Shown here: positions 1 to 64,000 of the stretch, piece by piece
Layout of the letters: each line of letters opens with the position of its first letter
How positions within the stretch are numbered: the first letter of the stretch is position 1
Sequence record: PZ445429.1
Reading direction: 5' to 3' (one strand)
Source of the DNA: a phage
DNA length: 64,000 bases
Position numbers and translations under genes: made by a program
The notes under the pieces: generated by a model
Databases searched by the model: none
What the model was told of the DNA's origin: nothing
Seen by the model: only the letters and a program-made list of their open reading frames with translations

Positions 1-122
1 TTAGAATTACGAGACCCCGCAATACTTCCTTTCGCAGCTCTACCTTTAGCTACTCTACGAGTAAAATCACCTGTATCTGGATTATACTCGAAAAGTTCTT
101 TGAGCTTATCTTGTGTTATCAT
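1..122 (-). CDS. HNH homing-endonuclease-like protein, N-terminal fragment (runs off window edge)
   Basis: Minus-strand ATG at 120-122 directly after the helicase stop; translation MITQDKLKELFEYNPDTGDFTRRVAKGRAAKGSIAG resembles N-termini of phage HNH/NUMOD-type endonucleases; truncated at position 1. Confidence 0.4.
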   Translation of the reverse strand, partial: MITQDKLKELFEYNPDTGDFTRRVAKGRAAKGSIAGSRNS

Positions 123-123
123 T

Positions 124-1470
124 TTATGCCTTAAATACTTCCTGGGCTAATCTAACTGCTTTCTCCGGAGTCATAGTAATAGTTTTCCACGCATTATTGC
201 GATACACGGCCATACGTCCAGAAGCCTGTCTTAAACCAGTACCTCCTTTCATAATTAAATCTACAACAATCGGATCTAGTTTTCCGTCAACAATACGTTG
301 AACGCGACCTGCTAGCTGTTCTATGAGAGATTCATTATTAATGAGACTTCCCATTATTAAACAAGACAGCTCGTTAAGAGAGATACCTTCTGAGAAGATA
401 CTCTGAGCTGCTGCAAGTACACATGGTCCGCCCTCCGCTACATCTTTCTGGATCCTTAATCGATCATCTAAAGGAGTTGCACCTATAATCTCATGGGTTG
501 TAACACCACGTTGTGCGAGAGCTTCTAGTATTGTTTGAATTAATTCTGTTCTATCACTTACAAAGAGAACCTTATGCCCCATAGACACATATAAATGAGC
601 TAGATTTATAATAGTTTCCCGATATTCAGGATGATTATATACATCGTTAGCCCGTAGTGCCCACGGTACGTTCTGGTTTCCTGATAACTCAACAGGCACG
701 GAGTACCTATGGATTGTGGGTGGAACAGTGTTATTAACAGGTGGGCTAAAGATCTTATATCCAAAGAAATCTTTGAACATAACTTGTAAGCCATCTTTAC
801 GTTTTAACGTGCCTGATAGACCGATCTTGTAGCGAGCACACGAGATCTCTAGGAAATTAGTGAAAGTTGTAGCCACACAGTGGTGAACTTCATCAACTAT
901 AACAGTACCGAACACCTTAGAAAGATTATTCGCATGTTTGTTCACTGTTTGTATATTACTGACCACGATTGGTGGATCAATATTATACTTCCCAGAACCT
1001 ATAATACCAGGCTCGAACCCAAACCATTTACGAACTTCTGCAGCCCACATTTCACGAATGGATGTGTTAGTGCAGATTACCAGAGTTTTCTGACCAAACT
1101 TATACGCAAGAGCTAGAGCTAAGATAGTTTTACCAAATCCAGGCTTACCATTGATAATACAAGTATCATCACACTCTTCATATATAGGAAGCTGATCTTC
1201 TTCACGTAGCTTGAACTGAGGTTCTGGTATTTCTACCGGAGCTAACGTGCGTTTATCAACTAATTCGTATTTTACTCCCTTAGCCTCTAGTAAATCCAGA
1301 CGCGTAACGGGAATCCACTTAATCTCTTTAGCAACAACACCACTATTCTTATACATAATAGGGTATTTACTAGTCATTGTCTCGATGTGATAAGTGGTTT
1401 GTTTACTACAGTAATCCCAGAGTTCATCATCGGGCTTGAAATAGGCTTTATTAGATATAACAACCTTCAT
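124..1470 (-). CDS. SF2 ATP-dependent DNA helicase
   Basis: 448 aa; Walker A GKPGFGKT, DEVHH box, helicase C-terminal motifs. Confidence 0.8.
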   Translation of the reverse strand: MKVVISNKAYFKPDDELWDYCSKQTTYHIETMTSKYPIMYKNSGVVAKEIKWIPVTRLDLLEAKGVKYELVDKRTLAPVEIPEPQFKLREEDQLPIYEECDDTCIINGKPGFGKTILALALAYKFGQKTLVICTNTSIREMWAAEVRKWFGFEPGIIGSGKYNIDPPIVVSNIQTVNKHANNLSKVFGTVIVDEVHHCVATTFTNFLEISCARYKIGLSGTLKRKDGLQVMFKDFFGYKIFSPPVNNTVPPTIHRYSVPVELSGNQNVPWALRANDVYNHPEYRETIINLAHLYVSMGHKVLFVSDRTELIQTILEALAQRGVTTHEIIGATPLDDRLRIQKDVAEGGPCVLAAAQSIFSEGISLNELSCLIMGSLINNESLIEQLAGRVQRIVDGKLDPIVVDLIMKGGTGLRQASGRMAVYRNNAWKTITMTPEKAVRLAQEVFKA

Positions 1471-1964
1471 AATTTTATTCTAAGTCTAGGAATTTCAGGC
1501 TCCTCTTGATGGACTTGGTAAATAACAGGGCTATTATTTACCAGAATATAGCTTATATAAGCTGGAACATAGGATAGTACGAATGGATATGGAACTTTGG
1601 CCACATAACATTGATACTTTCCATTATAAATTCTTGCAGAATGCAGAACTTTAGACGTGATAACATCATAGAACGTAGTTTTCTTCCAATTAATAAGATT
1701 TCCATCAGAATCTATGAACTGGCTACGCTTTGACCCAACTAATTGGGACAACATTGATATTCTACCACGAATAGGATAGAGCTTATAAGGTAATTCTTTC
1801 CGCTTCTCGAATAGGTCTAACCTACGTTGAGAGAATGTGCCAGGCAACTTCCTGTTATCTAGCACATATTTATTATATCTTGTTGTAATTACGGAATAAT
1901 CACCTTCCTGCTCAATTGATACAAACGCCCGTAAAGCATATACGGGCAATTTGAAATCAAGCAC
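1467..1964 (-). CDS. hypothetical protein
   Basis: 165-aa ORF overlapping neighbouring gene ends by 4 and 8 nt inside the replication operon. Confidence 0.5.
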   Translation of the reverse strand: MLDFKLPVYALRAFVSIEQEGDYSVITTRYNKYVLDNRKLPGTFSQRRLDLFEKRKELPYKLYPIRGRISMLSQLVGSKRSQFIDSDGNLINWKKTTFYDVITSKVLHSARIYNGKYQCYVAKVPYPFVLSYVPAYISYILVNNSPVIYQVHQEEPEIPRLRIKL

Positions 1965-4524
1965 CTAAAATCCTTTTCACATTATCCAGATCTTTACATA
2001 CAGCAATAAACTTATCATCCTTGTACTTGCTGTGGTCTGGGTGCTCTTTATCCATTGCAACTAACTTCTTATACTCGAAATCTGCATCGAGTAATACACC
2101 CTTAACATAACGAGTATATTCATCATCATCAATACAAGCGATTGATGGGTGCTGTTTCTTCATCTTACCACAAGAGTAGTCGCGAGAACCACCTTTCTCA
2201 GAATCAGAATCAATACCGATTGGGCAGCCAGGGATACTAATACCACGATCCTTCTGGATGTTACGAATCAGAATCTCGTTATACTGATCGATCAGATCTT
2301 CACGTACAATGGCAACCACGGAGTCGTGAACCAACATGACGATCTTCATCTCTTTTCCTAGACCCAGTGACAGGATTTCTTCATCAGCATCAATAGCACC
2401 TAACAACAGGCTATCAGAAGATGCAGACTGAATGATTGCGTTAAATCCAGAACGGATTTCTTCACCCTGAACACCACGATCTTCGGAATGGATGTTGTGC
2501 AGACGACGCTTACGACCAAAGTGACTATAGATGAATCCAAAGTTCTTGATCTGATCGTGGCACTTATCAATCCAACGCTTAAGCTGAGGGAACTGACCGA
2601 AGTAAGTTTCGATATAGTCCTTAGCATCTGCAACGGTACATTCAACAAACGGTTCGCCTGTCTTAGCAGCCTGTTCCAGAAGAGCTTCGTTAACAGAATG
2701 AGCTACTTTCGCTGGGCCAGAACCATACAGAATACCGAAGGTAATTGCCTTAGCAGCCTGACGCAGAGCTGGGAACAGCTTTTTAACATCACGTGGTTCA
2801 CAGGTCAGTTTAAATACCATGTGTGCGATGTTTGAGTGGAAGTCAGGGTATTTATCCGGCTCATTCTTCATGTTGATAAATACTTGTTGCATGTTTCTGT
2901 CACCAGACAGTACAGCAGCGTAATAAACTTCCGCAGTTGTTAAGTCCCATGCGATTACACGATATCCAGGGGGAGCTACTACACAACCCTTGATAATAGA
3001 TTCATCACGTGGTAACTGTTGCAGGTTTAGCTTACCAGAAGAACTCAGACGACCAGAAGTAGTCATGTGTTCGTGGAAACCGGTACGAATGCAACCATCT
3101 GCATCGATGCTCAGAAGAATCTTCTCAACATAAGTAGAGATCAGCTTAGTCAGCTTACGAATCTCTAGCAGAGTTTTAGCAATCGGGTGCTGAGTAGCCA
3201 GTTCATTCAGAGCTTCTGCATTTGTAGAATCTGCACCTGTATCCGTCAGTTTACCAGTTGGAGTCAAACCAACATAATCAAACAGAAGAACACGGAGTTG
3301 CTTAACAGAGTTCGGGTTAAACGCTTCGTTCTGATTCTTCTCCAGCTGAACGACTTCTGGATAAGTATACAGCTTCTCACGAGCCATATTTAATCGATGT
3401 GTCAACTGATACTGAGCTTCTTTCAAGCGATCAACGGAAATCGGTACACCACGATCTTCAACACGTTGCAGGAATACACAACCAGGCATCAGAACTTCGT
3501 AGTATAGACTGCAAAGCTTTTCGTTCTTCTCAATTTTTGGTAAGAAGAAGTTATGCAGACGCAGAGTAGCATCGGTATCTTTTGCAGCATATGGCCACAT
3601 AATATCAAAAGGAATCAGATCATAGCTGAAATCCTCTTTTTTGATCTTATGTGCCTTGCAATAATCATCCTTGAACTTATCCAGTTCAAAGTCATAATCG
3701 CCCATGTCAGTATACTTCATAGCCAGAGATTTCAAGCCGTGAGTACCACGACGTTCATCAAGAACATAGTGTTGCAACATGGTATCATGAAGTCTACGCT
3801 CTTTATGTGCTTTCTCGAAGGAAAGTCCTAGATGATAGGAGTAAAAGTGCATATCGAACTTCAAGTTATGAAAAACGATCTGATGATTCTTGCTATCCAG
3901 AATTTTCTGGAGATAATGTACAGCTACTTCGGTAATGCTGTCAGAGTCAATATAGACACCCTGATACTCTTGGTGAGACATAGAAACACCAAGAAGATAA
4001 CCATCACGAGCATACAGAGCTGAGGTTTCGGAGTCGAATGCGATAGGTCCGATAACCATATTATACACCATCTTGATGTATTCTTCAGCTTCATCTGGAT
4101 CAGTAATAGGACGATAATCACCAGCTTTTGCAATCTTCTCACGACCATTAATAATGTCATGAATACTTTCAACAGTTGCATCGAAAACTGGTTTCATTTC
4201 AGGTTTAAAGTGTAGCTGAGCTGGACTAATACTTGCAATCCAGTTGGCATAGCCTCCATGCTCTACACGTTTACCAGTATAATCACCGATACCTTTCTTA
4301 CCTGCGAAATACAGGAAAGGTTCAGCACCAACTAGTACAACAAAATCGTAATCGTTCGGATCGAACGGGTTATCTGGAGTTCCGATTGTAATATGCTTTT
4401 TCAGCAAACGGCCAGATAACTTCTCGTTACACATATGGAATACATCAACTTCCTCACCATAAAGCTGGAAGTGTTTATCATAACGAGTGTTATTTAGAGC
4501 TTTATCAACTACTGCAATTTTCAA
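1957..4524 (-). CDS. DNA polymerase, family A, with 3'-5' exonuclease domain
   Basis: 855 aa; exo motif DSETS, pol motif B KAITFGILYG, motif C LVHDS. Confidence 0.9.
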   Translation of the reverse strand: MKIAVVDKALNNTRYDKHFQLYGEEVDVFHMCNEKLSGRLLKKHITIGTPDNPFDPNDYDFVVLVGAEPFLYFAGKKGIGDYTGKRVEHGGYANWIASISPAQLHFKPEMKPVFDATVESIHDIINGREKIAKAGDYRPITDPDEAEEYIKMVYNMVIGPIAFDSETSALYARDGYLLGVSMSHQEYQGVYIDSDSITEVAVHYLQKILDSKNHQIVFHNLKFDMHFYSYHLGLSFEKAHKERRLHDTMLQHYVLDERRGTHGLKSLAMKYTDMGDYDFELDKFKDDYCKAHKIKKEDFSYDLIPFDIMWPYAAKDTDATLRLHNFFLPKIEKNEKLCSLYYEVLMPGCVFLQRVEDRGVPISVDRLKEAQYQLTHRLNMAREKLYTYPEVVQLEKNQNEAFNPNSVKQLRVLLFDYVGLTPTGKLTDTGADSTNAEALNELATQHPIAKTLLEIRKLTKLISTYVEKILLSIDADGCIRTGFHEHMTTSGRLSSSGKLNLQQLPRDESIIKGCVVAPPGYRVIAWDLTTAEVYYAAVLSGDRNMQQVFINMKNEPDKYPDFHSNIAHMVFKLTCEPRDVKKLFPALRQAAKAITFGILYGSGPAKVAHSVNEALLEQAAKTGEPFVECTVADAKDYIETYFGQFPQLKRWIDKCHDQIKNFGFIYSHFGRKRRLHNIHSEDRGVQGEEIRSGFNAIIQSASSDSLLLGAIDADEEILSLGLGKEMKIVMLVHDSVVAIVREDLIDQYNEILIRNIQKDRGISIPGCPIGIDSDSEKGGSRDYSCGKMKKQHPSIACIDDDEYTRYVKGVLLDADFEYKKLVAMDKEHPDHSKYKDDKFIAVCKDLDNVKRILGA

Positions 4525-4586
4525 ATTTAGTCTCCTTTTGGTAAGTAAGTATAACTTCAGTGTTTCTTCTCTAACTTACCAATATA

Positions 4587-5477
4587 TTATACCAAATCTT
4601 TGAGCGATTCGGCAACTAAAATTTCAATACGTTGAGCCAACATATCGATCTCTTCTTTATTTAAGTCACCTGGGTCTTTGCCTTCTGGAAGAAGGAAGTT
4701 ACCAACTACAGGTGTTAAACGTGTTTTTGTACGAATTAGCTTCGCTAGTGCTTGGGCAGCTTTATTACCAGAGGCATCATTATCTAGCAAGATAACAACT
4801 ACTCTTACTCCAGCAATAATGTAAGGACTAAACTTATCCGCAATGTTATCAGATGTAAACTGATGTGTACCAAAGCAGCAAGAAGCATAATCTACACCAT
4901 TGTCTTCTAGATTTAACATATCAAAGATACCTTCAACTAGAACAAGAACTGGTGTATTATATCGTACAGGGAAAATCGGTGGTGAAACTTGTTTTGGTTT
5001 TACTAAGTATTTAGGAGGGGCAGAACTGTTTATAGAACGTCCCAGGAATAGGATATTGCGTCCAACAGCATCTGTTATTGGGAATACAATTCTGCCTTCC
5101 CAGTCTGCTTGATGTTGGAAAGCAAAATATTTCTTCAAGGTCTTAGAACTGATACCTCGGAAATCACCTTCGAAAAGGTAAGCAGATTCAGGAATTGCAA
5201 GATTCGTAGATCCATTCCTAATCTCTGAAATCTTTTTACGTACTTGTGACAATCTTGGGGACTGTCTGTACTGAGTCTCATTAAAATAATGGTAAATGCT
5301 CGGTATTCCTCTACCGAAGCCACAGCTCAAGCAATGCATAATACCTGATTCAGGATCAATACGCAAGCTTGGGTGTTTATCATCATGATCTGGATTGAGA
5401 CAACAGATGAGGATGTCCCCACCTGTGTCTTTGTATTCAATGCCTTTCAGATCAAGTAGTTCTGTTATTCTACTCAT
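4587..5477 (-). CDS. DNA primase (DnaG-like zinc-binding plus Toprim)
   Basis: 296 aa; CCLNPDHDD...HCLSCG zinc motif, Toprim acidic motifs EGIFD and LLDNDASG. Confidence 0.8.
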   Translation of the reverse strand: MSRITELLDLKGIEYKDTGGDILICCLNPDHDDKHPSLRIDPESGIMHCLSCGFGRGIPSIYHYFNETQYRQSPRLSQVRKKISEIRNGSTNLAIPESAYLFEGDFRGISSKTLKKYFAFQHQADWEGRIVFPITDAVGRNILFLGRSINSSAPPKYLVKPKQVSPPIFPVRYNTPVLVLVEGIFDMLNLEDNGVDYASCCFGTHQFTSDNIADKFSPYIIAGVRVVVILLDNDASGNKAAQALAKLIRTKTRLTPVVGNFLLPEGKDPGDLNKEEIDMLAQRIEILVAESLKDLV

Positions 5478-6997
5478 ATATCGCTGGCCTGTTCACCTGT
5501 TGAATTTTCAGCTTTGTCTTTCTTAGCACGTTTAGGTTGAGCTGGTTTATCCTTTTCAATAGGAATAACGAACTCAGCTTCCATTTGCGCAATATCTTCC
5601 ATTGCTAGGTTGGTAGTGTTATCCATTCGCAGAGTTTCCCAGTTCATCTTAGGCATAAACTTCACACTATCAGAGGAACGAGTCTTAACGAAGTCAAACA
5701 TAATAGCACCTTGACCATTATCAGCTTTTGCAGCATTAAGATTAGCAGCCATATCTGCGGAATCAAGAATCCCTTTAGACATACGCGTTCTACCATCTTG
5801 GTCAATCTGGTAAGGAGCAACACCAGCCACGTTATGTTTCTGGCAGATAGATTTGAAAGACGAACTAACGACCATCTGTTCTTTCCAGTCATACATGTCA
5901 ATGGTCTTTGAATCTGGAAGTCTTGTTTGGTTAATATAGTCTAGAAGAGCTACAGTAACCTTATCACCATATTTAGCAACTAGTTTATTTAATTCTACGT
6001 CAACCGTCGTAATAGACAGTTCAGGATCGTAAACGATGATCATAGGAGTGTGAAGCTCATAGCCTTCAAGGAGTTTACTTTCCATATCATAGAAGTCACT
6101 CATTTTAGCCATAGTGTATTGCTTAACGAAGTTATCGAAAAGCTCTTCACCCCCATTAAACATCCTAGCCCTAGTTCTGGCTAATCTCAACAGAGCAGCA
6201 CCTTCAAGAGTGTTATTACGCATTGCTAATGCAGATACTCCAGCTAACATAGCCAGATTACGTCTAAACACTTCGTGCTCTTTCATCTCAATTGAGAAGT
6301 ATGGAGCAATGTCTCCATTCAAATATTGCTGAACCTGTATGTTTGAACAGATAATGGATTTACCAGTACCACGCCAACCACCAAGCAGTAACGTTTCTGT
6401 GCGAGCTAAACCAATTTGAGCGTCGAACTCATTACAAATACCAAGAGCGATCAAGTTCAGTTTGGTATCTTCTTCTCTCTGGAAAATACGCATTGTGTCT
6501 GCGTTGAATACCTTTCCAGTATTCGTTACTTTCTCTTCTAATTTTAAGTGAAGGGAGGCAACTCGGTTGAGAATTTCTCCCTGATCCAGCATTGTTAAAT
6601 CTTGAAGCACGTCTGTTTCTAGAAGTTTCAGGAATAGATCCTGTGTATATTCGGCTTCTAGGACTTCAAGCGCCTGTTCCATGCTCACTTCTGGAATTTG
6701 AGTGTTAGCTAAGACGACAAGAGCTTGAGAAAGGCGGGCGTTCCTATTGGCCTCAAGCATCAGTGCGTCAATGGACGGCATTGCGTTATATTTCTTATAA
6801 TAATTCTGGACGGCTTGGTAAATTGAGGAGAAAGCGTCATTAAAATGATCTTTATGCAGTTTTGAGAATGTTTCCAATGCTATTTGCTTCTGTTCAGAAG
6901 CGAGAAGCATCTTCAACACTACAGCTTGCACGTTAAACAAGGTCATTCTCCTTTGCACGCTTTCGTGCCTTCTAAATGCAAAAAGGGGAAGGAGCAT
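5474..6997 (-). CDS. replicative DNA helicase (DnaB-like)
   Basis: 507 aa; Walker A GGWRGTGKS; 4-nt overlap with primase gene. Confidence 0.75.
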   Translation of the reverse strand: MLLPLFAFRRHESVQRRMTLFNVQAVVLKMLLASEQKQIALETFSKLHKDHFNDAFSSIYQAVQNYYKKYNAMPSIDALMLEANRNARLSQALVVLANTQIPEVSMEQALEVLEAEYTQDLFLKLLETDVLQDLTMLDQGEILNRVASLHLKLEEKVTNTGKVFNADTMRIFQREEDTKLNLIALGICNEFDAQIGLARTETLLLGGWRGTGKSIICSNIQVQQYLNGDIAPYFSIEMKEHEVFRRNLAMLAGVSALAMRNNTLEGAALLRLARTRARMFNGGEELFDNFVKQYTMAKMSDFYDMESKLLEGYELHTPMIIVYDPELSITTVDVELNKLVAKYGDKVTVALLDYINQTRLPDSKTIDMYDWKEQMVVSSSFKSICQKHNVAGVAPYQIDQDGRTRMSKGILDSADMAANLNAAKADNGQGAIMFDFVKTRSSDSVKFMPKMNWETLRMDNTTNLAMEDIAQMEAEFVIPIEKDKPAQPKRAKKDKAENSTGEQASDI

Positions 6998-7010
6998 AGC
7001 CCCCTCCCCT
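6977..7010 (-). terminator. rho-independent terminator (minus strand)
   Basis: Minus strand GGGGAGG...CCTTCCC plus TTTTT after gene ending 7029. Confidence 0.6.
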
Positions 7011-7028
7011 TAGGTTTAATTTACCAGA

Positions 7029-7796
7029 TTATTCAGCAGCCGCAGCTTTTGCATCCAGTTTAGCACGCTTAGCAGCACCATCATAGTCCTTAGCAACCAG
7101 ACCACGACGAGACAGCATAGATTTAACACCGCGCTCAGACTTACCAGTTTTCTCAGCAACTTCTGCAACAGTCATAGAAGCCAGATCCAGACCTTCTAAC
7201 AGATCTTCACGAGTCTTAGCACTTGATGTTTCCTGTACCGGCATAGCAGCGATACGACCTTCACGAAGCAGGCTCAGAGCTTTACCACGGATCTGCTTAA
7301 TATTACGACCGAAGTGAGCAGCGATAGCTTCAATAGTAGCACCAGCAACAACCTGATTAACGAAATCAGTTTCTTCGTCAGGAGTGAAGGAACGAACAGC
7401 AGCAGCTTTTTCAGTTGGCTTAACAGAAGCGGTCATTTCCAGACTCAGGATCTTACCCTGTACCTGCTTAGCACCGAACTGACCACCAGCTACAGCAGCA
7501 GCGATTTCAGCGTAAGTATACTGACCAGCATGAGCGTTCAGGAAATCAACTAGTTCAGCTTCCTGCTCAGGAGTCCACGGGGATTTCTGTACTTCGTTAG
7601 CTTTCTGTACTTCGAAACCTTCTTTACGCAGCTTAGAGCCAACAGAGCGAGCGGTAACGTCTTTGCCAGTCTCGGTAGCCAGTTCAGCAGCGATAGCAGC
7701 TACTTGTTCTTGAGAGATTACAGCAACACCCAGAGCAGTGGCTTTTGCTTTCAGAGACTCGGTTACACCTTCTACGTTCCAGTTCAGTTTAGACAT
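7029..7796 (-). CDS. hypothetical Ala/Glu-rich protein with internal ~45-aa repeats (possible DNA-binding)
   Basis: 255-aa ORF, GC-richer codon usage; repeats TPEQEAELVDFL... and TPDEETDFVNQV...; minus-strand terminator downstream. Confidence 0.5.
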   Translation of the reverse strand: MSKLNWNVEGVTESLKAKATALGVAVISQEQVAAIAAELATETGKDVTARSVGSKLRKEGFEVQKANEVQKSPWTPEQEAELVDFLNAHAGQYTYAEIAAAVAGGQFGAKQVQGKILSLEMTASVKPTEKAAAVRSFTPDEETDFVNQVVAGATIEAIAAHFGRNIKQIRGKALSLLREGRIAAMPVQETSSAKTREDLLEGLDLASMTVAEVAEKTGKSERGVKSMLSRRGLVAKDYDGAAKRAKLDAKAAAAE

Positions 7797-8571
7797 TATT
7801 ATTTTTCTCCAATAGTTCTTTAATCGACAGGATTTCTATCCCATTCGTTTCGGCTTTCTTATAAGATGAGGAAGAACGTTTTGATTCATCCTCACAGATT
7901 AGGTATTTGACGTCTTTGGTAACGGACTTCTTGACCGTATATCCTAGACTTTCTAAATAGTTTGTTGCATCCGTTCGATTTGCAAAGTCTTGCAAAGATC
8001 CGGTAATACAGACCGTGATTCCATTTGGCTGGGCAACTAAATCATCTGTAATGATGATATCAGCTTTAGCACCTCGAATACCAGTTGAGAATTTCCACGG
8101 TAGTTCAATAACATCCTTGCCTTGTGGGGAATTTAGCCAGGTTTTGTAATTTTCTCCAGCCTTGCCGTCAGCCTTCACATCGTGGAAGCTAGTGCAATTT
8201 TGGGACAGTTTCTTTGCTGCAACCTCTCCAATAAGAGGAATTCCTAAAGAACCGAGAACTGAACCAAAGTCAATGTCTCCGCGAACCTTAGTATTTAACT
8301 CGCTAATCAACTTAGCGGCAACCTTGCTACCCACAGCTCCTACCAAATCTTCTTCGGTCAGGTAAAACAGTTCTGAGATCTTAGTCAGCTCCAGCTTCTC
8401 AATAGTTTTCGGGCCAAAGCCCTTTAACTTCATTTTTGTGCAGAAGTTCTCGATTAACTTACTTGATTGCGCTGGACAGTTGGACTTATTCCTACAGAAT
8501 AATTGCCCGTTGACAAGATCTAGCTTAGAACCACAAGAGGGACATTGTGTTGGAATTTCGATTTTCATCAA
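7789..8571 (-). CDS. NAD-dependent DNA ligase, C-terminal part (Zn finger, HhH, BRCT-like)
   Basis: 260 aa; CPSCGSKL...C..C zinc motif, HhH GFGPKTIEKL. Confidence 0.8.
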   Translation of the reverse strand: MMKIEIPTQCPSCGSKLDLVNGQLFCRNKSNCPAQSSKLIENFCTKMKLKGFGPKTIEKLELTKISELFYLTEEDLVGAVGSKVAAKLISELNTKVRGDIDFGSVLGSLGIPLIGEVAAKKLSQNCTSFHDVKADGKAGENYKTWLNSPQGKDVIELPWKFSTGIRGAKADIIITDDLVAQPNGITVCITGSLQDFANRTDATNYLESLGYTVKKSVTKDVKYLICEDESKRSSSSYKKAETNGIEILSIKELLEKNNNV

Positions 8572-8598
8572 ATTTCTTCCTTATCAATTTATATAAAT

Positions 8599-8627
8599 AT
8601 TATAGCAAGTATTTAAGCATTTAGCAA
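8599..8627 (-). promoter_or_regulatory. N25-type promoter in the gap between the two ligase ORFs
   Basis: Minus strand: TTGCTA, 17 bp, TATAAT then TATAAATTGATAAGGAAG before ATG of 7789-8571; a second TTGACA-17-TATACT lies further upstream. Confidence 0.6.
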
Positions 8628-8770
8628 CTACAATTTTAACTAACTTTGCTTACCCTCGCCATAACTTTCTATCCCTCAACTGAATGATAATAGTATATAC
8701 CTAAGCGGCGAAAATGTCAATAACCACTTTATAATTCCGACATGGTAAACGGGTAGCAAAGGGTTACGAA

Positions 8771-9745
8771 TTAGTCGTATACTCGCTCTACTATACAAGG
8801 GATTACACCACCAGCACGAATCACTCGAATCTGGCAACCGATCTCTAAATCGAGAGCGTTAATATAATCAACGTTATTAAGAGTTGCTTTAACGATTGTG
8901 GCATCATCAATAATCACCGGTTCGAAATAACCAACTGGAGTTACTTTACCAGAAGCCCCTACTTGCCATTCAACTTTAACAAGTGTGGTAATTTCGCCTT
9001 CTTCATCCTCTTTAATAGCAAATGCACCACGAGGAAATTTATTAGTCCAACCTTCACGGAAGAATTTGTTGTTATCATTAATACGAACAACTTTACCATC
9101 TGTCGGAATCCATTTAAAGAAGGAACGAACATTAATAACTGTCAAGAAGTTCTCATTCTCTAGCCAAAGCATATCTTTTAAATAGGCTTCTGTAATACCG
9201 ACTGTTTCCGCTGAACACTGGATACCATATGCAACGAAGATTAAACCACCTTCACCAATACGTTGCATGAAATCATCACTATCTTTTAGGTTAATAGCAC
9301 CAGAAGCATAGTTACGTTTGTTCTCTACTTCTTTAGTAATGAGAACTTCACCAGTGATTTGAGTTGGTACTTTTTGGGAAATAGTTTTGGGGATGTTCAG
9401 CATTTTAACATTATGCGTTACATCATTCCCTAGAATACCGTTACCACGAGTTAACGCTTGAACAAACTCACCATTAATATATAATAGAGAAATCGCACAA
9501 CCATCTAACTTATCAGTTTCAACCTGACCAAGTGGGTTGAATGGAGCTTTATCACCACGATCGTAATAGACTTTCTGCAAAGAATACATACGATACAAAT
9601 GAGGGATATCACCTTTCGGTCCGATTTCTTCCTCTAGTGGGAATCTTTTAATCAGACGATCATATTCTTCATCGGAAATAAGACTCATTCCCTGGTAGTA
9701 CGCTTCTTGACAACGTTTAATAAAGTCTTTTACATTATTCATCAT
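8771..9745 (-). CDS. NAD-dependent DNA ligase, N-terminal part (adenylation plus OB fold)
   Basis: 324 aa; adenylation motif TDKLDGCAISLLY (KxDG); OB-like C-terminus. Confidence 0.85.
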   Translation of the reverse strand: MMNNVKDFIKRCQEAYYQGMSLISDEEYDRLIKRFPLEEEIGPKGDIPHLYRMYSLQKVYYDRGDKAPFNPLGQVETDKLDGCAISLLYINGEFVQALTRGNGILGNDVTHNVKMLNIPKTISQKVPTQITGEVLITKEVENKRNYASGAINLKDSDDFMQRIGEGGLIFVAYGIQCSAETVGITEAYLKDMLWLENENFLTVINVRSFFKWIPTDGKVVRINDNNKFFREGWTNKFPRGAFAIKEDEEGEITTLVKVEWQVGASGKVTPVGYFEPVIIDDATIVKATLNNVDYINALDLEIGCQIRVIRAGGVIPCIVERVYD

Positions 9746-9953
9746 CTGCGATTTCCATTTTGAGTTCTTTACTATACTGTGCAGCCATACCAGCTAAATC
9801 AGCAGCTTCTTTCAACCACGCATCTTTGTACGCTTTCTGGTTTGGAGTGCCGATACTATCCTGGTAATTGATTCTTGCTATGGAGAGCAAATTAAGTTTT
9901 GCTTGAATCTTTGGAAGTGTTATTGTCATTGCCATAATTGATCCTCTCATCAA
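9735..9953 (-). CDS. hypothetical protein
   Basis: 72-aa ORF directly downstream of a minus-strand N25-type promoter. Confidence 0.4.
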   Translation of the reverse strand: MMRGSIMAMTITLPKIQAKLNLLSIARINYQDSIGTPNQKAYKDAWLKEAADLAGMAAQYSKELKMEIADDE

Positions 9954-9964
9954 TTTATATAAAT

Positions 9965-9993
9965 ATTATATATGAAAACTGAGTCGAAAGCAA
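9965..9993 (-). promoter_or_regulatory. N25-type promoter (minus strand)
   Basis: Minus strand: TTGCTT, 17 bp, TATAAT then TATAAATTGATGAGAGGATC before ATG at 9953. Confidence 0.65.
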
Positions 9994-10000
9994 GTACATT

Positions 10001-10035
10001 TATAAAGAAAAAGCCAAGAACTAGACATTCTTGGC
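10001..10035 (-). terminator. rho-independent terminator (minus strand)
   Basis: GCCAAGA...TCTTGGC hairpin with U-tract on minus strand after gene ending 10021. Confidence 0.6.
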
Positions 10036-10329
10036 TTTGAGTTCTTCAGCTCGTTTCTGTACTTCATGCAAGACCTCTGATTCACTGAGGATTTGCGTAA
10101 AAGCGTAGAATAGCTGTGATGTAGTTTCTAGGGTATAAGGAAAAGAGAAGCCGGATTTCGTTGGAAACCACTCTCCAGTAATATCTTGGAGCCAGTAACG
10201 AATTCCCATGTATAGATTCCCACGAAATTCAGATACGGTTAGTCTTACTTGTTCCCCCTCCTTCTCCCAAAGCATGATGGACTGGTCGTCAACGTGTCCT
10301 TCATAGTTTTGATTTACCTGATCGCTCAT
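10021..10329 (-). CDS. hypothetical protein
   Basis: 102-aa ORF followed by a minus-strand terminator hairpin. Confidence 0.5.
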   Translation of the reverse strand: MSDQVNQNYEGHVDDQSIMLWEKEGEQVRLTVSEFRGNLYMGIRYWLQDITGEWFPTKSGFSFPYTLETTSQLFYAFTQILSESEVLHEVQKRAEELKAKNV

Positions 10330-10379
10330 TTACATATCCCAAATACACAAAAAGCCCCATATAGGGGCTAATTGGTTTC

Positions 10380-10676
10380 TTATCGGCCTACTGGAGAAGC
10401 ACGATCTAACTCTGACTGGAGGCTCGTCACACGGCGAACTTTCGCAACAGGAATGAAACGGAAGCTATCATTAGTACGAGAGAAAACGAGGATTTCATCT
10501 TCTTTCGGCTTACGGATGCGCTCACGTTTAATACGCTCAGCCAGGTATTTATCCTGAGCTGGATCAAATTCCATCGTACCCTGAAGGTACGTGGTTCCTT
10601 TCTGACGAAGTTTTTCGTAATGAAGATAAAACTCACCAAATTTTTCGCATTGAGCAATAATTTCAGCTTTATTCAT
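10380..10676 (-). CDS. hypothetical protein
   Basis: 98-aa ORF. Confidence 0.5.
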   Translation of the reverse strand: MNKAEIIAQCEKFGEFYLHYEKLRQKGTTYLQGTMEFDPAQDKYLAERIKRERIRKPKEDEILVFSRTNDSFRFIPVAKVRRVTSLQSELDRASPVGR

Positions 10677-10712
10677 AACTGTATTCCTTGTGTTGGTGGA
10701 TTTATCTAAGAA

Positions 10713-11123
10713 TTACTTAGTGATAGCTCGGATAGCTTCTGCCAGATGAGCAGCTGCTTTACCGGTCAGCTTGTCGATGATTGCGTCGTCCAGGAAGTCC
10801 GGGGCTAAGCCAGCATCAGAGAATGCAGAGCGAAGATCGGAGTGAGCCTGAGCTTTGGAAGTACGAGAACCACCAGAAGCTTTTTCTCCAGTAGATGCGC
10901 TTGATTTAGAAGTAGAGCCAGCAGCTTTCTTGATATACAGACCTGCTTTGGTCAGCTTCATACGGAAACCGTTCGGAGTTACACCATTTTCCTGAGCAAT
11001 TTCGCTAACAATTTCCATGCTAACGCCCGGACGCTCATCTTCTGGGAATTGCTCCATACGAGCAACGTAGTCGGAAGACATTTTTTCGAACAGTTCATCA
11101 GTCCACTGAGTTGGAGTAGTCAT
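10713..11123 (-). CDS. hypothetical protein sharing a repeat module with the 7029-7796 product
   Basis: 136-aa ORF, GC-richer codons. Confidence 0.5.
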   Translation of the reverse strand: MTTPTQWTDELFEKMSSDYVARMEQFPEDERPGVSMEIVSEIAQENGVTPNGFRMKLTKAGLYIKKAAGSTSKSSASTGEKASGGSRTSKAQAHSDLRSAFSDAGLAPDFLDDAIIDKLTGKAAAHLAEAIRAITK

Positions 11124-11230
11124 ATTTTTCGATTTCCTTAATTAAGAATTAAACAGAATAGTTCTTTCAAACTATGAGAATATTATATCAAGAATTACAG
11201 GATTAAGCAACTGAAATTTTTCAGTAACTG

Positions 11231-11485
11231 CTACACATCTAGTTCAACGATCTCCCAATCGTCGGCCAGAGCTTCGTCTAGAGTTAGCTCAGTGGTTTTC
11301 CACGATGCATCGTCTAGCGTGAGTTTAGTACGCCCATCTTTAGACCACCACCAAGTAAATTCTATAATGTCGTTATTATCAACATCTACTTTGATGATAG
11401 TGGTAGAATAAGTATTATTTTCCCAGCTATCTCGCTGGAGATATTTTACGTCTCCAGCTTTTAACAGATCAGTTAGTTTACTCAC
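11231..11485 (-). CDS. hypothetical protein
   Basis: 84-aa ORF. Confidence 0.45.
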   Translation of the reverse strand: MSKLTDLLKAGDVKYLQRDSWENNTYSTTIIKVDVDNNDIIEFTWWWSKDGRTKLTLDDASWKTTELTLDEALADDWEIVELDV

Positions 11486-12182
11486 GGCGTTTTCCTTTCT
11501 CTTTATCGAGTTTCAGTGCAGCTTTAACAGCTTCATTAACCAACGTGATAACTTCTTCACGGCTCCATTTAAAGCCAAGAGCTTTAACATCAACTCCCAG
11601 CTTTTCCAGATGTTTAACAGAAGCTAATTCGTAGTGCATATAGTGAACGTTCTGTTGTTTACCTTCTGATAACAACCAAACACGATAGCAACCAACTGGG
11701 TTAGTCATTGCTTTCTTGATTTCACCAATACACTGATAGCCAGGAACCCAAACAAGTTCACCAACTTCAAATTCCTCTGCCATTGCATCATCAGGAATCA
11801 ATGGAGGATTCAATGGATCAACAATATCATTTAAACGAAGCAGAGCACCGTAACGTTCTAGAACAGATTTAATCATCGCTACAGAACGATAATTACGATC
11901 AGCGATTTCTTCAAAAGAATCACCAGAAAGATACTGTTCAATTACGTTTGCAAGCTCAACACCTTCAATCAGTGTTCCGCGCTTCTTCTTTTTCATTTCC
12001 GCAACTTGAACCTGACGATCTCTCCATTCCTCGATCATTCGTTCCATAGTTGGGTTAGAAGAAACGCCGAGCATTTCACATGCTGCTTTCTTAGTACCAC
12101 CATTCTCTAGATGTTCAATAACCTTTTTAAAGGTTTCATCAGGGATTTCATGGATAAGTTTCTTTCTACGAGAACCAGCCAT
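11478..12182 (-). CDS. putative HTH DNA-binding protein
   Basis: 234 aa; HTH-like segment GGTKKAACEMLGVSSNPTMERMIEEW. Confidence 0.5.
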   Translation of the reverse strand: MAGSRRKKLIHEIPDETFKKVIEHLENGGTKKAACEMLGVSSNPTMERMIEEWRDRQVQVAEMKKKKRGTLIEGVELANVIEQYLSGDSFEEIADRNYRSVAMIKSVLERYGALLRLNDIVDPLNPPLIPDDAMAEEFEVGELVWVPGYQCIGEIKKAMTNPVGCYRVWLLSEGKQQNVHYMHYELASVKHLEKLGVDVKALGFKWSREEVITLVNEAVKAALKLDKEKGKRRE

Positions 12183-12250
12183 ATTTAAACTCCTCTCTCA
12201 AATTTATGAATCTATTATACAGAAAAATTTTTCTGAAAGCAAATAAATTT

Positions 12251-12484
12251 TTACGATTCTTTGAGCAAAGAAGCAAGTTCAGCATAGACTTTATCTAACT
12301 CAAAGCCAATGCGAAGAGACACACGAGTCTTCCGTTGTTTAAGTAACCATATGGAGACGTTAGGGATGCCAGCGAGACGAGGTGGTACAACCCTACATAG
12401 TTTCTCCGCAGTATCGTAAACAGAAGTTTTACGTTCTTTTACGGGAAACTTCCTTGTTTCCCACTTTTTATTCTTCGCTGTCAT
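12251..12484 (-). CDS. small hypothetical protein
   Basis: Internal ATG (MTAKNKK...) of track ORF 12251-12535; overlaps the end of the upstream large gene. Confidence 0.3.
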   Translation of the reverse strand: MTAKNKKWETRKFPVKERKTSVYDTAEKLCRVVPPRLAGIPNVSIWLLKQRKTRVSLRIGFELDKVYAELASLLKES

Positions 12485-15380
12485 TTCTAGCCCCCAATTC
12501 AGCAAGAGCTTCCTCATGCATCTGACGTTCTTCATCTGTCATAAACTTAACTGGAATCGGCATACATTCGATCTTACAGTAAGTTCTGTACCAGTCCACA
12601 ATCTTTTCCGTATCCAGATCTTTACCGATACCCATCATGCCAAGATACATACGAGCATATTTTGGGTTAGCGCTCTGACCTGTCTTAAGGAAGAAATCCT
12701 TCTTCTTATTCTTAAGAGCTTCGATAAACGGTTTGATTGTTACGTTTGAACACTTTTTAATATCTTCCCAGAACATGTCGTGCATCTTATGGAAGAATGC
12801 AGCTCTATCGTTTGGTTTATCCTTAATATACTGTTCAACGTGTTCCACTATTACATCTTTAATAGAATCCAGATGATAATAGCGAACCAGAAGTAACTTG
12901 GCTTCATAGGCATCTGCATGACGTGGTGCGCAATATTCAGGAGTTGAGTGCAAAATAGCTTTGATTCGCTCTTCTATATACTCTTTGCCTGCACCTTCGA
13001 TAGTTCCCCAGCTTTCGCTGAAAATATCGATAGTTGCACCCTGATCAAGCAGATAATAACGCAAAGTACTAGTATAGTTTCTAGATTCCAGCTCACGACG
13101 ACGTGCGTACAGTTGTTGGGCTAACTCAATCCAACCTTCGTCAATATTATATTGCTCGGAACCCGCAGAAAATCCACTCGTAGATTTATCAATAAAATAA
13201 TAAATGTTCTGAGCACCACGGTCGCGCCTGATTGCTTGGAAACGCATGTTTGGCGCTTGGTTTGAGGTTCTAGTGATTACGAATACGTTATCAAAATAGT
13301 TAAAGTCAACACCACTAGTTACAGATGGACTACATAACAAACAATCAATCTGTTGATCAATTAGCTCATTAGTTGTATAATCCAGAATACGTCGGATATC
13401 TATATCAGACGTAGAGTTTGAGTGAATTTCTTTAACCAACGCACCAGTATTACGACGTAACGCCATTCCCTTTTCATTCAGTTCATCTGGTCCACAGTCA
13501 GATACTAGGATTGACTTCTCACCCATCTCTAGAGATGTTTGAAGTGCAACCCAAATACTGGATTCGTCAGGGAATTCATAAGCGTGAGCTTTCGCCAGCA
13601 TTTTACGGTGATGATTATAGAATGCAACTGGTTTATCAAAATCAATCAAAGAACCATAGGCTTCAATCGTTTCTGCACTGATATCACCATCAGATAAGAT
13701 AACAGTTTTAGCAGTAATAAGGATATCACGAAGAACCTGAATACATTCACGACGGTTTTTAACAACCGGAGCGAATAACAGATCATTCATTACTGCGTCA
13801 CATTCATCAATAAAGATCGTATCAATCTGACCCACAAAGCTCTTGAACTTATGGATAGAGTGAATAGTTGAAGACATACGATCAATAGCACCACGTTTGA
13901 AGTTCAGCATATCAACTGACTTATCATACTGGCCAGCACCGAATTTCTTCGCGTTAGAAGATACAAGTGCCCTAGTATTTGTGATTGCAATAAAGTTTCC
14001 TGGAAGAACACCTGCATCTAGCCACTTAGTTACTGCTGTAGTTTTACCCGTACCAAGACTTGCCTTAACAAATGTTAAATGTCCTTTTGGGGGTACAATG
14101 TTAATTTTCAGGTACGGAACTTCTGGTGGAGAATCTGTGTCTAGACGTTTTAATGGTACACCTTTTAAGTTTGGTGGAATCTCACGTTTGGAGTTATTTA
14201 CAAAGGCTTTGAGAGCCTGCTTACGACCATTATTAAAGTAATCTTGAATATTACGACTATTATCTTTAGTCGCAATATACTCAGATAAAGCTGGTTTAAT
14301 CTCACGTTCTAACCACGTAAAGTCAACACCATCTTCTAACGCTCTGTGATAAAGTTTTGGGATAATACGCAGGTACACTCCATCCTCAGCTTCTTCTAGT
14401 TCGCTGATGGTTTCTTCCACTTTATCAGATGCAGCCTTCTTGCCTTTAATTTGATCAAGTAAGGAGTAGAACTCTTCTTTAAACTCACCTCTAGTTGTTT
14501 CAAAGTCAACTAGGTTATTAGGTAGATTCACCTTCGAACCCTTAACATATACAAGACGTGGTTTATTCTCCGCTTTAAACGGATCGACTATATCATCATC
14601 AAATAAGGGATCTGCGAAATAGTGAAGCTGAACAGAAGAATAATAAGCTAAGTCAGCAATATCAAAACCATACTTTTGCTTACTACTGTCATTGATAGAT
14701 GTAAATAAGAACTTTAACTGTCCCTGCGTTACCTTGACATTAGATTCTAGCATTAAGTGCATTCGGATACCTGGTTTTAATCCAGCCGAAGACGATGCAT
14801 GGGCAATAAACCCTGCATCAAGAGGAAACATATCCTCACTAATACTATTCAACATCTTAATAATATGACGTGCCATGCCAACAAGATTAAACTTGTCATA
14901 GCCACCAGTATCTACAATACCATCCACGTCCATAGCAATAATATGACTAGGATTGGATACATTAAAGTTTCCTCTGGTACGACGCACATTATCTTTTGGA
15001 GCTAAACATTTACCACGAATAGCTACAATATGCGGGTCTTTGGTAAGACGACGCATGATAGGTAACATTTCAGCAAGGTTTTGCGGGTCAAGTTCTTCAA
15101 GTACATCAAATTTGAAGGGCATGGAAGCTGGTTTACCTTCTGGATGCTCTTTAGAGAATCGCTTTGCAAAGGTGTAATCTTCCACTTTGATCTCTTTCCA
15201 GATGCCAGTGGCTTTATCTCTGGAAAATCCTGCGTGACCTTGTAGGATTGAGAACACAACAATACTCCTATGTTGGTTATTCGGATATCTTTCTTTAGGA
15301 CTATTCAAAAGAATAGAACAACTATTACTACCATTTACACAAACATTAATCATCATCAAGCAGTATGAATAAGTTATCAT
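12468..15380 (-). CDS. large P-loop NTPase, probable replication initiator/origin-binding helicase-like protein
   Basis: ~970-aa ORF; Walker A LGTGKTT, Walker B IFIDECD; true start may be the downstream GTG near 15257 preceded by AGGAG. Confidence 0.7.
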   Translation of the reverse strand: MITYSYCLMMINVCVNGSNSCSILLNSPKERYPNNQHRSIVVFSILQGHAGFSRDKATGIWKEIKVEDYTFAKRFSKEHPEGKPASMPFKFDVLEELDPQNLAEMLPIMRRLTKDPHIVAIRGKCLAPKDNVRRTRGNFNVSNPSHIIAMDVDGIVDTGGYDKFNLVGMARHIIKMLNSISEDMFPLDAGFIAHASSSAGLKPGIRMHLMLESNVKVTQGQLKFLFTSINDSSKQKYGFDIADLAYYSSVQLHYFADPLFDDDIVDPFKAENKPRLVYVKGSKVNLPNNLVDFETTRGEFKEEFYSLLDQIKGKKAASDKVEETISELEEAEDGVYLRIIPKLYHRALEDGVDFTWLEREIKPALSEYIATKDNSRNIQDYFNNGRKQALKAFVNNSKREIPPNLKGVPLKRLDTDSPPEVPYLKINIVPPKGHLTFVKASLGTGKTTAVTKWLDAGVLPGNFIAITNTRALVSSNAKKFGAGQYDKSVDMLNFKRGAIDRMSSTIHSIHKFKSFVGQIDTIFIDECDAVMNDLLFAPVVKNRRECIQVLRDILITAKTVILSDGDISAETIEAYGSLIDFDKPVAFYNHHRKMLAKAHAYEFPDESSIWVALQTSLEMGEKSILVSDCGPDELNEKGMALRRNTGALVKEIHSNSTSDIDIRRILDYTTNELIDQQIDCLLCSPSVTSGVDFNYFDNVFVITRTSNQAPNMRFQAIRRDRGAQNIYYFIDKSTSGFSAGSEQYNIDEGWIELAQQLYARRRELESRNYTSTLRYYLLDQGATIDIFSESWGTIEGAGKEYIEERIKAILHSTPEYCAPRHADAYEAKLLLVRYYHLDSIKDVIVEHVEQYIKDKPNDRAAFFHKMHDMFWEDIKKCSNVTIKPFIEALKNKKKDFFLKTGQSANPKYARMYLGMMGIGKDLDTEKIVDWYRTYCKIECMPIPVKFMTDEERQMHEEALAELGARNDSEE

Positions 15381-15753
15381 ACCTCAGTGCTGCGCTCTCT
15401 TAACTCTTATCCAGATCAGAACCTAGGTCATTGGCCGCTAAGCCGATTCTGATTGCCCTCACTATCCTATTGGTAGGTGGCTACTGGACGTGTCACCATT
15501 CGCTGCTCTTTTCGTTCGCACCCCCATATAAAACTCTGCCTATATAACGAGCTAAATATGCACGGTTTGGATTTACCTTTCCGAATTCAGGGTACGCAGA
15601 TCACTTAATTGATAATTAACTAATGCAGTATAAACACTAGTAATAGTTAAAACAACCCTTAATGGGGCAGCCTAACTGTTCCGTATTGCGGATTGTAAAC
15701 AAGAAAAATTAGCAAAATCAATTTTTACTAATGTCTCTCAATTCAATATAAAT

Positions 15754-15782
15754 ATTATATCAAGATTTTGAGCATCCTGCAA
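15754..15782 (-). promoter_or_regulatory. promoter-like element upstream of the ~970-aa gene
   Basis: Minus strand: TTGCAG, 17 bp, TATAAT; ~370-nt untranslated region before the ATG at 15380. Confidence 0.45.
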
Positions 15783-15820
15783 GTAAAATTTTTCCGAAGG
15801 TGCTATCAGTGTCTTTGAGC

Positions 15821-15850
15821 ACAGAGAAAACCGAGCCAAAATGACTCGGT
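15821..15850 (-). terminator. terminator-like hairpin (minus strand)
   Basis: ACCGAG...CTCGGT hairpin followed on minus strand by TTTTCTCTG. Confidence 0.5.
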
Positions 15851-15873
15851 AATCAGGATTGGACTAATGAAAA

Positions 15874-16269
15874 TCAATCATCATTTAGGCCTGGAACATA
15901 GATCCCAATGCGATTTAATTTACCTTTAGCTTCTTCGAGAATATCTTCGGTGTACTCCCAAATATCATCTTCTACTTGCAAAAGATAAGGGGATTCACCA
16001 GTTTCGGGGTCACGTGTAATGGCTAAGCCACGTGGATGGAATATAGAGAAGTTGAGGGCAACAATCAAGCCCATACTGGACAATTCATTCCAGTCAGCTT
16101 CCCAACCATCATCTTCATCTTCGTCCACAAAGACACCTACACTAGGGTCTGTTACAGAAGTAAACGGAAATGTTACACTAACCTTGTCAACCCCCAACCA
16201 ACGTGCAAGGAGCCCTTCAGCACGCTCTACCAAACTAGGATCTATCTGACGCCAAAATACTTGTTCCAT
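15874..16269 (-). CDS. hypothetical protein, tandem paralog A
   Basis: 131 aa; shares W.EL..MGL..ALN...F.P...GE.P...V...W.Y..E...KL.R.G.Y.PGL pattern with the next ORF. Confidence 0.5.
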   Translation of the reverse strand: MEQVFWRQIDPSLVERAEGLLARWLGVDKVSVTFPFTSVTDPSVGVFVDEDEDDGWEADWNELSSMGLIVALNFSIFHPRGLAITRDPETGESPYLLQVEDDIWEYTEDILEEAKGKLNRIGIYVPGLNDD

Positions 16270-16278
16270 TCTGCCTCC

Positions 16279-16707
16279 TTAAGCAGTTAAACCTGGGATC
16301 ATATACCCTAAACGACGAAGTTTCTGAATCCCCTCATTTACTTCTTCGGGCGAATATGACCAGCCCTCACGTTCATTTACCTGGAAAGCAGGAGCTTCAC
16401 CAGTGCGATAGTTTACAATAAGACGGTGATTTGCAGGCATAAACAGCTTATGGTTCAAGGCAAAAACCAGACCCATTTCATCGAGTTCTTTCCAGTCTAC
16501 AATTTCTTCTACTCCCTCACCTAAATCCACGCTAACTCCAATACATGGAGCTTCCTCTAGTGGGCCTTTAAAGGATAGGAAGATATCGTTATTCTCACAC
16601 CAAATCTTAAGCAGATTGATGGTTTCATTATACATACCATTAGGGAGAGAACGCCAGAAGTTGAGGAGCATAGGGTTTACCTCTTTCATGAAAAGATTAT
16701 CGAACAT
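16279..16707 (-). CDS. hypothetical protein, tandem paralog B
   Basis: 142 aa; paralog of 15874-16269. Confidence 0.5.
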   Translation of the reverse strand: MFDNLFMKEVNPMLLNFWRSLPNGMYNETINLLKIWCENNDIFLSFKGPLEEAPCIGVSVDLGEGVEEIVDWKELDEMGLVFALNHKLFMPANHRLIVNYRTGEAPAFQVNEREGWSYSPEEVNEGIQKLRRLGYMIPGLTA

Positions 16708-16709
16708 AT

Positions 16710-17249
16710 TTACACCTTAAGTTTCTGAAGAGCCTTACACATTTCAAGATCTGGACTAAACTCCAGCATATAGCTGATAGCATTTAAATCTTGAAGGTTT
16801 ATTCCAGTCCTGCCATTTACAATAACAGTAGGGAATTGGTACATCATAGCACCAGCATCATCTAGGACACACCAATGCTTGAGCTTATATTTTTCGACGA
16901 AACGTAAAACAGAATTACCCCGAGATAAACCACCTCCAGTAAAATCTGTTGTACCAAGGAAACGATCGATCAAACCGAGTCCGGTCATAATCTGAACGTT
17001 CTCCATTTCATTTCGTACAGAAAACCATGAAGAGACCCCAACAATCATTATTGGGGAGGGTTTAAGAAAGTTCTGAAAAGCCTGGAGTAATGGCTTATAA
17101 ACCCAATCACTGCCAAAGAACAGCTTTTCACTGTCTGGAGCATGATGGTGAGAGATGCTCGAATTGAGCACCCCATCAATATCCAGGAAAATCACAGGAG
17201 TATTACTTATTTCCACTAGTAGCATCCCACGTCCAGACTTTAACTTCAT
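16710..17249 (-). CDS. HAD-superfamily phosphatase-like protein
   Basis: 179 aa; HAD motif I VIFLDIDGVLN; start codon uncertain. Confidence 0.5.
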   Translation of the reverse strand: MKLKSGRGMLLVEISNTPVIFLDIDGVLNSSISHHHAPDSEKLFFGSDWVYKPLLQAFQNFLKPSPIMIVGVSSWFSVRNEMENVQIMTGLGLIDRFLGTTDFTGGGLSRGNSVLRFVEKYKLKHWCVLDDAGAMMYQFPTVIVNGRTGINLQDLNAISYMLEFSPDLEMCKALQKLKV

Positions 17250-17391
17250 CAGTAAAAGGAACCGGAACCTTCAATTCACCTTTACCCCACATAACAGATA
17301 GGAACAGAGAATAAATGGTAATCATACCGATTAGGTTGACAAACCATACTAGACCTTTCCAGATACCCTTAAAAATCTTCTTCACCATATT
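17203..17391 (-). CDS. small membrane protein
   Basis: Internal ATG preceded by AGGGAG; hydrophobic segment LIGMITIYSLFLSVMWG. Confidence 0.45.
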   Translation of the reverse strand, partial: NMVKKIFKGIWKGLVWFVNLIGMITIYSLFLSVMWGKGELKVPVPFTDEVKVWTWDATSGNK

Positions 17392-17551
17392 CTCCCTCCT
17401 TAATAAGGAACTCTTTCCATTCTGCTGTATCCTCATAGATAACGCAGAAATCATCACTCTTCCATGAGAAGTCATCGGTAGCAAATTCGAAACGGTAGCA
17501 CCAACTACCGTCCGGCCATACTAAAAGATCACACATGCTCTTGCGGTGCAT
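17369..17551 (-). CDS. hypothetical small protein
   Basis: 60-aa ORF overlapping both neighbours; weak. Confidence 0.3.
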   Translation of the reverse strand: MHRKSMCDLLVWPDGSWCYRFEFATDDFSWKSDDFCVIYEDTAEWKEFLIKEGEYGEEDF

Positions 17552-18380
17552 AAATAGTTCCTTCCATAAAGGCTTCTACTTGACCAATGAAATGCTTGTT
17601 ACCAAAAACTTCGGCAGCTCCAGCACGCCATACAGTAACACCACGTTTCTCATACTCAAGCTGTTCATCATAACGAACTTGAGGATTAACAACCATCATC
17701 TTAGTTCCACGACATACAGCAGGAAATAATTCCCAGTTGAAGTTGATAACTTGGTTGCTACAACCCACCACAATAACCATGTCATTGCTAGTAAGAGTAT
17801 CAAACAGGTTGATTTGACCCATGTACCACGGAGCCGTCTCACCAAAGAATGTTACGTTTGGTTTTACCCATTCGTAATCCTCAGGGGCAATCGCAGTATA
17901 CCCAACATCTTCGATGATTTGGTTGCGACCCTGACGATAGATCACCTCTTTCAAGTACCCGTGAGCGTGAATGATTTCATCACGAGGGATACCAGCACGT
18001 TCCAGAAGGTCATCAACGTTAGTAGTGAAGTTCTTCACGCTATCCGCACCATAACGCTGGAACCATTCTGCAATTCGCAGATGGGCAATGTTAGGCTCAA
18101 CAGTCTGTAATTCCTGACGACGCATGTTGTAGAACTCATGAGTCTTGAGATATAGATCGTTACCATCTTCATCAATGCCAGGGAAACGAGCACTGAAGTA
18201 GTTAGGATCATCTTCACCACAGAAGCGACGGAAGCCAGCTTCAAAGTTAGGCAAGCTACATACTTCCTCTAGATCGTACTCATCCCACAAGGATTTCCCA
18301 CTAGCAGTATCAGTACGGAATGCACGGATACCACTATCAACACTTAAACCAGCACCACTAACAACGATTAGTCTACGCAT
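17529..18380 (-). CDS. Sir2-family NAD-dependent protein (no canonical zinc ribbon seen)
   Basis: 283 aa; GAGLSVDSGIRAFR, TTNVDDLLERAG, HAHG, FFGE, VVGCS motifs; no CxxC...CxxC module. Confidence 0.75.
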   Translation of the reverse strand: MRRLIVVSGAGLSVDSGIRAFRTDTASGKSLWDEYDLEEVCSLPNFEAGFRRFCGEDDPNYFSARFPGIDEDGNDLYLKTHEFYNMRRQELQTVEPNIAHLRIAEWFQRYGADSVKNFTTNVDDLLERAGIPRDEIIHAHGYLKEVIYRQGRNQIIEDVGYTAIAPEDYEWVKPNVTFFGETAPWYMGQINLFDTLTSNDMVIVVGCSNQVINFNWELFPAVCRGTKMMVVNPQVRYDEQLEYEKRGVTVWRAGAAEVFGNKHFIGQVEAFMEGTIYAPQEHV

Positions 18381-18574
18381 TATACGATTCCTTGCTTGAA
18401 TCCTTCGATGATATTTTGGAGCAGAATTGCTTCTTCTGGGCGAACCTTCTCTTGCTTAATAAGCATATCCAAACCAGCAATACAGGTAGCTACTCCAGCA
18501 TTATACCCAGCATTCCACTGCTCCATGAGCATATTTTCTAAATTACTTTTTAGATTCTGATTCAAGAAGTCCAT
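18380..18574 (-). CDS. hypothetical small protein
   Basis: Internal ATG (MDFLNQ...) preceded by GGAGG. Confidence 0.4.
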   Translation of the reverse strand: MDFLNQNLKSNLENMLMEQWNAGYNAGVATCIAGLDMLIKQEKVRPEEAILLQNIIEGFKQGIV

Positions 18575-18746
18575 AAAGTTTTTCCTCCAATTCCATAATA
18601 CGATTTTCGTAAGAAGCACGCAGCTTCTCGATGGACAAAGCACGAACTGTAACTTCATCTGAATTGATCGCTAGCTGAGCTAGATCTTCTGTTTCCATAC
18701 GTCCGTTGTAAATTAAGCGATATTTGAGATGTTTTACGTTTTTCAT
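18543..18746 (-). CDS. hypothetical small protein
   Basis: 67-aa ORF, coiled-coil-like. Confidence 0.35.
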   Translation of the reverse strand: MKNVKHLKYRLIYNGRMETEDLAQLAINSDEVTVRALSIEKLRASYENRIMELEEKLYGLLESESKK

Positions 18747-18755
18747 TCTTGTTCC

Positions 18756-19037
18756 TTAGTTCTGTACTGTAAACTCATTCTTATCACAGTGAGCATAATA
18801 ATACCCATACATACGATAAATTTTCACAGCCTTAGTAGACCCCTTCGATTCTTCATAATCGATCCAGAGCCACTTGTCTTTACCTACATAATGTACCCGA
18901 AACTTCTTAACTTTCTTATCATTCCATGTTGCAACAACACGACGATAATCAAATCCGCCCAACCAATCTAGAGCCTTACGTTCTTCACTAGGCTCTCCAA
19001 GATGGGAAACATCTACTTTAGGAAGCAATTCGCTCAT
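18756..19037 (-). CDS. hypothetical protein
   Basis: 93-aa ORF. Confidence 0.5.
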   Translation of the reverse strand: MSELLPKVDVSHLGEPSEERKALDWLGGFDYRRVVATWNDKKVKKFRVHYVGKDKWLWIDYEESKGSTKAVKIYRMYGYYYAHCDKNEFTVQN

Positions 19038-19135
19038 AGCTTTCTCCTCTCAAATTTATAAATCAATTATACATAAGTTTTAGCTAGAAAGCAAATAAAA
19101 TAAAAGCCAGGTCGACTAGCAACCTGGCTGATTCA

Positions 19136-21010
19136 TTATTTAGCGCGAATGTCCTGATGTTTCACTCGACCCATAACCTCATGTTGTTTACCTGGGTTAA
19201 ACGGACGAGCACCTGGATTTCCAAGATAGCCACAAACTCGACGAGTTACCTCAAGAGTCTCAGGATCATGGTTGCCACAAATAGGGCATTTGAAACCATC
19301 CTCAGAAGCTATAGTTTCACCCAAGAACCCACATTCCCCACAAGAGTCTACTGGAGTATTAATACCGAAGTAATGAACTTTACTTGCAGCATAGTTAATA
19401 ACCCATTCCAGTGCATCAGGGAATCGTTTCATATCCGGTAATTCCACATAGGAAATGCACCCACCAGAAGCAATAGGAGTAAAGTTAGACTCATAATCAA
19501 ACTTCACATTTGGAGCAACCTTACGTTCTACATCAAGGTGATGGGAATTAGTGTAATATCCTTTAGCCAGAATATCTTCATGCTCTGGGAAATACTCACG
19601 GTCTAGGCGACAGAAGCGATCACATAGAGATTCAGATGGTGTAGCATACAGACTATACCCTAATTGAGTCTCTTCCTTCTTCTGATCAGCACGATCACGC
19701 ATGTATTGTAGCACACGTTGAACGAACTTGATACAAGACTCAGACATTGTATCTACATCTTTACCAAACATGAGTTGCAACATTTCGTGGCAGCCAATAT
19801 ATCCTAGGGATACAGAAGCACGCTTGTAGAAATGATCAAATACATATTCATCTGGCCCCAGACGTAATCCAAAGGCTCCTGACATATAGAGGATGGGCGC
19901 AGCTTTAGCTTGAATGTATTTTAAGCGATCAACTCTCCACTCCAATGCTTTTAACGCGGTATCCACACGCAGCTCAAGCAGATCGAAGAATAGATCAATA
20001 TTTCCTTCCGCTTCGATAGCGATTCGAGGAAGGTTTACGGAAACAACGCCTAAGTTGTTACGACCAGAAGTTTCACCATCTTCCGCAGCAGCCAGGAATG
20101 AACGACAGCCCATAGAGACTTTGTAGCCCCCCGTAACTTCTACAACCTTATCATAACTGATGTAGTCAGGATACATACGTTCAGCAGTACATTTCATAGC
20201 TAACTTCTTGATATCATAGTTAACATCACCAGGTTTCATGTTTACGCCCTCACGCAAAACAAATACCAGTTTAGGGAAGATAGCTGTACGTTTATTGATA
20301 CCCAAACCATCCATACGTACTTCTAGTATTGCTTTCTGTACAAGACGTGCTTCCCAAGAAGTTCCTAGACCAAAACCAAAGGTAATAAACGGACTTTGAC
20401 CATTAGAGTTGAACATCGTATTGATTTCATACTCCAGGCCCTGACAGGCATCGTAAACTTCTTTCTCAGTCATTTCCGTAGCCATTACAGATGCTTTAGC
20501 TTCATCCTTAGTCCAGCGCTTTGCAAACGCATGATTCTTATCATAAGACTTACGAACATAAGGAGCCAATACTTCATCTAATCGGTCCACAGAAGTACCC
20601 CCATATTGATGTGAACTAACCTGAGTGATAATCTGAGCTGTGATAGCAGCCGCAGTAGTAATAGAGTTTGGTGTACTGATTTCAGCATTACCAACCTTCA
20701 TACCATTCTTCAACATATCTTCCAAAGCAACCAGGCAACAGTTAGTCATACCTAACGCAGCGTAATCAGCATCATGGAAGTGAATATCACCAATCATGTG
20801 AGCATTTCGAATCTGGATTGGCATTTCTTCCAGAATCAGATATTTACTCAATTCCCCTGCAAGCATATCCCTTTGTGTAGGGAAACGTTCTGAGGGCTTA
20901 TTGGCATTATTAAACAGCAGCTCTTCATCTGCTGAACCTTCGATAATTTCTTTGCAGTTTCGAATCAAGGACTGCATTCCTTTATACTTTAGTTCTTCAT
21001 TGCGATTCAT
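19136..21010 (-). CDS. nrdD: anaerobic ribonucleoside-triphosphate reductase (class III)
   Basis: 624 aa; C-terminal zinc ribbon CGECGF...CPICG followed by glycyl-radical motif RRVCGYLG. Confidence 0.9.
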   Translation of the reverse strand: MNRNEELKYKGMQSLIRNCKEIIEGSADEELLFNNANKPSERFPTQRDMLAGELSKYLILEEMPIQIRNAHMIGDIHFHDADYAALGMTNCCLVALEDMLKNGMKVGNAEISTPNSITTAAAITAQIITQVSSHQYGGTSVDRLDEVLAPYVRKSYDKNHAFAKRWTKDEAKASVMATEMTEKEVYDACQGLEYEINTMFNSNGQSPFITFGFGLGTSWEARLVQKAILEVRMDGLGINKRTAIFPKLVFVLREGVNMKPGDVNYDIKKLAMKCTAERMYPDYISYDKVVEVTGGYKVSMGCRSFLAAAEDGETSGRNNLGVVSVNLPRIAIEAEGNIDLFFDLLELRVDTALKALEWRVDRLKYIQAKAAPILYMSGAFGLRLGPDEYVFDHFYKRASVSLGYIGCHEMLQLMFGKDVDTMSESCIKFVQRVLQYMRDRADQKKEETQLGYSLYATPSESLCDRFCRLDREYFPEHEDILAKGYYTNSHHLDVERKVAPNVKFDYESNFTPIASGGCISYVELPDMKRFPDALEWVINYAASKVHYFGINTPVDSCGECGFLGETIASEDGFKCPICGNHDPETLEVTRRVCGYLGNPGARPFNPGKQHEVMGRVKHQDIRAK

Positions 21011-21039
21011 TATACCCTCCTTCTCTAACTAAGACTACT

Positions 21040-21069
21040 ATTATAACTCATTCGAAGGCGGATGTCAAC
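21040..21069 (-). promoter_or_regulatory. consensus sigma70 promoter for nrdD
   Basis: Minus strand: TTGACA, 18 bp, TATAAT. Confidence 0.6.
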
Positions 21070-21260
21070 AATATTTTACTATAAAGTTCTGTAACATGAT
21101 CTGAGTCAAAAAATTTTATTTGCCAACCTCTACTAAAAATAGTATAATCACGCATCCGTGTACGCGATATAAAATGATTATCTAGTACCATACATCTCCC
21201 AATAAAAGCAAGCAAATTTTTTATTTAAATGCAATATCATAGGCTTATTTAAAATTGTAG

Positions 21261-21289
21261 TTGCTTTCTCCCGTATATATTGGTATAAT
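21261..21289 (+). promoter_or_regulatory. sigma70-like promoter upstream of phoH
   Basis: -35 TTGCTT, 17 bp, -10 TATAAT. Confidence 0.6.
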
Positions 21290-21362
21290 ATATTTGTAAG
21301 TTGATAAACAAGATCTTTTTGTTGATCCTCTGTTAGCGAAGTACACTATAGGAGTGTTATTT

Positions 21363-22115
21363 ATGGGAAAAGCACGTCAAAAAAGAGAGAACCGCAATGG
21401 TTCAAGAAAGCGTGGCAACAAGTATGAGAGTAACGTAATTCAAGCAGATTTCTCTGGTGATTACGCCAATCCAGTTGCTAAATCCCTAGTTGGTAAAAAC
21501 CGTGAGCAAAAATCATATATCAATATGATCAAGAACAACACAGTGACTGTGGGTATTGGTGAACCAGGTACTGGTAAAACCTTTATTCCGTCCGTTCTTG
21601 CAGCTCAGGAACTCGTAGACATTCACTCAGATATTGAGCAAGTGATCCTCGTGCGTCCGAACGAACCTCTAGGTAAATCTCTTGGTATGCTCCCAGGTGA
21701 TCTGGCAGAAAAGCTAGAGCCTTGGTTGGAACCAATAGCCGATGGCATGAAATGGGCAATCGGTGATCACGCCTACAAAGGATATGTCGAACGTCAGAAA
21801 ATTAAATTCCTGGCTATCGAACATGCCCGTGGCCGAACTTTCAACAACTCCTATGTAATTGTCGATGAAGCTCAGAATATCTCCGTTGAAGCAATGATCT
21901 GTCTTTTGACCCGTGTAGGACAAGATTGTCGTTTAATTATCTGTGGAGATATAGCTCAGAAAGACATCAAGGGTGATTCAGGTCTAGCACTTCTTATGGA
22001 AGTCTATGAGAAGTACGAAAACTCTCCTTTCTCTATGATCGAACTGATCGACAACGTTCGCTCACCAGAGTCTAAAGCATTCTACGATATCTTTAAGGAT
22101 ATGGGGAAGGTGTAA
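21363..22115 (+). CDS. phoH: PhoH-like ATPase
   Basis: Walker A GEPGTGKT, Walker B VIVDEAQN; ATG 21363 preceded by AGGAG (track start is an upstream GTG). Confidence 0.85.
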   Translation: MGKARQKRENRNGSRKRGNKYESNVIQADFSGDYANPVAKSLVGKNREQKSYINMIKNNTVTVGIGEPGTGKTFIPSVLAAQELVDIHSDIEQVILVRPNEPLGKSLGMLPGDLAEKLEPWLEPIADGMKWAIGDHAYKGYVERQKIKFLAIEHARGRTFNNSYVIVDEAQNISVEAMICLLTRVGQDCRLIICGDIAQKDIKGDSGLALLMEVYEKYENSPFSMIELIDNVRSPESKAFYDIFKDMGKV

Positions 22116-22116
22116 T

Positions 22117-22359
22117 ATGGGAAACGTCGTACATCTGCACCGCAAAACTAAGATCCACCGTACTTCATTGAGTGCTGCTAATATGATTACACGTAAGGAA
22201 GGGGAAGAAAGTCCTAAGACTACCCTAGCGTGGAAAATTGTAGCCTCTAATCCAAATCGGCCTTTCAACTATAATGAACTGAGTACTTCTATAGACATTC
22301 TTATGGCTAAGGAAATACGACAGAAACTAACTGATATGACCGATAAACTTAAATGGTAA
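22117..22359 (+). CDS. hypothetical protein
   Basis: 80-aa ORF; terminator hairpin downstream. Confidence 0.4.
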   Translation: MGNVVHLHRKTKIHRTSLSAANMITRKEGEESPKTTLAWKIVASNPNRPFNYNELSTSIDILMAKEIRQKLTDMTDKLKW

Positions 22360-22366
22360 GACAGAC

Positions 22367-22399
22367 GAGCCTGGGTATGAAAATATCCGGGCTCTTTTT
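22367..22399 (+). terminator. rho-independent terminator
   Basis: Hairpin GAGCCT...GGGCTC followed by TTTTT. Confidence 0.6.
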
Positions 22400-22482
22400 A
22401 TCTGTAAAATTGTACTTGCTAAATGACTGAGAATAAAGTAAACTATTTCCTAAATCCTGATAACTACAAAAAGGAAAGCCAA

Positions 22483-24813
22483 ATGAGCCATCGCATCGAA
22501 AAAGTAATTAAACGTGACGGTACTGTTCAGGACTTTGCTCCTGAAAAACTCAATGATTGGGCTGCATGGGCATGTAAAGATACTGACGTAAGTTGGTCTG
22601 CCGTAGTTATGGCTGCCCTGAAAAATCTACCCAAAGGTGTTGTAGATTCCGATACACTCCAAGATGTGTTAATTAAAGCTGCTGAAGGTCTTATCAAAGA
22701 CAATCCAGCATATGATACTGTAGCAAAGGAATTACGTCTTGCGCAGATGCGTAAACGCCTCTATGATTCCTTCGAACCACCTTCTCTACGTTTCTTCCAC
22801 GATCATATGGTTCGTGTCGGCGCTTGGGAAGACATGAGTGCATGGATTAGCGATGATCAGTTTGACGCTCTGAACCAAGTTATTGATCATGATCGCGATC
22901 GTTTATTCACCAGTGGTGGACTGAAACAGTTCTTCGACAAGTATTCCCGTCGTAATATTGCAACTGGTGAAATTTATGAAACCCCGCAGTTTGCCTACAT
23001 GGGTATGGCAATGGCGATGCTATCTCAACCTAACTGGACAATTCTCGATGCAATCGACCTCTACAACGCAATGTCACTCCATAAAATCAACGTGCCGACT
23101 CCACCTCTCGTGGGTCTTAGGAGCAGCGACCGCGGTTTTGCTTCTTGTTGTCTTGTTGATAGTACTGATACCCTCGATTCAATCGACACAGCCGAGCACA
23201 TCGTCTTCAAAATGGTCGCAGCCAGAGCGGGAATCGGGTATCATCTTGAAAGCCGATCAATTGCTGATCCGGTGCGAAATGGGGCATTCCCGCATTCCGG
23301 AAAACTGCCATATTATCGACACATTGACCGATCAGTAAAAGCTAACACTCAGCAAACCCGTGGTGGTTCTGCTACTGTGTCTTACCCATACTTCGATCCT
23401 GAAATCATTCAGTTGATGCAGGTTAAGCAGCAACGTGCTACAGACGAGAATAAAATCGATAAGATGGATTACTCTCTGAGCTTTAACAACCTTCTGTTAA
23501 AACGTTACCTGAAAAATGAAGATATTACGCTAATGTCCTACTTCTACGCACCAGAAGTTCATGAAGCGTTTTATGGCGAAGATGAGGCTAAGTTTGAAGA
23601 AATCTACGTGGCAGCGGAGAAACGTGTGGCATCTCTTACAAAGATCGACCACGAAGGAAAAACAATTCCAGCAGCTCCTAGAATCTCTGCAAAAGAAATC
23701 CTAGATACTTGGTTACGTATCCGTATGGAAACAGGGCGTATGTATGCTCATCACATTGGTGAATCTAACCGTCATGGTAACTTCCTTGACCCGATTCGTA
23801 TGACCAACCTTTGTGTTGAAATTACTCAGCCAACCCGTCCATTCCATCACATTACGGAGCTGTATAAGACCCAAGATCAGTTAGACGATATGCGTCCAGA
23901 AGATATTGGTGAAGTATCTCTGTGTAACTTAGGTGGTGTTGTACTAGGTCGTATGGAATCTCTGGCTGAATGGGAGAAAACTTGCTACATTCTTCTGAAA
24001 TTCGTTGATACAATCATCGAGATTCAGGATTACCCATTCCCAACTATGGAGTACACGGCTAAGAAACGTCGTAACGTTGGTATTGGTCTGATGAACGCAG
24101 CAGGTGCAATGGCAGCAGAAGGTTTGGCTTACGAAGGTGTTGAAGCCCGTAACTGGATTCACCGTGAAGCTGAAAAGCTGTCCTACTTCCTACATAAAGC
24201 CTCTGTACGTCTGGCTAAAGAACAAGGTGCATGTGACTGGTTTAATCGTACTAAGCCTTCGCAAGGAACTCTGGTAATCGACACGTACAAGAAAACTGTT
24301 GATGAACTGGTAACTGTAGGTCTAGAAATGGATTGGGAATCTCTGCGTGCAGATATTCTGAAATATGGTATGCGCAACTCTGTTCTGACTGCTCAGATGC
24401 CAGGTGAAAGTTCCTCTGTACTGCTAGGTGTTACTAACTCTATCGAACCGCCCCGTAAGATCGTATCTATCAAGGGTAGTGCAGTGAATAAAGTAATTGC
24501 AATTGCTCCAGGTGCAACTGATTGGGATACATTAATGAGCTATAAACTGGCTTATGATGTAGATCGTATCGAGTGGATCAAATGGGTAGCAACCATGCAG
24601 AAATTCTTCAGCCAGTCTATCAGTACGAATATGTACTATGACTACACCAAGTTCGAGAATGAAATCATTCCCGGCCCAGTAGTAGTTCGTGACTTTATGA
24701 CTGCTGTTAAGTACGGTTGGAAAACTTGGTACTACGCTAACTTCAACACTGAAAATGGTGGTGGAGCTGGTGAAGAAGCAGCAGGTTGTGCATCAGGTGG
24801 TTGTAACCTATAA
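22483..24813 (+). CDS. nrdA: ribonucleoside-diphosphate reductase large subunit (class Ia) with ATP-cone
   Basis: ~776 aa from ATG 22483 (RBS AAGGAAAG); ATP-cone VIKRDGT; terminator downstream. Confidence 0.9.
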   Translation: MSHRIEKVIKRDGTVQDFAPEKLNDWAAWACKDTDVSWSAVVMAALKNLPKGVVDSDTLQDVLIKAAEGLIKDNPAYDTVAKELRLAQMRKRLYDSFEPPSLRFFHDHMVRVGAWEDMSAWISDDQFDALNQVIDHDRDRLFTSGGLKQFFDKYSRRNIATGEIYETPQFAYMGMAMAMLSQPNWTILDAIDLYNAMSLHKINVPTPPLVGLRSSDRGFASCCLVDSTDTLDSIDTAEHIVFKMVAARAGIGYHLESRSIADPVRNGAFPHSGKLPYYRHIDRSVKANTQQTRGGSATVSYPYFDPEIIQLMQVKQQRATDENKIDKMDYSLSFNNLLLKRYLKNEDITLMSYFYAPEVHEAFYGEDEAKFEEIYVAAEKRVASLTKIDHEGKTIPAAPRISAKEILDTWLRIRMETGRMYAHHIGESNRHGNFLDPIRMTNLCVEITQPTRPFHHITELYKTQDQLDDMRPEDIGEVSLCNLGGVVLGRMESLAEWEKTCYILLKFVDTIIEIQDYPFPTMEYTAKKRRNVGIGLMNAAGAMAAEGLAYEGVEARNWIHREAEKLSYFLHKASVRLAKEQGACDWFNRTKPSQGTLVIDTYKKTVDELVTVGLEMDWESLRADILKYGMRNSVLTAQMPGESSSVLLGVTNSIEPPRKIVSIKGSAVNKVIAIAPGATDWDTLMSYKLAYDVDRIEWIKWVATMQKFFSQSISTNMYYDYTKFENEIIPGPVVVRDFMTAVKYGWKTWYYANFNTENGGGAGEEAAGCASGGCNL

Positions 24814-24822
24814 TAAAAACAA

Positions 24823-24850
24823 GGAGATCTTCGGGTCTCCTTTTTTCTTT
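24823..24850 (+). terminator. rho-independent terminator after nrdA
   Basis: GGAGATC-TTCG-GGTCTCC plus TTTTTTCTTT. Confidence 0.75.
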
Positions 24851-24860
24851 GAAATTTTAC

Positions 24861-24889
24861 TTGCTAATCGCTACCAGATTTGCTATAAT
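24861..24889 (+). promoter_or_regulatory. promoter upstream of HNH gene
   Basis: TTGCTA, 17 bp, TATAAT. Confidence 0.6.
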
Positions 24890-24913
24890 ATCTCTATATT
24901 AAGGAGATATACT

Positions 24914-25432
24914 GTGAAACCTCAACTAACAAAAGAATTTCTAGAGAAATATCTAGAACTCAGAGAAGATACTCTCTATTGGAAGCCAAGAGAGACTAAT
25001 AAAGGTGGATTTAATACTAGATTTGCTGGAAAACCTGTAGGAGCCGTCAATGGAAATGGCTACCTATGCTTCCGACTTAACGTGGAAGGTTATAGATGGG
25101 AATTAAGAAATCATGTAGTAATCTTCTGTCTCTATTATGGATATTACCCAACTAAGACAGTAGACCATAAAGATACAAATAAACTTAATAACCATCCTTT
25201 AAATCTACGAGAATCAACCGATGCTGGTAATGCCCAAAATAGGGGAGCCGGTAAAAACAATACCCATGGACATAAAAACCTAGAGCCTCTTAGTTCAGGA
25301 AACTGGAGGGTTAGGATAACACACAACGGTACTGTTTACAGATCTTCCGCAATGCCTCTAGAAAAAGCTCTAGAACATAGAGATATTAAACTTAAAGAAT
25401 TTCATGGCGAATACGCTAATAATGGAGAATAA
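24914..25432 (+). CDS. HNH homing endonuclease (free-standing, between nrdA and nrdB)
   Basis: GTG start after RBS TAAGGAGAT; HNH core DHKDTNKLNNHPLNLRESTDAGNAQN; own promoter at 24861-24889; paralog of 34849-35331. Confidence 0.7.
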   Translation: MKPQLTKEFLEKYLELREDTLYWKPRETNKGGFNTRFAGKPVGAVNGNGYLCFRLNVEGYRWELRNHVVIFCLYYGYYPTKTVDHKDTNKLNNHPLNLRESTDAGNAQNRGAGKNNTHGHKNLEPLSSGNWRVRITHNGTVYRSSAMPLEKALEHRDIKLKEFHGEYANNGE

Positions 25433-25435
25433 TTA

Positions 25436-26581
25436 ATGACAACCTTACTAAATCTGAACTGGAATCCTGATTCTGAAGAGCTATTTCTCGGAGATGCCCT
25501 GGGAGTAGCAGACTATGTTCGTGTTGCTCATCCAGAGCTAGAACGACTCGCACTATTACAGAGGAGCCAGTTTTGGACTGAAACTGAAATCAGTCTAGAA
25601 AGTGACAAAAAGCAATGGCCTAATCTTCCAAGAGAAATACAAGAAATCACTCTGCTGAACTTAGCTTGGCAGGTTCAAACAGATTCTTTCATTAGCCGTG
25701 CTCCTGAAGCAGCTATTATGCCGCTTGTAAGCCGTCCTGAATTGGAGGGTATGCTCAAGCAGTGGAGCTACTTCGAAGATCTGCACAGCCGTGCGTATAG
25801 TAATATTATTCGTAACGTTCTGACTGATCCAGCAGAATTTATTGATTCTGTAACTAAAAACCAAGAAGCATTTGCACGTATCGCAGATTCTGTTGAACTG
25901 TTTGATGAATTGTATCTGTTAGGTCAGTATTTCCTTGCAGTACGTGATCATCGTGGTGATAATACTTATCCAGAAACTGAGTTCCCTGAAGTTAAACGTG
26001 AAACTCAGGCTAAGCTGTTAGATGCTTACTTTGCAATCTACGGTCTGGAAGCAATGCAGTTCTACGCATCCTTTGCATGTACCTTTGCTCTAGCAGAGAA
26101 CGATATTCTGCAAGGTATTGCTAAGAACCTGCAATTAATCGCTAAAGATGAAGCTCTACATACTCAAATGTCTAAAGCTATCATCCAGATTATGTTTCAG
26201 CAATTTGATAAAGATCTGGTAGATGAAGCATTAGCTAAAGCACCAACACAACTCCTAAAAACTCTGAAAACTGAGATTGAATGGGGTCATTTTATCTTTA
26301 AAGGCCGTAGTCTGATTGGTTTGAACGCAGAACTGCTTGAAGAATACCTTTACTTTGTAGGACGTAACGCATTTATGCACATTGGTGTAGAATGGCCAAG
26401 CCACTTACCTGTAATTACTAAGAACCCTATTCCGTGGATCATGAACTGGTTGGATACTACATCTTTACAACCTGCTCCGCAAGAGATTCAGATTGGCGCA
26501 GCATATCGTGTAGGTCAAGTCACAGAAACATCTATGGATACTCTGAAAGATCTTGGCAACGAATTTGAGGGTATGTTCTAA
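25436..26581 (+). CDS. nrdB: ribonucleoside-diphosphate reductase small subunit
   Basis: 381 aa; ferritin-like di-iron subunit pattern. Confidence 0.9.
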   Translation: MTTLLNLNWNPDSEELFLGDALGVADYVRVAHPELERLALLQRSQFWTETEISLESDKKQWPNLPREIQEITLLNLAWQVQTDSFISRAPEAAIMPLVSRPELEGMLKQWSYFEDLHSRAYSNIIRNVLTDPAEFIDSVTKNQEAFARIADSVELFDELYLLGQYFLAVRDHRGDNTYPETEFPEVKRETQAKLLDAYFAIYGLEAMQFYASFACTFALAENDILQGIAKNLQLIAKDEALHTQMSKAIIQIMFQQFDKDLVDEALAKAPTQLLKTLKTEIEWGHFIFKGRSLIGLNAELLEEYLYFVGRNAFMHIGVEWPSHLPVITKNPIPWIMNWLDTTSLQPAPQEIQIGAAYRVGQVTETSMDTLKDLGNEFEGMF

Positions 26582-27111
26582 TGATAGCAGCAATCTATGC
26601 AACTGGGCCGAATGGGGAGTTCGGCCTCAATGGTAAACTCCCTTGGGGTTCTTTCAAAGAAGAACTAGATATCTTCTATGCTACTTTGGATTCTCTAGCA
26701 CCTGACAATATTATTGTAGGAGCAGGAACTTGGTTAGCATTCCCTGAGACTCTGCAAAAAAGAATACTAGGAGATTCTGACCTATTTATTTATGCAAATA
26801 GACCACTACCTAACTCTGTAGGATCAGCCACACGCATAAGTAATATTGGATATAGTCTGCCTGATTTCCTCAAGGAAGAAGTAACTGTAGTATTAGGAGG
26901 AGCAACTCTGCTTCTTGAAATGTACGTCAATAATCATCTAGATATGGCGTATGTATCTACTATTACTTCAGCCACACCATTATCTGCTGATGTACATCTG
27001 CATCATCATATTACTTTAACTAATTCAATGGCAACTAGAATGGACTATGTGGCAGGACAGAATGCAGATAAAACGCTTTCATTCTTACAAGAATTGGTGA
27101 TATTTAAATGA
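26581..27111 (+). CDS. dihydrofolate reductase
   Basis: 176 aa; N-terminus [22 protein letters not shown]; start overlaps nrdB stop. Confidence 0.8.
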
Positions 27112-27962
27112 AGCAATATATTGAAACTGGAAAACGTATTCTTGAAGAGGGTGTATGGGTAACGAATCCTAGAACAGGGGTTCGTTGCCTAACCATTATT
27201 GATGCAGACTTTACCTTTAACGTAGGAGCAGGAGAACTGCCGCTAGTAACTACTCGTAAAGCATTTGCTAAACAAGCAATAATGGAAATGATCGGATATC
27301 TCCGTGGGTACGACTCAGCAGCACAATTCCGCGCTATTGGTGTTAATACATGGAATGCTAATGCAAATGAAAATATTGCCTGGCTAGGTAATCCATTCCG
27401 TAAAGGCGAGGATGATATGGGACGAGTCTATGGTGTTCAAGGACGTCATTGGACTAATTCTGATGGTATGGTATTTGATCAGTTAGCCAAAGTCTATCAT
27501 AATTTGAAAAGAGGGATTGACGATCGTGGAGAAATTTTAACTTTTTGGAACCCTGGGGAATTTCGTAAAGGATGCCTACGTCCGTGTATGCATACCCATC
27601 AATTCTCTATTTTAGGTGATACACTATACCTAAACTCTTTCCAGAGGTCTAATGATTTCTTGCTGGGCCAAGTATTTAATATGGTGCAATGCTATGCACT
27701 TCTAGCTATTATGGCACAGATTACAGGTCTTAAGCCAGGTATTGCTCGTCAAAAGATTATTAATCTTCATATCTATGAAGATCAGTATAATGTTCTGATG
27801 GAGCACAAGCAATTCGATCGTGAACCTTTTGCACCTCCTACTTTAGAAATCAATCCAAATATTAGAACTTTGGATGATGTATTAACGTGGGTAAGTAAGG
27901 ATGATTTTACTGTTCGTGGCTATGAACACCATCCTGCTATTGCATATCCATTTACGGTGTAA
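27108..27962 (+). CDS. thyA: thymidylate synthase
   Basis: 284 aa; TYMS-like motifs [23 protein letters not shown] and CMHTHQF. Confidence 0.9.
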
Positions 27963-27965
27963 CAT

Positions 27966-28319
27966 ATGTTAATTATACTATTATTTGTCATATTCTTTCT
28001 AAAACATTTTATGGCCGATTATCCACTCCAAACACCATATATGCTAAGAAAGACGCATAAAATAGGGTGGAAACTTCCATTATTAACCCATTCGCTAGTA
28101 CATGCTGGATTAACATTTGCAATTCTAATCCTATTCACATCACCAGGAATGTCTATAGCTTTAGCTATTATGGAATTAATTCTACACTTTATTATAGATT
28201 ATTGGAAAGCACAACGCTGTAAATACGCTATAAGCGATGCTAAGTTTTGGATAGCTTTAGGATTTGATCAGTTACTGCATTATCTGACATACGCCCTAAT
28301 AATCTTGATTATAATCTAA
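27966..28319 (+). CDS. small integral membrane protein
   Basis: 117 aa, multiple hydrophobic segments; terminator hairpin follows. Confidence 0.5.
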   Translation: MLIILLFVIFFLKHFMADYPLQTPYMLRKTHKIGWKLPLLTHSLVHAGLTFAILILFTSPGMSIALAIMELILHFIIDYWKAQRCKYAISDAKFWIALGFDQLLHYLTYALIILIII

Positions 28320-28324
28320 TTCAA

Positions 28325-28350
28325 ATAGCCCTTCGGGGCTATTATATTTA
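28325..28350 (+). terminator. terminator hairpin
   Basis: ATAGCCC-TTCG-GGGCTAT plus TATATTT. Confidence 0.6.
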
Positions 28351-28358
28351 AATTTCAT

Positions 28359-28387
28359 TTGCTTACTGAGTGAAATTCAAATATAAT
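28359..28387 (+). promoter_or_regulatory. N25-type early promoter
   Basis: TTGCTT, 17 bp, TATAAT. Confidence 0.65.
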
Positions 28388-28417
28388 ATACTTCTAATTT
28401 GACAGAAGGATTTAATA

Positions 28418-28996
28418 ATGACAGCCATAGTAGCATTTAAATATAAAGATAAAGTATACTTAGCTGGTGATCGTATGGGTTCTAATGGCTATACGAAACT
28501 GCTGGTTAAAAATCCGAAAGTATTCAAAATCTCTGATGATTTGTACTTCGGATACACTAGTTCCTTCTACATGGGACAATTACTAGAGCATAGCTTTACT
28601 GTACCACCACGTTTAGCAGATATTTCTGATGATAAATATTTATATACGGAAATAGTACCTAAATTACGTGATATGTTTAACCAGAAAGATTTTGGCGAAA
28701 AGAAAAATGAAAAATATGCTGAACCTAATCTGGGACAATTTATTATGCTCTACAAAGGAAGAATCTTTATTTTCCAATCTAATGCTTCTATTCTAGAAGT
28801 TGAATATGCCGGTGTAGGCTGTGGAGGAGAAGATGTACTTTCCAGTATTCGTACAGGTTTAGCTATTGCGGATTGTCGAGCCACAGATTTAGATGTAGAT
28901 GATATATTTGAAATCATTGATCTGGCTTTTACGCATTGTGCAGATTATATGTGTGGTGTATCTTCTCAACATGATGTTTTAGTAATTGGAGAATAA
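28418..28996 (+). CDS. HslV/proteasome-beta-like Ntn-hydrolase
   Basis: 192 aa; Thr right after Met (MTAIVAFKYKDKVYLAGDR), GVGCGGEDV glycine motif. Confidence 0.5.
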   Translation: MTAIVAFKYKDKVYLAGDRMGSNGYTKLLVKNPKVFKISDDLYFGYTSSFYMGQLLEHSFTVPPRLADISDDKYLYTEIVPKLRDMFNQKDFGEKKNEKYAEPNLGQFIMLYKGRIFIFQSNASILEVEYAGVGCGGEDVLSSIRTGLAIADCRATDLDVDDIFEIIDLAFTHCADYMCGVSSQHDVLVIGE

Positions 28997-28998
28997 AT

Positions 28999-29268
28999 AT
29001 GTCTATTCTTTTATCTGCTTTAGAAGCAAAACAAAATACTATTGCTAGCATTAAAAAGGAAGTAATTGACCTAGAATCACTTATTGCCGTAGAGATTGAC
29101 AAAGCTATTAAAGATAAAGAATTTAATTGTCACATCCAGGGATTAACTGAATACTCAGAAAACGCTAGAAATAGCGTCATGCAAAAACTTAGCAAACTAG
29201 GTTATGTTGTAGAAGCTAAGTATGAACAGCGTGAAGGTTTTTGGCTTGAAATTGATTGGAGCAAATAA
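28999..29268 (+). CDS. hypothetical protein
   Basis: 89-aa ORF; stop overlaps RNase H start (TAATG). Confidence 0.45.
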   Translation: MSILLSALEAKQNTIASIKKEVIDLESLIAVEIDKAIKDKEFNCHIQGLTEYSENARNSVMQKLSKLGYVVEAKYEQREGFWLEIDWSK

Positions 29269-29744
29269 TGTCGGTTTTCCACATATATACAGATGGTGCA
29301 TGTAAAGGCAATCCTGGTTTAGGTGCGTGGGGATTCGTTGTCTATAATGATAATGATGATCGTATTGGCTCTAAATCTGGCTTCAGCCCTAAAACTACTA
29401 ATAACGAAATGGAACTTACTGCAATTGTAGAAGTTCTTCGTTGGTCTACTAAGAAAGATAATCGTCCAGTAATTATCTACACTGATTCTGCTTACTGCAA
29501 AAATGGTATGGAAAGCTGGATGTGGTCTTGGCAGAAGAAAGGCTGGAAGAAGGGAGATGGTGAAACTCCTCTTAATCTAGAACTCTGGCAAGAAGCATTT
29601 AAACTAACTCAACAGTATATTAACTTCCATGATACCAATCCAACCTTTGTTAAGGTTAAAGGTCACTCAGGTATTCGTGGTAATGAAGAAGTTGATGCTC
29701 TATGCAATACTGTAATTACTGAGCAAGAACTTGCTGAGATGTAA
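29268..29744 (+). CDS. rnhA: ribonuclease H
   Basis: FHIYTDGACKGNPG, MELTAIVEVL, IYTDSAY, VKGHSG motifs; ATG 29268 with GGAG upstream. Confidence 0.85.
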   Translation: MSVFHIYTDGACKGNPGLGAWGFVVYNDNDDRIGSKSGFSPKTTNNEMELTAIVEVLRWSTKKDNRPVIIYTDSAYCKNGMESWMWSWQKKGWKKGDGETPLNLELWQEAFKLTQQYINFHDTNPTFVKVKGHSGIRGNEEVDALCNTVITEQELAEM

Positions 29745-29764
29745 TAAATAATTTAAAAATTCAC

Positions 29765-29793
29765 TTGCTTAAAGCCCTCGAATTTAGTATAAT
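29765..29793 (+). promoter_or_regulatory. N25-type early promoter
   Basis: TTGCTT, 17 bp, TATAAT. Confidence 0.65.
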
Positions 29794-29820
29794 ATTCGTA
29801 TTGAAAGTGAGGAGGGCTTT

Positions 29821-30099
29821 ATGCGAATTTACAACTCAAATTCATTAGGATTTAAACCTTTGAGAAAACGCGCACAATCTCCGCGTCAGATCAGAAAGGC
29901 AAATATTGGTGAGCCAGAAACTAGGCTTCCACCACCTCCGGAGCAGCGTCTAGTTTATCTAGATGAAGAATTAGCCGAAAGGGAACGCAAAGCTCAAGAA
30001 GAAATTGAGCGCAAGAAACTGTGTACTGCTCCTGCATATAACAAGGGTGGTTATCAGTACGTTTCCAGTGAGGAACAAGCTAAGATGATCGGCAGATAA
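29821..30099 (+). CDS. hypothetical basic protein
   Basis: 92-aa ORF directly after an N25-type promoter. Confidence 0.5.
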   Translation: MRIYNSNSLGFKPLRKRAQSPRQIRKANIGEPETRLPPPPEQRLVYLDEELAERERKAQEEIERKKLCTAPAYNKGGYQYVSSEEQAKMIGR

Positions 30100-30115
30100 T
30101 TTTTAAAAAATTCAT

Positions 30116-30144
30116 TTGCTAAACGCTTCAAAATTTCGTATAAT
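30116..30144 (+). promoter_or_regulatory. N25-type early promoter
   Basis: AAAAATTCATTTGCTAAA...TATAAT then CATAAATTGATCA. Confidence 0.7.
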
Positions 30145-30182
30145 ATATCTCATAAATTGATCAACAAAAAGGAAAACAAATA

Positions 30183-30698
30183 ATGGCTAAGCAGAAAAAC
30201 GCAAAAACTCAGGCAGCTCCGGCAGTTAAAACTTTCGCTCAGACCGAAGCCAATCGTAAGGCTCGTCTGGAACGTCATCTGCGTAAGCATCCTACTGATG
30301 CTCAGGCTCAGACTGCCCTGAAGTCTGCGGCTCCGGTTCGCCAGAAGCCGAAGGCCAAGAACTCTACTCGCGCAACTGCTAAGCAGGTTGTGTTCATCAA
30401 GGGTGAAGGTCATAAGTCTGTACCGGTAACTCTGAGCTTTAACGGCGGTGCTGAGATGTTCGCCCGCAACGGTATGGCTCTGAAAGACTACGAAAAAGCA
30501 GTCAATCAGAAGCGTAAGCCAATGGCTGACGTAATGCGTGAATCCCGTGGACAGTTTGGCTCCGTTAAACCGAATATTTTCGGTGTAGAGTATAGCCGTG
30601 ACAACGTTCGCGCTCTGTGCTACGGTATCGGTATTAAGTTTACTGGTGCTTCTGATCGTAAATCCGCTAAACCTACTCGTAAGCGTAAAGCGAAGTAA
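30183..30698 (+). CDS. hypothetical highly basic Lys/Ala-rich protein
   Basis: 171 aa; strong promoter and RBS AAAGGAAAAC; E. coli-like codon usage; hairpin downstream. Confidence 0.6.
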   Translation: MAKQKNAKTQAAPAVKTFAQTEANRKARLERHLRKHPTDAQAQTALKSAAPVRQKPKAKNSTRATAKQVVFIKGEGHKSVPVTLSFNGGAEMFARNGMALKDYEKAVNQKRKPMADVMRESRGQFGSVKPNIFGVEYSRDNVRALCYGIGIKFTGASDRKSAKPTRKRKAK

Positions 30699-30705
30699 TG
30701 ATTGA

Positions 30706-30721
30706 TGGGGCGAAAGCCCCA
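30706..30721 (+). other. GC hairpin with GAAA loop (no U-tract)
   Basis: TGGGGC-GAAA-GCCCCA directly after the 30183-30698 stop. Confidence 0.4.
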
Positions 30722-30759
30722 TATACTAACTCTTTCTCTGACTAATTAAGGATATTTTT

Positions 30760-30975
30760 ATGTTCTCTAAGAAACCACGTTCCGTTACTGAAATCGTTGC
30801 TTCCTTTACCACTATTACTGATGAACTTCAAGCTCGTATTGAAGCTGACCAGAAAACTGCTGCTGATATTCAGAAACAGCAGGAAGAACTCGCTCTGAAA
30901 CTGGCTGAAACCAATAAGAGTGAAAAATCTGCTCAAACTATTAAGGAAAATATCCTTAAACTGCTGGGCAAGTAA
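30760..30975 (+). CDS. hypothetical coiled-coil protein
   Basis: 71-aa ORF flanked by two GC hairpins with GAAA loops. Confidence 0.5.
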   Translation: MFSKKPRSVTEIVASFTTITDELQARIEADQKTAADIQKQQEELALKLAETNKSEKSAQTIKENILKLLGK

Positions 30976-30983
30976 TTTAAATC

Positions 30984-31008
30984 AGGGGGCGAAAGCCCCT
31001 CTTATTTG
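30984..31008 (+). terminator. hairpin terminator/attenuator
   Basis: GGGGGC-GAAA-GCCCCT then CTTATTTGG. Confidence 0.5.
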
Positions 31009-31016
31009 GAGAAACT

Positions 31017-31229
31017 ATGCGTAACTTCGTTGCAAAGAATGATTTTAACCGTGCTAGCACTCACAAGTCTGCTAGAGACTACACTCGTCTTTCTAAACAT
31101 GAGCTTCTAGAAGAAATCATGGAAGAAAACTGGGATGTTAGTGAAAATGGAACAGACCTGTTTGAAGAAGAGGAACTTCCTCTGAAAGACCCCAAACAGT
31201 GGGAGTCTATTAAAGAGACAGCTCTTTAA
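31017..31229 (+). CDS. hypothetical acidic protein
   Basis: 70-aa ORF. Confidence 0.5.
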   Translation: MRNFVAKNDFNRASTHKSARDYTRLSKHELLEEIMEENWDVSENGTDLFEEEELPLKDPKQWESIKETAL

Positions 31230-31259
31230 TAGTTTTCTACAACAATAAAGGACATAATT

Positions 31260-31961
31260 ATGAAATTCAAGCCCTTTGGTATGCTGGACATTGAATCTCT
31301 AGGTACTCCAGGAAATTGCGGTACTACTCATATTGCAATGCCTTCTTTCGCTTTTGTAGCGATGCACGGAATTGATAAAGATCCTGATCTGGTATTCGTT
31401 ACTCTAGACGTTCAAGATCAGCTTAATGCGGGTGCTAAGGTAACTGCCTCTACTATTGCATTCTGGATGGATCAAGCTAAAAACAGTCCATCTGCGCTCC
31501 ATATTATGGAGGCTCTAAATGGTCGTAATCCTAAACTGATTGCCTTCCGTGATGGTAAGCATCACTGCACTAATGACGTAGGCTCTAATTATGCTGCCTT
31601 CTCTATGGCTCAGAACATTATGGAATTGTCTCTAGGAGATAATGCTCTGTATTACGGCAATGGCCCAGAGTTTGATATGACAATCTACTCTGCAAATACG
31701 TTCCATGCCGGAACCCATGAAGAAATAGTTCCGTGGAAATTCTGGAACTTAGGTAACGTTCGATCTTTCCGTAATCAGTGGATGCAAGCTGGTTATAGCT
31801 ATAAAGATCTAGAAGCCGAAGGTGCTAGCTGGGCAAAAGCTAAAATGGAAAAGATGGACACCATTCGTTATGGAATCTATCCTGTGAAGCATGATCCAGC
31901 ATTCGATGCTTTAGTTGAAAGTTATTGTGTAGCCGTCATGATCGAAAAAATCAAAATTTGA
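31260..31961 (+). CDS. DEDD-type 3'-5' exonuclease-like protein
   Basis: 233 aa; Exo I-like LDIESLG, Exo III-like YPVKHDPAFDALVESY. Confidence 0.45.
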   Translation: MKFKPFGMLDIESLGTPGNCGTTHIAMPSFAFVAMHGIDKDPDLVFVTLDVQDQLNAGAKVTASTIAFWMDQAKNSPSALHIMEALNGRNPKLIAFRDGKHHCTNDVGSNYAAFSMAQNIMELSLGDNALYYGNGPEFDMTIYSANTFHAGTHEEIVPWKFWNLGNVRSFRNQWMQAGYSYKDLEAEGASWAKAKMEKMDTIRYGIYPVKHDPAFDALVESYCVAVMIEKIKI

Positions 31962-31962
31962 T

Positions 31963-31991
31963 TTGCTTTCAGCTCCAAAATTCTGTATAAT
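31963..31991 (+). promoter_or_regulatory. N25-type early promoter
   Basis: TTGCTT, 17 bp, TATAAT then TTCATAAATTTGAGAG. Confidence 0.7.
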
Positions 31992-32031
31992 ATATTCATA
32001 AATTTGAGAGAACAACAAAAGGAAAACAATT

Positions 32032-32214
32032 ATGCCAGTATCTAAAAACGTCCGTAAAAATGGTAAAGTAGCAAAACGTAACCTGGGTCTGCGTCGTATG
32101 GCTGAACGTCAGTCCGGCATCCAGAAAATCTTTAACGTACTGAATCGCGCCAATCCGAATATTGATAACAGTTCTGATACTGTTCTGCGCACTCTGCTCG
32201 CAATCGGTCTGTAA
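32032..32214 (+). CDS. hypothetical small basic protein
   Basis: 60-aa ORF, promoter plus RBS AAAGGAAAAC. Confidence 0.5.
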   Translation: MPVSKNVRKNGKVAKRNLGLRRMAERQSGIQKIFNVLNRANPNIDNSSDTVLRTLLAIGL

Positions 32215-32268
32215 TAGACCGTTTTTAAAACAAATTCAAATCTCAAACTTCATATAAGGAAGCAAATA

Positions 32269-32907
32269 ATGACTACTCGTATCTCTAAAACTCGTGCTCT
32301 GGCAACTATCAAGTCTCTGGAAGCTAAAATCCGTAAAGCTACTGAACAACAGCTTTTGATTGCTGTTGGTGAAGGTAAAGACAAGAATCAAGTTGTCGTT
32401 GGTGCTGCAATCGAAGTAGATGCTCTGTCTACTCGTATTAAAACTGATTTCCAGTCTCTGCTGGATATGATGACCCAGCGTGATCATCTGAAAGCAGCGC
32501 TGATCAAGAGCAATGCTGAAACTGTTGTAGAGATCGGTTCCCGCTCTATGACTGTTGCGGAAGCAATCGAAGCTAAGCGTTCTATGGAACTCAAAGCTCA
32601 GTTGCTGGCTAACATGCGTAAGCAGTTCCATGCTGCTACTGTTAAGTTTAACACTCAAAAGGCTCAGTTTGATGCCAAGTATGAGCGTTTGCAGGATACC
32701 ATGGCTACCCGTGACAAGAAGACTTCCGAGGATGAAGTTAAGATGCAGCTTAACCTGCTGGAACTCAAGAACACTCCGTTCCTGATCGATCCGCTGGAGC
32801 TGGAAAAGCTGATCAAGCAACACGACGAAGAGTACCAGGACTTTGCAACCAACGTTGACTTTGTTCTGTCTGAGTCCAACGCCTCTACTTTTATCGAAGT
32901 AGAGTAA
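32269..32907 (+). CDS. hypothetical protein
   Basis: 212-aa ORF, E. coli-like codon usage, RBS AAGGAAG. Confidence 0.6.
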   Translation: MTTRISKTRALATIKSLEAKIRKATEQQLLIAVGEGKDKNQVVVGAAIEVDALSTRIKTDFQSLLDMMTQRDHLKAALIKSNAETVVEIGSRSMTVAEAIEAKRSMELKAQLLANMRKQFHAATVKFNTQKAQFDAKYERLQDTMATRDKKTSEDEVKMQLNLLELKNTPFLIDPLELEKLIKQHDEEYQDFATNVDFVLSESNASTFIEVE

Positions 32908-33291
32908 TAATTTAAAAGACTAGTAAATCGGTAGACGAAAGCCCAAGCATCTTACCTCGCAGCAGCGGTTGAAATACGAGGTTAAATAAGACCGCTGACC
33001 ATACTATAAAGTATAATCTATTGGAGATTATGTTTATTACATCAGACATTTAATCTGACACGTAAAAACAAAAGGTCGTTGGTAGTACCAACACAACTTC
33101 AAAGATCAACGCTCAAGTATGAAAGCTGAAAAGTTAAAAGCACTCAAACTTCTAACCTTCTAAAGCTAAAAGATGCAAAGTATTCGTTGATGATTCAAAC
33201 CCTAGATCAAAGGTACATGGCTCATAAGATATGGCCTGTGGCGCCTCTAGGCTGTTTATCGGTTTACTAGTCTCTCAATTTAAAAATGTAT

Positions 33292-33320
33292 TTGCTAATT
33301 AGTTTAGTTTTCTGTATAAT
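33292..33320 (+). promoter_or_regulatory. N25-type early promoter
   Basis: TTGCTA, 17 bp, TATAAT then AAATTGATGAGA. Confidence 0.7.
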
Positions 33321-33350
33321 ATATTTTTAAATTGATGAGACGAGGCTATT

Positions 33351-33668
33351 ATGATTTTTCATATTCTGATTGATGATGTGCGTAACCTTCATGGAATGGA
33401 CATTATCATTCGAACCCCCGAAGCCGCTGTTGAGTTTCTGAATAAAACCGATACCACCGGACATTTCATTTATATGGATAACGATCTGGCTGTAGATGGT
33501 ATGGAAGGTTATCAAATTCTTCGATTACTCCTAGAATTTGGTCAGAGACCCAAGAAAGTGGTACTAGTAACCTCGAACCCAGTAGCTAAAGAGACCATGC
33601 GTAATGATCTCTTAGACGAAGGGTATCAAGAAAGCCCTAATCGTATTGAGTACGATTGGCCGGAGTAA
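33351..33668 (+). CDS. stand-alone CheY-like receiver-domain protein
   Basis: 105 aa; HILIDDV, FIYMDNDLAVDGMEGYQILRLL, VVLVTS mirror receiver-domain motifs. Confidence 0.45.
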   Translation: MIFHILIDDVRNLHGMDIIIRTPEAAVEFLNKTDTTGHFIYMDNDLAVDGMEGYQILRLLLEFGQRPKKVVLVTSNPVAKETMRNDLLDEGYQESPNRIEYDWPE

Positions 33669-33673
33669 ATAAA

Positions 33674-34123
33674 ATGAAGGCAGCTTTGCTTTTAATAGCT
33701 GCCCTAACCTATAGCTTCAATAGTCATGCGACCTACGACTCAAAGCAGATTGATTGCATTGCAAAAAATATCTACTTCGAAGCACGAGGTGAGGGCACTA
33801 AAGGAATGATCGCAGTTGCACAGGTTACTAAAAACCGTGTTAACTCTGGTACTTTTCCTGATTCTTACTGTAAAGTAGTATATCAGTCTAACCAGTTCTC
33901 TTGGGTGGCCAAGAGACCAAAAGTTGATAAAACCGATGAGGCTTGGCAAGTTGCTAAGAATTTAGCTAGAGTGATATACTACGTTGATTTACCACAAGAT
34001 CCAACACATGGAGCGTTATACTTCCATAGTGGTAAAGATAAACCGTACTGGACAAAGAAGTTTAAGAAAACAACGAAGATTCAAGGCCATACGTTCTACA
34101 AGCCTGTGGTTAAGAAAACTTAA
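33674..34123 (+). CDS. SleB-like cell-wall hydrolase with signal peptide
   Basis: ATG 33674; signal peptide MKAALLLIAALTYSFNSHA; hydrolase-like core. Confidence 0.65.
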   Translation: MKAALLLIAALTYSFNSHATYDSKQIDCIAKNIYFEARGEGTKGMIAVAQVTKNRVNSGTFPDSYCKVVYQSNQFSWVAKRPKVDKTDEAWQVAKNLARVIYYVDLPQDPTHGALYFHSGKDKPYWTKKFKKTTKIQGHTFYKPVVKKT

Positions 34124-34131
34124 AAATTCGA

Positions 34132-34160
34132 TTGCTTAAAGCCTTAAATTTCTGTATAAT
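34132..34160 (+). promoter_or_regulatory. N25-type early promoter
   Basis: TTGCTT, 17 bp, TATAAT then CATAAATTAATGAGAGG. Confidence 0.7.
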
Positions 34161-34191
34161 ACTTTCATAAATTAATGAGAGGAAGCGAAAT

Positions 34192-34362
34192 ATGAAATCA
34201 GTTGTAATTATTGGTGTTAATACTCGTGGTATCCGTACTACGAAAACAGTTAAAACTACTAACGTTGCTGAAATTACTACAAACCCTAAGAAGTTTGATT
34301 TCGCCAAAGTCTCAGCAGTTATGACAGAACAATCTTTTAACCAAGCACTGGGAATTAAATAA
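34192..34362 (+). CDS. small hypothetical protein (56 aa)
   Basis: Below track cutoff; N25-type promoter upstream, RBS GAGAGGAAG; stop overlaps next ATG. Confidence 0.4.
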   Translation: MKSVVIIGVNTRGIRTTKTVKTTNVAEITTNPKKFDFAKVSAVMTEQSFNQALGIK

Positions 34363-34805
34363 TGGAAGAGAATATTCTAGATGTTTTGCGTAGGGCTTTG
34401 CAGGAATCTAAGGTTGATGGTTCTGATAAAGAAGTAGCTAAAAGCTACCAGACCATAATCGGAGATCTTCAGCGTGTTGATAAAGACTTCATTACTTCTG
34501 AACAGTTTGTATCTTATCTAAAAGCTCAACTGAAAAGCATTAATCAGACGAAAGCTAAACTTCACGGTCAAGACCTCGATAATTATAGCTTGCAGTCTGC
34601 TCAGTATGAATATATACTGAACAAATGGTTACAGCAGTATTTGCCTCCTCAGCTATCTGATTCTGAGATTCGCAAATACTTTGCAGAATTAGTTAAGTTG
34701 AACCCTGGGATTACAAAAGGTATGCTGATGAAAGCGATTAAGGAAGAGTTTCCTGGTCGTTACGACGGTGGCATTGCTGCTCAGGTTGCTGGCGAATTTA
34801 ATTAA
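34362..34805 (+). CDS. GatB/YqeY-domain protein
   Basis: 147 aa with YqeY-like composition. Confidence 0.6.
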   Translation: MEENILDVLRRALQESKVDGSDKEVAKSYQTIIGDLQRVDKDFITSEQFVSYLKAQLKSINQTKAKLHGQDLDNYSLQSAQYEYILNKWLQQYLPPQLSDSEIRKYFAELVKLNPGITKGMLMKAIKEEFPGRYDGGIAAQVAGEFN

Positions 34806-34813
34806 AAATTGAT

Positions 34814-34842
34814 TTGCTAAACGCCTCAAAATTCTGTATAAT
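34814..34842 (+). promoter_or_regulatory. N25-type promoter abutting the HNH start codon
   Basis: TTGCTA, 17 bp, TATAAT; ATG 6 nt downstream. Confidence 0.6.
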
Positions 34843-34848
34843 AGATTC

Positions 34849-35331
34849 ATGAAAAGGAAAGAATACCCTACTAAAGAAATACTTGAAAAATATTTTGTAG
34901 CTGATCCTGATAATGGGATACTATATAGGAAAACAAAGAAAGGTTTGAAAGAGTGTTGTGCCAATAATAAGAAATCACATCCAGATGTGGGATTTCAGGG
35001 CGACACCTATCAACTGCATGTCTTATTATTTATTATGTACTATGGATATAGGCCTGAAGAAGTAGATCATAAGGATACTAATCCTAGAAATAATAGGAAA
35101 AATAATCTAAGGGACGCCTCTAGATCGCAAAATAATGCGAATAGAAACCAACAATGCAATAATACTTCTGGGTACAAAGGAGTAAGTTGGGAAGGCTCTT
35201 CCTGGAGATACCAAGTAAGACATGAAGGAAAAAATTACAGTAAAAGAGGGTTTAAAACTGCGGAAGAGGCTTTCGAGGCCTCTAAGATATTAAGAGAATC
35301 CTTACATAAAGAATTTACTAACTTTGGTTAG
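34849..35331 (+). CDS. HNH homing endonuclease
   Basis: 160 aa; HNH core VDHKDTNPRNNRKNNLRDASRSQNNANR; paralog of 24914-25432; ATG 6 nt after promoter -10. Confidence 0.7.
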   Translation: MKRKEYPTKEILEKYFVADPDNGILYRKTKKGLKECCANNKKSHPDVGFQGDTYQLHVLLFIMYYGYRPEEVDHKDTNPRNNRKNNLRDASRSQNNANRNQQCNNTSGYKGVSWEGSSWRYQVRHEGKNYSKRGFKTAEEAFEASKILRESLHKEFTNFG

Positions 35332-35959
35332 TAATAGTGGGGTGCCGAAACCACTTATGTAACAACACTGCCGTCCTAGTATAATAGGTATTATTAGGGC
35401 TTCACCGCCTGAAGATGTGGGTTCGAGTCCCACGGTCGGAAAGAGTTGGATAACTGGTGCTTCTAATGGCGAAGCAATCGCAGGCAGTTGCGCACTGCCA
35501 AAACCACGCGGTAGTTGGTTCCAGGCTAACCAACCACTCTTGAAAAGTATATACTATGGTTTTGCTTGTTCAAGAAGCTTCGCATCGAAAATCGGAGGTG
35601 CGATTTTATCCGACCGCGTGGAGGACGTCTCTCCGTTAAGTGACGAAAAGTGGGACGATTCAGGTAGAGCTGGATATGGAACACCTATACATATGCGGAG
35701 TGCGCACAAAGCATATTGCGGTGGTACTAAACGAAATTAGGAGTCATGACCTGCACAAGTTTAGTATGTCATAACCGATGTACATTCAGTACAAAAACCA
35801 CTGAAGCTAAGATAGATAGTCACCTTGACTTAAACTGGAAGATATTGTCTGACGGAAGGGCTGCAGAGCTTAATCTGAGGGGGCTGACCCTACCTACCGT
35901 CGGGTATCTTTAAGAGCTTTTATAAGAGTTCTTAAAAATACCTAACAAAAGGAATCAAT
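35332..35959 (+). ncRNA. ORF-poor GC-rich structured region downstream of an HNH gene
   Basis: ~630 nt; perfect T-arm-like hairpin GTGGG-TTCGAGT-CCCAC at 35417-35433 without matching acceptor; only a doubtful GTG-start ORF. Confidence 0.3.
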
Positions 35960-36469
35960 ATGAATCTAGGAACAACTTGTATCTTTGATCATCAAGAAAT
36001 GTGTTGCCCTCGTATTCTGCATATAGCACACTTCTCCGAACGATTGACGCTTGATCAAGCTCGTGAGAAAATGAGTGAGATTACAGGATACAATCTTCGA
36101 GAAGGTGAATACTTTAGCGTAGCTTTGGATTATATCGACAATACTCGTCTTTATCACTTAGTTCAGCTTGGTGAAGAAACTGAGGAAGTAAAAATGGCGA
36201 AAGATACATTACGTCGTTATCGCCCTCAGATTCTAGAGCGTACACTTCGTGGAGAGCCTAGTGATTACTTCTATATGCGTTGCTATGACGCAGATGCTAC
36301 TCAATATGTTAATCTAAATCGCTTCTATCATGATGTGAATGATTTTCTGGACAAGAAATATGATGAATTAATCATAGCATCCAAAGCACAACGTGCCGCT
36401 AGAAATGCTGAAAAGGCTGCTAAAGAAGCTGTAGAAAGCCAAACTAAATTGAACGAAATCATTAAGTAA
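35960..36469 (+). CDS. hypothetical protein
   Basis: 169-aa ORF with RBS AAAAGGAATC. Confidence 0.5.
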   Translation: MNLGTTCIFDHQEMCCPRILHIAHFSERLTLDQAREKMSEITGYNLREGEYFSVALDYIDNTRLYHLVQLGEETEEVKMAKDTLRRYRPQILERTLRGEPSDYFYMRCYDADATQYVNLNRFYHDVNDFLDKKYDELIIASKAQRAARNAEKAAKEAVESQTKLNEIIK

Positions 36470-36477
36470 TCAACTTT

Positions 36478-36552
36478 CGGGGTGTAGTCTAAAGGAGAGG
36501 CAGGAGTCTTCTAAATTCCTTTATGCAGGTTCGAATCCTGTCACCTCGGCCA
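36478..36552 (+). tRNA. tRNA-Arg (anticodon TCT)
   Basis: Hand-folded cloverleaf: acceptor CGGGGTG/CACCTCG, T-loop TTCGAAT, anticodon loop CTTCTAA, CCA encoded. Confidence 0.7.
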
Positions 36553-36585
36553 ATTTTATTAACTGTAATTAAACAAAGGAAATAT

Positions 36586-37530
36586 ATGTTTACTAAAAAC
36601 ACTAAAGAACTGACTTCTGAGCAAAAAGTAATTCGCACTATCAAACGTTGGGGTGTTGGTGCTGTATTTGGTCTTGGCGCTATTATTCTGGCTCTCAATT
36701 CCTACACAGTTGTTCAGGATGGTACTGTTAAGACTCAAACCTTCCTGGGTAAAGTTAGCCCGAACCCTGTACTGCCCGGCTTCCATATTGTTAACCCATT
36801 TGCTTCTTTTGATACTTTTAGTACGAAAGATATTTCTATGAAACTGGATAAACTTCAGGTTCCTAGCCAGGATAAGTTTAAGTCTACTGTTGACATTACC
36901 GTTATGTTGCAGTTTGATGGTGCTAAAGCTCCTATGAACCGTGTTAACGCAGGTACTCAGGATCAGGCTCTGAACAAGTACGTTGAAGAGAAGATGCTAT
37001 CTACGATTCGTGAGTTTGGTAAGTCTGTACCAAAAGCACAAGATCTGTTCGACGCTAAGATTCAGGCTCAACTGCAAACTGCTATTCAGCAAGAAGTAGA
37101 AGAGTATGCGCGTCCTTATGGTTACACCGTTAAGCAAGTATTCCTTCAGGATATTACTCTGCCACCGGTAATCATGGAACAGGTACAGAACACCAAAGTT
37201 CGTGAAGAACAAGTTAACGCTGCAAAAGCTGAACTGGCTCGTGTTGAACAAGAAGCACAGCAGAAAGTTAAGCAAGCTGAGGCAGATCGTTCCGCTCGTG
37301 AAAACATGGCAGTAGCTAACGAACGTGACGCAGATGCTAAACTGTACGCAGCTAAGAAAGAAGCTGAAGCTAACGCCGCTCTGCAACGTACCATTACTCC
37401 TGAAATGATTCGTTGGAAGCAGCTGGAAGTTGAAATGCTTCGTGCTGAAAAATACCAAGGTGGTGTACCGCAGACTGTTGTTGGTACTGGCTATGATGGT
37501 CAAATGATCATGGATATGCGTAACAAGTAA
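36586..37530 (+). CDS. SPFH/band-7 domain membrane protein
   Basis: ATG 36586; N-terminal TM WGVGAVFGLGAIILAL, SPFH core, Ala/Glu/Gln-rich coiled-coil tail; two terminator hairpins follow. Confidence 0.75.
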   Translation: MFTKNTKELTSEQKVIRTIKRWGVGAVFGLGAIILALNSYTVVQDGTVKTQTFLGKVSPNPVLPGFHIVNPFASFDTFSTKDISMKLDKLQVPSQDKFKSTVDITVMLQFDGAKAPMNRVNAGTQDQALNKYVEEKMLSTIREFGKSVPKAQDLFDAKIQAQLQTAIQQEVEEYARPYGYTVKQVFLQDITLPPVIMEQVQNTKVREEQVNAAKAELARVEQEAQQKVKQAEADRSARENMAVANERDADAKLYAAKKEAEANAALQRTITPEMIRWKQLEVEMLRAEKYQGGVPQTVVGTGYDGQMIMDMRNK

Positions 37531-37555
37531 TAGTTACACGTAATCTTCGAACCAA

Positions 37556-37590
37556 GCCCGCGTTTCCTCCGAGAGCGCGGGCTTTTCTGT
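37556..37590 (+). terminator. rho-independent terminator after SPFH gene
   Basis: GCCCGCG...CGCGGGC plus TTTTCTGT. Confidence 0.75.
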
Positions 37591-37600
37591 ATTTAAGACA

Positions 37601-37640
37601 AAAGAAAAGCCCCTTACCTTTCGGCAGGGGCTTTGTTTTT
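37601..37640. terminator. bidirectional terminator at a convergent gene junction
   Basis: AGCCCCT...AGGGGCT hairpin with T-runs on both strands. Confidence 0.65.
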
Positions 37641-37847
37641 GGTTTAGAACCATATACTCTTGTTACAGCAACCACCCATACGGGAGACCAATCTTGACTG
37701 AAAATCTACTCTAGGGGGCAGGATAAGAGTAGGCTTAAAGGCAAACGGATTGAACACCGGTATTTGCGTAAACATTGCTGGAGAGCAACAACGTGCTACA
37801 GGCATTGGGCAGCATGACGTAGGTTTTCTACAACACATATAAACTCC

Positions 37848-38267
37848 TTAGGATTTCTCCCCATTTTGCGCTTTTGCAACTTGACTTTGACAGAAACTGT
37901 TAAACTTACCCATAAGTGATACAAGTTGCTTTCCATCCTCTGTTTTAGCGAAGTCTTCGAAAAGGGCTAGAACAGCCTGTCCTTCCGCAGATACCTGCGG
38001 TTGTTGGGTTTGTTGAGTCATCTGCTGCTGTGGTTGCATTTGCTGAGGCATCATCTGCTGAGGCATCATTTGTTGCATTTGCATTTGCGGCTGCATTTGC
38101 ATCTGGTTGATGTTTCCCTGCGGGTTTTGCAGGGAATTTTGCATTTGCTGTGCTTCTGCCAATCTCTGTTGCAACTGTTGTAAGTAGGGGTTATCAAGCC
38201 CCGGAACGGGCTGCTGGGAGCCCATACTTTGATTAAATCCGTTGTTCACAAAACCATATTTACTCAT
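37848..38267 (-). CDS. Gln/Met-rich low-complexity protein
   Basis: 139 aa, QMQMQPQMQMQQMMPQQ repeats; opposite strand to flanking genes; terminator downstream. Confidence 0.5.
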   Translation of the reverse strand: MSKYGFVNNGFNQSMGSQQPVPGLDNPYLQQLQQRLAEAQQMQNSLQNPQGNINQMQMQPQMQMQQMMPQQMMPQQMQPQQQMTQQTQQPQVSAEGQAVLALFEDFAKTEDGKQLVSLMGKFNSFCQSQVAKAQNGEKS

Positions 38268-38289
38268 GATGGGCTCCTCCCCTTAATTA

Positions 38290-39285
38290 TTAAGCCGGCA
38301 GTTTAGCCTGCAGACCAGCCAGAGTCTGAGTGATAGCACCAAGACTTACAGCGATTTGGTTGATTACCTGACCGTTAGCACCACTACCCTGAGCGATAGC
38401 TTCACGCAGACGGCATTCGTTCAGTTCGTCCTGAATACGCGCAGTAGTTACACCAGCGATTGCAGACTGAAGTTCACAGCAGCATTCAGCGATCTGACGT
38501 TCCAGAGCGTTCTGGTTAGCACAAGCCTGAGCAGCTACAGCAGCGAACTGGTTGTTAGTCTGGATAGACTGAGCAAACATGATCTGAGCGGTATCGAACT
38601 TGTCTTGAGCACGTGCGATCTGGTTAGCAGCGAAAGCTTGATCCATCTGGCGAGAAAGATCGAACTGACCCTGAATAACGTTACGAGTTTCCTGACAGAT
38701 CTGGTTGGACAGGTTAGCACCAGTACCGTAGATCGTAGTCAGAAGCTGTTGAGTACTAGCAGCTTGAGCAGCTCCTACACCATTTACTGCACTCAGAACA
38801 GCACCAGTACCCTGATTAGCTTCAGTACGAGTAGTGTTGATTGCAGCTAGAATACTTGCAGTATCCTGGTTAGAAAGGATCGCGTCCACAGCAGTTCCCT
38901 CAGCGGCAACACCAGCACCGCGGCCAAAACCACCGAAACCACCGAATCCACCTGTTAATAGAGCACCGATTAAGATAGCTCCGAATAGACCCATACCTTC
39001 ACCACCGAAAGCACCGTTAGCAACTGCTGGGTAACCACCCATTAGGCCAGGGAAGCCACTAGTGAATACGTTTACTGGTTCTTGCATTTTATGTTTTCCA
39101 TGTTTATGACAATGTTCATCATCGTCATCTTCTTCATCATCTTCATCGTGTTCACGATGTTCTTTTTCGTAGGCTTTGACCTTCTCCCACTTTTTCTTGT
39201 CTGATTCTTCGTGACGACGCAGTTCTGCTGCTACGCCAGCGACCGTATCAGGACTCTTAGCTACTTCTTCTGTCATTTTTGACAC
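38290..39285 (-). CDS. glycine-zipper membrane protein with acidic/His-rich N-terminus and Gln/Ala-rich tail
   Basis: 331 aa; EHDEDDEEDDDDEHCHKHGKHK, GAILIGALLTGGFGGFGGFG, Q/A-rich C-terminus. Confidence 0.55.
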   Translation of the reverse strand: MSKMTEEVAKSPDTVAGVAAELRRHEESDKKKWEKVKAYEKEHREHDEDDEEDDDDEHCHKHGKHKMQEPVNVFTSGFPGLMGGYPAVANGAFGGEGMGLFGAILIGALLTGGFGGFGGFGRGAGVAAEGTAVDAILSNQDTASILAAINTTRTEANQGTGAVLSAVNGVGAAQAASTQQLLTTIYGTGANLSNQICQETRNVIQGQFDLSRQMDQAFAANQIARAQDKFDTAQIMFAQSIQTNNQFAAVAAQACANQNALERQIAECCCELQSAIAGVTTARIQDELNECRLREAIAQGSGANGQVINQIAVSLGAITQTLAGLQAKLPA

Positions 39286-39482
39286 CTCCTAGTATATAGA
39301 AAATGTGTGTCTCTTTGATCACTCATCCATAACATATACTTTACACTACCCCAGCGAAAATGTCAAGGGGTCTTTAAAAATTGCCCCCGGATTTTTAGTG
39401 GGGTAACAATTTCTGGACCTCACCACTCACCTGCTACCCTTAAGTGCCCTGCGATTTTCCACTAAAAAGTTTAAAAATTCGA

Positions 39483-39511
39483 TTGCTTGAATGCTAAATT
39501 CTCTATATAAT
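39483..39511 (+). promoter_or_regulatory. N25-type early promoter (nadR-like operon)
   Basis: TTGCTT, 17 bp, TATAAT then TATAAATTTGAGAGAGG. Confidence 0.7.
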
Positions 39512-39541
39512 ATATTTATAAATTTGAGAGAGGAATCAAAT

Positions 39542-40597
39542 ATGATTAAGACTGGTCTAGTAATTGGTAAGTTCGCACCATTAACGCGTGGTCATATTAA
39601 CCTAATAAACACAGCAGCAACTATGTGTGAACGAGTTATTGTTGTAGTTAGTCATGATAATCGTTGGCTGGATAAGCAGAACACACGTGATCAGGAAGTA
39701 TTACAGTTAAAGAATCGACTTCGTTGGTTAGAACAAACTTACGCGGATATTGAGCACATTTCGGTAGAGTACATTATTGAAGATGATATTCCTGAATATC
39801 CGAATGGTTGGCCGGAATATGCTAGAATCCTTAATGAAAATTACGGACATTTGCCTGAGATCACCATTTTCTCTAGCGAACTAGACTATGATGCAGAATA
39901 TAAGAAATATCTGCCGAAGTTTGGTCATTATATTGTAGATTCTGATCGGACTCGTGTTCCAATCTCAGCTACAATGATTCGTAATGATCTTATGAAGTAT
40001 TGGGAGTTTCTTCCTAGCGTAGTTCGTAAAGATTACGTGCGTAAGGTTGTAATCATTGGGACTGAAAGCTCGGGAAAGACTACTTTAACAAAATACCTTG
40101 CGAAGCTATACAACACTTCGTGGGTAGAAGAATATGGCCGAACGTATTGTGAAGTTGATCTAGTTGGTAACGAAAATCTACTTACCAGTGAAGATTATAG
40201 TAAAATTGCGTTCAGACACAAAGAGCTAGAGTTTGAAGCAGAACGTACTGCAAATAAGATCATGTTTGTGGATACAAATGCTTTTATTACTGAGTTCTAC
40301 CACAGACTTTATGAACATCGTAAGAATCCTGTGGTTACAGCAATTGCAAAAGAAGAACATTACGATTTAGTAATTGTTCTAGCGCCTACTGTTAAGTGGG
40401 TAGATGATGGTTTACGTATTAACTCCGATCGTTCAATTACTTCTGAACTGTTCGAGCAGATGAAGAAAGAATTTCCAAATCAGTTCCCTGAAGGGCGTAC
40501 TGTTTACATCGACTCCCCGGACTACAAAGTTCGTATGGACGAAGCAGTAAACGCAGTAGACTGGCTGATTCATCACTTTAACGTTGGAGAGTTTTAA
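39542..40597 (+). CDS. nadR: NadR-like bifunctional NMN adenylyltransferase / ribosylnicotinamide kinase (no HTH domain)
   Basis: ATG 39542; GKFAPLTRGH motif, C-terminal Walker A GTESSGKTT. Confidence 0.8.
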   Translation: MIKTGLVIGKFAPLTRGHINLINTAATMCERVIVVVSHDNRWLDKQNTRDQEVLQLKNRLRWLEQTYADIEHISVEYIIEDDIPEYPNGWPEYARILNENYGHLPEITIFSSELDYDAEYKKYLPKFGHYIVDSDRTRVPISATMIRNDLMKYWEFLPSVVRKDYVRKVVIIGTESSGKTTLTKYLAKLYNTSWVEEYGRTYCEVDLVGNENLLTSEDYSKIAFRHKELEFEAERTANKIMFVDTNAFITEFYHRLYEHRKNPVVTAIAKEEHYDLVIVLAPTVKWVDDGLRINSDRSITSELFEQMKKEFPNQFPEGRTVYIDSPDYKVRMDEAVNAVDWLIHHFNVGEF

Positions 40598-40598
40598 T

Positions 40599-41276
40599 AT
40601 GACTAACTATCTTGTAAATGACTTTAAAAACTGGAAACCTTTGGAATATCTGTGGCTGTTTATAGCAGTCGCCTTTATTAGTTTAGCAAACTATAATGGT
40701 ACAGCTCTAGATTGGGCTACTGCAATAACCAATGTGGTTTGTGTTATTCTGGTTGCAAAAGGACGTGTTTCCAACTATATTTGGGGCTTAGTGGGTGTTC
40801 TTACATACGGTATTACAGCTTTAAACGCAGATCTTTATGGTAATGCTGCACTAAACCTGCTATACTACGTTCCTATGCAGTTTTATGGAATGTACTTATG
40901 GCATAAAAATAAGCCAAGTAATCTGCCAGATGTTCCAACTAAGGTTCTGAATAAAGCCCAAGCTCTGCTGACTCTAGGGATTCTAGCAGTAGCTACTTTA
41001 GGTTACGGCAGCTTCCTTGCTACTACCGCTGATCCATTCCCAATGCTTGACGCATTTACTGCGGTTGGTAGTGTGATTGCTATGTGGCTTATGGTCAAAC
41101 AATATGCTGAACAATGGCTGATTTGGATTGTTATTAACATTGGTACTGTGTACATTTGGCTTGTAACTGCTCAATCTACAGGTGCATCTTACGCAATCCT
41201 AGCAATGTGGCTAGTATTCTTAGGCAACTCTATTCTTGGAGCTTATAAAGGATACTTTGTACGCGTTAACAAATAA
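40599..41276 (+). CDS. pnuC: PnuC-like nicotinamide riboside transporter
   Basis: ATG 40599; polytopic membrane protein with SNYIWGL motif; adjacent to nadR-like gene. Confidence 0.7.
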   Translation: MTNYLVNDFKNWKPLEYLWLFIAVAFISLANYNGTALDWATAITNVVCVILVAKGRVSNYIWGLVGVLTYGITALNADLYGNAALNLLYYVPMQFYGMYLWHKNKPSNLPDVPTKVLNKAQALLTLGILAVATLGYGSFLATTADPFPMLDAFTAVGSVIAMWLMVKQYAEQWLIWIVINIGTVYIWLVTAQSTGASYAILAMWLVFLGNSILGAYKGYFVRVNK

Positions 41277-41283
41277 AGTAGTT

Positions 41284-41310
41284 ATAGCCCTCTAAGCGAG
41301 GGCTATTATA
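41284..41310 (+). terminator. terminator-like hairpin after pnuC
   Basis: AGCCCTC-TAAGC-GAGGGCT then ATTATA; weak U-tract. Confidence 0.45.
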
Positions 41311-41323
41311 CAGAAATTTTCAC

Positions 41324-41352
41324 TTGCTTAATATAGAAAATTTCTGTATAAT
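41324..41352 (+). promoter_or_regulatory. N25-type early promoter
   Basis: TTGCTT, 17 bp, TATAAT then ATAAATTCGAGAGAGAGAGG. Confidence 0.7.
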
Positions 41353-41386
41353 ATATTTATAAATTCGAGAGAGAGAGGAATCAAAC

Positions 41387-41683
41387 ATGAAACGCATTGT
41401 ACTTGCATTGACTCTAGTATCTACTTCTGTATTTGCTGCTCCGCAACAGGAACTTTGTCAAGTTCAGGTTTGTAATAAGTTAGAACGATTTACTTTGGAT
41501 ATTTGGTCACACATTAAAGATAATATGGGTGAACAGTGTTTTGATATTGTTCTGCCAAAAGAGCAGGCTGTTCCTGGTGCTGTTCTTAGCTCAGAGTCAC
41601 GTTGGTGGCAGGGTTCTTCTATCAACCCAACTAAGAAGTCAGTGACACGTATCAAACAGGTATATCAGTGCAATGTTCAGTAA
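41387..41683 (+). CDS. secreted small protein
   Basis: 98 aa, signal peptide MKRIVLALTLVSTSVFA. Confidence 0.5.
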   Translation: MKRIVLALTLVSTSVFAAPQQELCQVQVCNKLERFTLDIWSHIKDNMGEQCFDIVLPKEQAVPGAVLSSESRWWQGSSINPTKKSVTRIKQVYQCNVQ

Positions 41684-41691
41684 AATTTCAC

Positions 41692-41720
41692 TTGCTTAAT
41701 GCCGAAATTTTCTGTATAAT
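41692..41720 (+). promoter_or_regulatory. N25-type promoter driving tRNA-Ser/tRNA-CAT
   Basis: TTGCTT, 17 bp, TATAAT; tRNA begins ~15 nt downstream. Confidence 0.7.
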
Positions 41721-41734
41721 ATATTCATAAATTT

Positions 41735-41828
41735 GGAAGATTAACCCTAAAGGTAAGGGAGCTGTTTGCTAAACAGCCAGTAACTGTGGATACACGGTGT
41801 GCCAGTTCGAATCTGGCATCTTCCTCCA
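41735..41828 (+). tRNA. tRNA-Ser (GCT), type II
   Basis: Acceptor GGAAGAT/ATCTTCC, T-arm GCCAG-TTCGAAT-CTGGC, loop TTGCTAA, long variable arm, CCA. Confidence 0.75.
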
Positions 41829-41833
41829 AATTT

Positions 41834-41911
41834 GGTTCTCAAGCTCATTTGGTATGAGCCGTCGCCTCATAAGCGAAAGGTAGGTAGGTTCGAATCCTCC
41901 GGGAGCCACCA
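41834..41911 (+). tRNA. tRNA with CAT anticodon (Met or Ile2)
   Basis: Acceptor GGTTCTC/GGGAGCC, D-stem GCTC/GAGC, loop CTCATAA, CCA. Confidence 0.65.
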
Positions 41912-41928
41912 ATTAATTAGGAGACTAT

Positions 41929-42114
41929 ATGTCTAGATTCTACGAAATGAAGAAAGCATTAGAAGAATGTCGGTGTAAGGACTGTCATGGTGGTGGTAGG
42001 CAGGATGATGCAGAACCTGGGGATATTTTCTGTAGAGAATGGGAATGTCCTACATGTAAAGGTACTGGTATCAACCCTGAATATGCAATTTGTCTAGACA
42101 TTGAGCGAGGCTAA
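41929..42114 (+). CDS. small zinc-ribbon protein
   Basis: 61 aa; CRCKDCHGG...CPTCKG. Confidence 0.45.
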   Translation: MSRFYEMKKALEECRCKDCHGGGRQDDAEPGDIFCREWECPTCKGTGINPEYAICLDIERG

Positions 42115-42454
42115 GATGGATATTTTTACTACTCCGGCAATAAACCTTTTAGGTGTTGGCTTGTTCCAAGCTACGGTGTATCGTACTGATGATTCTACTG
42201 ATGTGGTAACGTTCATCGTACCTGAGTTCTTCCTAGAAAAGTTCTTTGAAGAGTTTGAGCAGTTCCGTGAAGAACACAATGCTCATTCCGATATGGAAGA
42301 TCTAGCAGCTATGTTCCCTGTGGTTTACGGCTATATCTTTGAAGGTAATGGCCTAGATCTTAATAAATCTGAACTCGTTGAACTTAACTGGGGCATCAAT
42401 TTTGAAGTTGGCTCTCCATTTCCTCGATATTTCCAGGGTTTAGAGATTCGATAA
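42101..42454 (+). CDS. hypothetical protein
   Basis: 117-aa ORF; stop 8 nt before a tRNA. Confidence 0.5.
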   Translation: MSEAKMDIFTTPAINLLGVGLFQATVYRTDDSTDVVTFIVPEFFLEKFFEEFEQFREEHNAHSDMEDLAAMFPVVYGYIFEGNGLDLNKSELVELNWGINFEVGSPFPRYFQGLEIR

Positions 42455-42462
42455 GATTACAT

Positions 42463-42539
42463 GGGGGTGTAATCGAATTGGCATAGGTACTGGACTTAAA
42501 ATTCAGGTTTTGTGGGTTCGAATCCCACCACCCCTACCA
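42463..42539 (+). tRNA. tRNA with TAA anticodon (Leu-type) but class-I short variable arm
   Basis: Acceptor GGGGGTG/CACCCCT, T-arm GTGGG-TTCGAAT-CCCAC, loop CTTAAAA, 5-nt variable region, A73, CCA. Confidence 0.6.
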
Positions 42540-42690
42540 AATTAAGGAAATAAAATGAAAGCTAGTAAGAAAGCACTACGTAAATTTATGTACTGTCGTT
42601 TTCATAGCATCAAGACTTCAACTAATGGTACGACTTATGATCGCTATGATCCTAAGTTTGGCTTACATTCTAAATAACTGGAGAAAACAA

Positions 42691-42897
42691 ATGGCTAATC
42701 CTGAAATTACGGCACAGCGCTTTATGCTAAAAGGTATTATTGCTGAAGCAGGCGTGACACAAGAAGTGGAAGATTTCCATAAGCAGTTCCTAAATATTCT
42801 CACTCAAGCCAAAGAGCTAGGAGAGAAAGAACATGGCGCGGCTATTATGGCAATCACATTGGTTGGGCTTGATCTGGCAGAAGAATCAGGAGTTTAA
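42691..42897 (+). CDS. hypothetical small protein
   Basis: ATG 42691 preceded by GGAGAAAAC. Confidence 0.45.
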   Translation: MANPEITAQRFMLKGIIAEAGVTQEVEDFHKQFLNILTQAKELGEKEHGAAIMAITLVGLDLAEESGV

Positions 42898-42927
42898 CTC
42901 CTCCAAGCAGAAATTTTAAAAATGTAC

Positions 42928-42957
42928 TTGCCTTTTGCTTTAAATTTCTGGTATAAT
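42928..42957 (+). promoter_or_regulatory. N25-type early promoter
   Basis: TTGCCT, 18 bp, TATAAT then TATAAATTGATGAAGGAG. Confidence 0.6.
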
Positions 42958-42987
42958 AGTTATATAAATTGATGAAGGAGTTAACGA

Positions 42988-43263
42988 ATGCAAAATCGTG
43001 TTATAGCAACTGGTATTGAAAGTGCAATCTGTAAATCCTGGGAAGGCTGGGAAGGTGAGATTGAATGGCTTTATTTCTACGATGTAGAACTTCTGCCGGA
43101 AGTTAAAGCTAAATGTGTTGAAGCTGGCATGGCTCCAGATGCAAAAGCTGATATTGATATTTCAATGTCTGAACTTAAAGGTCGTGTAATTACTGTTAGT
43201 GATGAGGGCGAAGAAGTTTTCGAACTTCCATTCTCCTTAACTGTCACTCCTAAGTTCGATTAA
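42988..43263 (+). CDS. hypothetical protein
   Basis: 91-aa ORF, promoter plus RBS GAAGGAG. Confidence 0.5.
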   Translation: MQNRVIATGIESAICKSWEGWEGEIEWLYFYDVELLPEVKAKCVEAGMAPDAKADIDISMSELKGRVITVSDEGEEVFELPFSLTVTPKFD

Positions 43264-43299
43264 CTAATACAGCACTTAGCAAGTTCTTTAAAATTTGAC

Positions 43300-43328
43300 T
43301 TGCTCAGTGCCTTAAAACTTGATATAAT
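43300..43328 (+). promoter_or_regulatory. promoter driving tRNA-Tyr/Glu/Trp/Phe cluster
   Basis: TTGCTC, 17 bp, TATAAT; ~120-nt leader before first tRNA. Confidence 0.6.
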
Positions 43329-43453
43329 AGTTATCTAATTTGGAAAACATATCTGAATGAGAAGTAACTAAGCGAGTTGCTTTTAGGGGTAAAGTCAGGA
43401 TTTCCTGAAATATTCCACTTTGAGTTTAACCGACTTACTTTTCATTCAAATAT

Positions 43454-43534
43454 GGGGGATTGGCTCAGTGGCGACGGCGCCTGGCTGTAGACCGGGTATA
43501 TCACGCGGAGGTTCGAGTCCTCCATCCCCCACCA
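43454..43534 (+). tRNA. tRNA-Tyr (GTA)
   Basis: Acceptor GGGGGAT/ATCCCCC, T-arm GGAGG-TTCGAGT-CCTCC, loop CTGTAGA, 10-nt variable arm, CCA. Confidence 0.7.
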
Positions 43535-43542
43535 AAATTAAT

Positions 43543-43617
43543 GCACCTATCGTCTAATGGTTAGGACATCAGGATTTCAATCTGAGAATCGGAGTTCAAT
43601 TCTCCGTGGGTGTGCCA
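43543..43617 (+). tRNA. tRNA-Glu (TTC)
   Basis: Acceptor GCACCTA/TGGGTGT, D-stem GTCT/GGAC, loop ATTTCAA, T-loop TTCAATT, CCA. Confidence 0.7.
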
Positions 43618-43626
43618 ATTAATAAT

Positions 43627-43697
43627 TGGGGTACGCATAGGTTGCTAGTGGGCCTCCAAAACCCATGAAAAGGTTTCGAATACCTTTACCCCTGCCA
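43627..43697 (+). tRNA. tRNA-Trp-like (CCA), irregular D-arm
   Basis: T-arm AAGGT-TTCGAAT-ACCTT, 3' TACCCCT-G-CCA, loop CTCCAAA; short, U1-U72 mismatch; may be degenerate. Confidence 0.45.
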
Positions 43698-43703
43698 ATA
43701 TTT

Positions 43704-43778
43704 GCACCTTTAGCTGAGATGGATTAGCGCTTGCCTGAAGAGCTTGAGAGGTTGGATCGTTACCAACGGGGTGCACCA
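43704..43778 (+). tRNA. tRNA-Phe-like (GAA)
   Basis: Acceptor GCACCTT/GGGGTGC, D-stem GCTG/TAGC, loop CTGAAGA; two U-U mismatches in anticodon stem, non-canonical T-loop ATCGTTA. Confidence 0.5.
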
Positions 43779-43795
43779 ATTTGAAGGAGATGCTG

Positions 43796-44068
43796 ATGCA
43801 TCCTGAAAACTTCTTTATTTACTGTGCGGATAAGTCATTAAAACGCAGAATTAATAAAGTCTATCATTATCGTGCCAGTCAACAGCCTTATGTTTATGCT
43901 TTTGACGGAGATCACATCCCACTAGAACAATTGGCATGTGATTACATGGTATTGAAGAACTTTGACGAGACAAAGATCTCAAGCGTTCATAATCGACAGA
44001 ACCCGTTAACGTGGAAATATAAGAAGAAAAAGAAAGGCATCATATTTCTGAAAAATGTAGTTGCTTAA
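43796..44068 (+). CDS. hypothetical protein
   Basis: ATG 43796 six nt after AGGAG. Confidence 0.45.
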   Translation: MHPENFFIYCADKSLKRRINKVYHYRASQQPYVYAFDGDHIPLEQLACDYMVLKNFDETKISSVHNRQNPLTWKYKKKKKGIIFLKNVVA

Positions 44069-44089
44069 CCACTTAAAGTTCTGTATAAT
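44061..44089 (+). promoter_or_regulatory. N25-type early promoter
   Basis: TTGCTT (inside preceding ORF 3' end), 17 bp, TATAAT. Confidence 0.6.
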
Positions 44090-44118
44090 TATTACATAAG
44101 TTGAACTGGAGAAGCAAC

Positions 44119-44343
44119 ATGACAGAACAAGAATTGAAAGAACGTAAGCTGGTAATGCTTCGCTTACTAAACATTTTCTCTGGTATGGATGGTGGTATTG
44201 ACTTCATTCAACTACGCACTTTTGTAGAAGAAGCAGAAGGCGAGGCTATCACTAGGATTCTTAAACATATGGGTTTGTTACTAGATGCTGCTAATGTGGC
44301 TACTCAATATAAACTCAAAGATTTACCAGAGCGTGTTAAATGA
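44119..44343 (+). CDS. hypothetical protein
   Basis: ATG 44119 after RBS GGAGAAG. Confidence 0.5.
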   Translation: MTEQELKERKLVMLRLLNIFSGMDGGIDFIQLRTFVEEAEGEAITRILKHMGLLLDAANVATQYKLKDLPERVK

Positions 44344-44531
44344 AAATGTTAGTTAAATTTAAGTGTTGTGGTTCTGAACATATTTTCACTCGTTATAGAG
44401 AGTTTAAGATGTGTGAGTGTGGTAAGTCAGGCTATGATGCTGGAGATGGCTTTTATGCTAGATCTTTAGGACATTCTAAAGATCTAGAGTTTACTAATCT
44501 CGAAAAGCAAGATAAATCGACCGTTGGCTGA
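44340..44531 (+). CDS. small Cys-rich zinc-ribbon-like protein
   Basis: 63 aa, KCCGSEH...CECG; 3' end overlaps tRNA start by 14 nt. Confidence 0.45.
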   Translation: MKMLVKFKCCGSEHIFTRYREFKMCECGKSGYDAGDGFYARSLGHSKDLEFTNLEKQDKSTVG

Positions 44532-44593
44532 ATGGCTTAGGCGGAGGCCTGCAAAACCTCCTTATGTGAGTTCGAATCTCATGCGGTCGTCCA
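44518..44593 (+). tRNA. tRNA-Cys (GCA)
   Basis: Acceptor CGACCGT/GCGGTCG, T-loop TTCGAAT, loop CTGCAAA, CCA. Confidence 0.65.
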
Positions 44594-44599
44594 AATTTA

Positions 44600-44685
44600 G
44601 GGCCGTTGGCTGAATGGTTTAAGCGCCGGACTGTTAATCCGTATCCGCAAGGATAAAGTAGGTTCGACTCCTACACGGCCCGCCA
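44600..44685 (+). tRNA. tRNA-Asn-type (GTT) with unusually long variable region
   Basis: Acceptor GGGCCGT/ACGGCCC, anticodon arm CCGGA-CTGTTAA-TCCGT, 15-nt variable region with GCAA-loop hairpin, G73, CCA. Confidence 0.6.
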
Positions 44686-44712
44686 ATTTCATTAACAACT
44701 GAGGAAATAGAT

Positions 44713-44898
44713 ATGACAACTCGTGCAATTGCTCGACTAGAAGCTGATCGTGATAATCTGATTAATAATATTAAGGTTCGTGGTAATATTATTAAGGCTC
44801 TGAAAGCTGAACTTCTTGAAGAACTTCAAGGTCAAGTAGAGCGTCGTGAAGCTCTAAAAGAGGTTGAGGAAGCTATCGAAAAACTCAAGGCTGAATAA
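44713..44898 (+). CDS. hypothetical coiled-coil protein
   Basis: 61-aa ORF with RBS GAGGAAATAG. Confidence 0.45.
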   Translation: MTTRAIARLEADRDNLINNIKVRGNIIKALKAELLEELQGQVERREALKEVEEAIEKLKAE

Positions 44899-44901
44899 AT
44901 T

Positions 44902-45483
44902 ATGCACGGAATATCCTTACCCATTCCAGGGTTTGAGGAGTACTTAGTAAGTTTGGATGGGTTAGTATTTAGTATCAAATCAAACAAAATACTAACCCCA
45001 ATAACCAGTAATTACGGATACTTATCTATACGTCTCCATAAAAATGGTCAACAGAGAAATACCGGTGTACATAGGATTTTAGCATGTGCATTTAAGAAAT
45101 TACCAAGTCTAGACTCTGAACTAGAAGTTGACCATATTAACACAGACATTACTTATTGGGGTCTTAATAACTTACAAGTGCTCACAAAAGAGCAGCATCT
45201 AGAAAAGACTTTAAAAGACAAAGGATTTAGTAAACTAAACCATGATAATTGTTGTAAGGATTGTGGTAAAGCTATTTCTTTAAAAGCTGAAAAATGTCAG
45301 GAGTGCTCTTCACATAAACCAAAAGATATCTCTATAACTAAAGAAATAATCGAGGTTACAGTAAGAGAGCTAGGCTGGTCAGGTGCAGGGAGAAAGTTAA
45401 GTTATTCAGATAATGGGTTGCGTAAAAGATACACTTCTTTAGGAGGCAATCCTAAAGAACTTAAAAAGTTAAAGGTACTATAG
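44902..45483 (+). CDS. HNH homing endonuclease inside the tRNA cluster
   Basis: 193 aa; HNH core EVDHINTD...NNLQVLTKEQH plus zinc ribbon CCKDCG...CQEC; stop overlaps tRNA start. Confidence 0.7.
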   Translation: MHGISLPIPGFEEYLVSLDGLVFSIKSNKILTPITSNYGYLSIRLHKNGQQRNTGVHRILACAFKKLPSLDSELEVDHINTDITYWGLNNLQVLTKEQHLEKTLKDKGFSKLNHDNCCKDCGKAISLKAEKCQECSSHKPKDISITKEIIEVTVRELGWSGAGRKLSYSDNGLRKRYTSLGGNPKELKKLKVL

Positions 45484-45548
45484 TCTAACGGTTAGGATAC
45501 TCCCCTGTCACGGGAGAGGTAGGGTTTCGATTACCCTTAGTACCGCCA
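45474..45548 (+). tRNA. tRNA-Asp (GTC)
   Basis: Acceptor GGTACTA/TAGTACC, anticodon arm CTCCC-CTGTCAC-GGGAG, T-arm AGGGT-TTCGATT-ACCCT, CCA. Confidence 0.8.
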
Positions 45549-45554
45549 AATTAT

Positions 45555-45631
45555 ACATCCATAGCTCAATTGGTTAGAGCTACCGCCTCTTAAGCGGTAG
45601 GTTCTAGGTTCAAGTCCTAGTGGGTGTACCA
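45555..45631 (+). tRNA. tRNA-Lys (CTT)
   Basis: Acceptor ACATCCA/TGGGTGT, D-stem GCTC/GAGC, anticodon arm ACCGC-CTCTTAA-GCGGT, CCA. Confidence 0.8.
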
Positions 45632-45844
45632 AACATCAGAGCAGCGTGATGTACTGCAAAGACCCAAAGTCCGGGGTGGACTTCTTGATTCAAAGGAGCA
45701 GGCATTAATTATCATTCTAGCGTGGTGGAGAGGGGACACCAGCTTGCCGAGGGTAGAAGCTCGTTCGATTCGAGTGAAAGAATGGTTCTCGTAAATCCGC
45801 ACAAGTGATAGTAGGTTCAAGTCCTACCTAGATTGACTCATTAT
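45632..45844 (+). ncRNA. ORF-free tRNA-like region (candidate stable RNA or degenerate tRNA genes)
   Basis: 213 nt between two tRNAs; two T-arm-like hairpins (GCTCG-TTCGATT-CGAGT near 45757; GTAGG-TTCAAGT-CCTAC at 45811-45827) without a matching 5' acceptor strand. Confidence 0.3.
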
Positions 45845-45915
45845 GCGTTCGTAGTTAAAAGGTATAATTTTTGGTTGCCAACCAGAAGTTGAGGGTTCGA
45901 TTCCCTCCGACCGCA
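45845..45915 (+). tRNA. tRNA-Gly (GCC), no encoded CCA
   Basis: Acceptor GCGTTCG/CGACCGC (one mismatch), loop TTGCCAA, T-arm GAGGG-TTCGATT-CCCTC; 3' end ...A-CAA. Confidence 0.55.
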
Positions 45916-46173
45916 CAAAATCTTTGTAGGTCGCGTCACTTATAGTGGGACTACAGGGTAAACAAGGCGATGAGTTTCCGGCCGGTTCTAGTCGCTGAAA
46001 ATCCTCCCGACCAGGTAGGTGTAGGTAAACGAAAGTTTACTTATTGAGTAGGTTCCGATAGATCGGCGGGTCTATTCTGGCGTTTAAGAGAAGTCTCGCA
46101 AACTTCTTTGTCAGCCGTGGGGCTTGAACCCTCCAGGTGGCCTACGCAATAAGTAAATTTATTAAAAATTCAT
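45916..46173 (+). ncRNA. ORF-free structured region (candidate small RNA)
   Basis: ~255 nt, GC-richer than surroundings, hairpins such as GTAAAC-GAAA-GTTTAC; no ORF of 60 aa or more. Confidence 0.25.
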
Positions 46174-46202
46174 TTGCTATTTTGCTTAATTCTCTGTATA
46201 AT
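46174..46202 (+). promoter_or_regulatory. N25-type early promoter
   Basis: AAAAATTCATTTGCTAT...TATAAT. Confidence 0.7.
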
Positions 46203-46234
46203 ATATCTTATAAAGTGTTGAGAAGGAAAGCAAA

Positions 46235-46432
46235 ATGAAAAAAGTTATGTTACTATCTGTATTCTTACTCACTGGTTGCTTTAAATTTGATTCAACCATT
46301 AACAAGGAGTATGAATTTGCAAAAAATTTCTGTGGTGGAGAGAGTAAAATACAAAACTTCAGTATACACTCTACAATTCCTAGTACCATTTACTGCATAG
46401 ATGGACGGAATATTAATATTCCACCACAATAA
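46235..46432 (+). CDS. small lipoprotein
   Basis: 65 aa; lipobox LLTGC. Confidence 0.55.
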   Translation: MKKVMLLSVFLLTGCFKFDSTINKEYEFAKNFCGGESKIQNFSIHSTIPSTIYCIDGRNINIPPQ

Positions 46433-46441
46433 AAGAATATT

Positions 46442-46518
46442 CTCCGATTAGCTCAATTGGCTAGAGTACACCGTTTGGGGCGGTGGGGTTGAAGGTTCGA
46501 GTCCTTCATTGGAGACCA
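46442..46518 (+). tRNA. tRNA-Pro (TGG)
   Basis: Acceptor CTCCGAT/ATTGGAG, anticodon arm CACCG-TTTGGGG-CGGTG, T-arm GAAGG-TTCGAGT-CCTTC, CCA. Confidence 0.8.
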
Positions 46519-46524
46519 AACAAT

Positions 46525-46602
46525 TGCGGGTTAGATCTTTGGTAGAGATCGCTAGTCTCATAAGCTAGAAAGAGGTAGGTTCGATTCCTACACCCGCTTC
46601 CA
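46525..46602 (+). tRNA. tRNA with CAT anticodon (Met or Ile2), U1-U72 mismatch
   Basis: Acceptor TGCGGGT/ACCCGCT, D-stem GATC/GATC, anticodon arm CTAGT-CTCATAA-GCTAG, CCA. Confidence 0.65.
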
Positions 46603-46623
46603 ATTTAATAGAAGGATTTCGAA

Positions 46624-46788
46624 ATGAAATTATTTCGTTTAAAAGTAAGTGATCTACGTTCTAGCAAAGATCGTAAGAAGTATCCACTAGCCCATTACGG
46701 TAAAGATGAAAACGAAGTGATGGCGGAATTTGGTATTAATCATCCTTACTTAAAAGTCTACTCTATTAAAGAAGTCTATGCTAATTAA
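46624..46788 (+). CDS. small hypothetical protein (54 aa)
   Basis: Below track cutoff; RBS AAGGA; overlaps next gene start. Confidence 0.35.
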   Translation: MKLFRLKVSDLRSSKDRKKYPLAHYGKDENEVMAEFGINHPYLKVYSIKEVYAN

Positions 46789-47251
46789 TAAAGTTTTAGC
46801 TGCCTTAAACCTTCCTGATAACTTCATTATAGATGATAAGCTCATAAGAGCTTATATGAGCAAATATAACGAAATTTCGGGTAAAGAAGGTAAGTTAAAA
46901 ACTTCAGAGTTTAGATTCTGTTATCGAATGGCAGCCTTAAATCTCTTAAAGTATAAAAGGGAGCATAAAATACCTATAACGGAAGGTTTTGTATATGTAA
47001 TTGGTAATCCAGCATGGCCAGGCATGTATAAAATAGGTATGACTATAGATGTGAATGAGAGGTTAGCAAGTTATCAAACTTATTCACCTAATAGAGACTA
47101 CAAGCTATACCATTTCAGATTTTCGTCGGATAAAAGACGTACAGAGAAAGAATTACATAATCTTCTTAAAGATTATAGAGTATCTGGAGAATGGTTTGAA
47201 GTACCTGTACTAGATGCTTTTAAATTATTAGTAGAAAAATTGGATTGCTAG
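46778..47251 (+). CDS. T5orf172/GIY-YIG-like domain protein (putative endonuclease)
   Basis: 157 aa; GFVYVIGNPAWPGMYKIGMTIDVNERL; stop overlaps tRNA. Confidence 0.65.
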   Translation: MLINKVLAALNLPDNFIIDDKLIRAYMSKYNEISGKEGKLKTSEFRFCYRMAALNLLKYKREHKIPITEGFVYVIGNPAWPGMYKIGMTIDVNERLASYQTYSPNRDYKLYHFRFSSDKRRTEKELHNLLKDYRVSGEWFEVPVLDAFKLLVEKLDC

Positions 47252-47319
47252 CTCAACTGGATAAGAGTAGCGGACCTTTAATCCGTCAGTTCTGGGTTCG
47301 AATCCCAGGCAATCCACCA
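47242..47319 (+). tRNA. tRNA-Lys (TTT)
   Basis: Acceptor GGATTGC/GCAATCC, loop CCTTTAA, T-arm CTGGG-TTCGAAT-CCCAG, CCA; 5' end overlaps upstream stop codon. Confidence 0.7.
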
Positions 47320-47323
47320 AATT

Positions 47324-47397
47324 GCTCGGTTAGTTTAATGGGAGAACCCCGTCTTTACACGGCGGTTGCGATAGTTCGATTCTATCACCGAGTACCA
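47324..47397 (+). tRNA. tRNA-Val (TAC)
   Basis: Acceptor GCTCGGT/ACCGAGT, anticodon arm CCGTC-TTTACAC-GGCGG, CCA. Confidence 0.8.
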
Positions 47398-47422
47398 ATT
47401 AACTCAAAATAAGGAATTGCAA

Positions 47423-47776
47423 ATGCAATTATCAAGCAAGGTTCAAGGCTATTTCGGGCATGTAACAATGGAGTTCGCTATCTCTAAAGGTTGGGACTTC
47501 GAACAAGATCTAGCTGAGTTCTACAAAGATATTGATCTGAACGTACCATACATGGGACTCTCCACTGGTCAAGAGATCACAGAAGGCGATGTGTTCAAGG
47601 CAAGTCAAGGTGAGGTAACACCTAGTTTTGCCAAGTTCTGGTTAGGTATCACACTGAAAGAAGATGCACCAGAGGATGGTGTGGTTATGCAGAGTATGCA
47701 CTCTGGAAGCTCTGATTACCTTTTCGTTAGTGACGTTAAGGAAATACAAGAAATCGCTAAAAATGTACTTGCTTGA
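47423..47776 (+). CDS. hypothetical protein
   Basis: ATG 47423 six nt after AAGGAA. Confidence 0.5.
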   Translation: MQLSSKVQGYFGHVTMEFAISKGWDFEQDLAEFYKDIDLNVPYMGLSTGQEITEGDVFKASQGEVTPSFAKFWLGITLKEDAPEDGVVMQSMHSGSSDYLFVSDVKEIQEIAKNVLA

Positions 47777-47797
47777 TGCTTAATTTCTTGTTATAAT
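47769..47797 (+). promoter_or_regulatory. N25-type promoter driving a noncoding leader and tRNA-Ala cluster
   Basis: TTGCTT, 17 bp, TATAAT then TATAAATTGATGAGGAG. Confidence 0.7.
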
Positions 47798-48037
47798 ATT
47801 TATATAAATTGATGAGGAGAAATCCTCATCAAAGTTCACTAAGGTATTAGCTCGACCCAGGACTGGCTGCCAAAAAGCACGATCCCTACGACTCGGGAGA
47901 AGTTCTAGATTAGTCCACTAGATTCAGCGGCAACTGAATAGTGTATCGGGTTTGTGAAGAGCGGTTATCCTCTACTGGCTAATGTCTGAGGGTAATACGC
48001 ACACCGAGCTAATAGCCTTAGTAAACTTAAAGATTTT
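47798..48037 (+). ncRNA. promoter-driven 240-nt leader upstream of tRNA-Ala (candidate small RNA or processed spacer)
   Basis: N25-type promoter at 47769-47797, then hairpin TGATGAGGA-GAAAT-CCTCATCA and 220 nt without an ORF. Confidence 0.3.
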
Positions 48038-48111
48038 GGGGATATAGTTTAATGGTAGAACATCTGCTTTGCACGCAGAAGACGAGGGTTCAACTCCCTC
48101 TTTCTCCACCA
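48038..48111 (+). tRNA. tRNA-Ala (TGC)
   Basis: Acceptor GGGGATA with G3-U70, anticodon arm TCTGC-TTTGCAC-GCAGA, CCA. Confidence 0.75.
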
Positions 48112-48117
48112 AAATTC

Positions 48118-48193
48118 GGGGTCATAGGTTATTTGGTTAAACTTACTGCCTTGCAAGCAGTGGAACTCAGTTCAATTCTGAGTGACTCCACCA
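48118..48193 (+). tRNA. tRNA-Ala-like (TGC), second copy with different body
   Basis: Acceptor GGGGTCA/TGACTCC with G3-U70, anticodon arm ACTGC-CTTGCAA-GCAGT, CCA. Confidence 0.6.
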
Positions 48194-48200
48194 AACAAAT

Positions 48201-48281
48201 GGGGATGTGGCGAAATTGGCAGACGCGCTAGATTTAGGTTCTAGTCTTCGGGTGTGGGTTCGAGTCCCTCCATCCCTACCA
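48201..48281 (+). tRNA. tRNA-Leu (TAG), type II
   Basis: Acceptor GGGGATG/CATCCCT, D-arm TGGCGAAATTGGCAGACGCG, anticodon arm CTAGA-TTTAGGT-TCTAG, extended variable arm, CCA. Confidence 0.75.
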
Positions 48282-48455
48282 AACATTGGATTAACTCATG
48301 ATGAAAACTCCTATAACTGATATCTGGTTAGCTGTTAATACATTAACTAAAGAGTATGTGTTTATAGAGTATGGTCAGAGGTATGACCAAAAGATGTATA
48401 ATCTCATACTTCCAGTATCCGCTAATGAAGTTTATGATTTAATCCTGAGATCTAC

Positions 48456-48547
48456 GGAAGAGCAAATCGATAGGTGACGAAAACCGCTTGGAAAGTGGCT
48501 GACTTGTTAAAGCAGGCTTGAGAGTTCGAATCTCTCTTCTTCCGCCA
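48456..48547 (+). tRNA. tRNA-Ser (GGA), type II
   Basis: Acceptor GGAAGAG/TTCTTCC, loop TTGGAAA, ~20-nt variable arm, T-arm GAGAG-TTCGAAT-CTCTC, CCA. Confidence 0.6.
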
Positions 48548-48554
48548 AACAACT

Positions 48555-48644
48555 GGAAGGTAGGACATAGTGGTATGTAACAGGTCTTGAAAACCTGCCC
48601 GCTGTAGCGATATGGTGATGGTTCGACTCCATTACCTTCCTCCA
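48555..48644 (+). tRNA. tRNA-Ser (TGA), type II
   Basis: Acceptor GGAAGGT/ACCTTCC, anticodon arm CAGGT-CTTGAAA-ACCTG, long variable arm with CGC/GCG stem, CCA. Confidence 0.75.
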
Positions 48645-48660
48645 ACTAATAAGGAAAAAT

Positions 48661-48996
48661 ATGAGTAGTTATACTAAAATGTATATTGCAGTACTAGATG
48701 AAGCACCCGATTATATGGTACCAACTCTAGTTGCTCACTCTGTTTTAAACGCTCATATTAAGTTTCAGGATGACCCTAGGTATGGGGATTGGCTTGATAA
48801 TTCTTTTAAGAAAGTAATTCTTAGGGTTAATAAAAAAGAATTTAAAAAGATCATATCTACCCTAGAGTGTTACGTAGGTTTTGAGCGCACTATCTGTAAT
48901 GCAGAACCTAGCTGTTTAGTAGTTATGCCTATGAGTTCTGTTGATATGCCAAATGTTTTAAAATTTGCTAGACTTTGGAAACCTAAAGATGTTTAG
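48661..48996 (+). CDS. hypothetical protein
   Basis: 111-aa ORF with RBS AAGGAAAAAT. Confidence 0.5.
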   Translation: MSSYTKMYIAVLDEAPDYMVPTLVAHSVLNAHIKFQDDPRYGDWLDNSFKKVILRVNKKEFKKIISTLECYVGFERTICNAEPSCLVVMPMSSVDMPNVLKFARLWKPKDV

Positions 48997-49384
48997 CAAC
49001 TAGTATTCTTGAAGTATGCCGGAATCGGTAGACGGGGCTTCCTAAAGGGCGTAAGGGGAACATCCACTCCTCATAAGATACCCGAAAACGAGGCTGAGAT
49101 AAATGGTCTATCTCATGAAGGTTCAAGTCCTTCTGCTTCTTGATATTCAATGGCTCAAAGTGTAACGGTGCTATTTGATGTTCTTAGTAAGACTTTCCCG
49201 ACATGCGTTCGGGAGTAAGCTGCTAAGGCTAGAGTAGAAGAGTTTCGGAGAGCCGCCACAATTGAGTATTACTAGAGAGCATTCGCAAGAAAGAATCAGG
49301 AGAAAGACCTGTGCGCAGAATGACTAACTTTGGTACCTTAGACGGCCAAATGGAGGACTGATCATCCCCTAATAGTATTCAATT
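48997..49384 (+). ncRNA. ORF-free tRNA-like region
   Basis: ~390 nt; tRNA D-arm-like GAATCGGTAGACG at 49022-49034 and T-arm GAAGG-TTCAAGT-CCTTC at 49117-49133 but no canonical cloverleaf. Confidence 0.3.
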
Positions 49385-49461
49385 GTGGCTATATCATAAT
49401 TGGTTAATGATCCTGATTGTGAATCAGGCCTATGTGGATTCGAATTCCACTAGCCACCCCA
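49385..49461 (+). tRNA. tRNA-His (GTG)
   Basis: Acceptor GTGGCTA/TAGCCAC, anticodon arm CCTGA-TTGTGAA-TCAGG, C73, CCA. Confidence 0.8.
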
Positions 49462-49467
49462 AATATT

Positions 49468-49542
49468 GCGTCCTTATTTCAACGGAAAGAATGTAAAGCT
49501 ACGAACTTTACGATCGGGGTTCGATTCCCTGAGGATGCACCA
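49468..49542 (+). tRNA. tRNA-Arg (ACG)
   Basis: Acceptor GCGTCCT/AGGATGC, anticodon arm TAAAG-CTACGAA-CTTTA, CCA. Confidence 0.75.
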
Positions 49543-49566
49543 ATTAACTTAAACAGGAAATAAAAT

Positions 49567-49767
49567 ATGGCTGATTTCTGCAAAGAATGCTCTATTGATA
49601 TGTGGGGAAGAGATACTGGTGATCTTTCTGGTCTGATTACAGAAGCCGAAGTTAAAGAAGGCTATGGTGCCGTTGTAATCTGTGAAGGTTGTGGCATTAT
49701 CCGTGTTGATCATAATGGTAAACGTCTAGAAGAGCCTGATCCAATCGCCACGGTTTCTGTAGAATAA
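49567..49767 (+). CDS. small Cys-rich protein
   Basis: 66 aa; CKEC...CEGCG. Confidence 0.45.
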   Translation: MADFCKECSIDMWGRDTGDLSGLITEAEVKEGYGAVVICEGCGIIRVDHNGKRLEEPDPIATVSVE

Positions 49768-49775
49768 AAAATTAT

Positions 49776-49851
49776 TGGAGTGTAGCTCAACTGGCAGAGC
49801 GACGGTTTCTGACACCGTAGGTTTCTAGTTCGATCCTAGACATTCCAGCCA
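49776..49851 (+). tRNA. tRNA-Gln (CTG)
   Basis: Acceptor TGGAGTG/CATTCCA (U1-A72), anticodon arm ACGGT-TTCTGAC-ACCGT, G73, CCA. Confidence 0.75.
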
Positions 49852-49857
49852 AACAAT

Positions 49858-49935
49858 TGGGGATTAGCTTAGCTTGGCCTAAAGCTTCGGCCTTTGAAGT
49901 CGAGATCATTGGTTCAAATCCAATATCCCCTGCCA
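49858..49935 (+). tRNA. tRNA-Gln (TTG)
   Basis: Acceptor TGGGGAT/ATCCCCT (U1-U72), anticodon arm TCGGC-CTTTGAA-GTCGA, G73, CCA. Confidence 0.7.
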
Positions 49936-49943
49936 AACAATAA

Positions 49944-50019
49944 GCGGTTAAGCACACGGGTTGTGCCGCAGGCCTTCCAAGCCCCGCTGAGTAGGGTTCG
50001 ATTCCCTCTAGCCGCTCCA
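49944..50019 (+). tRNA. tRNA-Gly-like (TCC), weak anticodon stem
   Basis: Acceptor GCGGTTA/TAGCCGC, loop CTTCCAA, T-loop TTCGATT, U73, CCA; only 3 bp in anticodon stem. Confidence 0.5.
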
Positions 50020-50036
50020 ACTTTAAGGAAACATTT

Positions 50037-50258
50037 ATGCACGTTTTTGAGTTTCGTGATAAAAGTAACAATAAACGAGTTATTGTTATTGGAGAAACAT
50101 ACCTAGCATACGAACAAACTGACGGCTCTGTTATCTTGAATGATGAGAAAGCAAATTTTAGCTTTTATCCAGAAGAACCTTATGAAGAGTTTCGTACTAA
50201 GTTTCTTTTACCAGACTGGCTAGCAGTAGCCGAGCAACTAGAATCCGAAGATGGCTGA
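50037..50258 (+). CDS. hypothetical protein
   Basis: 73-aa ORF with RBS AAGGAAAC. Confidence 0.45.
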   Translation: MHVFEFRDKSNNKRVIVIGETYLAYEQTDGSVILNDEKANFSFYPEEPYEEFRTKFLLPDWLAVAEQLESEDG

Positions 50259-50415
50259 TAACCTGAAACTAAAGGTTGACAAACAAAAGAAACGTGTAGA
50301 GATTGAGCTTGGTGACGAACGCCTAGCACTATCCTTCGAGTTTCTTCAGCAGTTGGCGATGACAGTAATGTCTGATAAGTCTCCTGTATTTGAAAAAGAA
50401 ATCCCGTTGAAATGA
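50251..50415 (+). CDS. small hypothetical protein (54 aa)
   Basis: Below track cutoff; overlaps previous stop; weak. Confidence 0.3.
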   Translation: MADNLKLKVDKQKKRVEIELGDERLALSFEFLQQLAMTVMSDKSPVFEKEIPLK

Positions 50416-50425
50416 CGGGTTTATT

Positions 50426-50500
50426 GCTCCTAAAGCATTGCTGGCGATGCAGTTGCCTTGTAAGCATCTGAACTGGGTTCGACTCCTGGTGGGAGCACCA
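50426..50500 (+). tRNA. tRNA-Thr (TGT)
   Basis: Acceptor GCTCCTA/TGGGAGC, D-stem GCAT/ATGC, loop CTTGTAA, CCA. Confidence 0.7.
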
Positions 50501-50515
50501 AATTTAAAAATTCAT

Positions 50516-50544
50516 TTGCCTTCTCTCTTATTTCTTGTTATAAT
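50516..50544 (+). promoter_or_regulatory. N25-type early promoter
   Basis: TTGCCT, 17 bp, TATAAT then TATAAATTAATGAGAGGG. Confidence 0.7.
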
Positions 50545-50574
50545 ATTTATATAAATTAATGAGAGGGAAACCAA

Positions 50575-50868
50575 ATGAAACGTTATCTTTCTGTCGTATT
50601 CCAAACGGGTGGTCAACGCTATACTTACGAATTTCCTGAGTCTTGGAAAATTAAAGAAGGTGATCAAGTTGTTGTATTAACACCTCGTGAAGGCTTCAAA
50701 GTAGTAACGGTTAAACAAGTCTTTCCAAAAGATCACGAACCATCTAAGTCTATTCAGTACAAGATGATTCACGGTCTGGTACGAAAAGTACCTAGAACAG
50801 AAGTCGAAGTAGATAAAACTGGGGAAGCTAAATACCAGTATACTTCTTACTTGGATGAAATGATGTAA
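50575..50868 (+). CDS. hypothetical protein
   Basis: 97-aa ORF, promoter plus RBS GAGAGGGAAACC. Confidence 0.5.
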   Translation: MKRYLSVVFQTGGQRYTYEFPESWKIKEGDQVVVLTPREGFKVVTVKQVFPKDHEPSKSIQYKMIHGLVRKVPRTEVEVDKTGEAKYQYTSYLDEMM

Positions 50869-50869
50869 T

Positions 50870-50945
50870 GCTCTGATAGTTCAACAGGTTAGAACAGGCG
50901 ACCGATAATCGTCAAATCTTGGTTCGATCCCAAGTCGGAGTACCA
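50870..50945 (+). tRNA. tRNA-Ile (GAT)
   Basis: Acceptor GCTCTGA/TCGGAGT, anticodon arm GGCGA-CCGATAA-TCGTC, T-arm CTTGG-TTCGATC-CCAAG, CCA. Confidence 0.7.
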
Positions 50946-50951
50946 AATTAT

Positions 50952-51027
50952 AGTTAGTTGGCAGAGTGGTTATGCACCTCCTTCATACGGAGCGACTACA
51001 GTGGTTCAACTCCACTACTAACTACCA
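50952..51027 (+). tRNA. tRNA with CAT anticodon (third copy)
   Basis: Acceptor AGTTAGT/ACTAACT, loop TTCATAC, T-arm AGTGG-TTCAACT-CCACT, CCA. Confidence 0.55.
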
Positions 51028-51210
51028 AAGATAAGATCAGGCCTTTGTGCCAGATCTCTGTGTTTATTAAACTGAATGGGACTATCAATCCACAAGCCGG
51101 ACTACGAGCGATTATCGGGTATTCACTTAATAAACAGCCTGCCTCCCAGTTTTTATCTTGCTTCTGGGTTAACAAAAAGCTGAGCCAAATTCTAACATCA
51201 GGGAGATCTA

Positions 51211-51579
51211 ATGAAAGCATATCAAAGTCTTAAGTCTGGCGTAATTAACCTTGTTCATGATAACCAGATCATTCAGCTATATTCTAAAGATGGTGAACTT
51301 AAACAAAAGGTTCTAGTTGAAGATCTAGAGGATATCACACCTCATTTTGACCCTGAGGCCTTCCGCATTGTAGATGTAGAAGTGGTTCCTCAAGTCGAGG
51401 GTGGTCAGCACCTAAATGTCAATGTGTTAAGCCGTGATCAGCTTTTGGATGCACAGAAACATCCTGAAAAATATCCTCAGTTGACCATCCGTGTCTCTGG
51501 CTATGCTGTTCGATTTAACGCATTGACGCGTGAACAACAGAACGACGTTATTAGTCGTACATTTACTCAGGCGATATAA
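51211..51579 (+). CDS. GrcA/YfiD-like autonomous glycyl-radical cofactor protein
   Basis: 122 aa; C-terminus [12 protein letters not shown]...[37 protein letters not shown] matches the glycyl-radical spare-part domain (RVSGY). Confidence 0.75.
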
Positions 51580-51660
51580 TGGGGTTTGGATACGATTTCT
51601 CCCAGCTACGCAAGGTAGTCGAGCAAACTCCATTTATCTCCCAAGTTTTAGGAGAAATGT

Positions 51661-51960
51661 GTGGATCGAGCATTAAGACGCCATCACCGGCAACGTGTGA
51701 AAAACAATCGCAAGAAGTATTGGACAGTCTTCCCACACGAAGAAAGTCCTAAGCGGTTAGGCATTATCACTACCACTCCTTGCATCTGTTCTTGTTGGAT
51801 GTGTGGGAATCCTCGCAAATACTATAAGAATAGTAAAGCAGGCATGAAAATCTCGGAGATTAAAAAGATGGATGCAATGATTATGGGCATCACCTTTACA
51901 GGTGGTATCTCTGATGAATTCGACGGTTTTGTAAATCAGGATATTGTCGAAATTATCTAA
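51661..51960 (+). CDS. hypothetical Cys-containing protein
   Basis: GTG start after AGGAGAAATG; terminator downstream. Confidence 0.4.
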   Translation: MDRALRRHHRQRVKNNRKKYWTVFPHEESPKRLGIITTTPCICSCWMCGNPRKYYKNSKAGMKISEIKKMDAMIMGITFTGGISDEFDGFVNQDIVEII

Positions 51961-51971
51961 TTAATAATAAA

Positions 51972-52006
51972 CCCCAGCTATTGAATAAGTAGTCTGGGGT
52001 TTTCTT
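51972..52006 (+). terminator. rho-independent terminator
   Basis: CCCCAG...CTGGGG plus TTTTCTT. Confidence 0.7.
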
Positions 52007-52024
52007 GTATATAGGATTTTCGAA

Positions 52025-52210
52025 ATGAAAATTTTTAAAGTGAACTATAGCGGCCTGTGGTTAGGTGGTACAGCTATTGTTGTTGCGGAAACTGCAGAAG
52101 AAGCAATCGAACTGGCTAGAAATCATAGAAGTTCTATAGAATTCGAGAATGTGACAGTAGAAGAACTCCCTAGCAGTGGGGTAGTATACAACGACAACGG
52201 AGATTACTAA
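52025..52210 (+). CDS. hypothetical small protein
   Basis: 61-aa ORF. Confidence 0.4.
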   Translation: MKIFKVNYSGLWLGGTAIVVAETAEEAIELARNHRSSIEFENVTVEELPSSGVVYNDNGDY

Positions 52211-52268
52211 TGTTATATTTTGAAGTTCGTCCACATTAAGTTAATTTAAAAGACTTAATGGAGGTAAT

Positions 52269-52664
52269 ATGAGCCGTACATATCGTAAACAATCTGGTGA
52301 TCGTCACTGGCGTGATGCACATCGTTCTACTTATAATTTTCATAGCACTAATATCCGTATTCCGTATATCTACACGGATAGGGATGGTAAGCAGTGGAAA
52401 TATTATCAAGTTCGATCCAATGAAGCATGGGCTAAAACTTGGGATGAAATTGAGAAGGAGATTCAGGAAAATATCATTCGTAACGAGAAGAAAGATGGGC
52501 ACTGGTGGGATTCTATTAGTAGAAGTGTTAAGTGGCATTCTAACAAAATGGTTCGTCAGGGAAACCGTCGTGAACTTCACCGTGTGATGAAAGATCCAGA
52601 AAATTACGACTATAATCGTGATCATGACCTGCGTAAGCGTGGGTTATGGTGGGTTTATGACTAA
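52269..52664 (+). CDS. hypothetical basic Trp-rich protein
   Basis: 131-aa ORF with RBS ATGGAGGTAAT. Confidence 0.5.
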   Translation: MSRTYRKQSGDRHWRDAHRSTYNFHSTNIRIPYIYTDRDGKQWKYYQVRSNEAWAKTWDEIEKEIQENIIRNEKKDGHWWDSISRSVKWHSNKMVRQGNRRELHRVMKDPENYDYNRDHDLRKRGLWWVYD

Positions 52665-52681
52665 TTTCATAAATAATTCAT

Positions 52682-52710
52682 TTGCTAAAACCCTCTCCTT
52701 TTGATATAAT
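52682..52710 (+). promoter_or_regulatory. N25-type early promoter
   Basis: TTGCTA, 17 bp, TATAAT then TATAAATTGATGAGAGGG. Confidence 0.7.
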
Positions 52711-52740
52711 ATTTATATAAATTGATGAGAGGGCTTTGAA

Positions 52741-53013
52741 ATGAAAGAAGCAGAAATTAATGAAATGGCTAGAATATTCATCGTTTCCTATATGCAAGGC
52801 AGTTGCAATAGTTTATTCGAGTCTGCTATAGTATTTCAGGAAATGTTAGCCGAGAAAGGCGTACATATGGAAGATACTGAAATTGAAGATCTTCTAATGG
52901 AAACTTGTAGTAGTGCTGAAGTCTTCCAGTGTGGTAACTGTAATTGGTGGTGTCCAGAGCATGATCGTTCTGAAGAAGGTTCCTACTGTTCCGATTGTGA
53001 AGGAGAAGAATAA
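52741..53013 (+). CDS. small zinc-binding-like protein
   Basis: 90 aa; CGNCNWWCPEHD...CSDCEG. Confidence 0.45.
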   Translation: MKEAEINEMARIFIVSYMQGSCNSLFESAIVFQEMLAEKGVHMEDTEIEDLLMETCSSAEVFQCGNCNWWCPEHDRSEEGSYCSDCEGEE

Positions 53014-53312
53014 TGAATAAGTTTATTATTGCTCTAGTAATTTCAGCAGTTAGTTTCGGTTCTCTGGCATCTACCAAAGTTTCTATGAAAAATGGTAATG
53101 TTAAAGTTCAGCAGAATGGCATTACCACCGAATATGGTAAAGTACGTGATGTAAAAGAACGTAATGGCAAAGTAGAAATATATACTAATAAAAACTTCTC
53201 TACTCCGGCTGTTACTATTAGTAAACGTGGTGAAATCACTACTCAACGTACTAATAGTTCTGATTCTTTTACTTGCCGTTATGACTGCGGCTTTGAAGGT
53301 GAAGATGAGTAA
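53013..53312 (+). CDS. secreted small protein
   Basis: 99 aa; signal peptide MNKFIIALVISAVSFGSLAS. Confidence 0.5.
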   Translation: MNKFIIALVISAVSFGSLASTKVSMKNGNVKVQQNGITTEYGKVRDVKERNGKVEIYTNKNFSTPAVTISKRGEITTQRTNSSDSFTCRYDCGFEGEDE

Positions 53313-53724
53313 TTTAGACCCTAGAATTAAACATGCAGTTGAAGAAATCCAAGATCAAATCGATGAGGATTTCACTGTTTGGTCAAGATTTGGTAATGGT
53401 GAAGGTTGTCAGCTTTATAGCATGAAAATGGGTATCTCGATTGAACTTAGTATCAATCCCGAGGGTAACGTAGAAGCCCAACCCATGTTCAGTGTTCCAG
53501 GCTTCTCTGGATTTGTTATGGGCATGAAACTATGTCTACCAAATAAACATCTTTACCGTGTTATCTGTCAGCTAGAAACAATTAAACATTTCTTGCCAGA
53601 AGATAACATTAATGACTACTATCATGAAGTTGTAGCAGCTTACATGATGAAAGAACGCAAACGTCGGAGAGCAGAACGTGAAAGAGCTAAATCTCAACAG
53701 TCTAGTACAGATTCCAGCAACTGA
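53305..53724 (+). CDS. hypothetical protein
   Basis: ATG 53305 overlapping previous stop (ATGAGTAA). Confidence 0.45.
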   Translation: MSNLDPRIKHAVEEIQDQIDEDFTVWSRFGNGEGCQLYSMKMGISIELSINPEGNVEAQPMFSVPGFSGFVMGMKLCLPNKHLYRVICQLETIKHFLPEDNINDYYHEVVAAYMMKERKRRRAERERAKSQQSSTDSSN

Positions 53725-53970
53725 TGCTGTACTAGACTTCCTCAAGCAGGAACATATTAAGTTCTGGACTAACTATGCAGAACAGTACGAAGAAACTTCT
53801 AGTGCAATAACATTCGCGGATAAACGAATAGCTGAGTATACAGATCCTAGAGTTAAAAATGGTATGATTACCTTACCACTTTGGGATGTAATGGAAAAGT
53901 TTGGTAAAGATTTGTGCCCAGGTTGTATACCATTGTTTGTTACTATTCTAATTGACGAAAAGGATCTTAA

Positions 53971-54255
53971 ATGATTATCTCTCCATTTGCTTTGTGGTTT
54001 GTTATTGGTGCAGTTGTCGCGATTTACAGTCTGATTGATGATCTGTATATCTCTAAAAATAAAGATGTTATTCTTTATGTTATAAACAAATATCGTCCGC
54101 CAGAATTAGCAGAATTTGACGATGAAAAGATGTTCAAATTCATTATGTCAGGTATGCTTATTATGGACACCTTATTCGGGCCAGTAGCTACTTATTTCTT
54201 CTTCCGTAAAACTCGTAAGATGAAAAAGTTCCGTGCTGAAATGCAGAGCAAGTAA
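53971..54255 (+). CDS. small membrane protein
   Basis: 94 aa, two hydrophobic segments. Confidence 0.45.
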   Translation: MIISPFALWFVIGAVVAIYSLIDDLYISKNKDVILYVINKYRPPELAEFDDEKMFKFIMSGMLIMDTLFGPVATYFFFRKTRKMKKFRAEMQSK

Positions 54256-54371
54256 AGAACTCGCGTAGGACCGAGTTGCGTCACCTGCAACTGTTACGGA
54301 TAAGGGAGTCGTGCCCCTTAGTGCGGTAAGTGGTGAGTTGGTCGCTGACCTCAACTTTAACTGGAGATATC

Positions 54372-54719
54372 ATGAGCTTTATTTTATTCATTGTAGCAGC
54401 ATGGTTTATTATTGGTTTAGGCTATGCTATTGCAGTTATTCGTCATCTGGATGAATATTCTGCTGAATGGTTTATTAAGTACCTACGTTTAGACGATCAA
54501 GAACACGAGTTCGACAGTGCTGAGGAAAGACAGGCTGTCCAGTCAATGACTCCCAAAGAATGCTTGCTTTACATGCGTGTAATTGGTTTCTTTGGACTGT
54601 TGGTAGCGGGGCCGCTAGGTCTTACTATTGCTCCCTACAAAGAAGTTGTTGACGACATTAAACTATGGAGAACCGCTGGATCGCTACGTCGTGCTAGAGA
54701 ATTAAGTAAACAAGAGTGA
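54372..54719 (+). CDS. small membrane protein
   Basis: ATG 54372 after GGAGAT; terminator downstream. Confidence 0.45.
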   Translation: MSFILFIVAAWFIIGLGYAIAVIRHLDEYSAEWFIKYLRLDDQEHEFDSAEERQAVQSMTPKECLLYMRVIGFFGLLVAGPLGLTIAPYKEVVDDIKLWRTAGSLRRARELSKQE

Positions 54720-54755
54720 TGATAATCACCTCCTAGCAAGAATAATAATGACAAA

Positions 54756-54789
54756 GCCCAGCCTGCAATTTTGCGACTGGGCTATTTTT
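54756..54789 (+). terminator. rho-independent terminator
   Basis: GCCCAG...CTGGGC plus ATTTTT. Confidence 0.7.
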
Positions 54790-54804
54790 GTAATAAAATT
54801 TCAG

Positions 54805-54833
54805 TTGCTCAGATGCCACAAGTATTGTATAAT
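54805..54833 (+). promoter_or_regulatory. sigma70-like promoter
   Basis: TTGCTC, 17 bp, TATAAT. Confidence 0.6.
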
Positions 54834-54864
54834 ATGTTTATAGATTGAGGCAAAAGGATAATTT

Positions 54865-55563
54865 ATGAGAATCATTTCAAAGTTCAATGATGTATACGAT
54901 TTGCAGAATAGTTTATTTGATCCAGATCGTGTCTGGGAGCGTAAAACTGAAGAGCTGCTGGTAAAAGTAACTGACGATGTAGAAAAGAATATCGTTCATA
55001 ATCGTCAGGTGTTTCGTGAGGGTTCCTTATCCTTCCGTGGTGATTTCGAATACTCAGTAAATCCGCTATTTATTGCAGGTGAAGTTTACTGGTTACATGA
55101 GCTGTCCTGCTGGCATCCGGCATTCAGTTTCAAAACGTTCAACATCGATGCTGTATTTGATAAAATGGAAGAAATGGGATTACATGCCCGTTCTTACTTA
55201 CTAGATAAGAATCGTGGTGATGTTCGTGAAACCATGCGAGATATGTTGGTTGAAGCAAAACCTAAAGCAGAACGTATCTTATCTGAACTGCGCGTACCAA
55301 TTGCGTATGTGAAAGGTATTAAGAAGAACGATAACGATGATGTTCGTAACTTCGTAATTCAGACAAACATTCGTTTCCACCAGTCAGATATTCCGTGGCA
55401 GGAAATTGAAAGTAACTTATACCGTTTACACCAAGTTCTCGAACAGTATATCTTCGGTGTATTAGGAACTGGTGAGCCTGATATGATTACCGTATCAGAT
55501 AAAGACAGGTTAGCAGCACATGGATTTGATACAAAAACTTCTTTCAGGAATATGGCAAGGTAA
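54865..55563 (+). CDS. hypothetical protein
   Basis: 232-aa ORF after promoter and RBS AAAAGGATAAT. Confidence 0.5.
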   Translation: MRIISKFNDVYDLQNSLFDPDRVWERKTEELLVKVTDDVEKNIVHNRQVFREGSLSFRGDFEYSVNPLFIAGEVYWLHELSCWHPAFSFKTFNIDAVFDKMEEMGLHARSYLLDKNRGDVRETMRDMLVEAKPKAERILSELRVPIAYVKGIKKNDNDDVRNFVIQTNIRFHQSDIPWQEIESNLYRLHQVLEQYIFGVLGTGEPDMITVSDKDRLAAHGFDTKTSFRNMAR

Positions 55564-55969
55564 GTGGTATATCCTGGGAGCTGGTCTTGCGATAGGTATC
55601 GGATTCGGTGCTTATCATTTAGTAAATAAGGTTGAAACTTTAGCGGGAGATCTTGCAGTTGCGACTAAAAAGATCTCCACTCTAGAGACTTCTCTTAATA
55701 AAGTGAAAACTGAGAGTGAACTTCGTGAGACTCGAATGAATCAGTATTTCACAATGAATAATGTTTCGCAAGCAGATCTAGACAAAAAGATTAAGCAGTT
55801 AGATAAAGCTCTTAGTCGTCAAGATGTTATCGCTGCAAAGCCTGGATTGGTAACATTAATTGCTAAAAAGCAGAATAAAGAGTTCGAGGAAAGATTAGCA
55901 TGTTTAACTGGAAACTTGGAGTACTGCTCGCAGCCGCAATCACAATCACAGGCTGTGCAGAAGAAATAA
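55520..55969 (+). CDS. inner-membrane spanin-like protein (TM plus coiled coil)
   Basis: 149 aa; N-terminal TM WYILGAGLAIGIGFGAY; 3' end overlaps next lipoprotein ORF. Confidence 0.4.
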   Translation: MDLIQKLLSGIWQGKWYILGAGLAIGIGFGAYHLVNKVETLAGDLAVATKKISTLETSLNKVKTESELRETRMNQYFTMNNVSQADLDKKIKQLDKALSRQDVIAAKPGLVTLIAKKQNKEFEERLACLTGNLEYCSQPQSQSQAVQKK

Positions 55970-56253
55970 AACCAGAGCCATCTCATGAGTTAAAGCAAGC
56001 TCATGTTGACTGGCCTAAAGGACTTCAGCCGTGTAGCTTTGATTTCAAATTCGAAAAGAAATTAGCTACAAATGGTGAAGATGGCGTAGTAGTTGTTGTA
56101 CCTTACAAAGATTGGAATGCAAAAGCAAAATGCGAGGAAGCAGTTTACTCTTACATTTCACGACTGACCGGTATGGTTTGCTTCTATCGTCAAGATTTAC
56201 AAGAAAAACGTTGCTTAGTTTACTATCCACCCATTACAAATAGGAAAGATTAA
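55900..56253 (+). CDS. outer-membrane spanin-like lipoprotein
   Basis: 117 aa; lipobox LLAAAITITGC; start embedded in preceding ORF. Confidence 0.45.
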   Translation: MFNWKLGVLLAAAITITGCAEEIKPEPSHELKQAHVDWPKGLQPCSFDFKFEKKLATNGEDGVVVVVPYKDWNAKAKCEEAVYSYISRLTGMVCFYRQDLQEKRCLVYYPPITNRKD

Positions 56254-57005
56254 TGTCAGTATTAGTCGGTTTACATGGTGAGGCTGGTGCGGGAAAAGAT
56301 ACCGTTGCAGAATTAATGATTGACTGGTGTAATGACACGTTCCCAACGTGTTTATCCCGTCGTTACAGTTTTGCTAAACCCGTTTACGAACTTGCATCCG
56401 TAATCCTCGGGGTAACTCCAGAGTTTCTGGGAGAGCGCAGGGGAAAAGAGATTGACCAATGGTTTACGGTCACACAATCTCAATTGGAGCGAGCTAGAGA
56501 CGTATGGTTTAAGTATGGTATCGATAAGTTTGAGGACTTCTCGTACGTTTGGCCGATTTTTGAAGGAAAATACCTTGATCCTCAGCAGTTAATTGGGCAA
56601 GCTGATGATGCGCTGTATAGCGTGTTTATCTCCCCAAGAAAAATGCTACAGCTTGTAGGTACTGAGTTAGGAAGGCAGCTGGTGCATGAACGCATTTGGC
56701 TCATAATTCTGGAGCAATCCATCGATAAAGACGACCCAGACGTCGCAATCGTTACCGATGTGCGTTTCCCCAATGAGGGAGAGCTAATCATGGAAACCAA
56801 TACTCTAGATATGGATTCCATGCTTATTAAGGTTGAATCTGGTATTACTAATAAGTATCGCATCGAGACAGATCATCCGTCTGAAAGCGGTATTCCTGAA
56901 AAATACATTTCTCATAAATTTGAGAATACCTTCAACGGACTTGATGCACTTCGTACCGATGTGTACCACTTCTGTGACTTAGAGCTAGAACCACTAGTTG
57001 GATAA
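56253..57005 (+). CDS. deoxynucleoside monophosphate kinase-like P-loop protein
   Basis: 250 aa; P-loop GLHGEAGAGKDT. Confidence 0.55.
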   Translation: MSVLVGLHGEAGAGKDTVAELMIDWCNDTFPTCLSRRYSFAKPVYELASVILGVTPEFLGERRGKEIDQWFTVTQSQLERARDVWFKYGIDKFEDFSYVWPIFEGKYLDPQQLIGQADDALYSVFISPRKMLQLVGTELGRQLVHERIWLIILEQSIDKDDPDVAIVTDVRFPNEGELIMETNTLDMDSMLIKVESGITNKYRIETDHPSESGIPEKYISHKFENTFNGLDALRTDVYHFCDLELEPLVG

Positions 57006-57017
57006 TTAAGGATCACT

Positions 57018-57617
57018 ATGACTAATAAGAAAGAAGAAAAGACTAACCTGTTTCACACTGTTCGCCAATCTAACGAATATACCTTTTTCTTTGATGAAGA
57101 ATTAGGCTCACCGGATGAGTATCGTGACCTATCCATGATACTGATGCAGGCTGGTGAAGATGATGAAATTAATCTGATGATTAATGGGCCTGGTGGTTAC
57201 GTTGATACTGCTGCACAACTATCTAACTTAATCGCTAACTGTCGTGGAACGGTTATTGGACACCTGCTCGGTCCTAGTGCTTCTGCTTACTGCACAATCT
57301 TCCTGTCTTGCCACGGTTGGGTTGTACATCCACATGCTACGCTTATGGGGCATACGTTCTCTGGCGGATTCTGTGAGAAAGGTCAAGAAATCAAGAAAGC
57401 CTATGAATCTTACAACCAGTTTGTAGAAGATATGATGCTAGATGTTTACTTCCCGTTCTTCTCTATTGACGAGATCGAGGACATGGTAAAAGAGAATAAG
57501 AATATCTACCTCAACAGCAAAGAAATCAATAAGCGTATTGAAATTTTGGCGAATTATCGCAAAGAGCAATATAGTAAAGCTCAAGCTCCGCATCCAGAAG
57601 AACATGGAGAAGTGTAA
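57018..57617 (+). CDS. ClpP-like serine protease
   Basis: 199 aa; INGPGGYV, GPSASAYC, VVHPH align with ClpP motifs; terminator downstream. Confidence 0.5.
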   Translation: MTNKKEEKTNLFHTVRQSNEYTFFFDEELGSPDEYRDLSMILMQAGEDDEINLMINGPGGYVDTAAQLSNLIANCRGTVIGHLLGPSASAYCTIFLSCHGWVVHPHATLMGHTFSGGFCEKGQEIKKAYESYNQFVEDMMLDVYFPFFSIDEIEDMVKENKNIYLNSKEINKRIEILANYRKEQYSKAQAPHPEEHGEV

Positions 57618-57627
57618 GTAGTTTTAA

Positions 57628-57658
57628 GCCAGAGTTTAACGACTCTGGCTTTTCTTTT
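57628..57658 (+). terminator. rho-independent terminator after ClpP-like gene
   Basis: GCCAGAG...CTCTGGC plus TTTTCTTTT. Confidence 0.75.
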
Positions 57659-57720
57659 GCCTAAAATTCTTCTTGACAACGACAAAAAATTGTGCTCCAG
57701 AAGTGATCTTTAAAAACACA

Positions 57721-57749
57721 TTGTAATTTTCCTCTAGAATTAGTATAAT
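57721..57749 (+). promoter_or_regulatory. sigma70-like promoter upstream of holin/endolysin pair
   Basis: TTGTAA, 17 bp, TATAAT; TTGACA also at 57673. Confidence 0.5.
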
Positions 57750-57773
57750 GGTAATGGTTAGAGGAGGTTACAA

Positions 57774-58430
57774 GTGGAAAAGTTTCTACAACTATTAACG
57801 GTACTGCTCCAAGAAGCGAAAGATCCAGCTTCGCTACTAAAACGTCTGCTAACTATCTTAGTTGCTGTCATTATTTTCTTGTTTGTAAGTAACACTAGCG
57901 AGGTGATGTCATTTTTAAAGACTTTCTCCACGTCTGCGGTTTTACAGGATGTTCAAACCCAAAGGATAGATAACTTTCCTAATGTAGCACGAGAAAAGAG
58001 CATGGTTCTTTTCTCTCAGACGGGTGCGGATGCTGTTTTTGTAGTCAAGTATAAACCCGATGCTATAAACGATTATTCGAACATTATTGCATGGGAAAGC
58101 AATGCGCAATTGGATAGGGCTGACTTGGCCGATAAAGCAGTAAACAAGACGTCTGAACTTTATAGACGTCACCTGGAAGGCTTTAACTATGCTTCGGATT
58201 TAAGTGTAAAAGTAAATAAATATATGGGGTCAAATATACCCGCGTTTAAGAACGTTACTTTTAATTACGTCTACACTTGTCCGTATTTCAACCTAAATAA
58301 TATCTATGCTGGATACATAGGTATTGCCTGGAAGGATAAACCCGTAGATACAGCTGACTCGGAACAATTTAATGAGTACTTAACAAAGCTTTGCTCACCG
58401 CAGCAAAGATCATTAGGTAGATCTATATGA
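57774..58430 (+). CDS. putative holin / membrane lysis protein
   Basis: GTG start after GAGGAGG; TM LLTILVAVIIFLFV; immediately upstream of endolysin. Confidence 0.4.
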   Translation: MEKFLQLLTVLLQEAKDPASLLKRLLTILVAVIIFLFVSNTSEVMSFLKTFSTSAVLQDVQTQRIDNFPNVAREKSMVLFSQTGADAVFVVKYKPDAINDYSNIIAWESNAQLDRADLADKAVNKTSELYRRHLEGFNYASDLSVKVNKYMGSNIPAFKNVTFNYVYTCPYFNLNNIYAGYIGIAWKDKPVDTADSEQFNEYLTKLCSPQQRSLGRSI

Positions 58431-58840
58431 GTTTTAAATTTGGTAAAAATAGCGAAAAACAATTAGCAACTGTTAAGCCCGAGCTACAGAAGGTAGCTCG
58501 TAGGGCTTTAGAATTATCTCCATATGATTTCACAATCGTACAGGGTATTCGTACAGTAGCACAAAGTGCCCAAAACATTGCTAATGGTACTTCATTTTTG
58601 AAAGACCCTAGCAAGAGTAAGCATGTAACTGGAGACGCTATCGATTTTGCACCATATATTAATGGAAAGATTGATTGGAAAGATCTGGAAGCATTTTGGG
58701 CTGTTAAGAAGGCTTTTGAACAAGCCGGTAAGGAACTTGGTGTCAAACTTCGTTTTGGTGCCGACTGGAATAGTTCTGGTGATTATCATGATGAGATCGA
58801 TCGTGGTACTTACGACGGTGGTCACGTAGAATTAGTCTGA
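58427..58840 (+). CDS. endolysin, L-alanyl-D-glutamate peptidase-like
   Basis: 137 aa; recognised by resemblance to the T5 endolysin; sits in a holin-endolysin pair; terminator downstream. Confidence 0.65.
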   Translation: MSFKFGKNSEKQLATVKPELQKVARRALELSPYDFTIVQGIRTVAQSAQNIANGTSFLKDPSKSKHVTGDAIDFAPYINGKIDWKDLEAFWAVKKAFEQAGKELGVKLRFGADWNSSGDYHDEIDRGTYDGGHVELV

Positions 58841-58851
58841 TAATAAATCAA

Positions 58852-58873
58852 GGCGGGGTAATTCCCGCCTTTT
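58852..58873 (+). terminator. rho-independent terminator after endolysin
   Basis: GGCGGG-GTAATT-CCCGCC plus TTTT. Confidence 0.7.
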
Positions 58874-58915
58874 AAAGCAAAGGGGGCTTTAAAAACTTAA
58901 TGATAGGAGAAAGCC

Positions 58916-59332
58916 ATGTTTGCAGAACTATTCACCATGATATTACTAGGAATATGGAAAATAAGCCTAGTAATTTTCATCTTAATGATAATTCTCACTG
59001 TTGTCACACTAGTTACCCAAAATGATACATTAAAGAAAGTCGTTCATGGGCTAGAGTATATAATTATGGGCACATTCGGCGTTTGCAAATGCAACTGCCA
59101 GAGGAATACGAAATATTGTTGGCTTTGGATGGAGTTAGAGAACTGCATCACAGTAGCCCTGGCTGTCTCATTCGGTATGATTCTTATGGCCCTAACTCTA
59201 GCATTGATACCACTAATGTTAGCTGGGGGAGTCACGGCTTATTTCACCCTTTTCTCCCCTATACTTATGTATTCAATATATCCAATAACTATGTACTTAG
59301 TTAGGAAGAGATTCCCACATCAAGCACACTAA
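58916..59332 (+). CDS. integral membrane protein
   Basis: 138 aa, 3-4 hydrophobic helices. Confidence 0.45.
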   Translation: MFAELFTMILLGIWKISLVIFILMIILTVVTLVTQNDTLKKVVHGLEYIIMGTFGVCKCNCQRNTKYCWLWMELENCITVALAVSFGMILMALTLALIPLMLAGGVTAYFTLFSPILMYSIYPITMYLVRKRFPHQAH

Positions 59333-59345
59333 TATAAAAAAGTAG

Positions 59346-59374
59346 TTGACTTTCCGCTGAAATTTTTATATAAT
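59346..59374 (+). promoter_or_regulatory. N25-type early promoter
   Basis: TTGACT, 17 bp, TATAAT then TATAAATTGAATCAGAGGAG. Confidence 0.7.
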
Positions 59375-59407
59375 ATTTGTATAAATTGAATCAGAGGAGT
59401 TTCACAA

Positions 59408-59818
59408 ATGTCAGATCGTTACTATACTCAGATGGCTAACCATTACAATATGGCTCCGTATGAATTGAACATCGCATTACGTGACCTCGATTCACCAGAG
59501 CGTGCAAAACTTGAGAAAAAGGCGGGAATTCGTATGTCTAGCAAGGGCAAGAAACTTACTCGTATTGACTTAAATACCATGCTAATGGAAGAGCTTGGCG
59601 TGAATATTGAAGGTCAGAAGTTGCCTCTCAATGTTCTTGAAACGATGCTGGATAAAGTCAAAAAGAAAACCTATAAGAAAGTACAAGTACCGGAAGGCAG
59701 GCTAAAAGCCCCTTATCAGGCTGCTGTATCTGAGTGCTTAGGTGCTACCTTAGATCTTAGCACTGCAACTGTTAAAGTGATGAAGGCATTTTTGGAGGCC
59801 ATTAATAAACATGAGTAA
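59408..59818 (+). CDS. hypothetical protein
   Basis: 136-aa ORF after promoter and RBS AGAGGAG. Confidence 0.5.
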   Translation: MSDRYYTQMANHYNMAPYELNIALRDLDSPERAKLEKKAGIRMSSKGKKLTRIDLNTMLMEELGVNIEGQKLPLNVLETMLDKVKKKTYKKVQVPEGRLKAPYQAAVSECLGATLDLSTATVKVMKAFLEAINKHE

Positions 59819-60101
59819 ATTAGTATATCTATTAAAGGGATCTACCTGCAATCCGTGCAAAATGTTCGAGCCTGTATTCGATAAAGTAGTACAGGACTAC
59901 AGTCTAGAAGTTCATAAAGAGACTGATAACACAGAACTTATGCAGAAATTTGGCGTTCGTCAGGTTCCTGTAGTAGTTCTAGCAGATCGTCTCCCTAATG
60001 GTCGTGTGGAAGCCAACCACATTCTGATTGGTCGTCAGCTTCGTAAAGAAACTATGCACGATGCAATCAAAAACTTCCTGGAAGATAATCCAGAAGATTA
60101 A
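59811..60101 (+). CDS. thioredoxin/glutaredoxin-like protein
   Basis: 96 aa; CNPC active-site-like motif in thioredoxin context. Confidence 0.55.
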   Translation: MSKLVYLLKGSTCNPCKMFEPVFDKVVQDYSLEVHKETDNTELMQKFGVRQVPVVVLADRLPNGRVEANHILIGRQLRKETMHDAIKNFLEDNPED

Positions 60102-60108
60102 TAAATCC

Positions 60109-60138
60109 AACCCAGATCTTAGCTGATCTGGGTTTTTA
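60109..60138 (+). terminator. rho-independent terminator
   Basis: AACCCAGATC...GATCTGGGTT plus TTTTT. Confidence 0.75.
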
Positions 60139-60142
60139 TTAC

Positions 60143-60171
60143 TTGCTTTCTGCTAAAAATTTTGATATAAT
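60143..60171 (+). promoter_or_regulatory. N25-type early promoter
   Basis: TTGCTT, 17 bp, TATAAT then TATAAATTGATGAGAGGAG. Confidence 0.7.
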
Positions 60172-60202
60172 ATATGTATAAATTGATGAGAGGAGTATCA
60201 CA

Positions 60203-60583
60203 TTGAATTACGCATATCTTATAATACATAACAACGTGGTCTGTGGTACTCGAGCTGTAGAGATGGGAATCACAGAAGAAAAGTATAACTCTTTGTCTAA
60301 ATCGGAGCAAGAATACTATGTTGAACAGGCTGCTTGGGAATATGCTGAGGCTTATCCCGAAGAACGTGAAGGCCGTGTTACTATTGTTGTTACTTTGGGA
60401 CTGGTGGGCTGTGATACCGAAGTTGATACAGATCTAGAAACACTTGAAGAATGGGAAGAATTGGATATTGCAGAACAAAATGCTATCATCCGTCAATCTT
60501 TCTGGGAAGCAGTAGACTGTCACGTTGTCTTTGAGCCAAATGATACAGAAGCTGAAAAACACACTAATTGGATGACTCGATAA
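60203..60583 (+). CDS. hypothetical acidic protein
   Basis: TTG start after GAGAGGAG. Confidence 0.45.
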   Translation: MNYAYLIIHNNVVCGTRAVEMGITEEKYNSLSKSEQEYYVEQAAWEYAEAYPEEREGRVTIVVTLGLVGCDTEVDTDLETLEEWEELDIAEQNAIIRQSFWEAVDCHVVFEPNDTEAEKHTNWMTR

Positions 60584-61446
60584 TGAAAAAAGAATTTAAC
60601 CTGCACGAAATGTTAGTAGTACCAGACGATGTTAACCTGTTCTTCGTAGGAGATATTCACGGCTGTAATGATATGCTGGAAGGTGCTCTTAAACTAGCAG
60701 GATATAAAGAAAAGCGTGACTATGTTGTCTGTGTTGGCGACTTAATTGACCGTGGCCCGCAGAACTTACAGGTTCTAGCCAAATTCTTATATAACCCACG
60801 CTTCCGCAGCGTTCGTGGCAACCATGATCAGTTTATGATTGCTGGTGACTACGCCAACTGGATGTATAATGGTGGAATGTGGGCAATGAATGATCTAGAT
60901 ACCGATACAATTAAAGGTATCGCAGAAGATATGGCAGTTAAAATGCCAGTATTCATGACTGTACTCCATCGTGGCAAGAAATATGGTGTTGTTCATGGTG
61001 GAATACCATTCCGATATAAAGATGCGGGATTAGATGTACATACACCTAATTGGGACGATATTATTGATCATATCGCTGCAAGTGAAAATGATCCTAATGA
61101 TCATCCTAGTTATTACATTGAGCCATATCTATGGGATCGTGATGTAATTCAGGAAATTGGTTTTCATCTGTCTAAGCAAGGTGCAGAGCACCCCTATTTC
61201 CAGCGTTATGCAGGATTTAAAGATGAACTGACTGTGGAAGTGCCAGAAGTTGAAAGTGTAGATTTCGTATTCCATGGTCACACTGGTGTTCCTTACCCAA
61301 TTCTGTACAAGAACCGTGTTTATCTCGATACTGGCGGTGTTTTCAACGGGCAGTTGACGGTTGCGCAACTTAATGATGAAGCCGGTAAAATCATGACATT
61401 TACCACAGATAAAAATGATAGCTGTGGTATACAGAGGATTCTATAA
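60568..61446 (+). CDS. Ser/Thr protein phosphatase (calcineurin-like metallophosphoesterase)
   Basis: 292 aa; GDIHGC, GDLIDRGP, RGNHD, HGH motifs. Confidence 0.7.
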   Translation: MDDSIMKKEFNLHEMLVVPDDVNLFFVGDIHGCNDMLEGALKLAGYKEKRDYVVCVGDLIDRGPQNLQVLAKFLYNPRFRSVRGNHDQFMIAGDYANWMYNGGMWAMNDLDTDTIKGIAEDMAVKMPVFMTVLHRGKKYGVVHGGIPFRYKDAGLDVHTPNWDDIIDHIAASENDPNDHPSYYIEPYLWDRDVIQEIGFHLSKQGAEHPYFQRYAGFKDELTVEVPEVESVDFVFHGHTGVPYPILYKNRVYLDTGGVFNGQLTVAQLNDEAGKIMTFTTDKNDSCGIQRIL

Positions 61447-61814
61447 TGGAACGTGAAGAACGTTATGTAGTTATAAAGCTATCTGATATTGAGAAAGCCA
61501 TAGAATTAGGGCATATCACTCAAAGTAACTTTACTACTTTGGAGCATATCTTGTCCAAACTATGGTATAGTCGAGCACAACGTGGTAAAGAGGATCTTAA
61601 AACAGTCGTAGTAGAGCATGATTGGCCAGAGTACGAAGAAGTCTGGAAGATGCTAGAGAATCGTGTTGAATTTGAACAAGCACGACAGGAAGAGATTGAC
61701 AAAGGCTACCAAGAAGCGAAAGAGCACCATGAGGTTTATGATGAAATATTCAAACTTCGTGGTATTAGTAGTTATTATCAGGGTTGGAATAAATATGCGG
61801 AGGAAGTTCTGTAA
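61446..61814 (+). CDS. hypothetical protein
   Basis: 122-aa ORF. Confidence 0.45.
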   Translation: MEREERYVVIKLSDIEKAIELGHITQSNFTTLEHILSKLWYSRAQRGKEDLKTVVVEHDWPEYEEVWKMLENRVEFEQARQEEIDKGYQEAKEHHEVYDEIFKLRGISSYYQGWNKYAEEVL

Positions 61815-62020
61815 TGAAGAGATTACTACTATTATCAGTACTAATACTAGCTGGATGTGATTCCTACGACGATAATGTGAGATTTACTGCAGAAGATACA
61901 AAACACTTATGTGATGTAGCTGGAGGTGAGCTAGATTATTCCAGTATTCAAATTGGACTCACAAAAGGTATATTCTACGATAGTTATACTATTACATCCA
62001 CATGTGTAAGGAATAAATAA
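61814..62020 (+). CDS. small lipoprotein
   Basis: 68 aa; lipobox ILAGC; signal peptide resembles the 46235 lipoprotein. Confidence 0.5.
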   Translation: MKRLLLLSVLILAGCDSYDDNVRFTAEDTKHLCDVAGGELDYSSIQIGLTKGIFYDSYTITSTCVRNK

Positions 62021-62610
62021 TGAAAGTTAAATTCTGGAGTGAACTCCACTTAGACCACCCAGGGATTCTTCGTTTTCGCCCCTGGTTTAAGAACATGAAA
62101 GAGCACGATGAGTATATCCTAGATACTTTGTCCAAGCACATTGGCAAGCGTACAAAACTTGTGCTGCTAGGAGATAGTGCCGTGGGGCGAGAAGGGTTGG
62201 CCAAGTTGAAGTCGGTTATCCACAACGTGCCTAACCAACTAATTATGGGAAACCACGATGCTGAGCGTCAGGGTCTGCATATTAAAGATCTTGTAGACGT
62301 TTATGATGATATTCAGGCTCTAGGTAAGCAAACAGGTGGTGGCAAGAAGTTTTGGCTGTCACATTGTCCATTGCACGAAGCAGAACTTCGTGGTAGGCTA
62401 AACATTCACGGACATGTGCACACTAATTCTGTGCGTGACCCACGTTATATCAACGTCTCTTTTGAGATGAGCAAGACTCCTATTCCTCTAGAGGATATTG
62501 TGTCTGGCAAATTCACAAGCTATGATAAAGTGGTTAACTGCACTACTGGTGAAGTACTCCAAATCGATGAAGATGTGGCAGCGGTATTGAGGGGAGATAT
62601 CAATGTTTGA
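62020..62610 (+). CDS. calcineurin-like metallophosphoesterase (second copy)
   Basis: 196 aa; HLDH, LGDSA, GNHD, HGHVH motifs. Confidence 0.6.
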   Translation: MKVKFWSELHLDHPGILRFRPWFKNMKEHDEYILDTLSKHIGKRTKLVLLGDSAVGREGLAKLKSVIHNVPNQLIMGNHDAERQGLHIKDLVDVYDDIQALGKQTGGGKKFWLSHCPLHEAELRGRLNIHGHVHTNSVRDPRYINVSFEMSKTPIPLEDIVSGKFTSYDKVVNCTTGEVLQIDEDVAAVLRGDINV

Positions 62611-62712
62611 TTTTGATGGCATGGCTCGTGAGATATTTATAGCAATAGGGATAGTAGTTCTTATCTCTTTCTTTATAGGCCTAGGCTTAGGCCTTTTATT
62701 TTAAAACTTCAT

Positions 62713-62741
62713 TTGCTAAAACTCTTAGTTTTCTGTATAAT
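62713..62741 (+). promoter_or_regulatory. N25-type early promoter
   Basis: TTGCTA, 17 bp, TATAAT then TATAAATTGATGAGAAGG. Confidence 0.7.
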
Positions 62742-62771
62742 TACTTTATAAATTGATGAGAAGGAATCAAA

Positions 62772-63203
62772 ATGCAAAAGATTGATAAAGCACTTTTAAT
62801 CGCAACAGCAGATAAGTTTGAGCAAGTTAAATCTACTTTTAAGGCAGTCTTTCAGTCCTATGTTCAAGACAAATCGAACCCGATTTCTGAGCGTTTGATG
62901 ATGTGGGAATGTTTTGCTTGCAATGCTCTGCTAATTTCCGATTATAAGGGAGAAGTATCTGAGGAATTGCATGAGATCTTTATTAATGAGGATACTCCAC
63001 GCTATCAGTTAGTGAACTTCCAAGATCTAGCTGAGCAAGTTATTCCTGATGATCTTTGGGACAAGTATTACGGTGATCCTGAAGAAGATGGTATGGAACC
63101 TGAGAAGTGCATCGAACTGATCTGTAAGGATCATACTGAAATTGCTGAGAAATTTGAGTTAGTATTTGCTTCTGAGTTCTCAGGTTTCGTTAACGATTGG
63201 TAA
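62772..63203 (+). CDS. hypothetical acidic protein
   Basis: 143-aa ORF after promoter and RBS GAAGGAATC. Confidence 0.5.
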   Translation: MQKIDKALLIATADKFEQVKSTFKAVFQSYVQDKSNPISERLMMWECFACNALLISDYKGEVSEELHEIFINEDTPRYQLVNFQDLAEQVIPDDLWDKYYGDPEEDGMEPEKCIELICKDHTEIAEKFELVFASEFSGFVNDW

Positions 63204-63220
63204 GTAAATAAAAAATTCAG

Positions 63221-63249
63221 TTGCTTTTAGCTTTAAAATTCTGTATAAT
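63221..63249 (+). promoter_or_regulatory. N25-type early promoter
   Basis: TTGCTT, 17 bp, TATAAT then CATAAATTAATGAGAGAGG. Confidence 0.7.
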
Positions 63250-63281
63250 AAGTTCATAAATTAATGAGAGAGGAAATTCTA

Positions 63282-63533
63282 ATGGAAAACATGACTAAAA
63301 CTGAAATGGCTAACGTTCTGGCAATTCTCCTCGATATGCAGGGTTTTGAAGGTCAGCTCATGAAGATGTCTATTCCGGCAATGAAAAAGATGTATGATTC
63401 TCTGAACAAGAATGCTATGGCATTCAACCTTGCGAAACAAGAAGCACGTTTTGCGAAAGAGCATCAGGCAACTGCCGAACGTCGTGCAGCATCTTTTGAG
63501 CGTGAAGTTAAGCAACTGAAAGGTAAGAAATAA
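63282..63533 (+). CDS. hypothetical coiled-coil protein
   Basis: ATG 63282 after GAGAGGAA. Confidence 0.45.
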   Translation: MENMTKTEMANVLAILLDMQGFEGQLMKMSIPAMKKMYDSLNKNAMAFNLAKQEARFAKEHQATAERRAASFEREVKQLKGKK

Positions 63534-63931
63534 TGACTAATGGAAAATTCTTACTTGTACTAGGGCTGAATGCCCTAGTCTCCCTAGCTATCACACTCGG
63601 TGTTAGTGACCTCATGCTTAATCAGCATGAGAAGAAAGAAGCTCTTGAACAAGTGTACATTAGCCCGGAAATCAAAGAACAAGCAAAACGTAATAAAATG
63701 CTCGCAGAAGCAAACCTTGTGCTTAATCAAGCAGAGTTTGATATAGCTCTCTCAAAATATTCCGGTGCTGAAGTAAAAGATGCACACGTTATGAAAGACT
63801 TGGAAGAAATAAAGCATCAAATTGAAGAGGCCAAAAGATTTTGTAAATCAATTGACCAATCTTTAGAAAAAATCACGTTTTATAGAACTATAAGCCCATA
63901 TATTGAATGTGGCAACGGAGTATTTAAATGA
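63533..63931 (+). CDS. hypothetical membrane-anchored protein
   Basis: 132 aa; N-terminal hydrophobic segment. Confidence 0.45.
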   Translation: MTNGKFLLVLGLNALVSLAITLGVSDLMLNQHEKKEALEQVYISPEIKEQAKRNKMLAEANLVLNQAEFDIALSKYSGAEVKDAHVMKDLEEIKHQIEEAKRFCKSIDQSLEKITFYRTISPYIECGNGVFK

Positions 63932-64000
63932 TTACAGAAATTTTAATTGGATTGCTGGTTCTCACGACTTTAGCAGCAATTGGCGGAATCATTGGCATTA
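63928..64000 (+). CDS. membrane protein, 5' fragment (runs off window)
   Basis: ATG 63928; MITEILIGLLVLTTLAAIGGIIGI...; truncated. Confidence 0.35.
   Translation, partial: MITEILIGLLVLTTLAAIGGIIGI

What the first reader, a model, noticed from the sequence alone, without database searches (positions are those of the whole stretch)
44600..44685. tRNA-Asn-type anticodon arm joined to a 15-nt variable region
The anticodon arm CCGGA-CTGTTAA-TCCGT is the tRNA-Asn consensus and the discriminator is G, but a 15-nt insertion with its own GCAA-loop hairpin separates it from the T-arm, giving a type-II-like 86-nt gene. This is an unusual architecture for Asn and could alter identity or processing.
Basis: seen in the sequence. 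Interest (0 to 1): 0.45.

Follow-up and report, generated by a model that had tools for sequence, protein, structure and literature searches.

The report
Phage asparagine tRNA with extra arm
This is a real, conserved asparagine tRNA gene of a T5-like phage that carries the long extra arm normally found only on leucine, serine and tyrosine tRNAs. That build is common in phages and almost absent from bacteria, and its purpose is still unknown.

Summary
Window 44600-44685 (+) is an 86-nt tRNA-Asn(GUU) gene in the 28-tRNA cluster of a T5-like phage. It has a 3-bp D stem, a host-identical anticodon stem-loop, G73, an encoded CCA and a 15-nt variable region (ATCC-GCAA-GGAT-AAA) that forms a capped hairpin.

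It is not a one-off or a pseudogene. About 590 GenBank phage genomes from three unrelated families carry homologues that cover at least 80% of the gene, so including the arm. A motif scan of viral contigs gave more than 100 further distinct long-arm variants.

Across 107 distinct sequences the arm is a 3-4 bp stem with compensatory changes. It is mostly capped by GNRA and followed by 3-4 unpaired bases, and G73 is kept in 104.

The same motif found only 37 places in 185,579 bacterial and archaeal species genomes, several of them inside dense tRNA arrays. It found none in 5,426 E. coli genomes.

It is most likely a working Asn tRNA charged by host AsnRS. The arm's role is unproven. Escape from host tRNA-cutting defences is my leading guess, and a neutral legacy of a class II scaffold is the main rival. 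I found no paper describing this architecture.

The parts
44600..44685 (+). Whole tRNA-Asn(GUU) gene, 86 nt including the encoded CCA
   Evidence: ARAGORN. Rfam RF00005, 58.5 bits. Annotated tRNA-Asn in near-identical phages.
44600..44606 (+). Acceptor stem 5' strand GGGCCGT, pairing with 44675-44681 (ACGGCCC). G1-C72, unlike the host's U1-A72.
   Evidence: All 7 pairs covary in alignment A1. Host sequence.
44609..44624 (+). D arm: 3-bp stem GCT/AGC with the 10-nt loop GAATGGTTTA (class-II style). Identical to the D arm of the Phapecoctavirus ESCO13 tRNA-Asn.
   Evidence: D-stem pairs 11-24 and 12-23 covary.
44626..44642 (+). Anticodon arm CCGGA-CTGTTAA-TCCGT, anticodon GTT at 44633-44635. Positions 28-45 are identical to the E. 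coli tRNA-Asn, including the U36-A-A-U-C|C41 site that PARIS AriB cuts in the host tRNA.
   Evidence: AriB site from PMC12409363.
44643..44657 (+). 15-nt variable region: hairpin ATCC-GCAA-GGAT (44643-44654, GNRA loop at 44647-44650), then unpaired AAA (44655-44657)
   Evidence: In A1 all 4 arm pairs show changes on both sides and 100% of cells pair. Family-wide hairpin and GNRA excess over shuffles.
44658..44674 (+). T arm GTAGG-TTCGACT-CCTAC
   Evidence: 3 of 5 pairs covary.
44682..44685 (+). Discriminator G73, then the encoded CCA
   Evidence: G73 in 104 of 107 family members and CCA encoded in 60.
44518..44593 (+). tRNA-Cys(GCA) 6 nt upstream, probably co-transcribed. It has the same 3-bp D stem style and shares a 15-nt run (CCGTTGGCTGAATGG) with the 5' part of tRNA-Asn.
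   Evidence: The Cys-Asn order is conserved in T5-like phages.

Best explanation
The gene encodes a working elongator tRNA-Asn built on a class-II-type body: a 3-bp D stem, an enlarged D loop and a capped variable-arm hairpin.

Proposed steps, all inferred:
1. It is transcribed with the neighbouring tRNA-Cys.
2. It is matured with its encoded CCA.
3. Host AsnRS charges it with asparagine through the GUU anticodon and G73.
4. It reads AAC and AAU during infection, supplementing or replacing the host tRNA-Asn.

What the comparisons show is that the gene is intact, that the class-II build is conserved by compensatory change, and that the build is strongly enriched in phages.

For the arm itself I infer a purpose. 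Its anticodon stem-loop is kept identical to the host's, and the extra arm and altered D arm make the phage tRNA structurally unlike the host tRNA-Asn. Host defence nucleases that dock on the anticodon stem and elbow of tRNA-Asn might then bind or cut it poorly. PARIS AriB is an example: it cuts E. coli tRNA-Asn between positions 40 and 41 and is modelled to contact the D loop. The arm sprouts three bases from that cut site.

My confidence is about 0.85 that this is a functional Asn-decoding tRNA. It is about 0.3-0.35 that the arm exists to evade defence nucleases.
For: Real tRNA.

Conserved build:
- 591 GenBank phage records cover at least 80% of the gene. They come from Demerecviridae, Straboviridae and Stephanstirmvirinae.
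Pooled with the other loci, it gave 107 distinct long-arm tRNA-Asn sequences.
- Arm helix: 4 of 4 pairs have double changes.
- 96 of 107 have a hairpin of at least 3 bp, against 60.6 +/- 4.6 in shuffles. 62 are GNRA-capped, against 1.2.
- Two class-II alleles sit in identical flanks and differ by compensatory changes.

Asn identity:
- GUU plus G73 is the bacterial Asn identity set (PMC9976931). G73 is kept in 104 of 107.
- The arm has 3-4 bp plus 3-4 unpaired 3' bases. tRNA-Ser has 5-7 bp plus 1.
- Long-arm Thr, Cys, Trp, His and Gly tRNAs in phages keep the discriminator expected from their own anticodon rather than G73.

Phage enrichment:
- 37 stretches in 185,579 species genomes, several in arrays of 10-36 tRNAs.
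- None in 5,426 E. coli genomes.
- About 1 in 10 viral tRNA-Asn genes with this anticodon arm have the long arm.

Defence link:
- AriB cleaves E. coli tRNA-Asn at 40|41. T5 tRNA-Lys, Thr and Asn together neutralise PARIS. AriB is modelled to contact the D loop at positions 16-17 (PMC12409363).
- T5's own class-I tRNA-Asn diverges in the anticodon stem instead, so T5-like phages show two different ways of differing from the host tRNA.
- Some T5-like contigs carry an 87-nt long-arm tRNA-Thr(UGU).
- In T4-like phages the long-arm Asn gene follows tRNA-Lys(UUU). In Phapecoctavirus it is followed by tRNA-Thr(UGU).
Against: - No expression, charging or cleavage data exist for any long-arm allele. 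The PARIS experiments used T5's class-I allele.
- The window allele keeps the exact AriB cut-site sequence and the CGG/CCG pair in the anticodon stem. Any protection would therefore have to be purely steric.
- Subclass IIb synthetases approach tRNA from the variable-loop side (my own knowledge of the AspRS-tRNA complex). A long arm could hinder AsnRS.
- tRNA-Lys, the prime AriB target, never has a long arm in my sample (0 of 113). Isotypes not known to be nuclease targets do (Cys, Trp, Gly).
- The family spans phages of many hosts, so one E. coli defence system cannot explain it.
Confidence: 0.5

Rival explanations
1. Neutral legacy. Long-arm tRNA-Asn genes descend from a class-II tRNA scaffold (Tyr, Leu or Ser type) that acquired an Asn anticodon arm and G73. 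Alternatively they belong to an old phage tRNA lineage spread by exchange between phages. The arm is kept only because the class-II core needs it to fold, and it gives no specific benefit.
For: - The whole core is class-II-like, not just an inserted hairpin: a 3-bp D stem and large D loops that resemble Ser, Leu or Tyr D arms in different sub-lineages.
- The arm geometry equals that of bacterial-type tRNA-Tyr, with 3-4 bp and 2-3 unpaired bases. Tyr GUA differs from Asn GUU by one base.
- GNRA caps are equally common on tRNA-Ser arms in the same loci (56 of 99), so the cap is generic.
- The window allele is a mosaic of parts seen in other enterobacterial phages.
Against: - The nearest-neighbour search with the anticodon arm masked gave no consistent donor isotype: Ser 25, Leu 21, Cys 10, Tyr 9, all with low scores.
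- A neutral legacy does not explain the near absence of the build from cellular genomes.
- In this same phage the canonical class-II Leu and Tyr tRNAs have lost their arms, so arms are evidently dispensable and can evolve.
Confidence: 0.3
2. Handle for a phage or host factor. The arm is a docking site for a protein, for example a modification enzyme, a repair ligase or kinase, or the small YqeY-like protein encoded upstream of the tRNA cluster. That protein would mark, protect or preferentially use the phage tRNA.
For: - The hairpin architecture is conserved and ends in a stable tetraloop.
- The window encodes a weak YqeY-like ORF at 34362-34805 (25.4 bits). It sits where T5 has T5.081, annotated 'tRNA amidotransferase'; I did not align the two.
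- YqeY-type domains bind tRNA in GatB (my own knowledge).
Against: - The stem sequence is free to vary (48 different strands) and the loop is a generic GNRA, which argues against sequence-specific recognition.
- T5 has the YqeY-like gene but a class-I tRNA-Asn.
- The family occurs in unrelated phages with no shared partner identified.
Confidence: 0.08
3. Serine-accepting mistranslator. Host SerRS ignores the anticodon and reads a long variable arm, G73 and G1-C72/G2-C71. It would charge this tRNA with serine, so that AAC and AAU are partly read as Ser.
For: The window allele has a long arm, G73, G1-C72, G2-C71 and C11-G24. The review lists the variable arm, G73 and the first acceptor pairs as E. 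coli Ser determinants (PMC9976931).
Against: - The arm is short (4 bp) with 3 unpaired 3' bases. tRNA-Ser in the same data has 5-7 bp and 1 unpaired base, and E. coli SerRS reads the tertiary shape.
- Most family members have U1-A72, the normal bacterial Asn pair. Those with G1 often have A2 or U2.
- The anticodon stem-loop is held to the Asn consensus.
- Other long-arm isotypes keep non-G discriminators.
- Proteome-wide Asn-to-Ser errors would be costly for a gene kept in hundreds of phages.
Confidence: 0.06
4. Not a translating tRNA. It is a decoy or inhibitor that soaks up tRNA-directed nucleases, or a decaying pseudogene.
For: - PMC12409363 raises the idea that over-expressed viral tRNAs may inhibit AriB by competition.
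- C27/U43 is a mismatch.
- T5-like clusters do contain tRNA-like remnants, such as rna3 and the Bas34 chimera.
Against: - All helices are intact and maintained by compensatory change. The T loop, the D-loop GG, G73 and the encoded CCA are kept.
- The anticodon loop is invariant. That is expected for decoding but not needed for a pseudogene.
Confidence: 0.05

Closest known systems
E. coli / Salmonella host tRNA-Asn(GUU), class I, 76 nt
   Same: Anticodon GUU and loop CUGUUAA. Positions 28-45 are identical (18 nt). G73 and CCA are present.
   Different: The host has U1-A72, a 4-bp D stem, a 5-nt variable loop (AUGUC) and G27.U43. The phage gene has G1-C72, a 3-bp D stem with a larger loop, a 15-nt variable region with a hairpin, and C27/U43. 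There is no BLAST match between them at E 1e-3.
Phage T5 tRNA-Asn(GUU) (T5t17), shown with T5 tRNA-Lys and tRNA-Thr to neutralise PARIS (PMC12409363)
   Same: Same position in the cluster, after tRNA-Cys. Same anticodon, G73 and encoded CCA. Phage-encoded substitute for a host tRNA that a defence nuclease cuts.
   Different: The T5 gene is class I (78 nt, 4-bp D stem, short variable loop) and differs from the host in the anticodon stem, which contains mismatches. The window gene keeps the host anticodon stem and differs in the D arm and variable arm. The experimental evidence applies to the T5 allele only.
Bacterial class II tRNAs, especially tRNA-Tyr(GUA)
   Same: 3-bp D stem, large D loop, and a variable arm of 3-4 bp with 2-3 unpaired 3' bases. 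The Tyr anticodon differs by one base.
   Different: Tyr and Leu tRNAs carry A73 (76 of 79 and 106 of 106 in my sample), which is required by TyrRS and LeuRS. This gene has G73 and an Asn anticodon arm. No sequence-level derivation from Tyr was detectable.
Non-canonical long-arm tRNAs: nematode nev-tRNAs and bacterial allo-tRNAs (the latter reviewed in PMC7609411)
   Same: A class-II variable arm combined with an anticodon of an amino acid that normally uses class I tRNAs.
   Different: Those are charged according to the arm or acceptor (Leu, Ser or Ala) and not the anticodon. Allo-tRNAs also have 8/4 or 9/3 acceptor/T stems (and my own knowledge). This gene has the standard 7/5 stems and retains the full Asn identity set, so it is expected to be read faithfully as Asn.

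Membership tests
tRNA (Rfam RF00005) | Cloverleaf with four helices, D-loop GG, T-loop TTCRA, score above the gathering threshold | tested here: met
   58.5 bits against a threshold of 29. ARAGORN cloverleaf. The minimum-energy fold is the cloverleaf.
tRNA-Asn isoacceptor (bacterial) | Anticodon GUU and discriminator G73, the identity set for AsnRS | tested here: met
   GTT at 44633-44635 and G at 44682. Identity set from PMC9976931. G73 in 104 of 107 relatives.
tRNA-Asn isoacceptor (bacterial) | Class I body: 4-bp D stem and 4-5 nt variable loop | tested here: not met
   3-bp D stem and a 15-nt variable region with a hairpin. The host gene has a 5-nt loop.
tRNA-Asn isoacceptor (bacterial) | U1-A72 first pair, typical of bacterial tRNA-Asn and used by the GatCAB route | tested here: not met
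   G1-C72 in the window and in 34 of 107 relatives; U1-A72 in 70 of 107. Enterobacteria charge tRNA-Asn directly with AsnRS, so the pair is probably not required there (my own knowledge).
tRNA-Asn isoacceptor (bacterial) | Actually aminoacylated with asparagine | not testable with these tools
   Needs in vitro charging or acid-gel and mass-spectrometry analysis.
Class II (type II) tRNA | Variable region longer than 10 nt that forms its own stem-loop, with a 3-bp D stem | tested here: met
   15 nt, with a 4-bp stem, GCAA loop and AAA. The stem covaries.
Class II (type II) tRNA | Isotype is Leu, Ser, bacterial Tyr or Sec | tested here: not met
   The anticodon is GTT (Asn).
tRNA-Ser (SerRS substrate) | Long arm of Ser-type length and orientation: 5-7 bp with a single unpaired base before the T stem | tested here: not met
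   4 bp plus 3 unpaired bases. In phage tRNA-Ser, 69 of 99 have 5-7 bp and 73 of 99 have 1 unpaired base.
tRNA-Ser (SerRS substrate) | G73 with G1-C72 and G2-C71 | tested here: met
   Present in the window allele. Not conserved across the family.
allo-tRNA | 8/4 or 9/3 acceptor/T-stem arrangement | tested here: not met
   Standard 7-bp acceptor stem and 5-bp T stem.
PARIS-evading phage tRNA variants (T5 type) | Substitutions at or around the AriB cut site (positions 39-41) relative to the host tRNA | tested here: not met
   Positions 28-45 are identical to the host tRNA-Asn. T5's allele does differ there.
PARIS-evading phage tRNA variants (T5 type) | Resistance to AriB cleavage and rescue of infection | not testable with these tools
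   Data exist only for the T5 class-I allele. The Bas34 gene is a broken chimera and is uninformative.

The most novel reading that the evidence does not exclude
The variable-arm hairpin (0-1 nt, 3-4 bp, GNRA loop, 3-4 nt) is a portable 'armour' module. Phages would graft it onto normally class-I tRNAs: Asn most often, but also Thr, Cys, Trp, Gly and His. The module would keep those tRNAs readable by the host synthetase and ribosome while blocking defence nucleases that dock on the anticodon stem and elbow, such as Toprim nucleases of the PARIS AriB and OLD type. That would be a second, structural route of tRNA counter-defence beside the known anticodon-loop and anticodon-stem point mutations.
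Probability: 0.25. Interest if true: 0.85.

Novelty: new variant of a known kind. Interest (0 to 1): 0.6.

Why it matters
Textbook tRNA biology reserves the long variable arm for Leu, Ser, bacterial Tyr and Sec. Here an Asn tRNA with a full class-II body is maintained in hundreds of sequenced phages of three families and in many uncultured phages. It is nearly absent from cells.

If it is charged by AsnRS, a subclass IIb synthetase tolerates a long arm. That matters for tRNA identity rules and for designing orthogonal or tagged tRNAs.

If the arm protects against tRNA-cutting immunity, it adds a new structural counter-defence strategy. It would also explain part of why phages carry their own copies of tRNAs the host already has.

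It also matters for annotation. Isotype-specific models may mislabel these genes: one record calls it tRNA-Asx, and a neighbouring gene in another record is marked tRNA-Pseudo.

Tried and rejected
1. Origin from tRNA-Tyr, Ser or Leu. I ran a nearest-neighbour comparison of the 109 long-arm Asn sequences ARAGORN called (anticodon arm masked) against 1,942 other phage tRNAs. It gave low scores and mixed isotypes, so it is inconclusive.

2. Family-wide alignment from a covariance model. Model R1 also pulled in Ser, Leu, Tyr and other tRNAs, and the resulting alignment A2 mixes isotypes. I did not use it for pair counts. I used A1 and my own parsing with shuffles instead.

3. The published Bas34 result as a test of the shield idea. 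Bas34 is PARIS-sensitive despite carrying its own tRNA-Asn. Bas34 is phage SelmaRatti, and its 'tRNA-Asn' is a deletion chimera with a broken acceptor stem. The result says nothing about long arms.

4. I first assumed the PARIS experiments concerned this architecture. T5's own gene is class I, so they do not.

5. Literature. Nine successful full-text searches (one further call failed on a term under 3 characters) with combinations of tRNA-Asn, long variable arm, V-arm, class or type II, and phage found no description of a class-II tRNA-Asn. The phage-tRNA defence papers I checked never use the words 'variable arm'. Subscription-only literature, including older T5 tRNA sequencing papers, was not searchable.

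6. Codon supply. Asn codons make up 5.2% of the long ORFs in the window. That may justify carrying a tRNA-Asn gene but says nothing about the arm.

7. Promoter and terminator scan around the gene: nothing above the shuffle expectation.

Full report
**What is there.** The window comes from a T5-like phage. The 700 bases around the finding are 90-96% identical to many Salmonella and Escherichia Demerecviridae genomes. ARAGORN finds 28 tRNA genes between 35.3 and 51.0 kb, all on the + strand, and Rfam's tRNA model confirms them.

The finding is the ninth of these, tRNA-Asn(gtt) at 44600-44685. It is 86 nt long and scores 58.5 bits against a gathering score of 29. Rfam places a 12-nt insertion in the variable region.

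The cloverleaf drawn by ARAGORN is also the RNAfold minimum-energy structure. Its parts are:
- acceptor GGGCCGT/ACGGCCC;
- a D stem of only 3 bp (GCT/AGC) with a 10-nt loop;
- anticodon arm CCGGA-CTGTTAA-TCCGT;
- a 15-nt variable region, ATCC-GCAA-GGAT followed by AAA;
- T arm GTAGG-TTCGACT-CCTAC;
- discriminator G and an encoded CCA.

One correction applies: the variable region is 15 nt in all, 10 more than the host's 5.

**Comparison with the host tRNA.** The E. coli tRNA-Asn is a 76-nt class I tRNA. It is present at a median of four copies in 5,425 of 5,426 complete genomes. The phage gene is identical to it over 18 consecutive bases, positions 28-45, covering most of the anticodon stem and the whole loop. 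Everywhere else it differs: G1-C72 instead of U1-A72, a 3-bp instead of a 4-bp D stem, a different D loop, and the extra arm. A sensitive BLAST of the phage gene against all E. coli genomes finds nothing at E 1e-3.

**It is one member of a large family.**
- A sensitive search of 50,697 GenBank phage records finds 608 with a match, and 591 of these cover at least 80% of the gene.
- Matches come from T5-like phages (Demerecviridae), T4-like phages of Klebsiella, Enterobacter, Serratia and Citrobacter (Straboviridae), and Phapecoctavirus (Stephanstirmvirinae).
- I fetched six representatives. ARAGORN gives 83-86-nt tRNA-Asn(gtt) genes in all of them.
- Nearly all of those are 81-91-nt tRNA-Asn genes with very diverse acceptor and D arms, usually inside tRNA clusters.

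**The arm is under selection.** I pooled 107 distinct long-arm sequences.
- The variable region is 11-20 nt, most often 15.
- 96 form a hairpin of at least 3 bp, against 60.6 +/- 4.6 (maximum 72) after shuffling.
- 62 are capped by a GNRA tetraloop, against 1.2 after shuffling.
- 48 different stem strands occur.
- G73 is kept in 104. The first pair is U1-A72 in 70 and G1-C72 in 34.

In a gap-free alignment of 21 sequences with the same arm length, all four arm pairs show changes on both sides and 100% of cells pair. The other helices behave likewise. That seed set was chosen by predicted fold, which biases pairing but not the diversity of pair types.

Within T5-like phages two class-II alleles sit in otherwise identical DNA. 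The window and vB_EcoS-26175I carry one; PMBT26 and Stitch carry the other. The differences are confined to the tRNA body and are compensatory in the D stem, at pair 28-42 and in the arm.

**Phage enrichment.**
- The long-arm pattern matched only 37 stretches in one genome from each of 185,579 bacterial and archaeal species, none from Enterobacteriaceae.
- About 25 of these are true long-arm genes.
- Several lie in arrays of 10-36 tRNAs within 8 kb, for example in Micromonospora and Verrucosispora. I take that to point to prophages or mobile elements, which is an inference.
- In viral contigs, an arm-blind scan for the same anticodon arm returned 120 stretches. About 12-13 were long-arm and 97 short.
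- Many of the short ones are host tRNA-Asn copies at prophage ends.
- So roughly one viral tRNA-Asn in ten has the arm, and about a quarter among loci with five or more tRNAs.

**Which amino acid?**
- The bacterial Asn identity set is the anticodon plus G73 (PMC9976931). Both are present here and across the family.
- LeuRS and TyrRS need A73, which is absent.
- SerRS is the only plausible competitor. It reads a long arm, G73 and the first acceptor pairs, all of which the window allele has.
- The geometry does not fit tRNA-Ser, though. In the same set of phage loci, tRNA-Ser arms have 5-7 bp and one unpaired base before the T stem. The Asn arms have 3-4 bp and 3-4 unpaired bases, like tRNA-Tyr.
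- G1 and G2 are not conserved in the family.
- Phage contigs also contain long-arm versions of Thr, Cys, Trp, His, Gly and Ile tRNAs. Thr, Cys and Trp share the Asn-type arm geometry; His and Gly were not parsed.
- Their discriminators follow their own anticodon (Thr A or U, Cys U, Trp G, His C, Gly U) rather than the G73 of Ser.

I therefore read the arm as an add-on that leaves identity unchanged, and this gene as a true Asn acceptor. That is an inference, with a confidence of about 0.75-0.85.

**What is the arm for?** This is not shown. The most relevant published work is on PARIS.
- T5's own Lys, Thr and Asn tRNAs together neutralise it.
- A structural model has the AriB dimer touching both the cut site and D-loop positions 16-17 (PMC12409363).
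- That paper never mentions the variable arm. T5's own tRNA-Asn is class I, 78 nt, with an aberrant anticodon stem.

T5-like phages thus have two kinds of tRNA-Asn that differ from the host in complementary ways. One has a mutated anticodon stem. The other has a host-identical stem with a class-II D arm and an extra arm emerging three bases from the cut site. That pattern prompts the shield hypothesis, as does an 87-nt long-arm tRNA-Thr(UGU) in some T5-like contigs. So does the neighbourhood: in T4-likes the gene follows tRNA-Lys(UUU), and in Phapecoctavirus it is followed by tRNA-Thr(UGU).

Several observations count against it:
- the cut-site sequence is unchanged;
- tRNA-Lys never has the arm (0 of 113);
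- the family extends far beyond E. coli phages;
- a long arm might hamper AsnRS.

One apparent counter-example dissolved. Bas34 is PARIS-sensitive despite 'encoding tRNA-Asn'. Bas34 is phage SelmaRatti, and its gene is a deletion fusion: a long-arm Asn 5' part joined to the 3' end of tRNA-fMet, with an unpaired acceptor stem.

The main rival is that the arm is a neutral legacy of a class-II scaffold. My attempt to identify a donor isotype was inconclusive.

**Novelty.** The gene is annotated as tRNA-Asn in hundreds of records, so the gene itself is known. I could not find its class-II build, its breadth across phages or its scarcity in cells described in 8 million full-text papers. Reviews of tRNA identity and of non-canonical tRNAs do not mention it either. 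Older subscription literature was out of reach. I rate it a new variant of a known kind, of moderate to high interest. It is a clear, testable exception to the class I / class II rule, with a possible link to phage counter-defence.

Noticed in passing
IMG/VR loci L044-L271 (e.g. L055 and L126 for Thr; L048, L085-L087 for Cys; L048, L057, L090 for Trp): Class-II-like versions (80 nt or more) of normally class-I tRNAs also occur in phage contigs: Thr(TGT) 10/98, Cys 11/69, Trp 6/73, Ile 20/103, Gly 5/103, His 2/71, Glu 5/95, Met 7/148, and none for Lys (0/113) or Arg (0/158). Long-arm Thr, Cys and Trp share the Asn-type arm (3 bp, 4-nt loop, 3-4 unpaired bases); His and Gly arms were not parsed. 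All five keep their own discriminators. Two T5-like contigs carry an 87-nt tRNA-Thr(TGT).
   Followed up: partly
window 42463-42539, 48201-48281, 43454-43534: The canonical class-II isoacceptors of this phage have shortened variable regions. tRNA-Leu(taa) is 77 nt with a 5-nt loop, tRNA-Leu(tag) is 81 nt with 8 nt, and tRNA-Tyr(gta) is 81 nt with 9 nt and no called hairpin. All keep a 3-bp D stem and A73. So in one genome Leu and Tyr have lost arms while Asn carries one.
   Followed up: no
window 47242-47319: tRNA-Lys(ttt) has the anticodon loop CCTTTAA, that is C instead of the near-universal U at position 33. Its 3' anticodon-stem strand is TCCGT. This may be an anticodon-loop change of the kind proposed to evade anticodon nucleases.
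   Followed up: no
window 44685/44686 junction; L273 (PMBT26) and L001 (Stitch): Compared with PMBT26 and Stitch, the window and vB_EcoS-26175I lack 76 nt immediately after tRNA-Asn. In T5 that stretch is annotated 'rna3, putative tRNA-like RNA'. The deletion goes with the 86-nt tRNA-Asn allele in the four phages compared.
   Followed up: partly
L275 12605-12681 (Escherichia phage SelmaRatti = Bas34, MZ501103): The annotated tRNA-Asn is a deletion chimera. The 5' part is a Stitch-type long-arm tRNA-Asn up to the T arm, and it is fused to the 3' end of tRNA-fMet. The acceptor stem no longer pairs. This probably explains why Bas34 needs T5 tRNA-Asn in trans in the published PARIS experiments.
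   Followed up: yes
window 44518-44593 versus 44600-44685: The adjacent tRNA-Cys and tRNA-Asn share a 15-nt identical run (CCGTTGGCTGAATGG, positions 4-18) and the same 3-bp D stem style. The Stitch-type Asn allele does not share it. The D arm of the window allele is identical to that of Phapecoctavirus ESCO13, so the allele looks like a mosaic made by exchange between tRNA genes.
   Followed up: partly
window 35369-35442 and 43704-43775: ARAGORN calls a 'tRNA-SeC(tca)' with several mismatches (Rfam tRNA 33 bits). T5 has a similar degenerate tRNA-like sequence within the span annotated RNAX. Rfam also finds a tRNA at 43704-43775 (33.4 bits) that ARAGORN misses. It lies where T5 has its annotated tRNA-Trp, after tRNA-Glu.
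   Followed up: no
window 34362-34805 (+): A 147-aa ORF gives a weak YqeY-like match (25.4 bits, cut-off 27). By its position upstream of the tRNA cluster it appears to correspond to T5.081, which is annotated 'tRNA amidotransferase'; I did not align the two. YqeY-type domains bind tRNA in GatB, so it may be a tRNA-binding phage protein.
   Followed up: partly
window 44713-44898 and 44902-45483 (+): Directly downstream of tRNA-Asn lie a 61-aa DUF7337 protein (103.7 bits) and a 193-aa NUMOD4/HNH homing endonuclease. Homing endonucleases are scattered through the tRNA cluster and could drive the allele exchange seen at tRNA-Asn.
   Followed up: no
L010, L011, L015, L039 (Verrucosispora / Micromonospora), L019, L041: The few cellular long-arm tRNA-Asn genes lie in very dense tRNA arrays (21-36 tRNAs within 8 kb), some with a second, class-I tRNA-Asn nearby. 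I did not check whether these arrays are prophages or other mobile elements.
   Followed up: no
L058, L061, L062, L064, L089, L111, L150: tRNA-Ile(tat) genes of 91-96 nt recur in phage contigs. Their long variable region contains a conserved AGATTA-like loop, a different kind of arm from the GNRA hairpin.
   Followed up: no

What the first reader, a model, noticed from the sequence alone, without database searches (positions are those of the whole stretch)
44902..47319. Endonuclease genes abut or overlap tRNA genes
The HNH gene 44902-45483 ends 10 nt inside tRNA-Asp, and the T5orf172/GIY-YIG-like gene 46778-47251 ends 10 nt inside tRNA-Lys(TTT). Two further HNH paralogs sit at the nrdA/nrdB junction (24914-25432) and at 34849-35331, and a fragment lies at the window start (1-122). 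This pattern fits free-standing homing endonucleases targeting conserved tRNA and nrd sequences, and could explain the tRNA fragments nearby.
Basis: partly seen in the sequence, partly recalled or inferred. Interest (0 to 1): 0.45.

Follow-up and report, generated by a model that had tools for sequence, protein, structure and literature searches.

The report
Homing endonuclease–tRNA cassettes in T5-like phage
Two selfish nuclease genes in the tRNA cluster of a T5-like phage each travel together with their own version of the neighbouring tRNA gene; this kind of element has been known in phages T5 and T4 for about twenty years, so the finding is real but ordinary.

Summary
ORF 44902-45483 (NUMOD4 + HNH, 193 aa) ends 10 nt inside tRNA-Asp. 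ORF 46778-47251 (T5orf172/GIY-YIG-like, 157 aa) ends 10 nt inside tRNA-Lys(UUU). Both overlaps are 10 nt because both ORFs stop at the TAG formed by tRNA positions U8-A9-G10.

The window is a T5-like phage (Demerecviridae, Epseptimavirus). Both genes behave like free-standing homing endonuclease genes:
- They occur in about 10-15% of some 550 related phage records.
- They are 99-100% identical where present, while flanks are mostly 80-95%.
- Precise empty alleles exist in T5, Seafire, S113, bastian and Eps7.
- Catalytic residues are intact.
- Frameshifted copies exist in Eps7 and bux.

Each nuclease gene comes with a different allele of the downstream tRNA: 64-77% identical to the tRNA in empty genomes, against 99-100% among occupied genomes. 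The mobile unit is therefore nuclease plus tRNA, and it replaces the resident tRNA.

The HNH protein is a paralog of T5 hegC/hegD (the F-Tfl family). The T5orf172 protein is a paralog of T5.069.

An expression brake through RNase P cutting off the borrowed stop codon was already proposed for T4 SegB and T5 F-Tfl. Cleavage targets are inferred, not shown. No link to tRNA fragments was found.

Verdict: a new member of a known kind.

The parts
44713..44898 (+). Small conserved ORF (DUF7337, 61 aa). It is the left flank of the HNH cassette. In empty alleles it is followed after 9-10 nt by tRNA-Asp.
   Evidence: Pfam DUF7337 at 5.5e-30. Empty-allele layout in Seafire, bastian and T5. Homology with bastian runs to the end of this ORF.
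44902..45483 (+). Free-standing HNH homing endonuclease gene (193 aa). Architecture: NUMOD4, HNH, Cys4 zinc ribbon, C-terminal helix-turn-helix. The start codon lies 3 nt after the upstream stop. The stop is the TAG at positions 8-10 of tRNA-Asp.
   Evidence: I-HmuI (1u3e) at E=2e-4. Invariant D77-H78, N90, H99 and four Cys. 43% and 38% identical to T5 hegD and hegC. Present in 54 of 546 related records, 48 of them at >=99%.
45474..45548 (+). tRNA-Asp(GUC), 'type B' allele, linked to the HNH gene. It replaces the 'type A' tRNA-Asp of HNH-minus phages. Only the anticodon arm is shared.
   Evidence: Rfam tRNA 63.1 bits. 100% identical in HNH+ phages against 66-68% in HNH-minus phages. The same pairing with a 10-nt overlap occurs in a 63%-identical metagenomic relative, L014.
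46624..46788 (+). Small conserved ORF (54 aa). It is the left flank of the T5orf172 cassette. Its last two codons differ between occupied and empty alleles, and it overlaps the nuclease start by 11 nt.
   Evidence: In S113, T5 and Seafire this ORF abuts tRNA-Lys(UUU) or ends within 2 nt of it.
46778..47251 (+). Free-standing T5orf172 (GIY-YIG-like) endonuclease gene (157 aa). It has an N-terminal three-helix domain and a C-terminal nuclease domain. The stop is the TAG at positions 8-10 of tRNA-Lys(UUU).
47242..47319 (+). tRNA-Lys(UUU) allele strictly linked to the T5orf172 gene. Its acceptor, D and anticodon stems differ from the alleles of empty genomes. It has C instead of U at position 33.
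   Evidence: Rfam 59.9 bits. 99-100% identical in T5orf172+ phages against 64-77% in minus phages. 85 records match this allele at >=90% identity and 85 also carry the ORF 3' end; equal counts, not a record-by-record check.
24914..25432 (+). HNH_3 endonuclease gene between nrdA and nrdB. It belongs to a different subfamily (phrog_99).
   Evidence: Present in 32 of 440 related records; most of the sampled remainder have an empty junction and a few hold another endonuclease gene.
34849..35331 (+). HNH_3 endonuclease gene (phrog_99), 38 nt upstream of a tRNA with anticodon TCA.
   Evidence: Present in 60 of 353 related records.
1..122 (-). First 40 codons of a gene that runs off the window. Relatives annotate it as a homing endonuclease, next to the D10 helicase.
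   Evidence: Translation. Annotation of rutana, falkor and T5-like chee130_1 under the match.

Best explanation
The window comes from a T5-like phage (Epseptimavirus). ORFs 44902-45483 and 46778-47251 are free-standing homing endonuclease genes, one HNH and one T5orf172/GIY-YIG-like.

Each forms a two-gene mobile cassette with the tRNA gene it runs into. The HNH gene travels with a 'type B' tRNA-Asp. The T5orf172 gene travels with its own tRNA-Lys(UUU) allele.

The inferred mechanism is as follows. During mixed infection with a relative that lacks the cassette, the enzyme nicks or cuts the relative's DNA in or next to the resident tRNA gene. Repair copies the nuclease gene and its linked, presumably uncuttable, tRNA allele from the donor. 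The recipient's tRNA gene is replaced and the tRNA repertoire stays complete.

Neither ORF has a stop codon of its own. Each uses the TAG formed by the conserved tRNA nucleotides U8-A9-G10. RNase P cleavage at the tRNA 5' end would therefore remove the last three codons and the stop from the nuclease mRNA, which should keep expression low. This brake was proposed earlier for T4 SegB and T5 F-Tfl.

Shown here: gene identity, intact motifs, sporadic and hyper-conserved distribution, precise empty alleles, linkage between nuclease and tRNA allele, and decayed copies. Inferred: the cleavage site, the immunity of the linked tRNA allele, and the RNase P effect.
For: Identity of the phage: best matches are Epseptimavirus genomes.

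Nuclease families:
- HNH: NUMOD4 and HNH_3, phrog_59, I-HmuI at E=2e-4.
- HNH invariants D77-H78, N90, H99 and Cys4 across 19 homologs, including T5 hegC and hegD. Identity is 43% to hegD and 38% to hegC. hegC is 95% identical to bux_117, which its record annotates as 'TflI'.
- T5orf172: Pfam hits; invariant G70, Y73, R95, E138.

Mobility signature:
- The HNH gene is in 54 of 546 related records, 48 at >=99%.
- The T5orf172 gene is in 65 records, 56 at >=99%.
- Flanks are mostly 80-95% identical.
- The mismatch map shows the cassettes as near-identical islands in mosaic flanks.

Empty alleles with exact junctions are found in T5, Seafire, bastian, Eps7 and S113.

Cassette structure:
- The tRNA-Asp allele is 100% identical in four HNH+ phages and 66-68% in four HNH-minus phages.
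- The tRNA-Lys(UUU) allele is 99-100% in five T5orf172+ phages and 64-77% in three minus phages.
- 85 records match this tRNA-Lys allele at >=90% identity and 85 carry the ORF 3' end (equal counts).

Deep linkage:
- An HNH homolog at 63% aa identity overlaps tRNA-Asp by 10 nt (L014).
- T5orf172 homologs at 51-55% aa identity overlap or abut tRNA-Lys(UUU) (L022, L019), as does an uncompared T5orf172-domain gene in L014.
- Other paralogs sit the same way upstream of other tRNAs. T5 hegC sits before tRNA-Ser, hegD before a pseudo-tRNA-Gln and T5.069 before tRNA-Asn. Ace_0071 sits before tRNA-Glu, and L015 before tRNA-Gly.

Decay: there is a +1 insertion in Eps7 and a 10-nt deletion in bux.

The stop codon is tRNA U8-A9-G10. 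No plus-strand terminator-like site lies between either ORF and its tRNA; the single plus-strand site (45503-45524) lies inside tRNA-Asp.

Literature: F-TflI, II and IV are site-specific endonucleases encoded in the T5 tRNA region. The stop-codon and tRNA-processing idea appears in PMC2330249. HEGs are named as the main source of differences among T5-like genomes in PMC10644984. T5orf172 is treated as a GIY-YIG subfamily of HEGs in PMC10448857.
Against: - No cleavage site, strand specificity or homing frequency can be obtained in silico. The target could lie outside the tRNA gene.
- The HNH_3 Pfam hit is below its gathering score (18.5 against 24.8 bits).
- The type B tRNA-Asp also occurs without the HNH gene in about 17 records, an estimate from count differences. 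Kenya-K42 is a clean example with no remnant. Linkage is therefore not absolute, and type B may simply be a natural allele beside which the gene inserted.
- Divergent tRNA alleles (58-79% identity) occur at many other tRNAs in the cluster that have no adjacent nuclease in this window. Allele replacement is thus not specific to these two sites.
- Tight packing and ORF-tRNA overlap also occur for non-nuclease ORFs.
- Foldseek support for the GIY-YIG fold is weak (best SLX1 hit E=0.17).
- Two family members (L017, L018) do not overlap a tRNA.
Confidence: 0.8

Rival explanations
1. The nucleases are mobile selfish genes, but their position against tRNA genes is incidental packing in a very compact tRNA operon. 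They cut somewhere else, for example in the small flanking ORFs or spacers. The linked tRNA allele merely hitch-hikes in the co-conversion tract.
For: - Non-nuclease ORFs also read into tRNAs: 44340-44531 into tRNA-Cys and 48298-48477 into tRNA-Ser.
- Many tRNAs in the cluster show divergent alleles without an adjacent nuclease.
- Two HNH family members lie 44 and 95 nt from the next tRNA.
- Type B tRNA-Asp exists without the HNH gene in Kenya-K42.
Against: - Each nuclease lineage keeps the same tRNA isoacceptor as its downstream neighbour over large divergence. The T5orf172 lineage stays with tRNA-Lys(UUU) at 51-55% aa identity, and the HNH lineage with tRNA-Asp at 63%.
- The segment that differs between occupied and empty alleles is exactly the nuclease plus the tRNA.
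- T4 SegB cuts inside a tRNA gene (PMC2330249).
Confidence: 0.12
2. The proteins are retained because they serve the phage. They could act as weapons in inter-phage competition (marker exclusion of co-infecting relatives), or as the nickase that makes the site-specific nicks typical of T5-like genomes. In this view they are not purely selfish elements.
For: - I-HmuI-like HNH enzymes are nickases, and I-HmuI is the closest solved relative.
- T5-like genomes carry specific nicks (annotation; PMC10644984).
- Exclusion of the competitor's markers is the phenotype described for SegB.
Against: - T5, which has the nicks, lacks both genes.
- Only about 10-15% of relatives carry them.
- Frameshifted copies persist in viable phages.
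- Competition through marker exclusion is the same mechanism as homing, not an alternative to it.
Confidence: 0.06
3. The nucleases act on RNA. Each cuts the host tRNA isoacceptor that matches its neighbour, and the adjacent phage tRNA is the resistant replacement. This would be a host-shutoff or addiction-type pair.
For: - Each nuclease lineage pairs persistently with one tRNA isoacceptor.
- The linked tRNAs differ structurally from the alleles of empty phages.
- tRNA-Lys(UUU) is a known battleground with host nucleases (PMC12409363).
Against: - Both domains belong to DNA endonuclease families.
- The T5 paralogs F-TflI, II and IV are described as site-specific endonucleases and cited as homing endonucleases; Akulenko 2004 itself could not be read.
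- The presence/absence polymorphism with hyper-conserved sequence is the signature of DNA-level mobility.
- The proteins carry DNA-binding modules: NUMOD4, and a predicted helix-turn-helix-type domain.
Confidence: 0.03
4. The window copies are inactive relics, or DNA-binding regulators derived from endonucleases. They are fixed in this lineage and no longer mobile.
For: - Decayed copies of the T5orf172 gene exist in Eps7 and bux.
- HNH_3 scores below the Pfam threshold.
- Domesticated HEG-derived DNA-binding domains are known in phage satellites (PMC10448857).
Against: - The window copies are full length with every invariant catalytic residue.
- Identity of 99-100% across phages whose flanks differ by 5-20% indicates recent spread.
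Confidence: 0.05

Closest known systems
Phage T5 F-Tfl HNH endonucleases (hegC = F-TflI by annotation, hegD, hegA; Akulenko et al. 2004)
   Same: - Same phage family and the same tRNA-cluster location.
- Same architecture: NUMOD4-like N-terminus, HNH, Cys4 ribbon and the C-terminal SDNGLRKRY helix-turn-helix. Identity is 33-43%.
- hegC and hegD also read into the downstream tRNA, by 14 and 23 nt.
   Different: - A different paralog at a different site. T5 is empty at the tRNA-Asp site.
- The window enzyme has not been characterised biochemically.
- It is paired with a replacement tRNA-Asp allele, a point not described in the papers read here.
Phage T4 SegB (GIY-YIG homing endonuclease in the T4 tRNA cluster; PMC2330249)
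   Same: - A free-standing nuclease gene inside a phage tRNA cluster.
- It cuts a relative's tRNA gene and drives preferential inheritance of the tRNA region.
- Its ORF ends at the 5' end of a tRNA, so tRNA processing separates the last codon from the stop codon. This was proposed as an expression brake.
   Different: - A different phage family and a canonical GIY-YIG protein rather than the T5orf172 subfamily.
- No detectable sequence relationship was tested here.
- Homing is demonstrated for SegB and only inferred here.
T5.069 (T5p067) and Ace_0071: T5orf172-domain ORFs upstream of tRNA-Asn and tRNA-Glu
   Same: - 47-50% identical to the window protein over its whole length.
- The same N-terminal helical domain plus T5orf172 domain.
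- Each reads into the downstream tRNA, by 24 and 15 nt.
   Different: - Paired with other tRNA isoacceptors.
- Annotated only as hypothetical proteins, with no functional data.
T5orf172 homing endonuclease genes of ICP1 and other phages (PMC10448857)
   Same: - The same nuclease domain, treated there as a GIY-YIG subfamily.
- They sit at boundaries of genetic exchange between related phages. T5-like phages are named among the lineages whose T5orf172 sequences form a clade.
   Different: About 87% of those proteins carry CapR, DUF723 or DUF4397 zinc-finger DNA-binding domains. The window protein instead has a cysteine-poor three-helix N-terminal domain.
T4 MobE and the nrdA-nrdB endonuclease genes of T5-like phages (AKFV33 ORF96; PMC3326045)
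   Same: An HNH gene inserted between nrdA and nrdB, sporadic among relatives.
   Different: This concerns only the secondary gene at 24914-25432. That gene belongs to a different HNH subfamily from the tRNA-linked one.
I-HmuI (SPO1 intron-encoded HNH nickase, PDB 1u3e)
   Same: Closest solved structure by sequence, aligned over the NUMOD4-like sheet and the HNH motif.
   Different: - I-HmuI is intron-encoded and the window gene is free-standing.
- The last metal ligand is His (H-N-H) in the window protein and Asn in I-HmuI.
- The C-terminal domains differ.

Membership tests
HNH (His-Me finger) endonucleases, I-HmuI/HNH_3 group | beta-beta-alpha-metal motif with the catalytic His, the structural Asn and a His/Asn metal ligand | tested here: met
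   D77-H78, N90 and H99 are invariant in 19 homologs including T5 hegC and hegD. They align with the I-HmuI motif. The Pfam HNH_3 hit is only 18.5 bits, below the 24.8 cut-off. PHROGs phrog_59 'HNH endonuclease' scores 6.4e-22.
HNH (His-Me finger) endonucleases, I-HmuI/HNH_3 group | Site-specific DNA nicking or cleavage | not testable with these tools
   Needs purified protein and substrates. Only the paralogs F-TflI, II and IV are reported as active (cited).
T5 F-Tfl family of tRNA-cluster endonucleases | Full-length homology to hegC/hegD/hegA with the shared zinc ribbon and C-terminal helix-turn-helix | tested here: met
   blastp gives 43% to hegD (E 5e-41), 38% to hegC and 33% to hegA. Conserved C118, C121, C132, C135 and the SDNGLRKRY motif.
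T5 F-Tfl family of tRNA-cluster endonucleases | Location inside the tRNA gene cluster, immediately upstream of a tRNA | tested here: met
   The same holds in L013, L014 and L015.
GIY-YIG superfamily, T5orf172/MUG113 subfamily | Profile match above the curated threshold | tested here: met
   MUG113 scores 67.8 bits (cut-off 22.3). T5orf172 scores 55.9 bits (cut-off 20).
GIY-YIG superfamily, T5orf172/MUG113 subfamily | Catalytic Tyr of the GIY motif, the conserved Arg and the metal-binding Glu | tested here: met
   G70, Y73, K85, G87, R95 and E138 are invariant in 16 homologs. The second Tyr (Y84) is not invariant.
GIY-YIG superfamily, T5orf172/MUG113 subfamily | GIY-YIG alpha/beta fold | tested here: met
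GIY-YIG superfamily, T5orf172/MUG113 subfamily | CapR, DUF723 or DUF4397 zinc-finger DNA-binding domain (typical of T5orf172 HEGs, not strictly defining) | tested here: not met
Free-standing homing endonuclease gene (behavioural definition) | Sporadic presence at one locus among close relatives, with precise empty alleles | tested here: met
   54 of 546 records carry the HNH gene, and 65-85 of the related records carry the T5orf172 gene. Empty alleles in T5, Seafire, bastian, Eps7 and S113, with junctions read at base level.
Free-standing homing endonuclease gene (behavioural definition) | Sequence far more conserved than its flanks, indicating recent horizontal spread | tested here: met
   48 of 54 and 56 of 65 copies are >=99% identical. 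Flanks are mostly 80-95%. The mismatch map shows the same pattern.
Free-standing homing endonuclease gene (behavioural definition) | The enzyme cuts the empty allele, the occupied allele is immune, and inheritance in crosses is biased | not testable with these tools
   Only indirect evidence is available: the tRNA next to the gene differs from the empty-allele tRNA in the acceptor, D and T arms.
RNase P-coupled stop-codon removal (proposed for T4 SegB and T5 F-Tfl) | The stop codon of the nuclease ORF lies at or beyond the RNase P cleavage site of the downstream tRNA | tested here: met
   Both stops occupy tRNA positions 8-10.
RNase P-coupled stop-codon removal (proposed for T4 SegB and T5 F-Tfl) | Co-transcription with the tRNA and an actual reduction of expression by processing | not testable with these tools
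   No plus-strand terminator-like site lies between either ORF and its tRNA. The T5 promoter map places such ORFs and tRNAs in common units. No RNA data are available.

The most novel reading that the evidence does not exclude
The nuclease-tRNA pair may be a cassette whose tRNA is functional cargo. Homing would swap the recipient's tRNA for a structurally different allele of the same isoacceptor. In that case homing endonucleases drive the exchange of anti-defence tRNA variants among T5-like phages, and the benefit of the tRNA helps the selfish gene persist.

The evidence does not exclude this reading.
- The tRNA-Lys(UUU) alleles that segregate with the T5orf172 gene differ at positions 39-41. 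These are the positions reported to decide cleavage by the PARIS nuclease AriB.
- The linked allele also has an unusual C33.
- Discrete divergent alleles occur at many tRNAs of the cluster.
Probability: 0.15. Interest if true: 0.55.

Novelty: new member of a known kind. Interest (0 to 1): 0.27.

Why it matters
It adds two uncharacterised members to a well-known class: free-standing homing endonucleases in phage tRNA clusters, such as T5 F-Tfl and T4 SegB.

It also gives clean natural plus and minus alleles that would make cleavage-site mapping and homing crosses straightforward.

The more useful by-product is the cassette structure. Each nuclease is tied to a replacement tRNA allele, and tRNA genes across the cluster exist as discrete, highly divergent alleles. 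Phage tRNAs are now known to counter host tRNA-cleaving defences such as PARIS. Endonuclease-driven swapping of tRNA alleles could therefore matter for the host range of therapeutic T5-like phages. That link is speculative here.

Tried and rejected
- **Chance explanation of the equal 10-nt overlaps.** Replaced by a structural one: the TAG at tRNA positions 8-10, present in 13 of 28 tRNAs.
- **Overlap as a nuclease-specific feature.** Rejected, because two non-nuclease ORFs also read into tRNAs.
- **Nearby tRNA fragments as scars of homing.** A search with all tRNAs of 11 related loci against the tRNA-masked window found no remnants of the replaced alleles. It found only a variant tRNA-Phe and two short T-arm-like matches far from the nucleases.
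- **Strict linkage of type B tRNA-Asp to the HNH gene.** Rejected, because about 17 records (estimated from count differences), including Kenya-K42, have the allele without the gene.
- **KKP_3822 as a natural HNH deletion.** Judged unreliable, because 225 nt of G/T-rich sequence sit in its place and this is probably an assembly artefact.
- **Promoter and terminator scan.** Counts were not above the shuffle expectation and nothing informative came out except a promoter-like site at 46174-46202.
- **Sequence search of the PDB with the T5orf172 protein.** It found nothing, so the fold had to be tested by structure prediction.
- **Akulenko et al. 2004.** The paper could not be read. What it shows is taken from citing papers.
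- **First Python comparison.** It mixed loci because of the file layout and was redone.

Full report
**What is there.** ARAGORN finds 28 tRNA genes in the window. Among them are tRNA-Asp(GTC) at 45474-45548 and tRNA-Lys(TTT) at 47242-47319, and Rfam places both starts at the same bases. ORF 44902-45483 (193 aa) and ORF 46778-47251 (157 aa) each end 10 nt inside these tRNAs.
- Pfam gives NUMOD4 (above threshold) and HNH_3 (18.5 bits, below the 24.8 threshold) for the first ORF.
- Pfam gives MUG113 and T5orf172, both well above threshold, for the second.
- PHROGs files the first under an HNH endonuclease family and the second under a family of unknown function.

**Why both overlaps are 10 nt.** Both ORFs stop at TAG, and in both cases this TAG is tRNA positions 8-10, the conserved U8, A9 and G10. 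Thirteen of the 28 tRNAs in the window have TAG there. An ORF that enters such a tRNA in that frame must end at +10.

Overlap as such is not a nuclease property. ORF 44340-44531 reads 14 nt into tRNA-Cys and ORF 48298-48477 reads 22 nt into tRNA-Ser(GGA). The cluster is simply very compact.

**Where the window comes from.** The region matches 546 phage records, nearly all T5-like phages of Salmonella, Escherichia and Klebsiella. The best matches belong to the genus Epseptimavirus, family Demerecviridae.

**Are the two genes mobile?**
- The HNH gene alone is found in only 54 of those records, 48 of them at 99% identity or more.
- The T5orf172 gene is found in 65 records, 56 at 99% or more.
- The wider region is mostly 80-95% identical.
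- A bin-by-bin mismatch map against eight relatives shows each gene, together with the tRNA it overlaps, as a near-identical island inside mosaic flanks.

**Empty alleles.** Precise empty alleles exist at both sites.
- In T5, Seafire, bastian and Eps7 the small DUF7337 ORF is followed after about 9 nt by tRNA-Asp, with no HNH gene.
- In T5, Seafire and S113 the 54-aa ORF abuts tRNA-Lys(UUU) or ends within 2 nt of it, with no T5orf172 gene.

**The enzymes: HNH.**
- It is 43% identical to T5 hegD, 38% to hegC and 33% to hegA.
- hegC is 95% identical to a bux gene annotated as F-TflI.
- An alignment of 19 homologs shows invariant E75-V76-D77-H78, N90 and H99, four cysteines of a zinc ribbon, and a C-terminal SDNGLRKRY motif. 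All are present in the window protein.
- The closest solved structure by sequence is the nicking homing endonuclease I-HmuI.

**The enzymes: T5orf172.**
- It is 47-50% identical to T5.069 and Ace_0071.
- Its invariant residues G70, Y73, K85, G87, R95 and E138 correspond to the GIY, YIG, Arg and Glu positions of GIY-YIG nucleases.
- Its N-terminal 65 residues form three helices. This differs from the zinc-finger DNA-binding domains reported for most T5orf172 homing endonucleases (PMC10448857).

The tRNA next to each nuclease is not the tRNA found in the empty genomes. The window tRNA-Asp ('type B', GGTACTATAGTCTAACGG...) shares only the anticodon arm with the tRNA-Asp of T5, Seafire, bastian and Eps7 ('type A', GCGATCGGGGCTGGCTTGG...). 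Identity to the window allele is as follows.

| tRNA allele | Phages carrying the nuclease gene | Phages lacking it |
|---|---|---|
| tRNA-Asp | 100% (four HNH+) | 66-68% (four HNH-minus) |
| tRNA-Lys(UUU) | 99-100% (five T5orf172+) | 64-77% (three minus) |

In the whole phage collection, 85 records match this tRNA-Lys allele at 90% identity or more, and 85 records carry the 3' end of the ORF (equal counts, not checked record by record).

For tRNA-Asp, 56 records carry gene plus tRNA. About 17 more (estimated from count differences) have the type B tRNA, or part of it, without the gene. One of them is the Tequintavirus Kenya-K42, which shows no remnant of the gene.

The segment that differs between occupied and empty genomes is therefore 'nuclease + its tRNA' against 'resident tRNA'.
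- The left junctions lie in the last bases before the tRNA (AAATTATGC) and in the last two codons of the 54-aa ORF.
- The right junctions lie just after the tRNA 3' end.

**How old the pairing is.** The pairing predates the recent spread.
- A metagenomic contig (L014) has an HNH homolog (63% identity) overlapping a type B-like tRNA-Asp by 10 nt. On the same contig a T5orf172-domain gene overlaps tRNA-Lys(UUU) by 10 nt.
- T5orf172 homologs of 55% and 51% identity overlap or abut tRNA-Lys(UUU) in two other contigs.
- Other paralogs sit in the same way upstream of other tRNAs:
  - hegC before tRNA-Ser(GGA)
  - hegD before a pseudo-tRNA-Gln
  - T5.069 before tRNA-Asn
  - Ace_0071 before tRNA-Glu
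  - a 44% homolog before tRNA-Gly(UCC)
  - a further HNH_3 gene before tRNA-Met
- Two family members do not overlap a tRNA.
- Homologs that share the tRNA allele also share the last residues, which the acceptor stem encodes: KVL and LDC.

**Signs of decay.** The T5orf172 gene carries a 1-nt insertion in Eps7 and a 10-nt deletion in bux. Both disrupt the N-terminal domain. In Ace a 14-nt duplication fuses it to the upstream ORF. The window copy is intact. Decayed copies alongside freshly spread identical copies are what the life cycle of a selfish endonuclease gene predicts.

**Most likely mechanism.**
- Shown: these are full-length HNH and GIY-YIG-type nuclease genes with the population signature of homing endonuclease genes, each linked to a replacement tRNA allele.
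- Inferred, homing:
  - In mixed infection the enzyme nicks or cuts the resident tRNA locus of a cassette-free relative.
  - Repair from the donor copies the nuclease gene together with its tRNA.
  - The differences in the acceptor, D and T arms protect the donor allele.
- Inferred, expression:
  - Each ORF starts within a few bases of the upstream stop, or overlaps it, which suggests translational coupling.
  - No plus-strand terminator-like site separates either ORF from its tRNA.
  - RNase P cleavage at the tRNA 5' end would remove the last three codons and the stop, leaving a non-stop message.

Exactly this brake was proposed for T4 SegB and for the T5 F-Tfl enzymes (PMC2330249).

**The secondary claims.**
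- The gene at 24914-25432 lies between nrdA and nrdB. It is present in 32 of 440 related records. Most of the sampled remainder have an empty junction and a few hold a different endonuclease gene at the same spot.
- An HNH gene between nrdA and nrdB was already noted in the T5-like phage AKFV33 (PMC3326045).
- The gene at 34849-35331 is present in 60 of 353 records.
- Both belong to another HNH subfamily (phrog_99). They are not close paralogs of the tRNA-linked HNH.
- Bases 1-122 encode the N-terminus of a minus-strand gene annotated as a homing endonuclease in relatives.

**The tRNA-fragment idea.** It was not supported. No remnants of the replaced alleles are present in the window. The unannotated tRNA-like sequences are not next to any of the four endonuclease genes examined here. 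A chimeric pseudo-tRNA does lie directly after an HNH homolog in a metagenomic contig (L013). The idea is therefore not absurd, only not shown here.

**Comparison with what is known.** Homing endonucleases in phage tRNA clusters are established. F-TflI, II and IV of T5 are cited; the original paper could not be read. T4 SegB is described. Homing endonuclease genes are named as the main source of differences among T5-like genomes (PMC10644984). T5orf172 genes are recognised as homing endonucleases that mark recombination boundaries (PMC10448857). Several GenBank records already annotate these very genes as 'homing endonuclease' or 'GIY-YIG nuclease'.

The two genes here are new, uncharacterised members of a known kind. 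The papers available to me do not describe two things: the strict pairing of each nuclease lineage with a replacement allele of one tRNA isoacceptor, and the bimodal allele pattern across the cluster (96-100% or 58-79% identity).

**Most novel reading still open.** tRNA-Lys(UUU) is the target of the PARIS nuclease AriB. The T5 allele escapes through changes at positions 39 and 41 (PMC12409363). The alleles that segregate with or without the T5orf172 gene differ at exactly these positions, and the linked allele has C33 instead of U33. Endonuclease-driven swapping of tRNA alleles could thus redistribute anti-defence tRNAs among T5-like phages. I rate this as possible but unsupported, with probability about 0.15.

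**Verdict.** The feature is a new member of a known kind, of modest interest.

Noticed in passing
window 47242-47319: The tRNA-Lys(UUU) allele linked to the T5orf172 gene has anticodon loop CCUUUAA, with C at position 33 instead of the near-universal U33. It is identical in Eps7, bobsandoy, bux, Ace, bastian and KKP_3822. The divergent relative L014 has a normal U33. Positions 39-41 (U,C,C) differ from the T5 allele (A,C,C) and from the S113 and Seafire alleles. These are the positions reported to decide cleavage by PARIS AriB.
   Followed up: partly
window 41735-51027 (whole tRNA cluster): Against eight relatives, tRNA genes are either 96-100% or only 58-79% identical, with very few intermediate values (only 86-93%). 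This holds for Tyr, Glu, Asn, Asp, Pro, Lys-UUU, Ala, Leu-UAG and Gln. Discrete allele replacement therefore looks general in this cluster and is not limited to the two nuclease sites.
   Followed up: partly
window 43704-43778: A tRNA-Phe that ARAGORN does not call (Rfam 33.4 bits). It folds into a full cloverleaf with a compensated but non-canonical T arm (GGTTGG-ATCGTTA-CCAACG). It is 93% identical to the tRNA-Phe of bux.
   Followed up: yes
window 43625-43700: A tRNA-Trp-like sequence (anticodon loop CTCCAAA, paired acceptor ends) called by neither ARAGORN nor Rfam. It occupies the place of tRNA-Trp in bux and Seafire and is shared with bobsandoy.
   Followed up: no
window 35369-35442: A tRNA with anticodon TCA, called tRNA-SeC by ARAGORN and 'tRNA-Sec' or 'tRNA-OTHER' in relatives. 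It lies 38 nt downstream of the HNH gene 34849-35331 and is a possible opal-reading tRNA.
   Followed up: no
window 49943-50016: A degenerate tRNA-like sequence (28.5 bits to the Rfam tRNA-Sec model, below threshold) just after tRNA-Gln(TTG). Relatives have tRNA-Gly(TCC) at this position.
   Followed up: no
L013 2055-2130: Directly after an HNH homolog (71% identity) lies a chimeric pseudo-tRNA. Its 5' two-thirds match the window-type tRNA-Asp. Its 3' acceptor strand matches the Seafire-type tRNA-Lys(UUU). This suggests recombination within the conserved T-arm sequence.
   Followed up: partly
L011 (Salmonella phage KKP_3822) 2277-2500: About 225 nt of G/T-rich low-complexity sequence sit exactly where the HNH gene should be, between its retained first 13 nt and its last 13 nt. 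This is probably an assembly or sequencing artefact in the deposited genome.
   Followed up: partly
L001 (Eps7), L003 (bux), L005 (Ace), at the position of window 46778-47251: The T5orf172 gene is frameshifted by a +1 T in Eps7 and by a 10-nt deletion in bux. In Ace a 14-nt duplication fuses it to the upstream 54-aa ORF.
   Followed up: yes
L006 (Seafire) 4576-4893, and the same position in several sampled relatives: In several sampled relatives lacking the T5orf172 gene (for example Sw2, Sepoy and 1-23), an insert of similar size occupies this interval. In Seafire, the only one inspected, it is a 105-aa cysteine-rich ORF (several CxxC pairs) between tRNA-Lys(UUU) and tRNA-Val. This is an alternative occupant of the same neighbourhood, and its function is unknown.
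   Followed up: no
window 44340-44531 and 48298-48477: Two small non-nuclease ORFs also lack their own stop before the next tRNA. They read 14 nt into tRNA-Cys and 22 nt into tRNA-Ser(GGA).
   Followed up: yes
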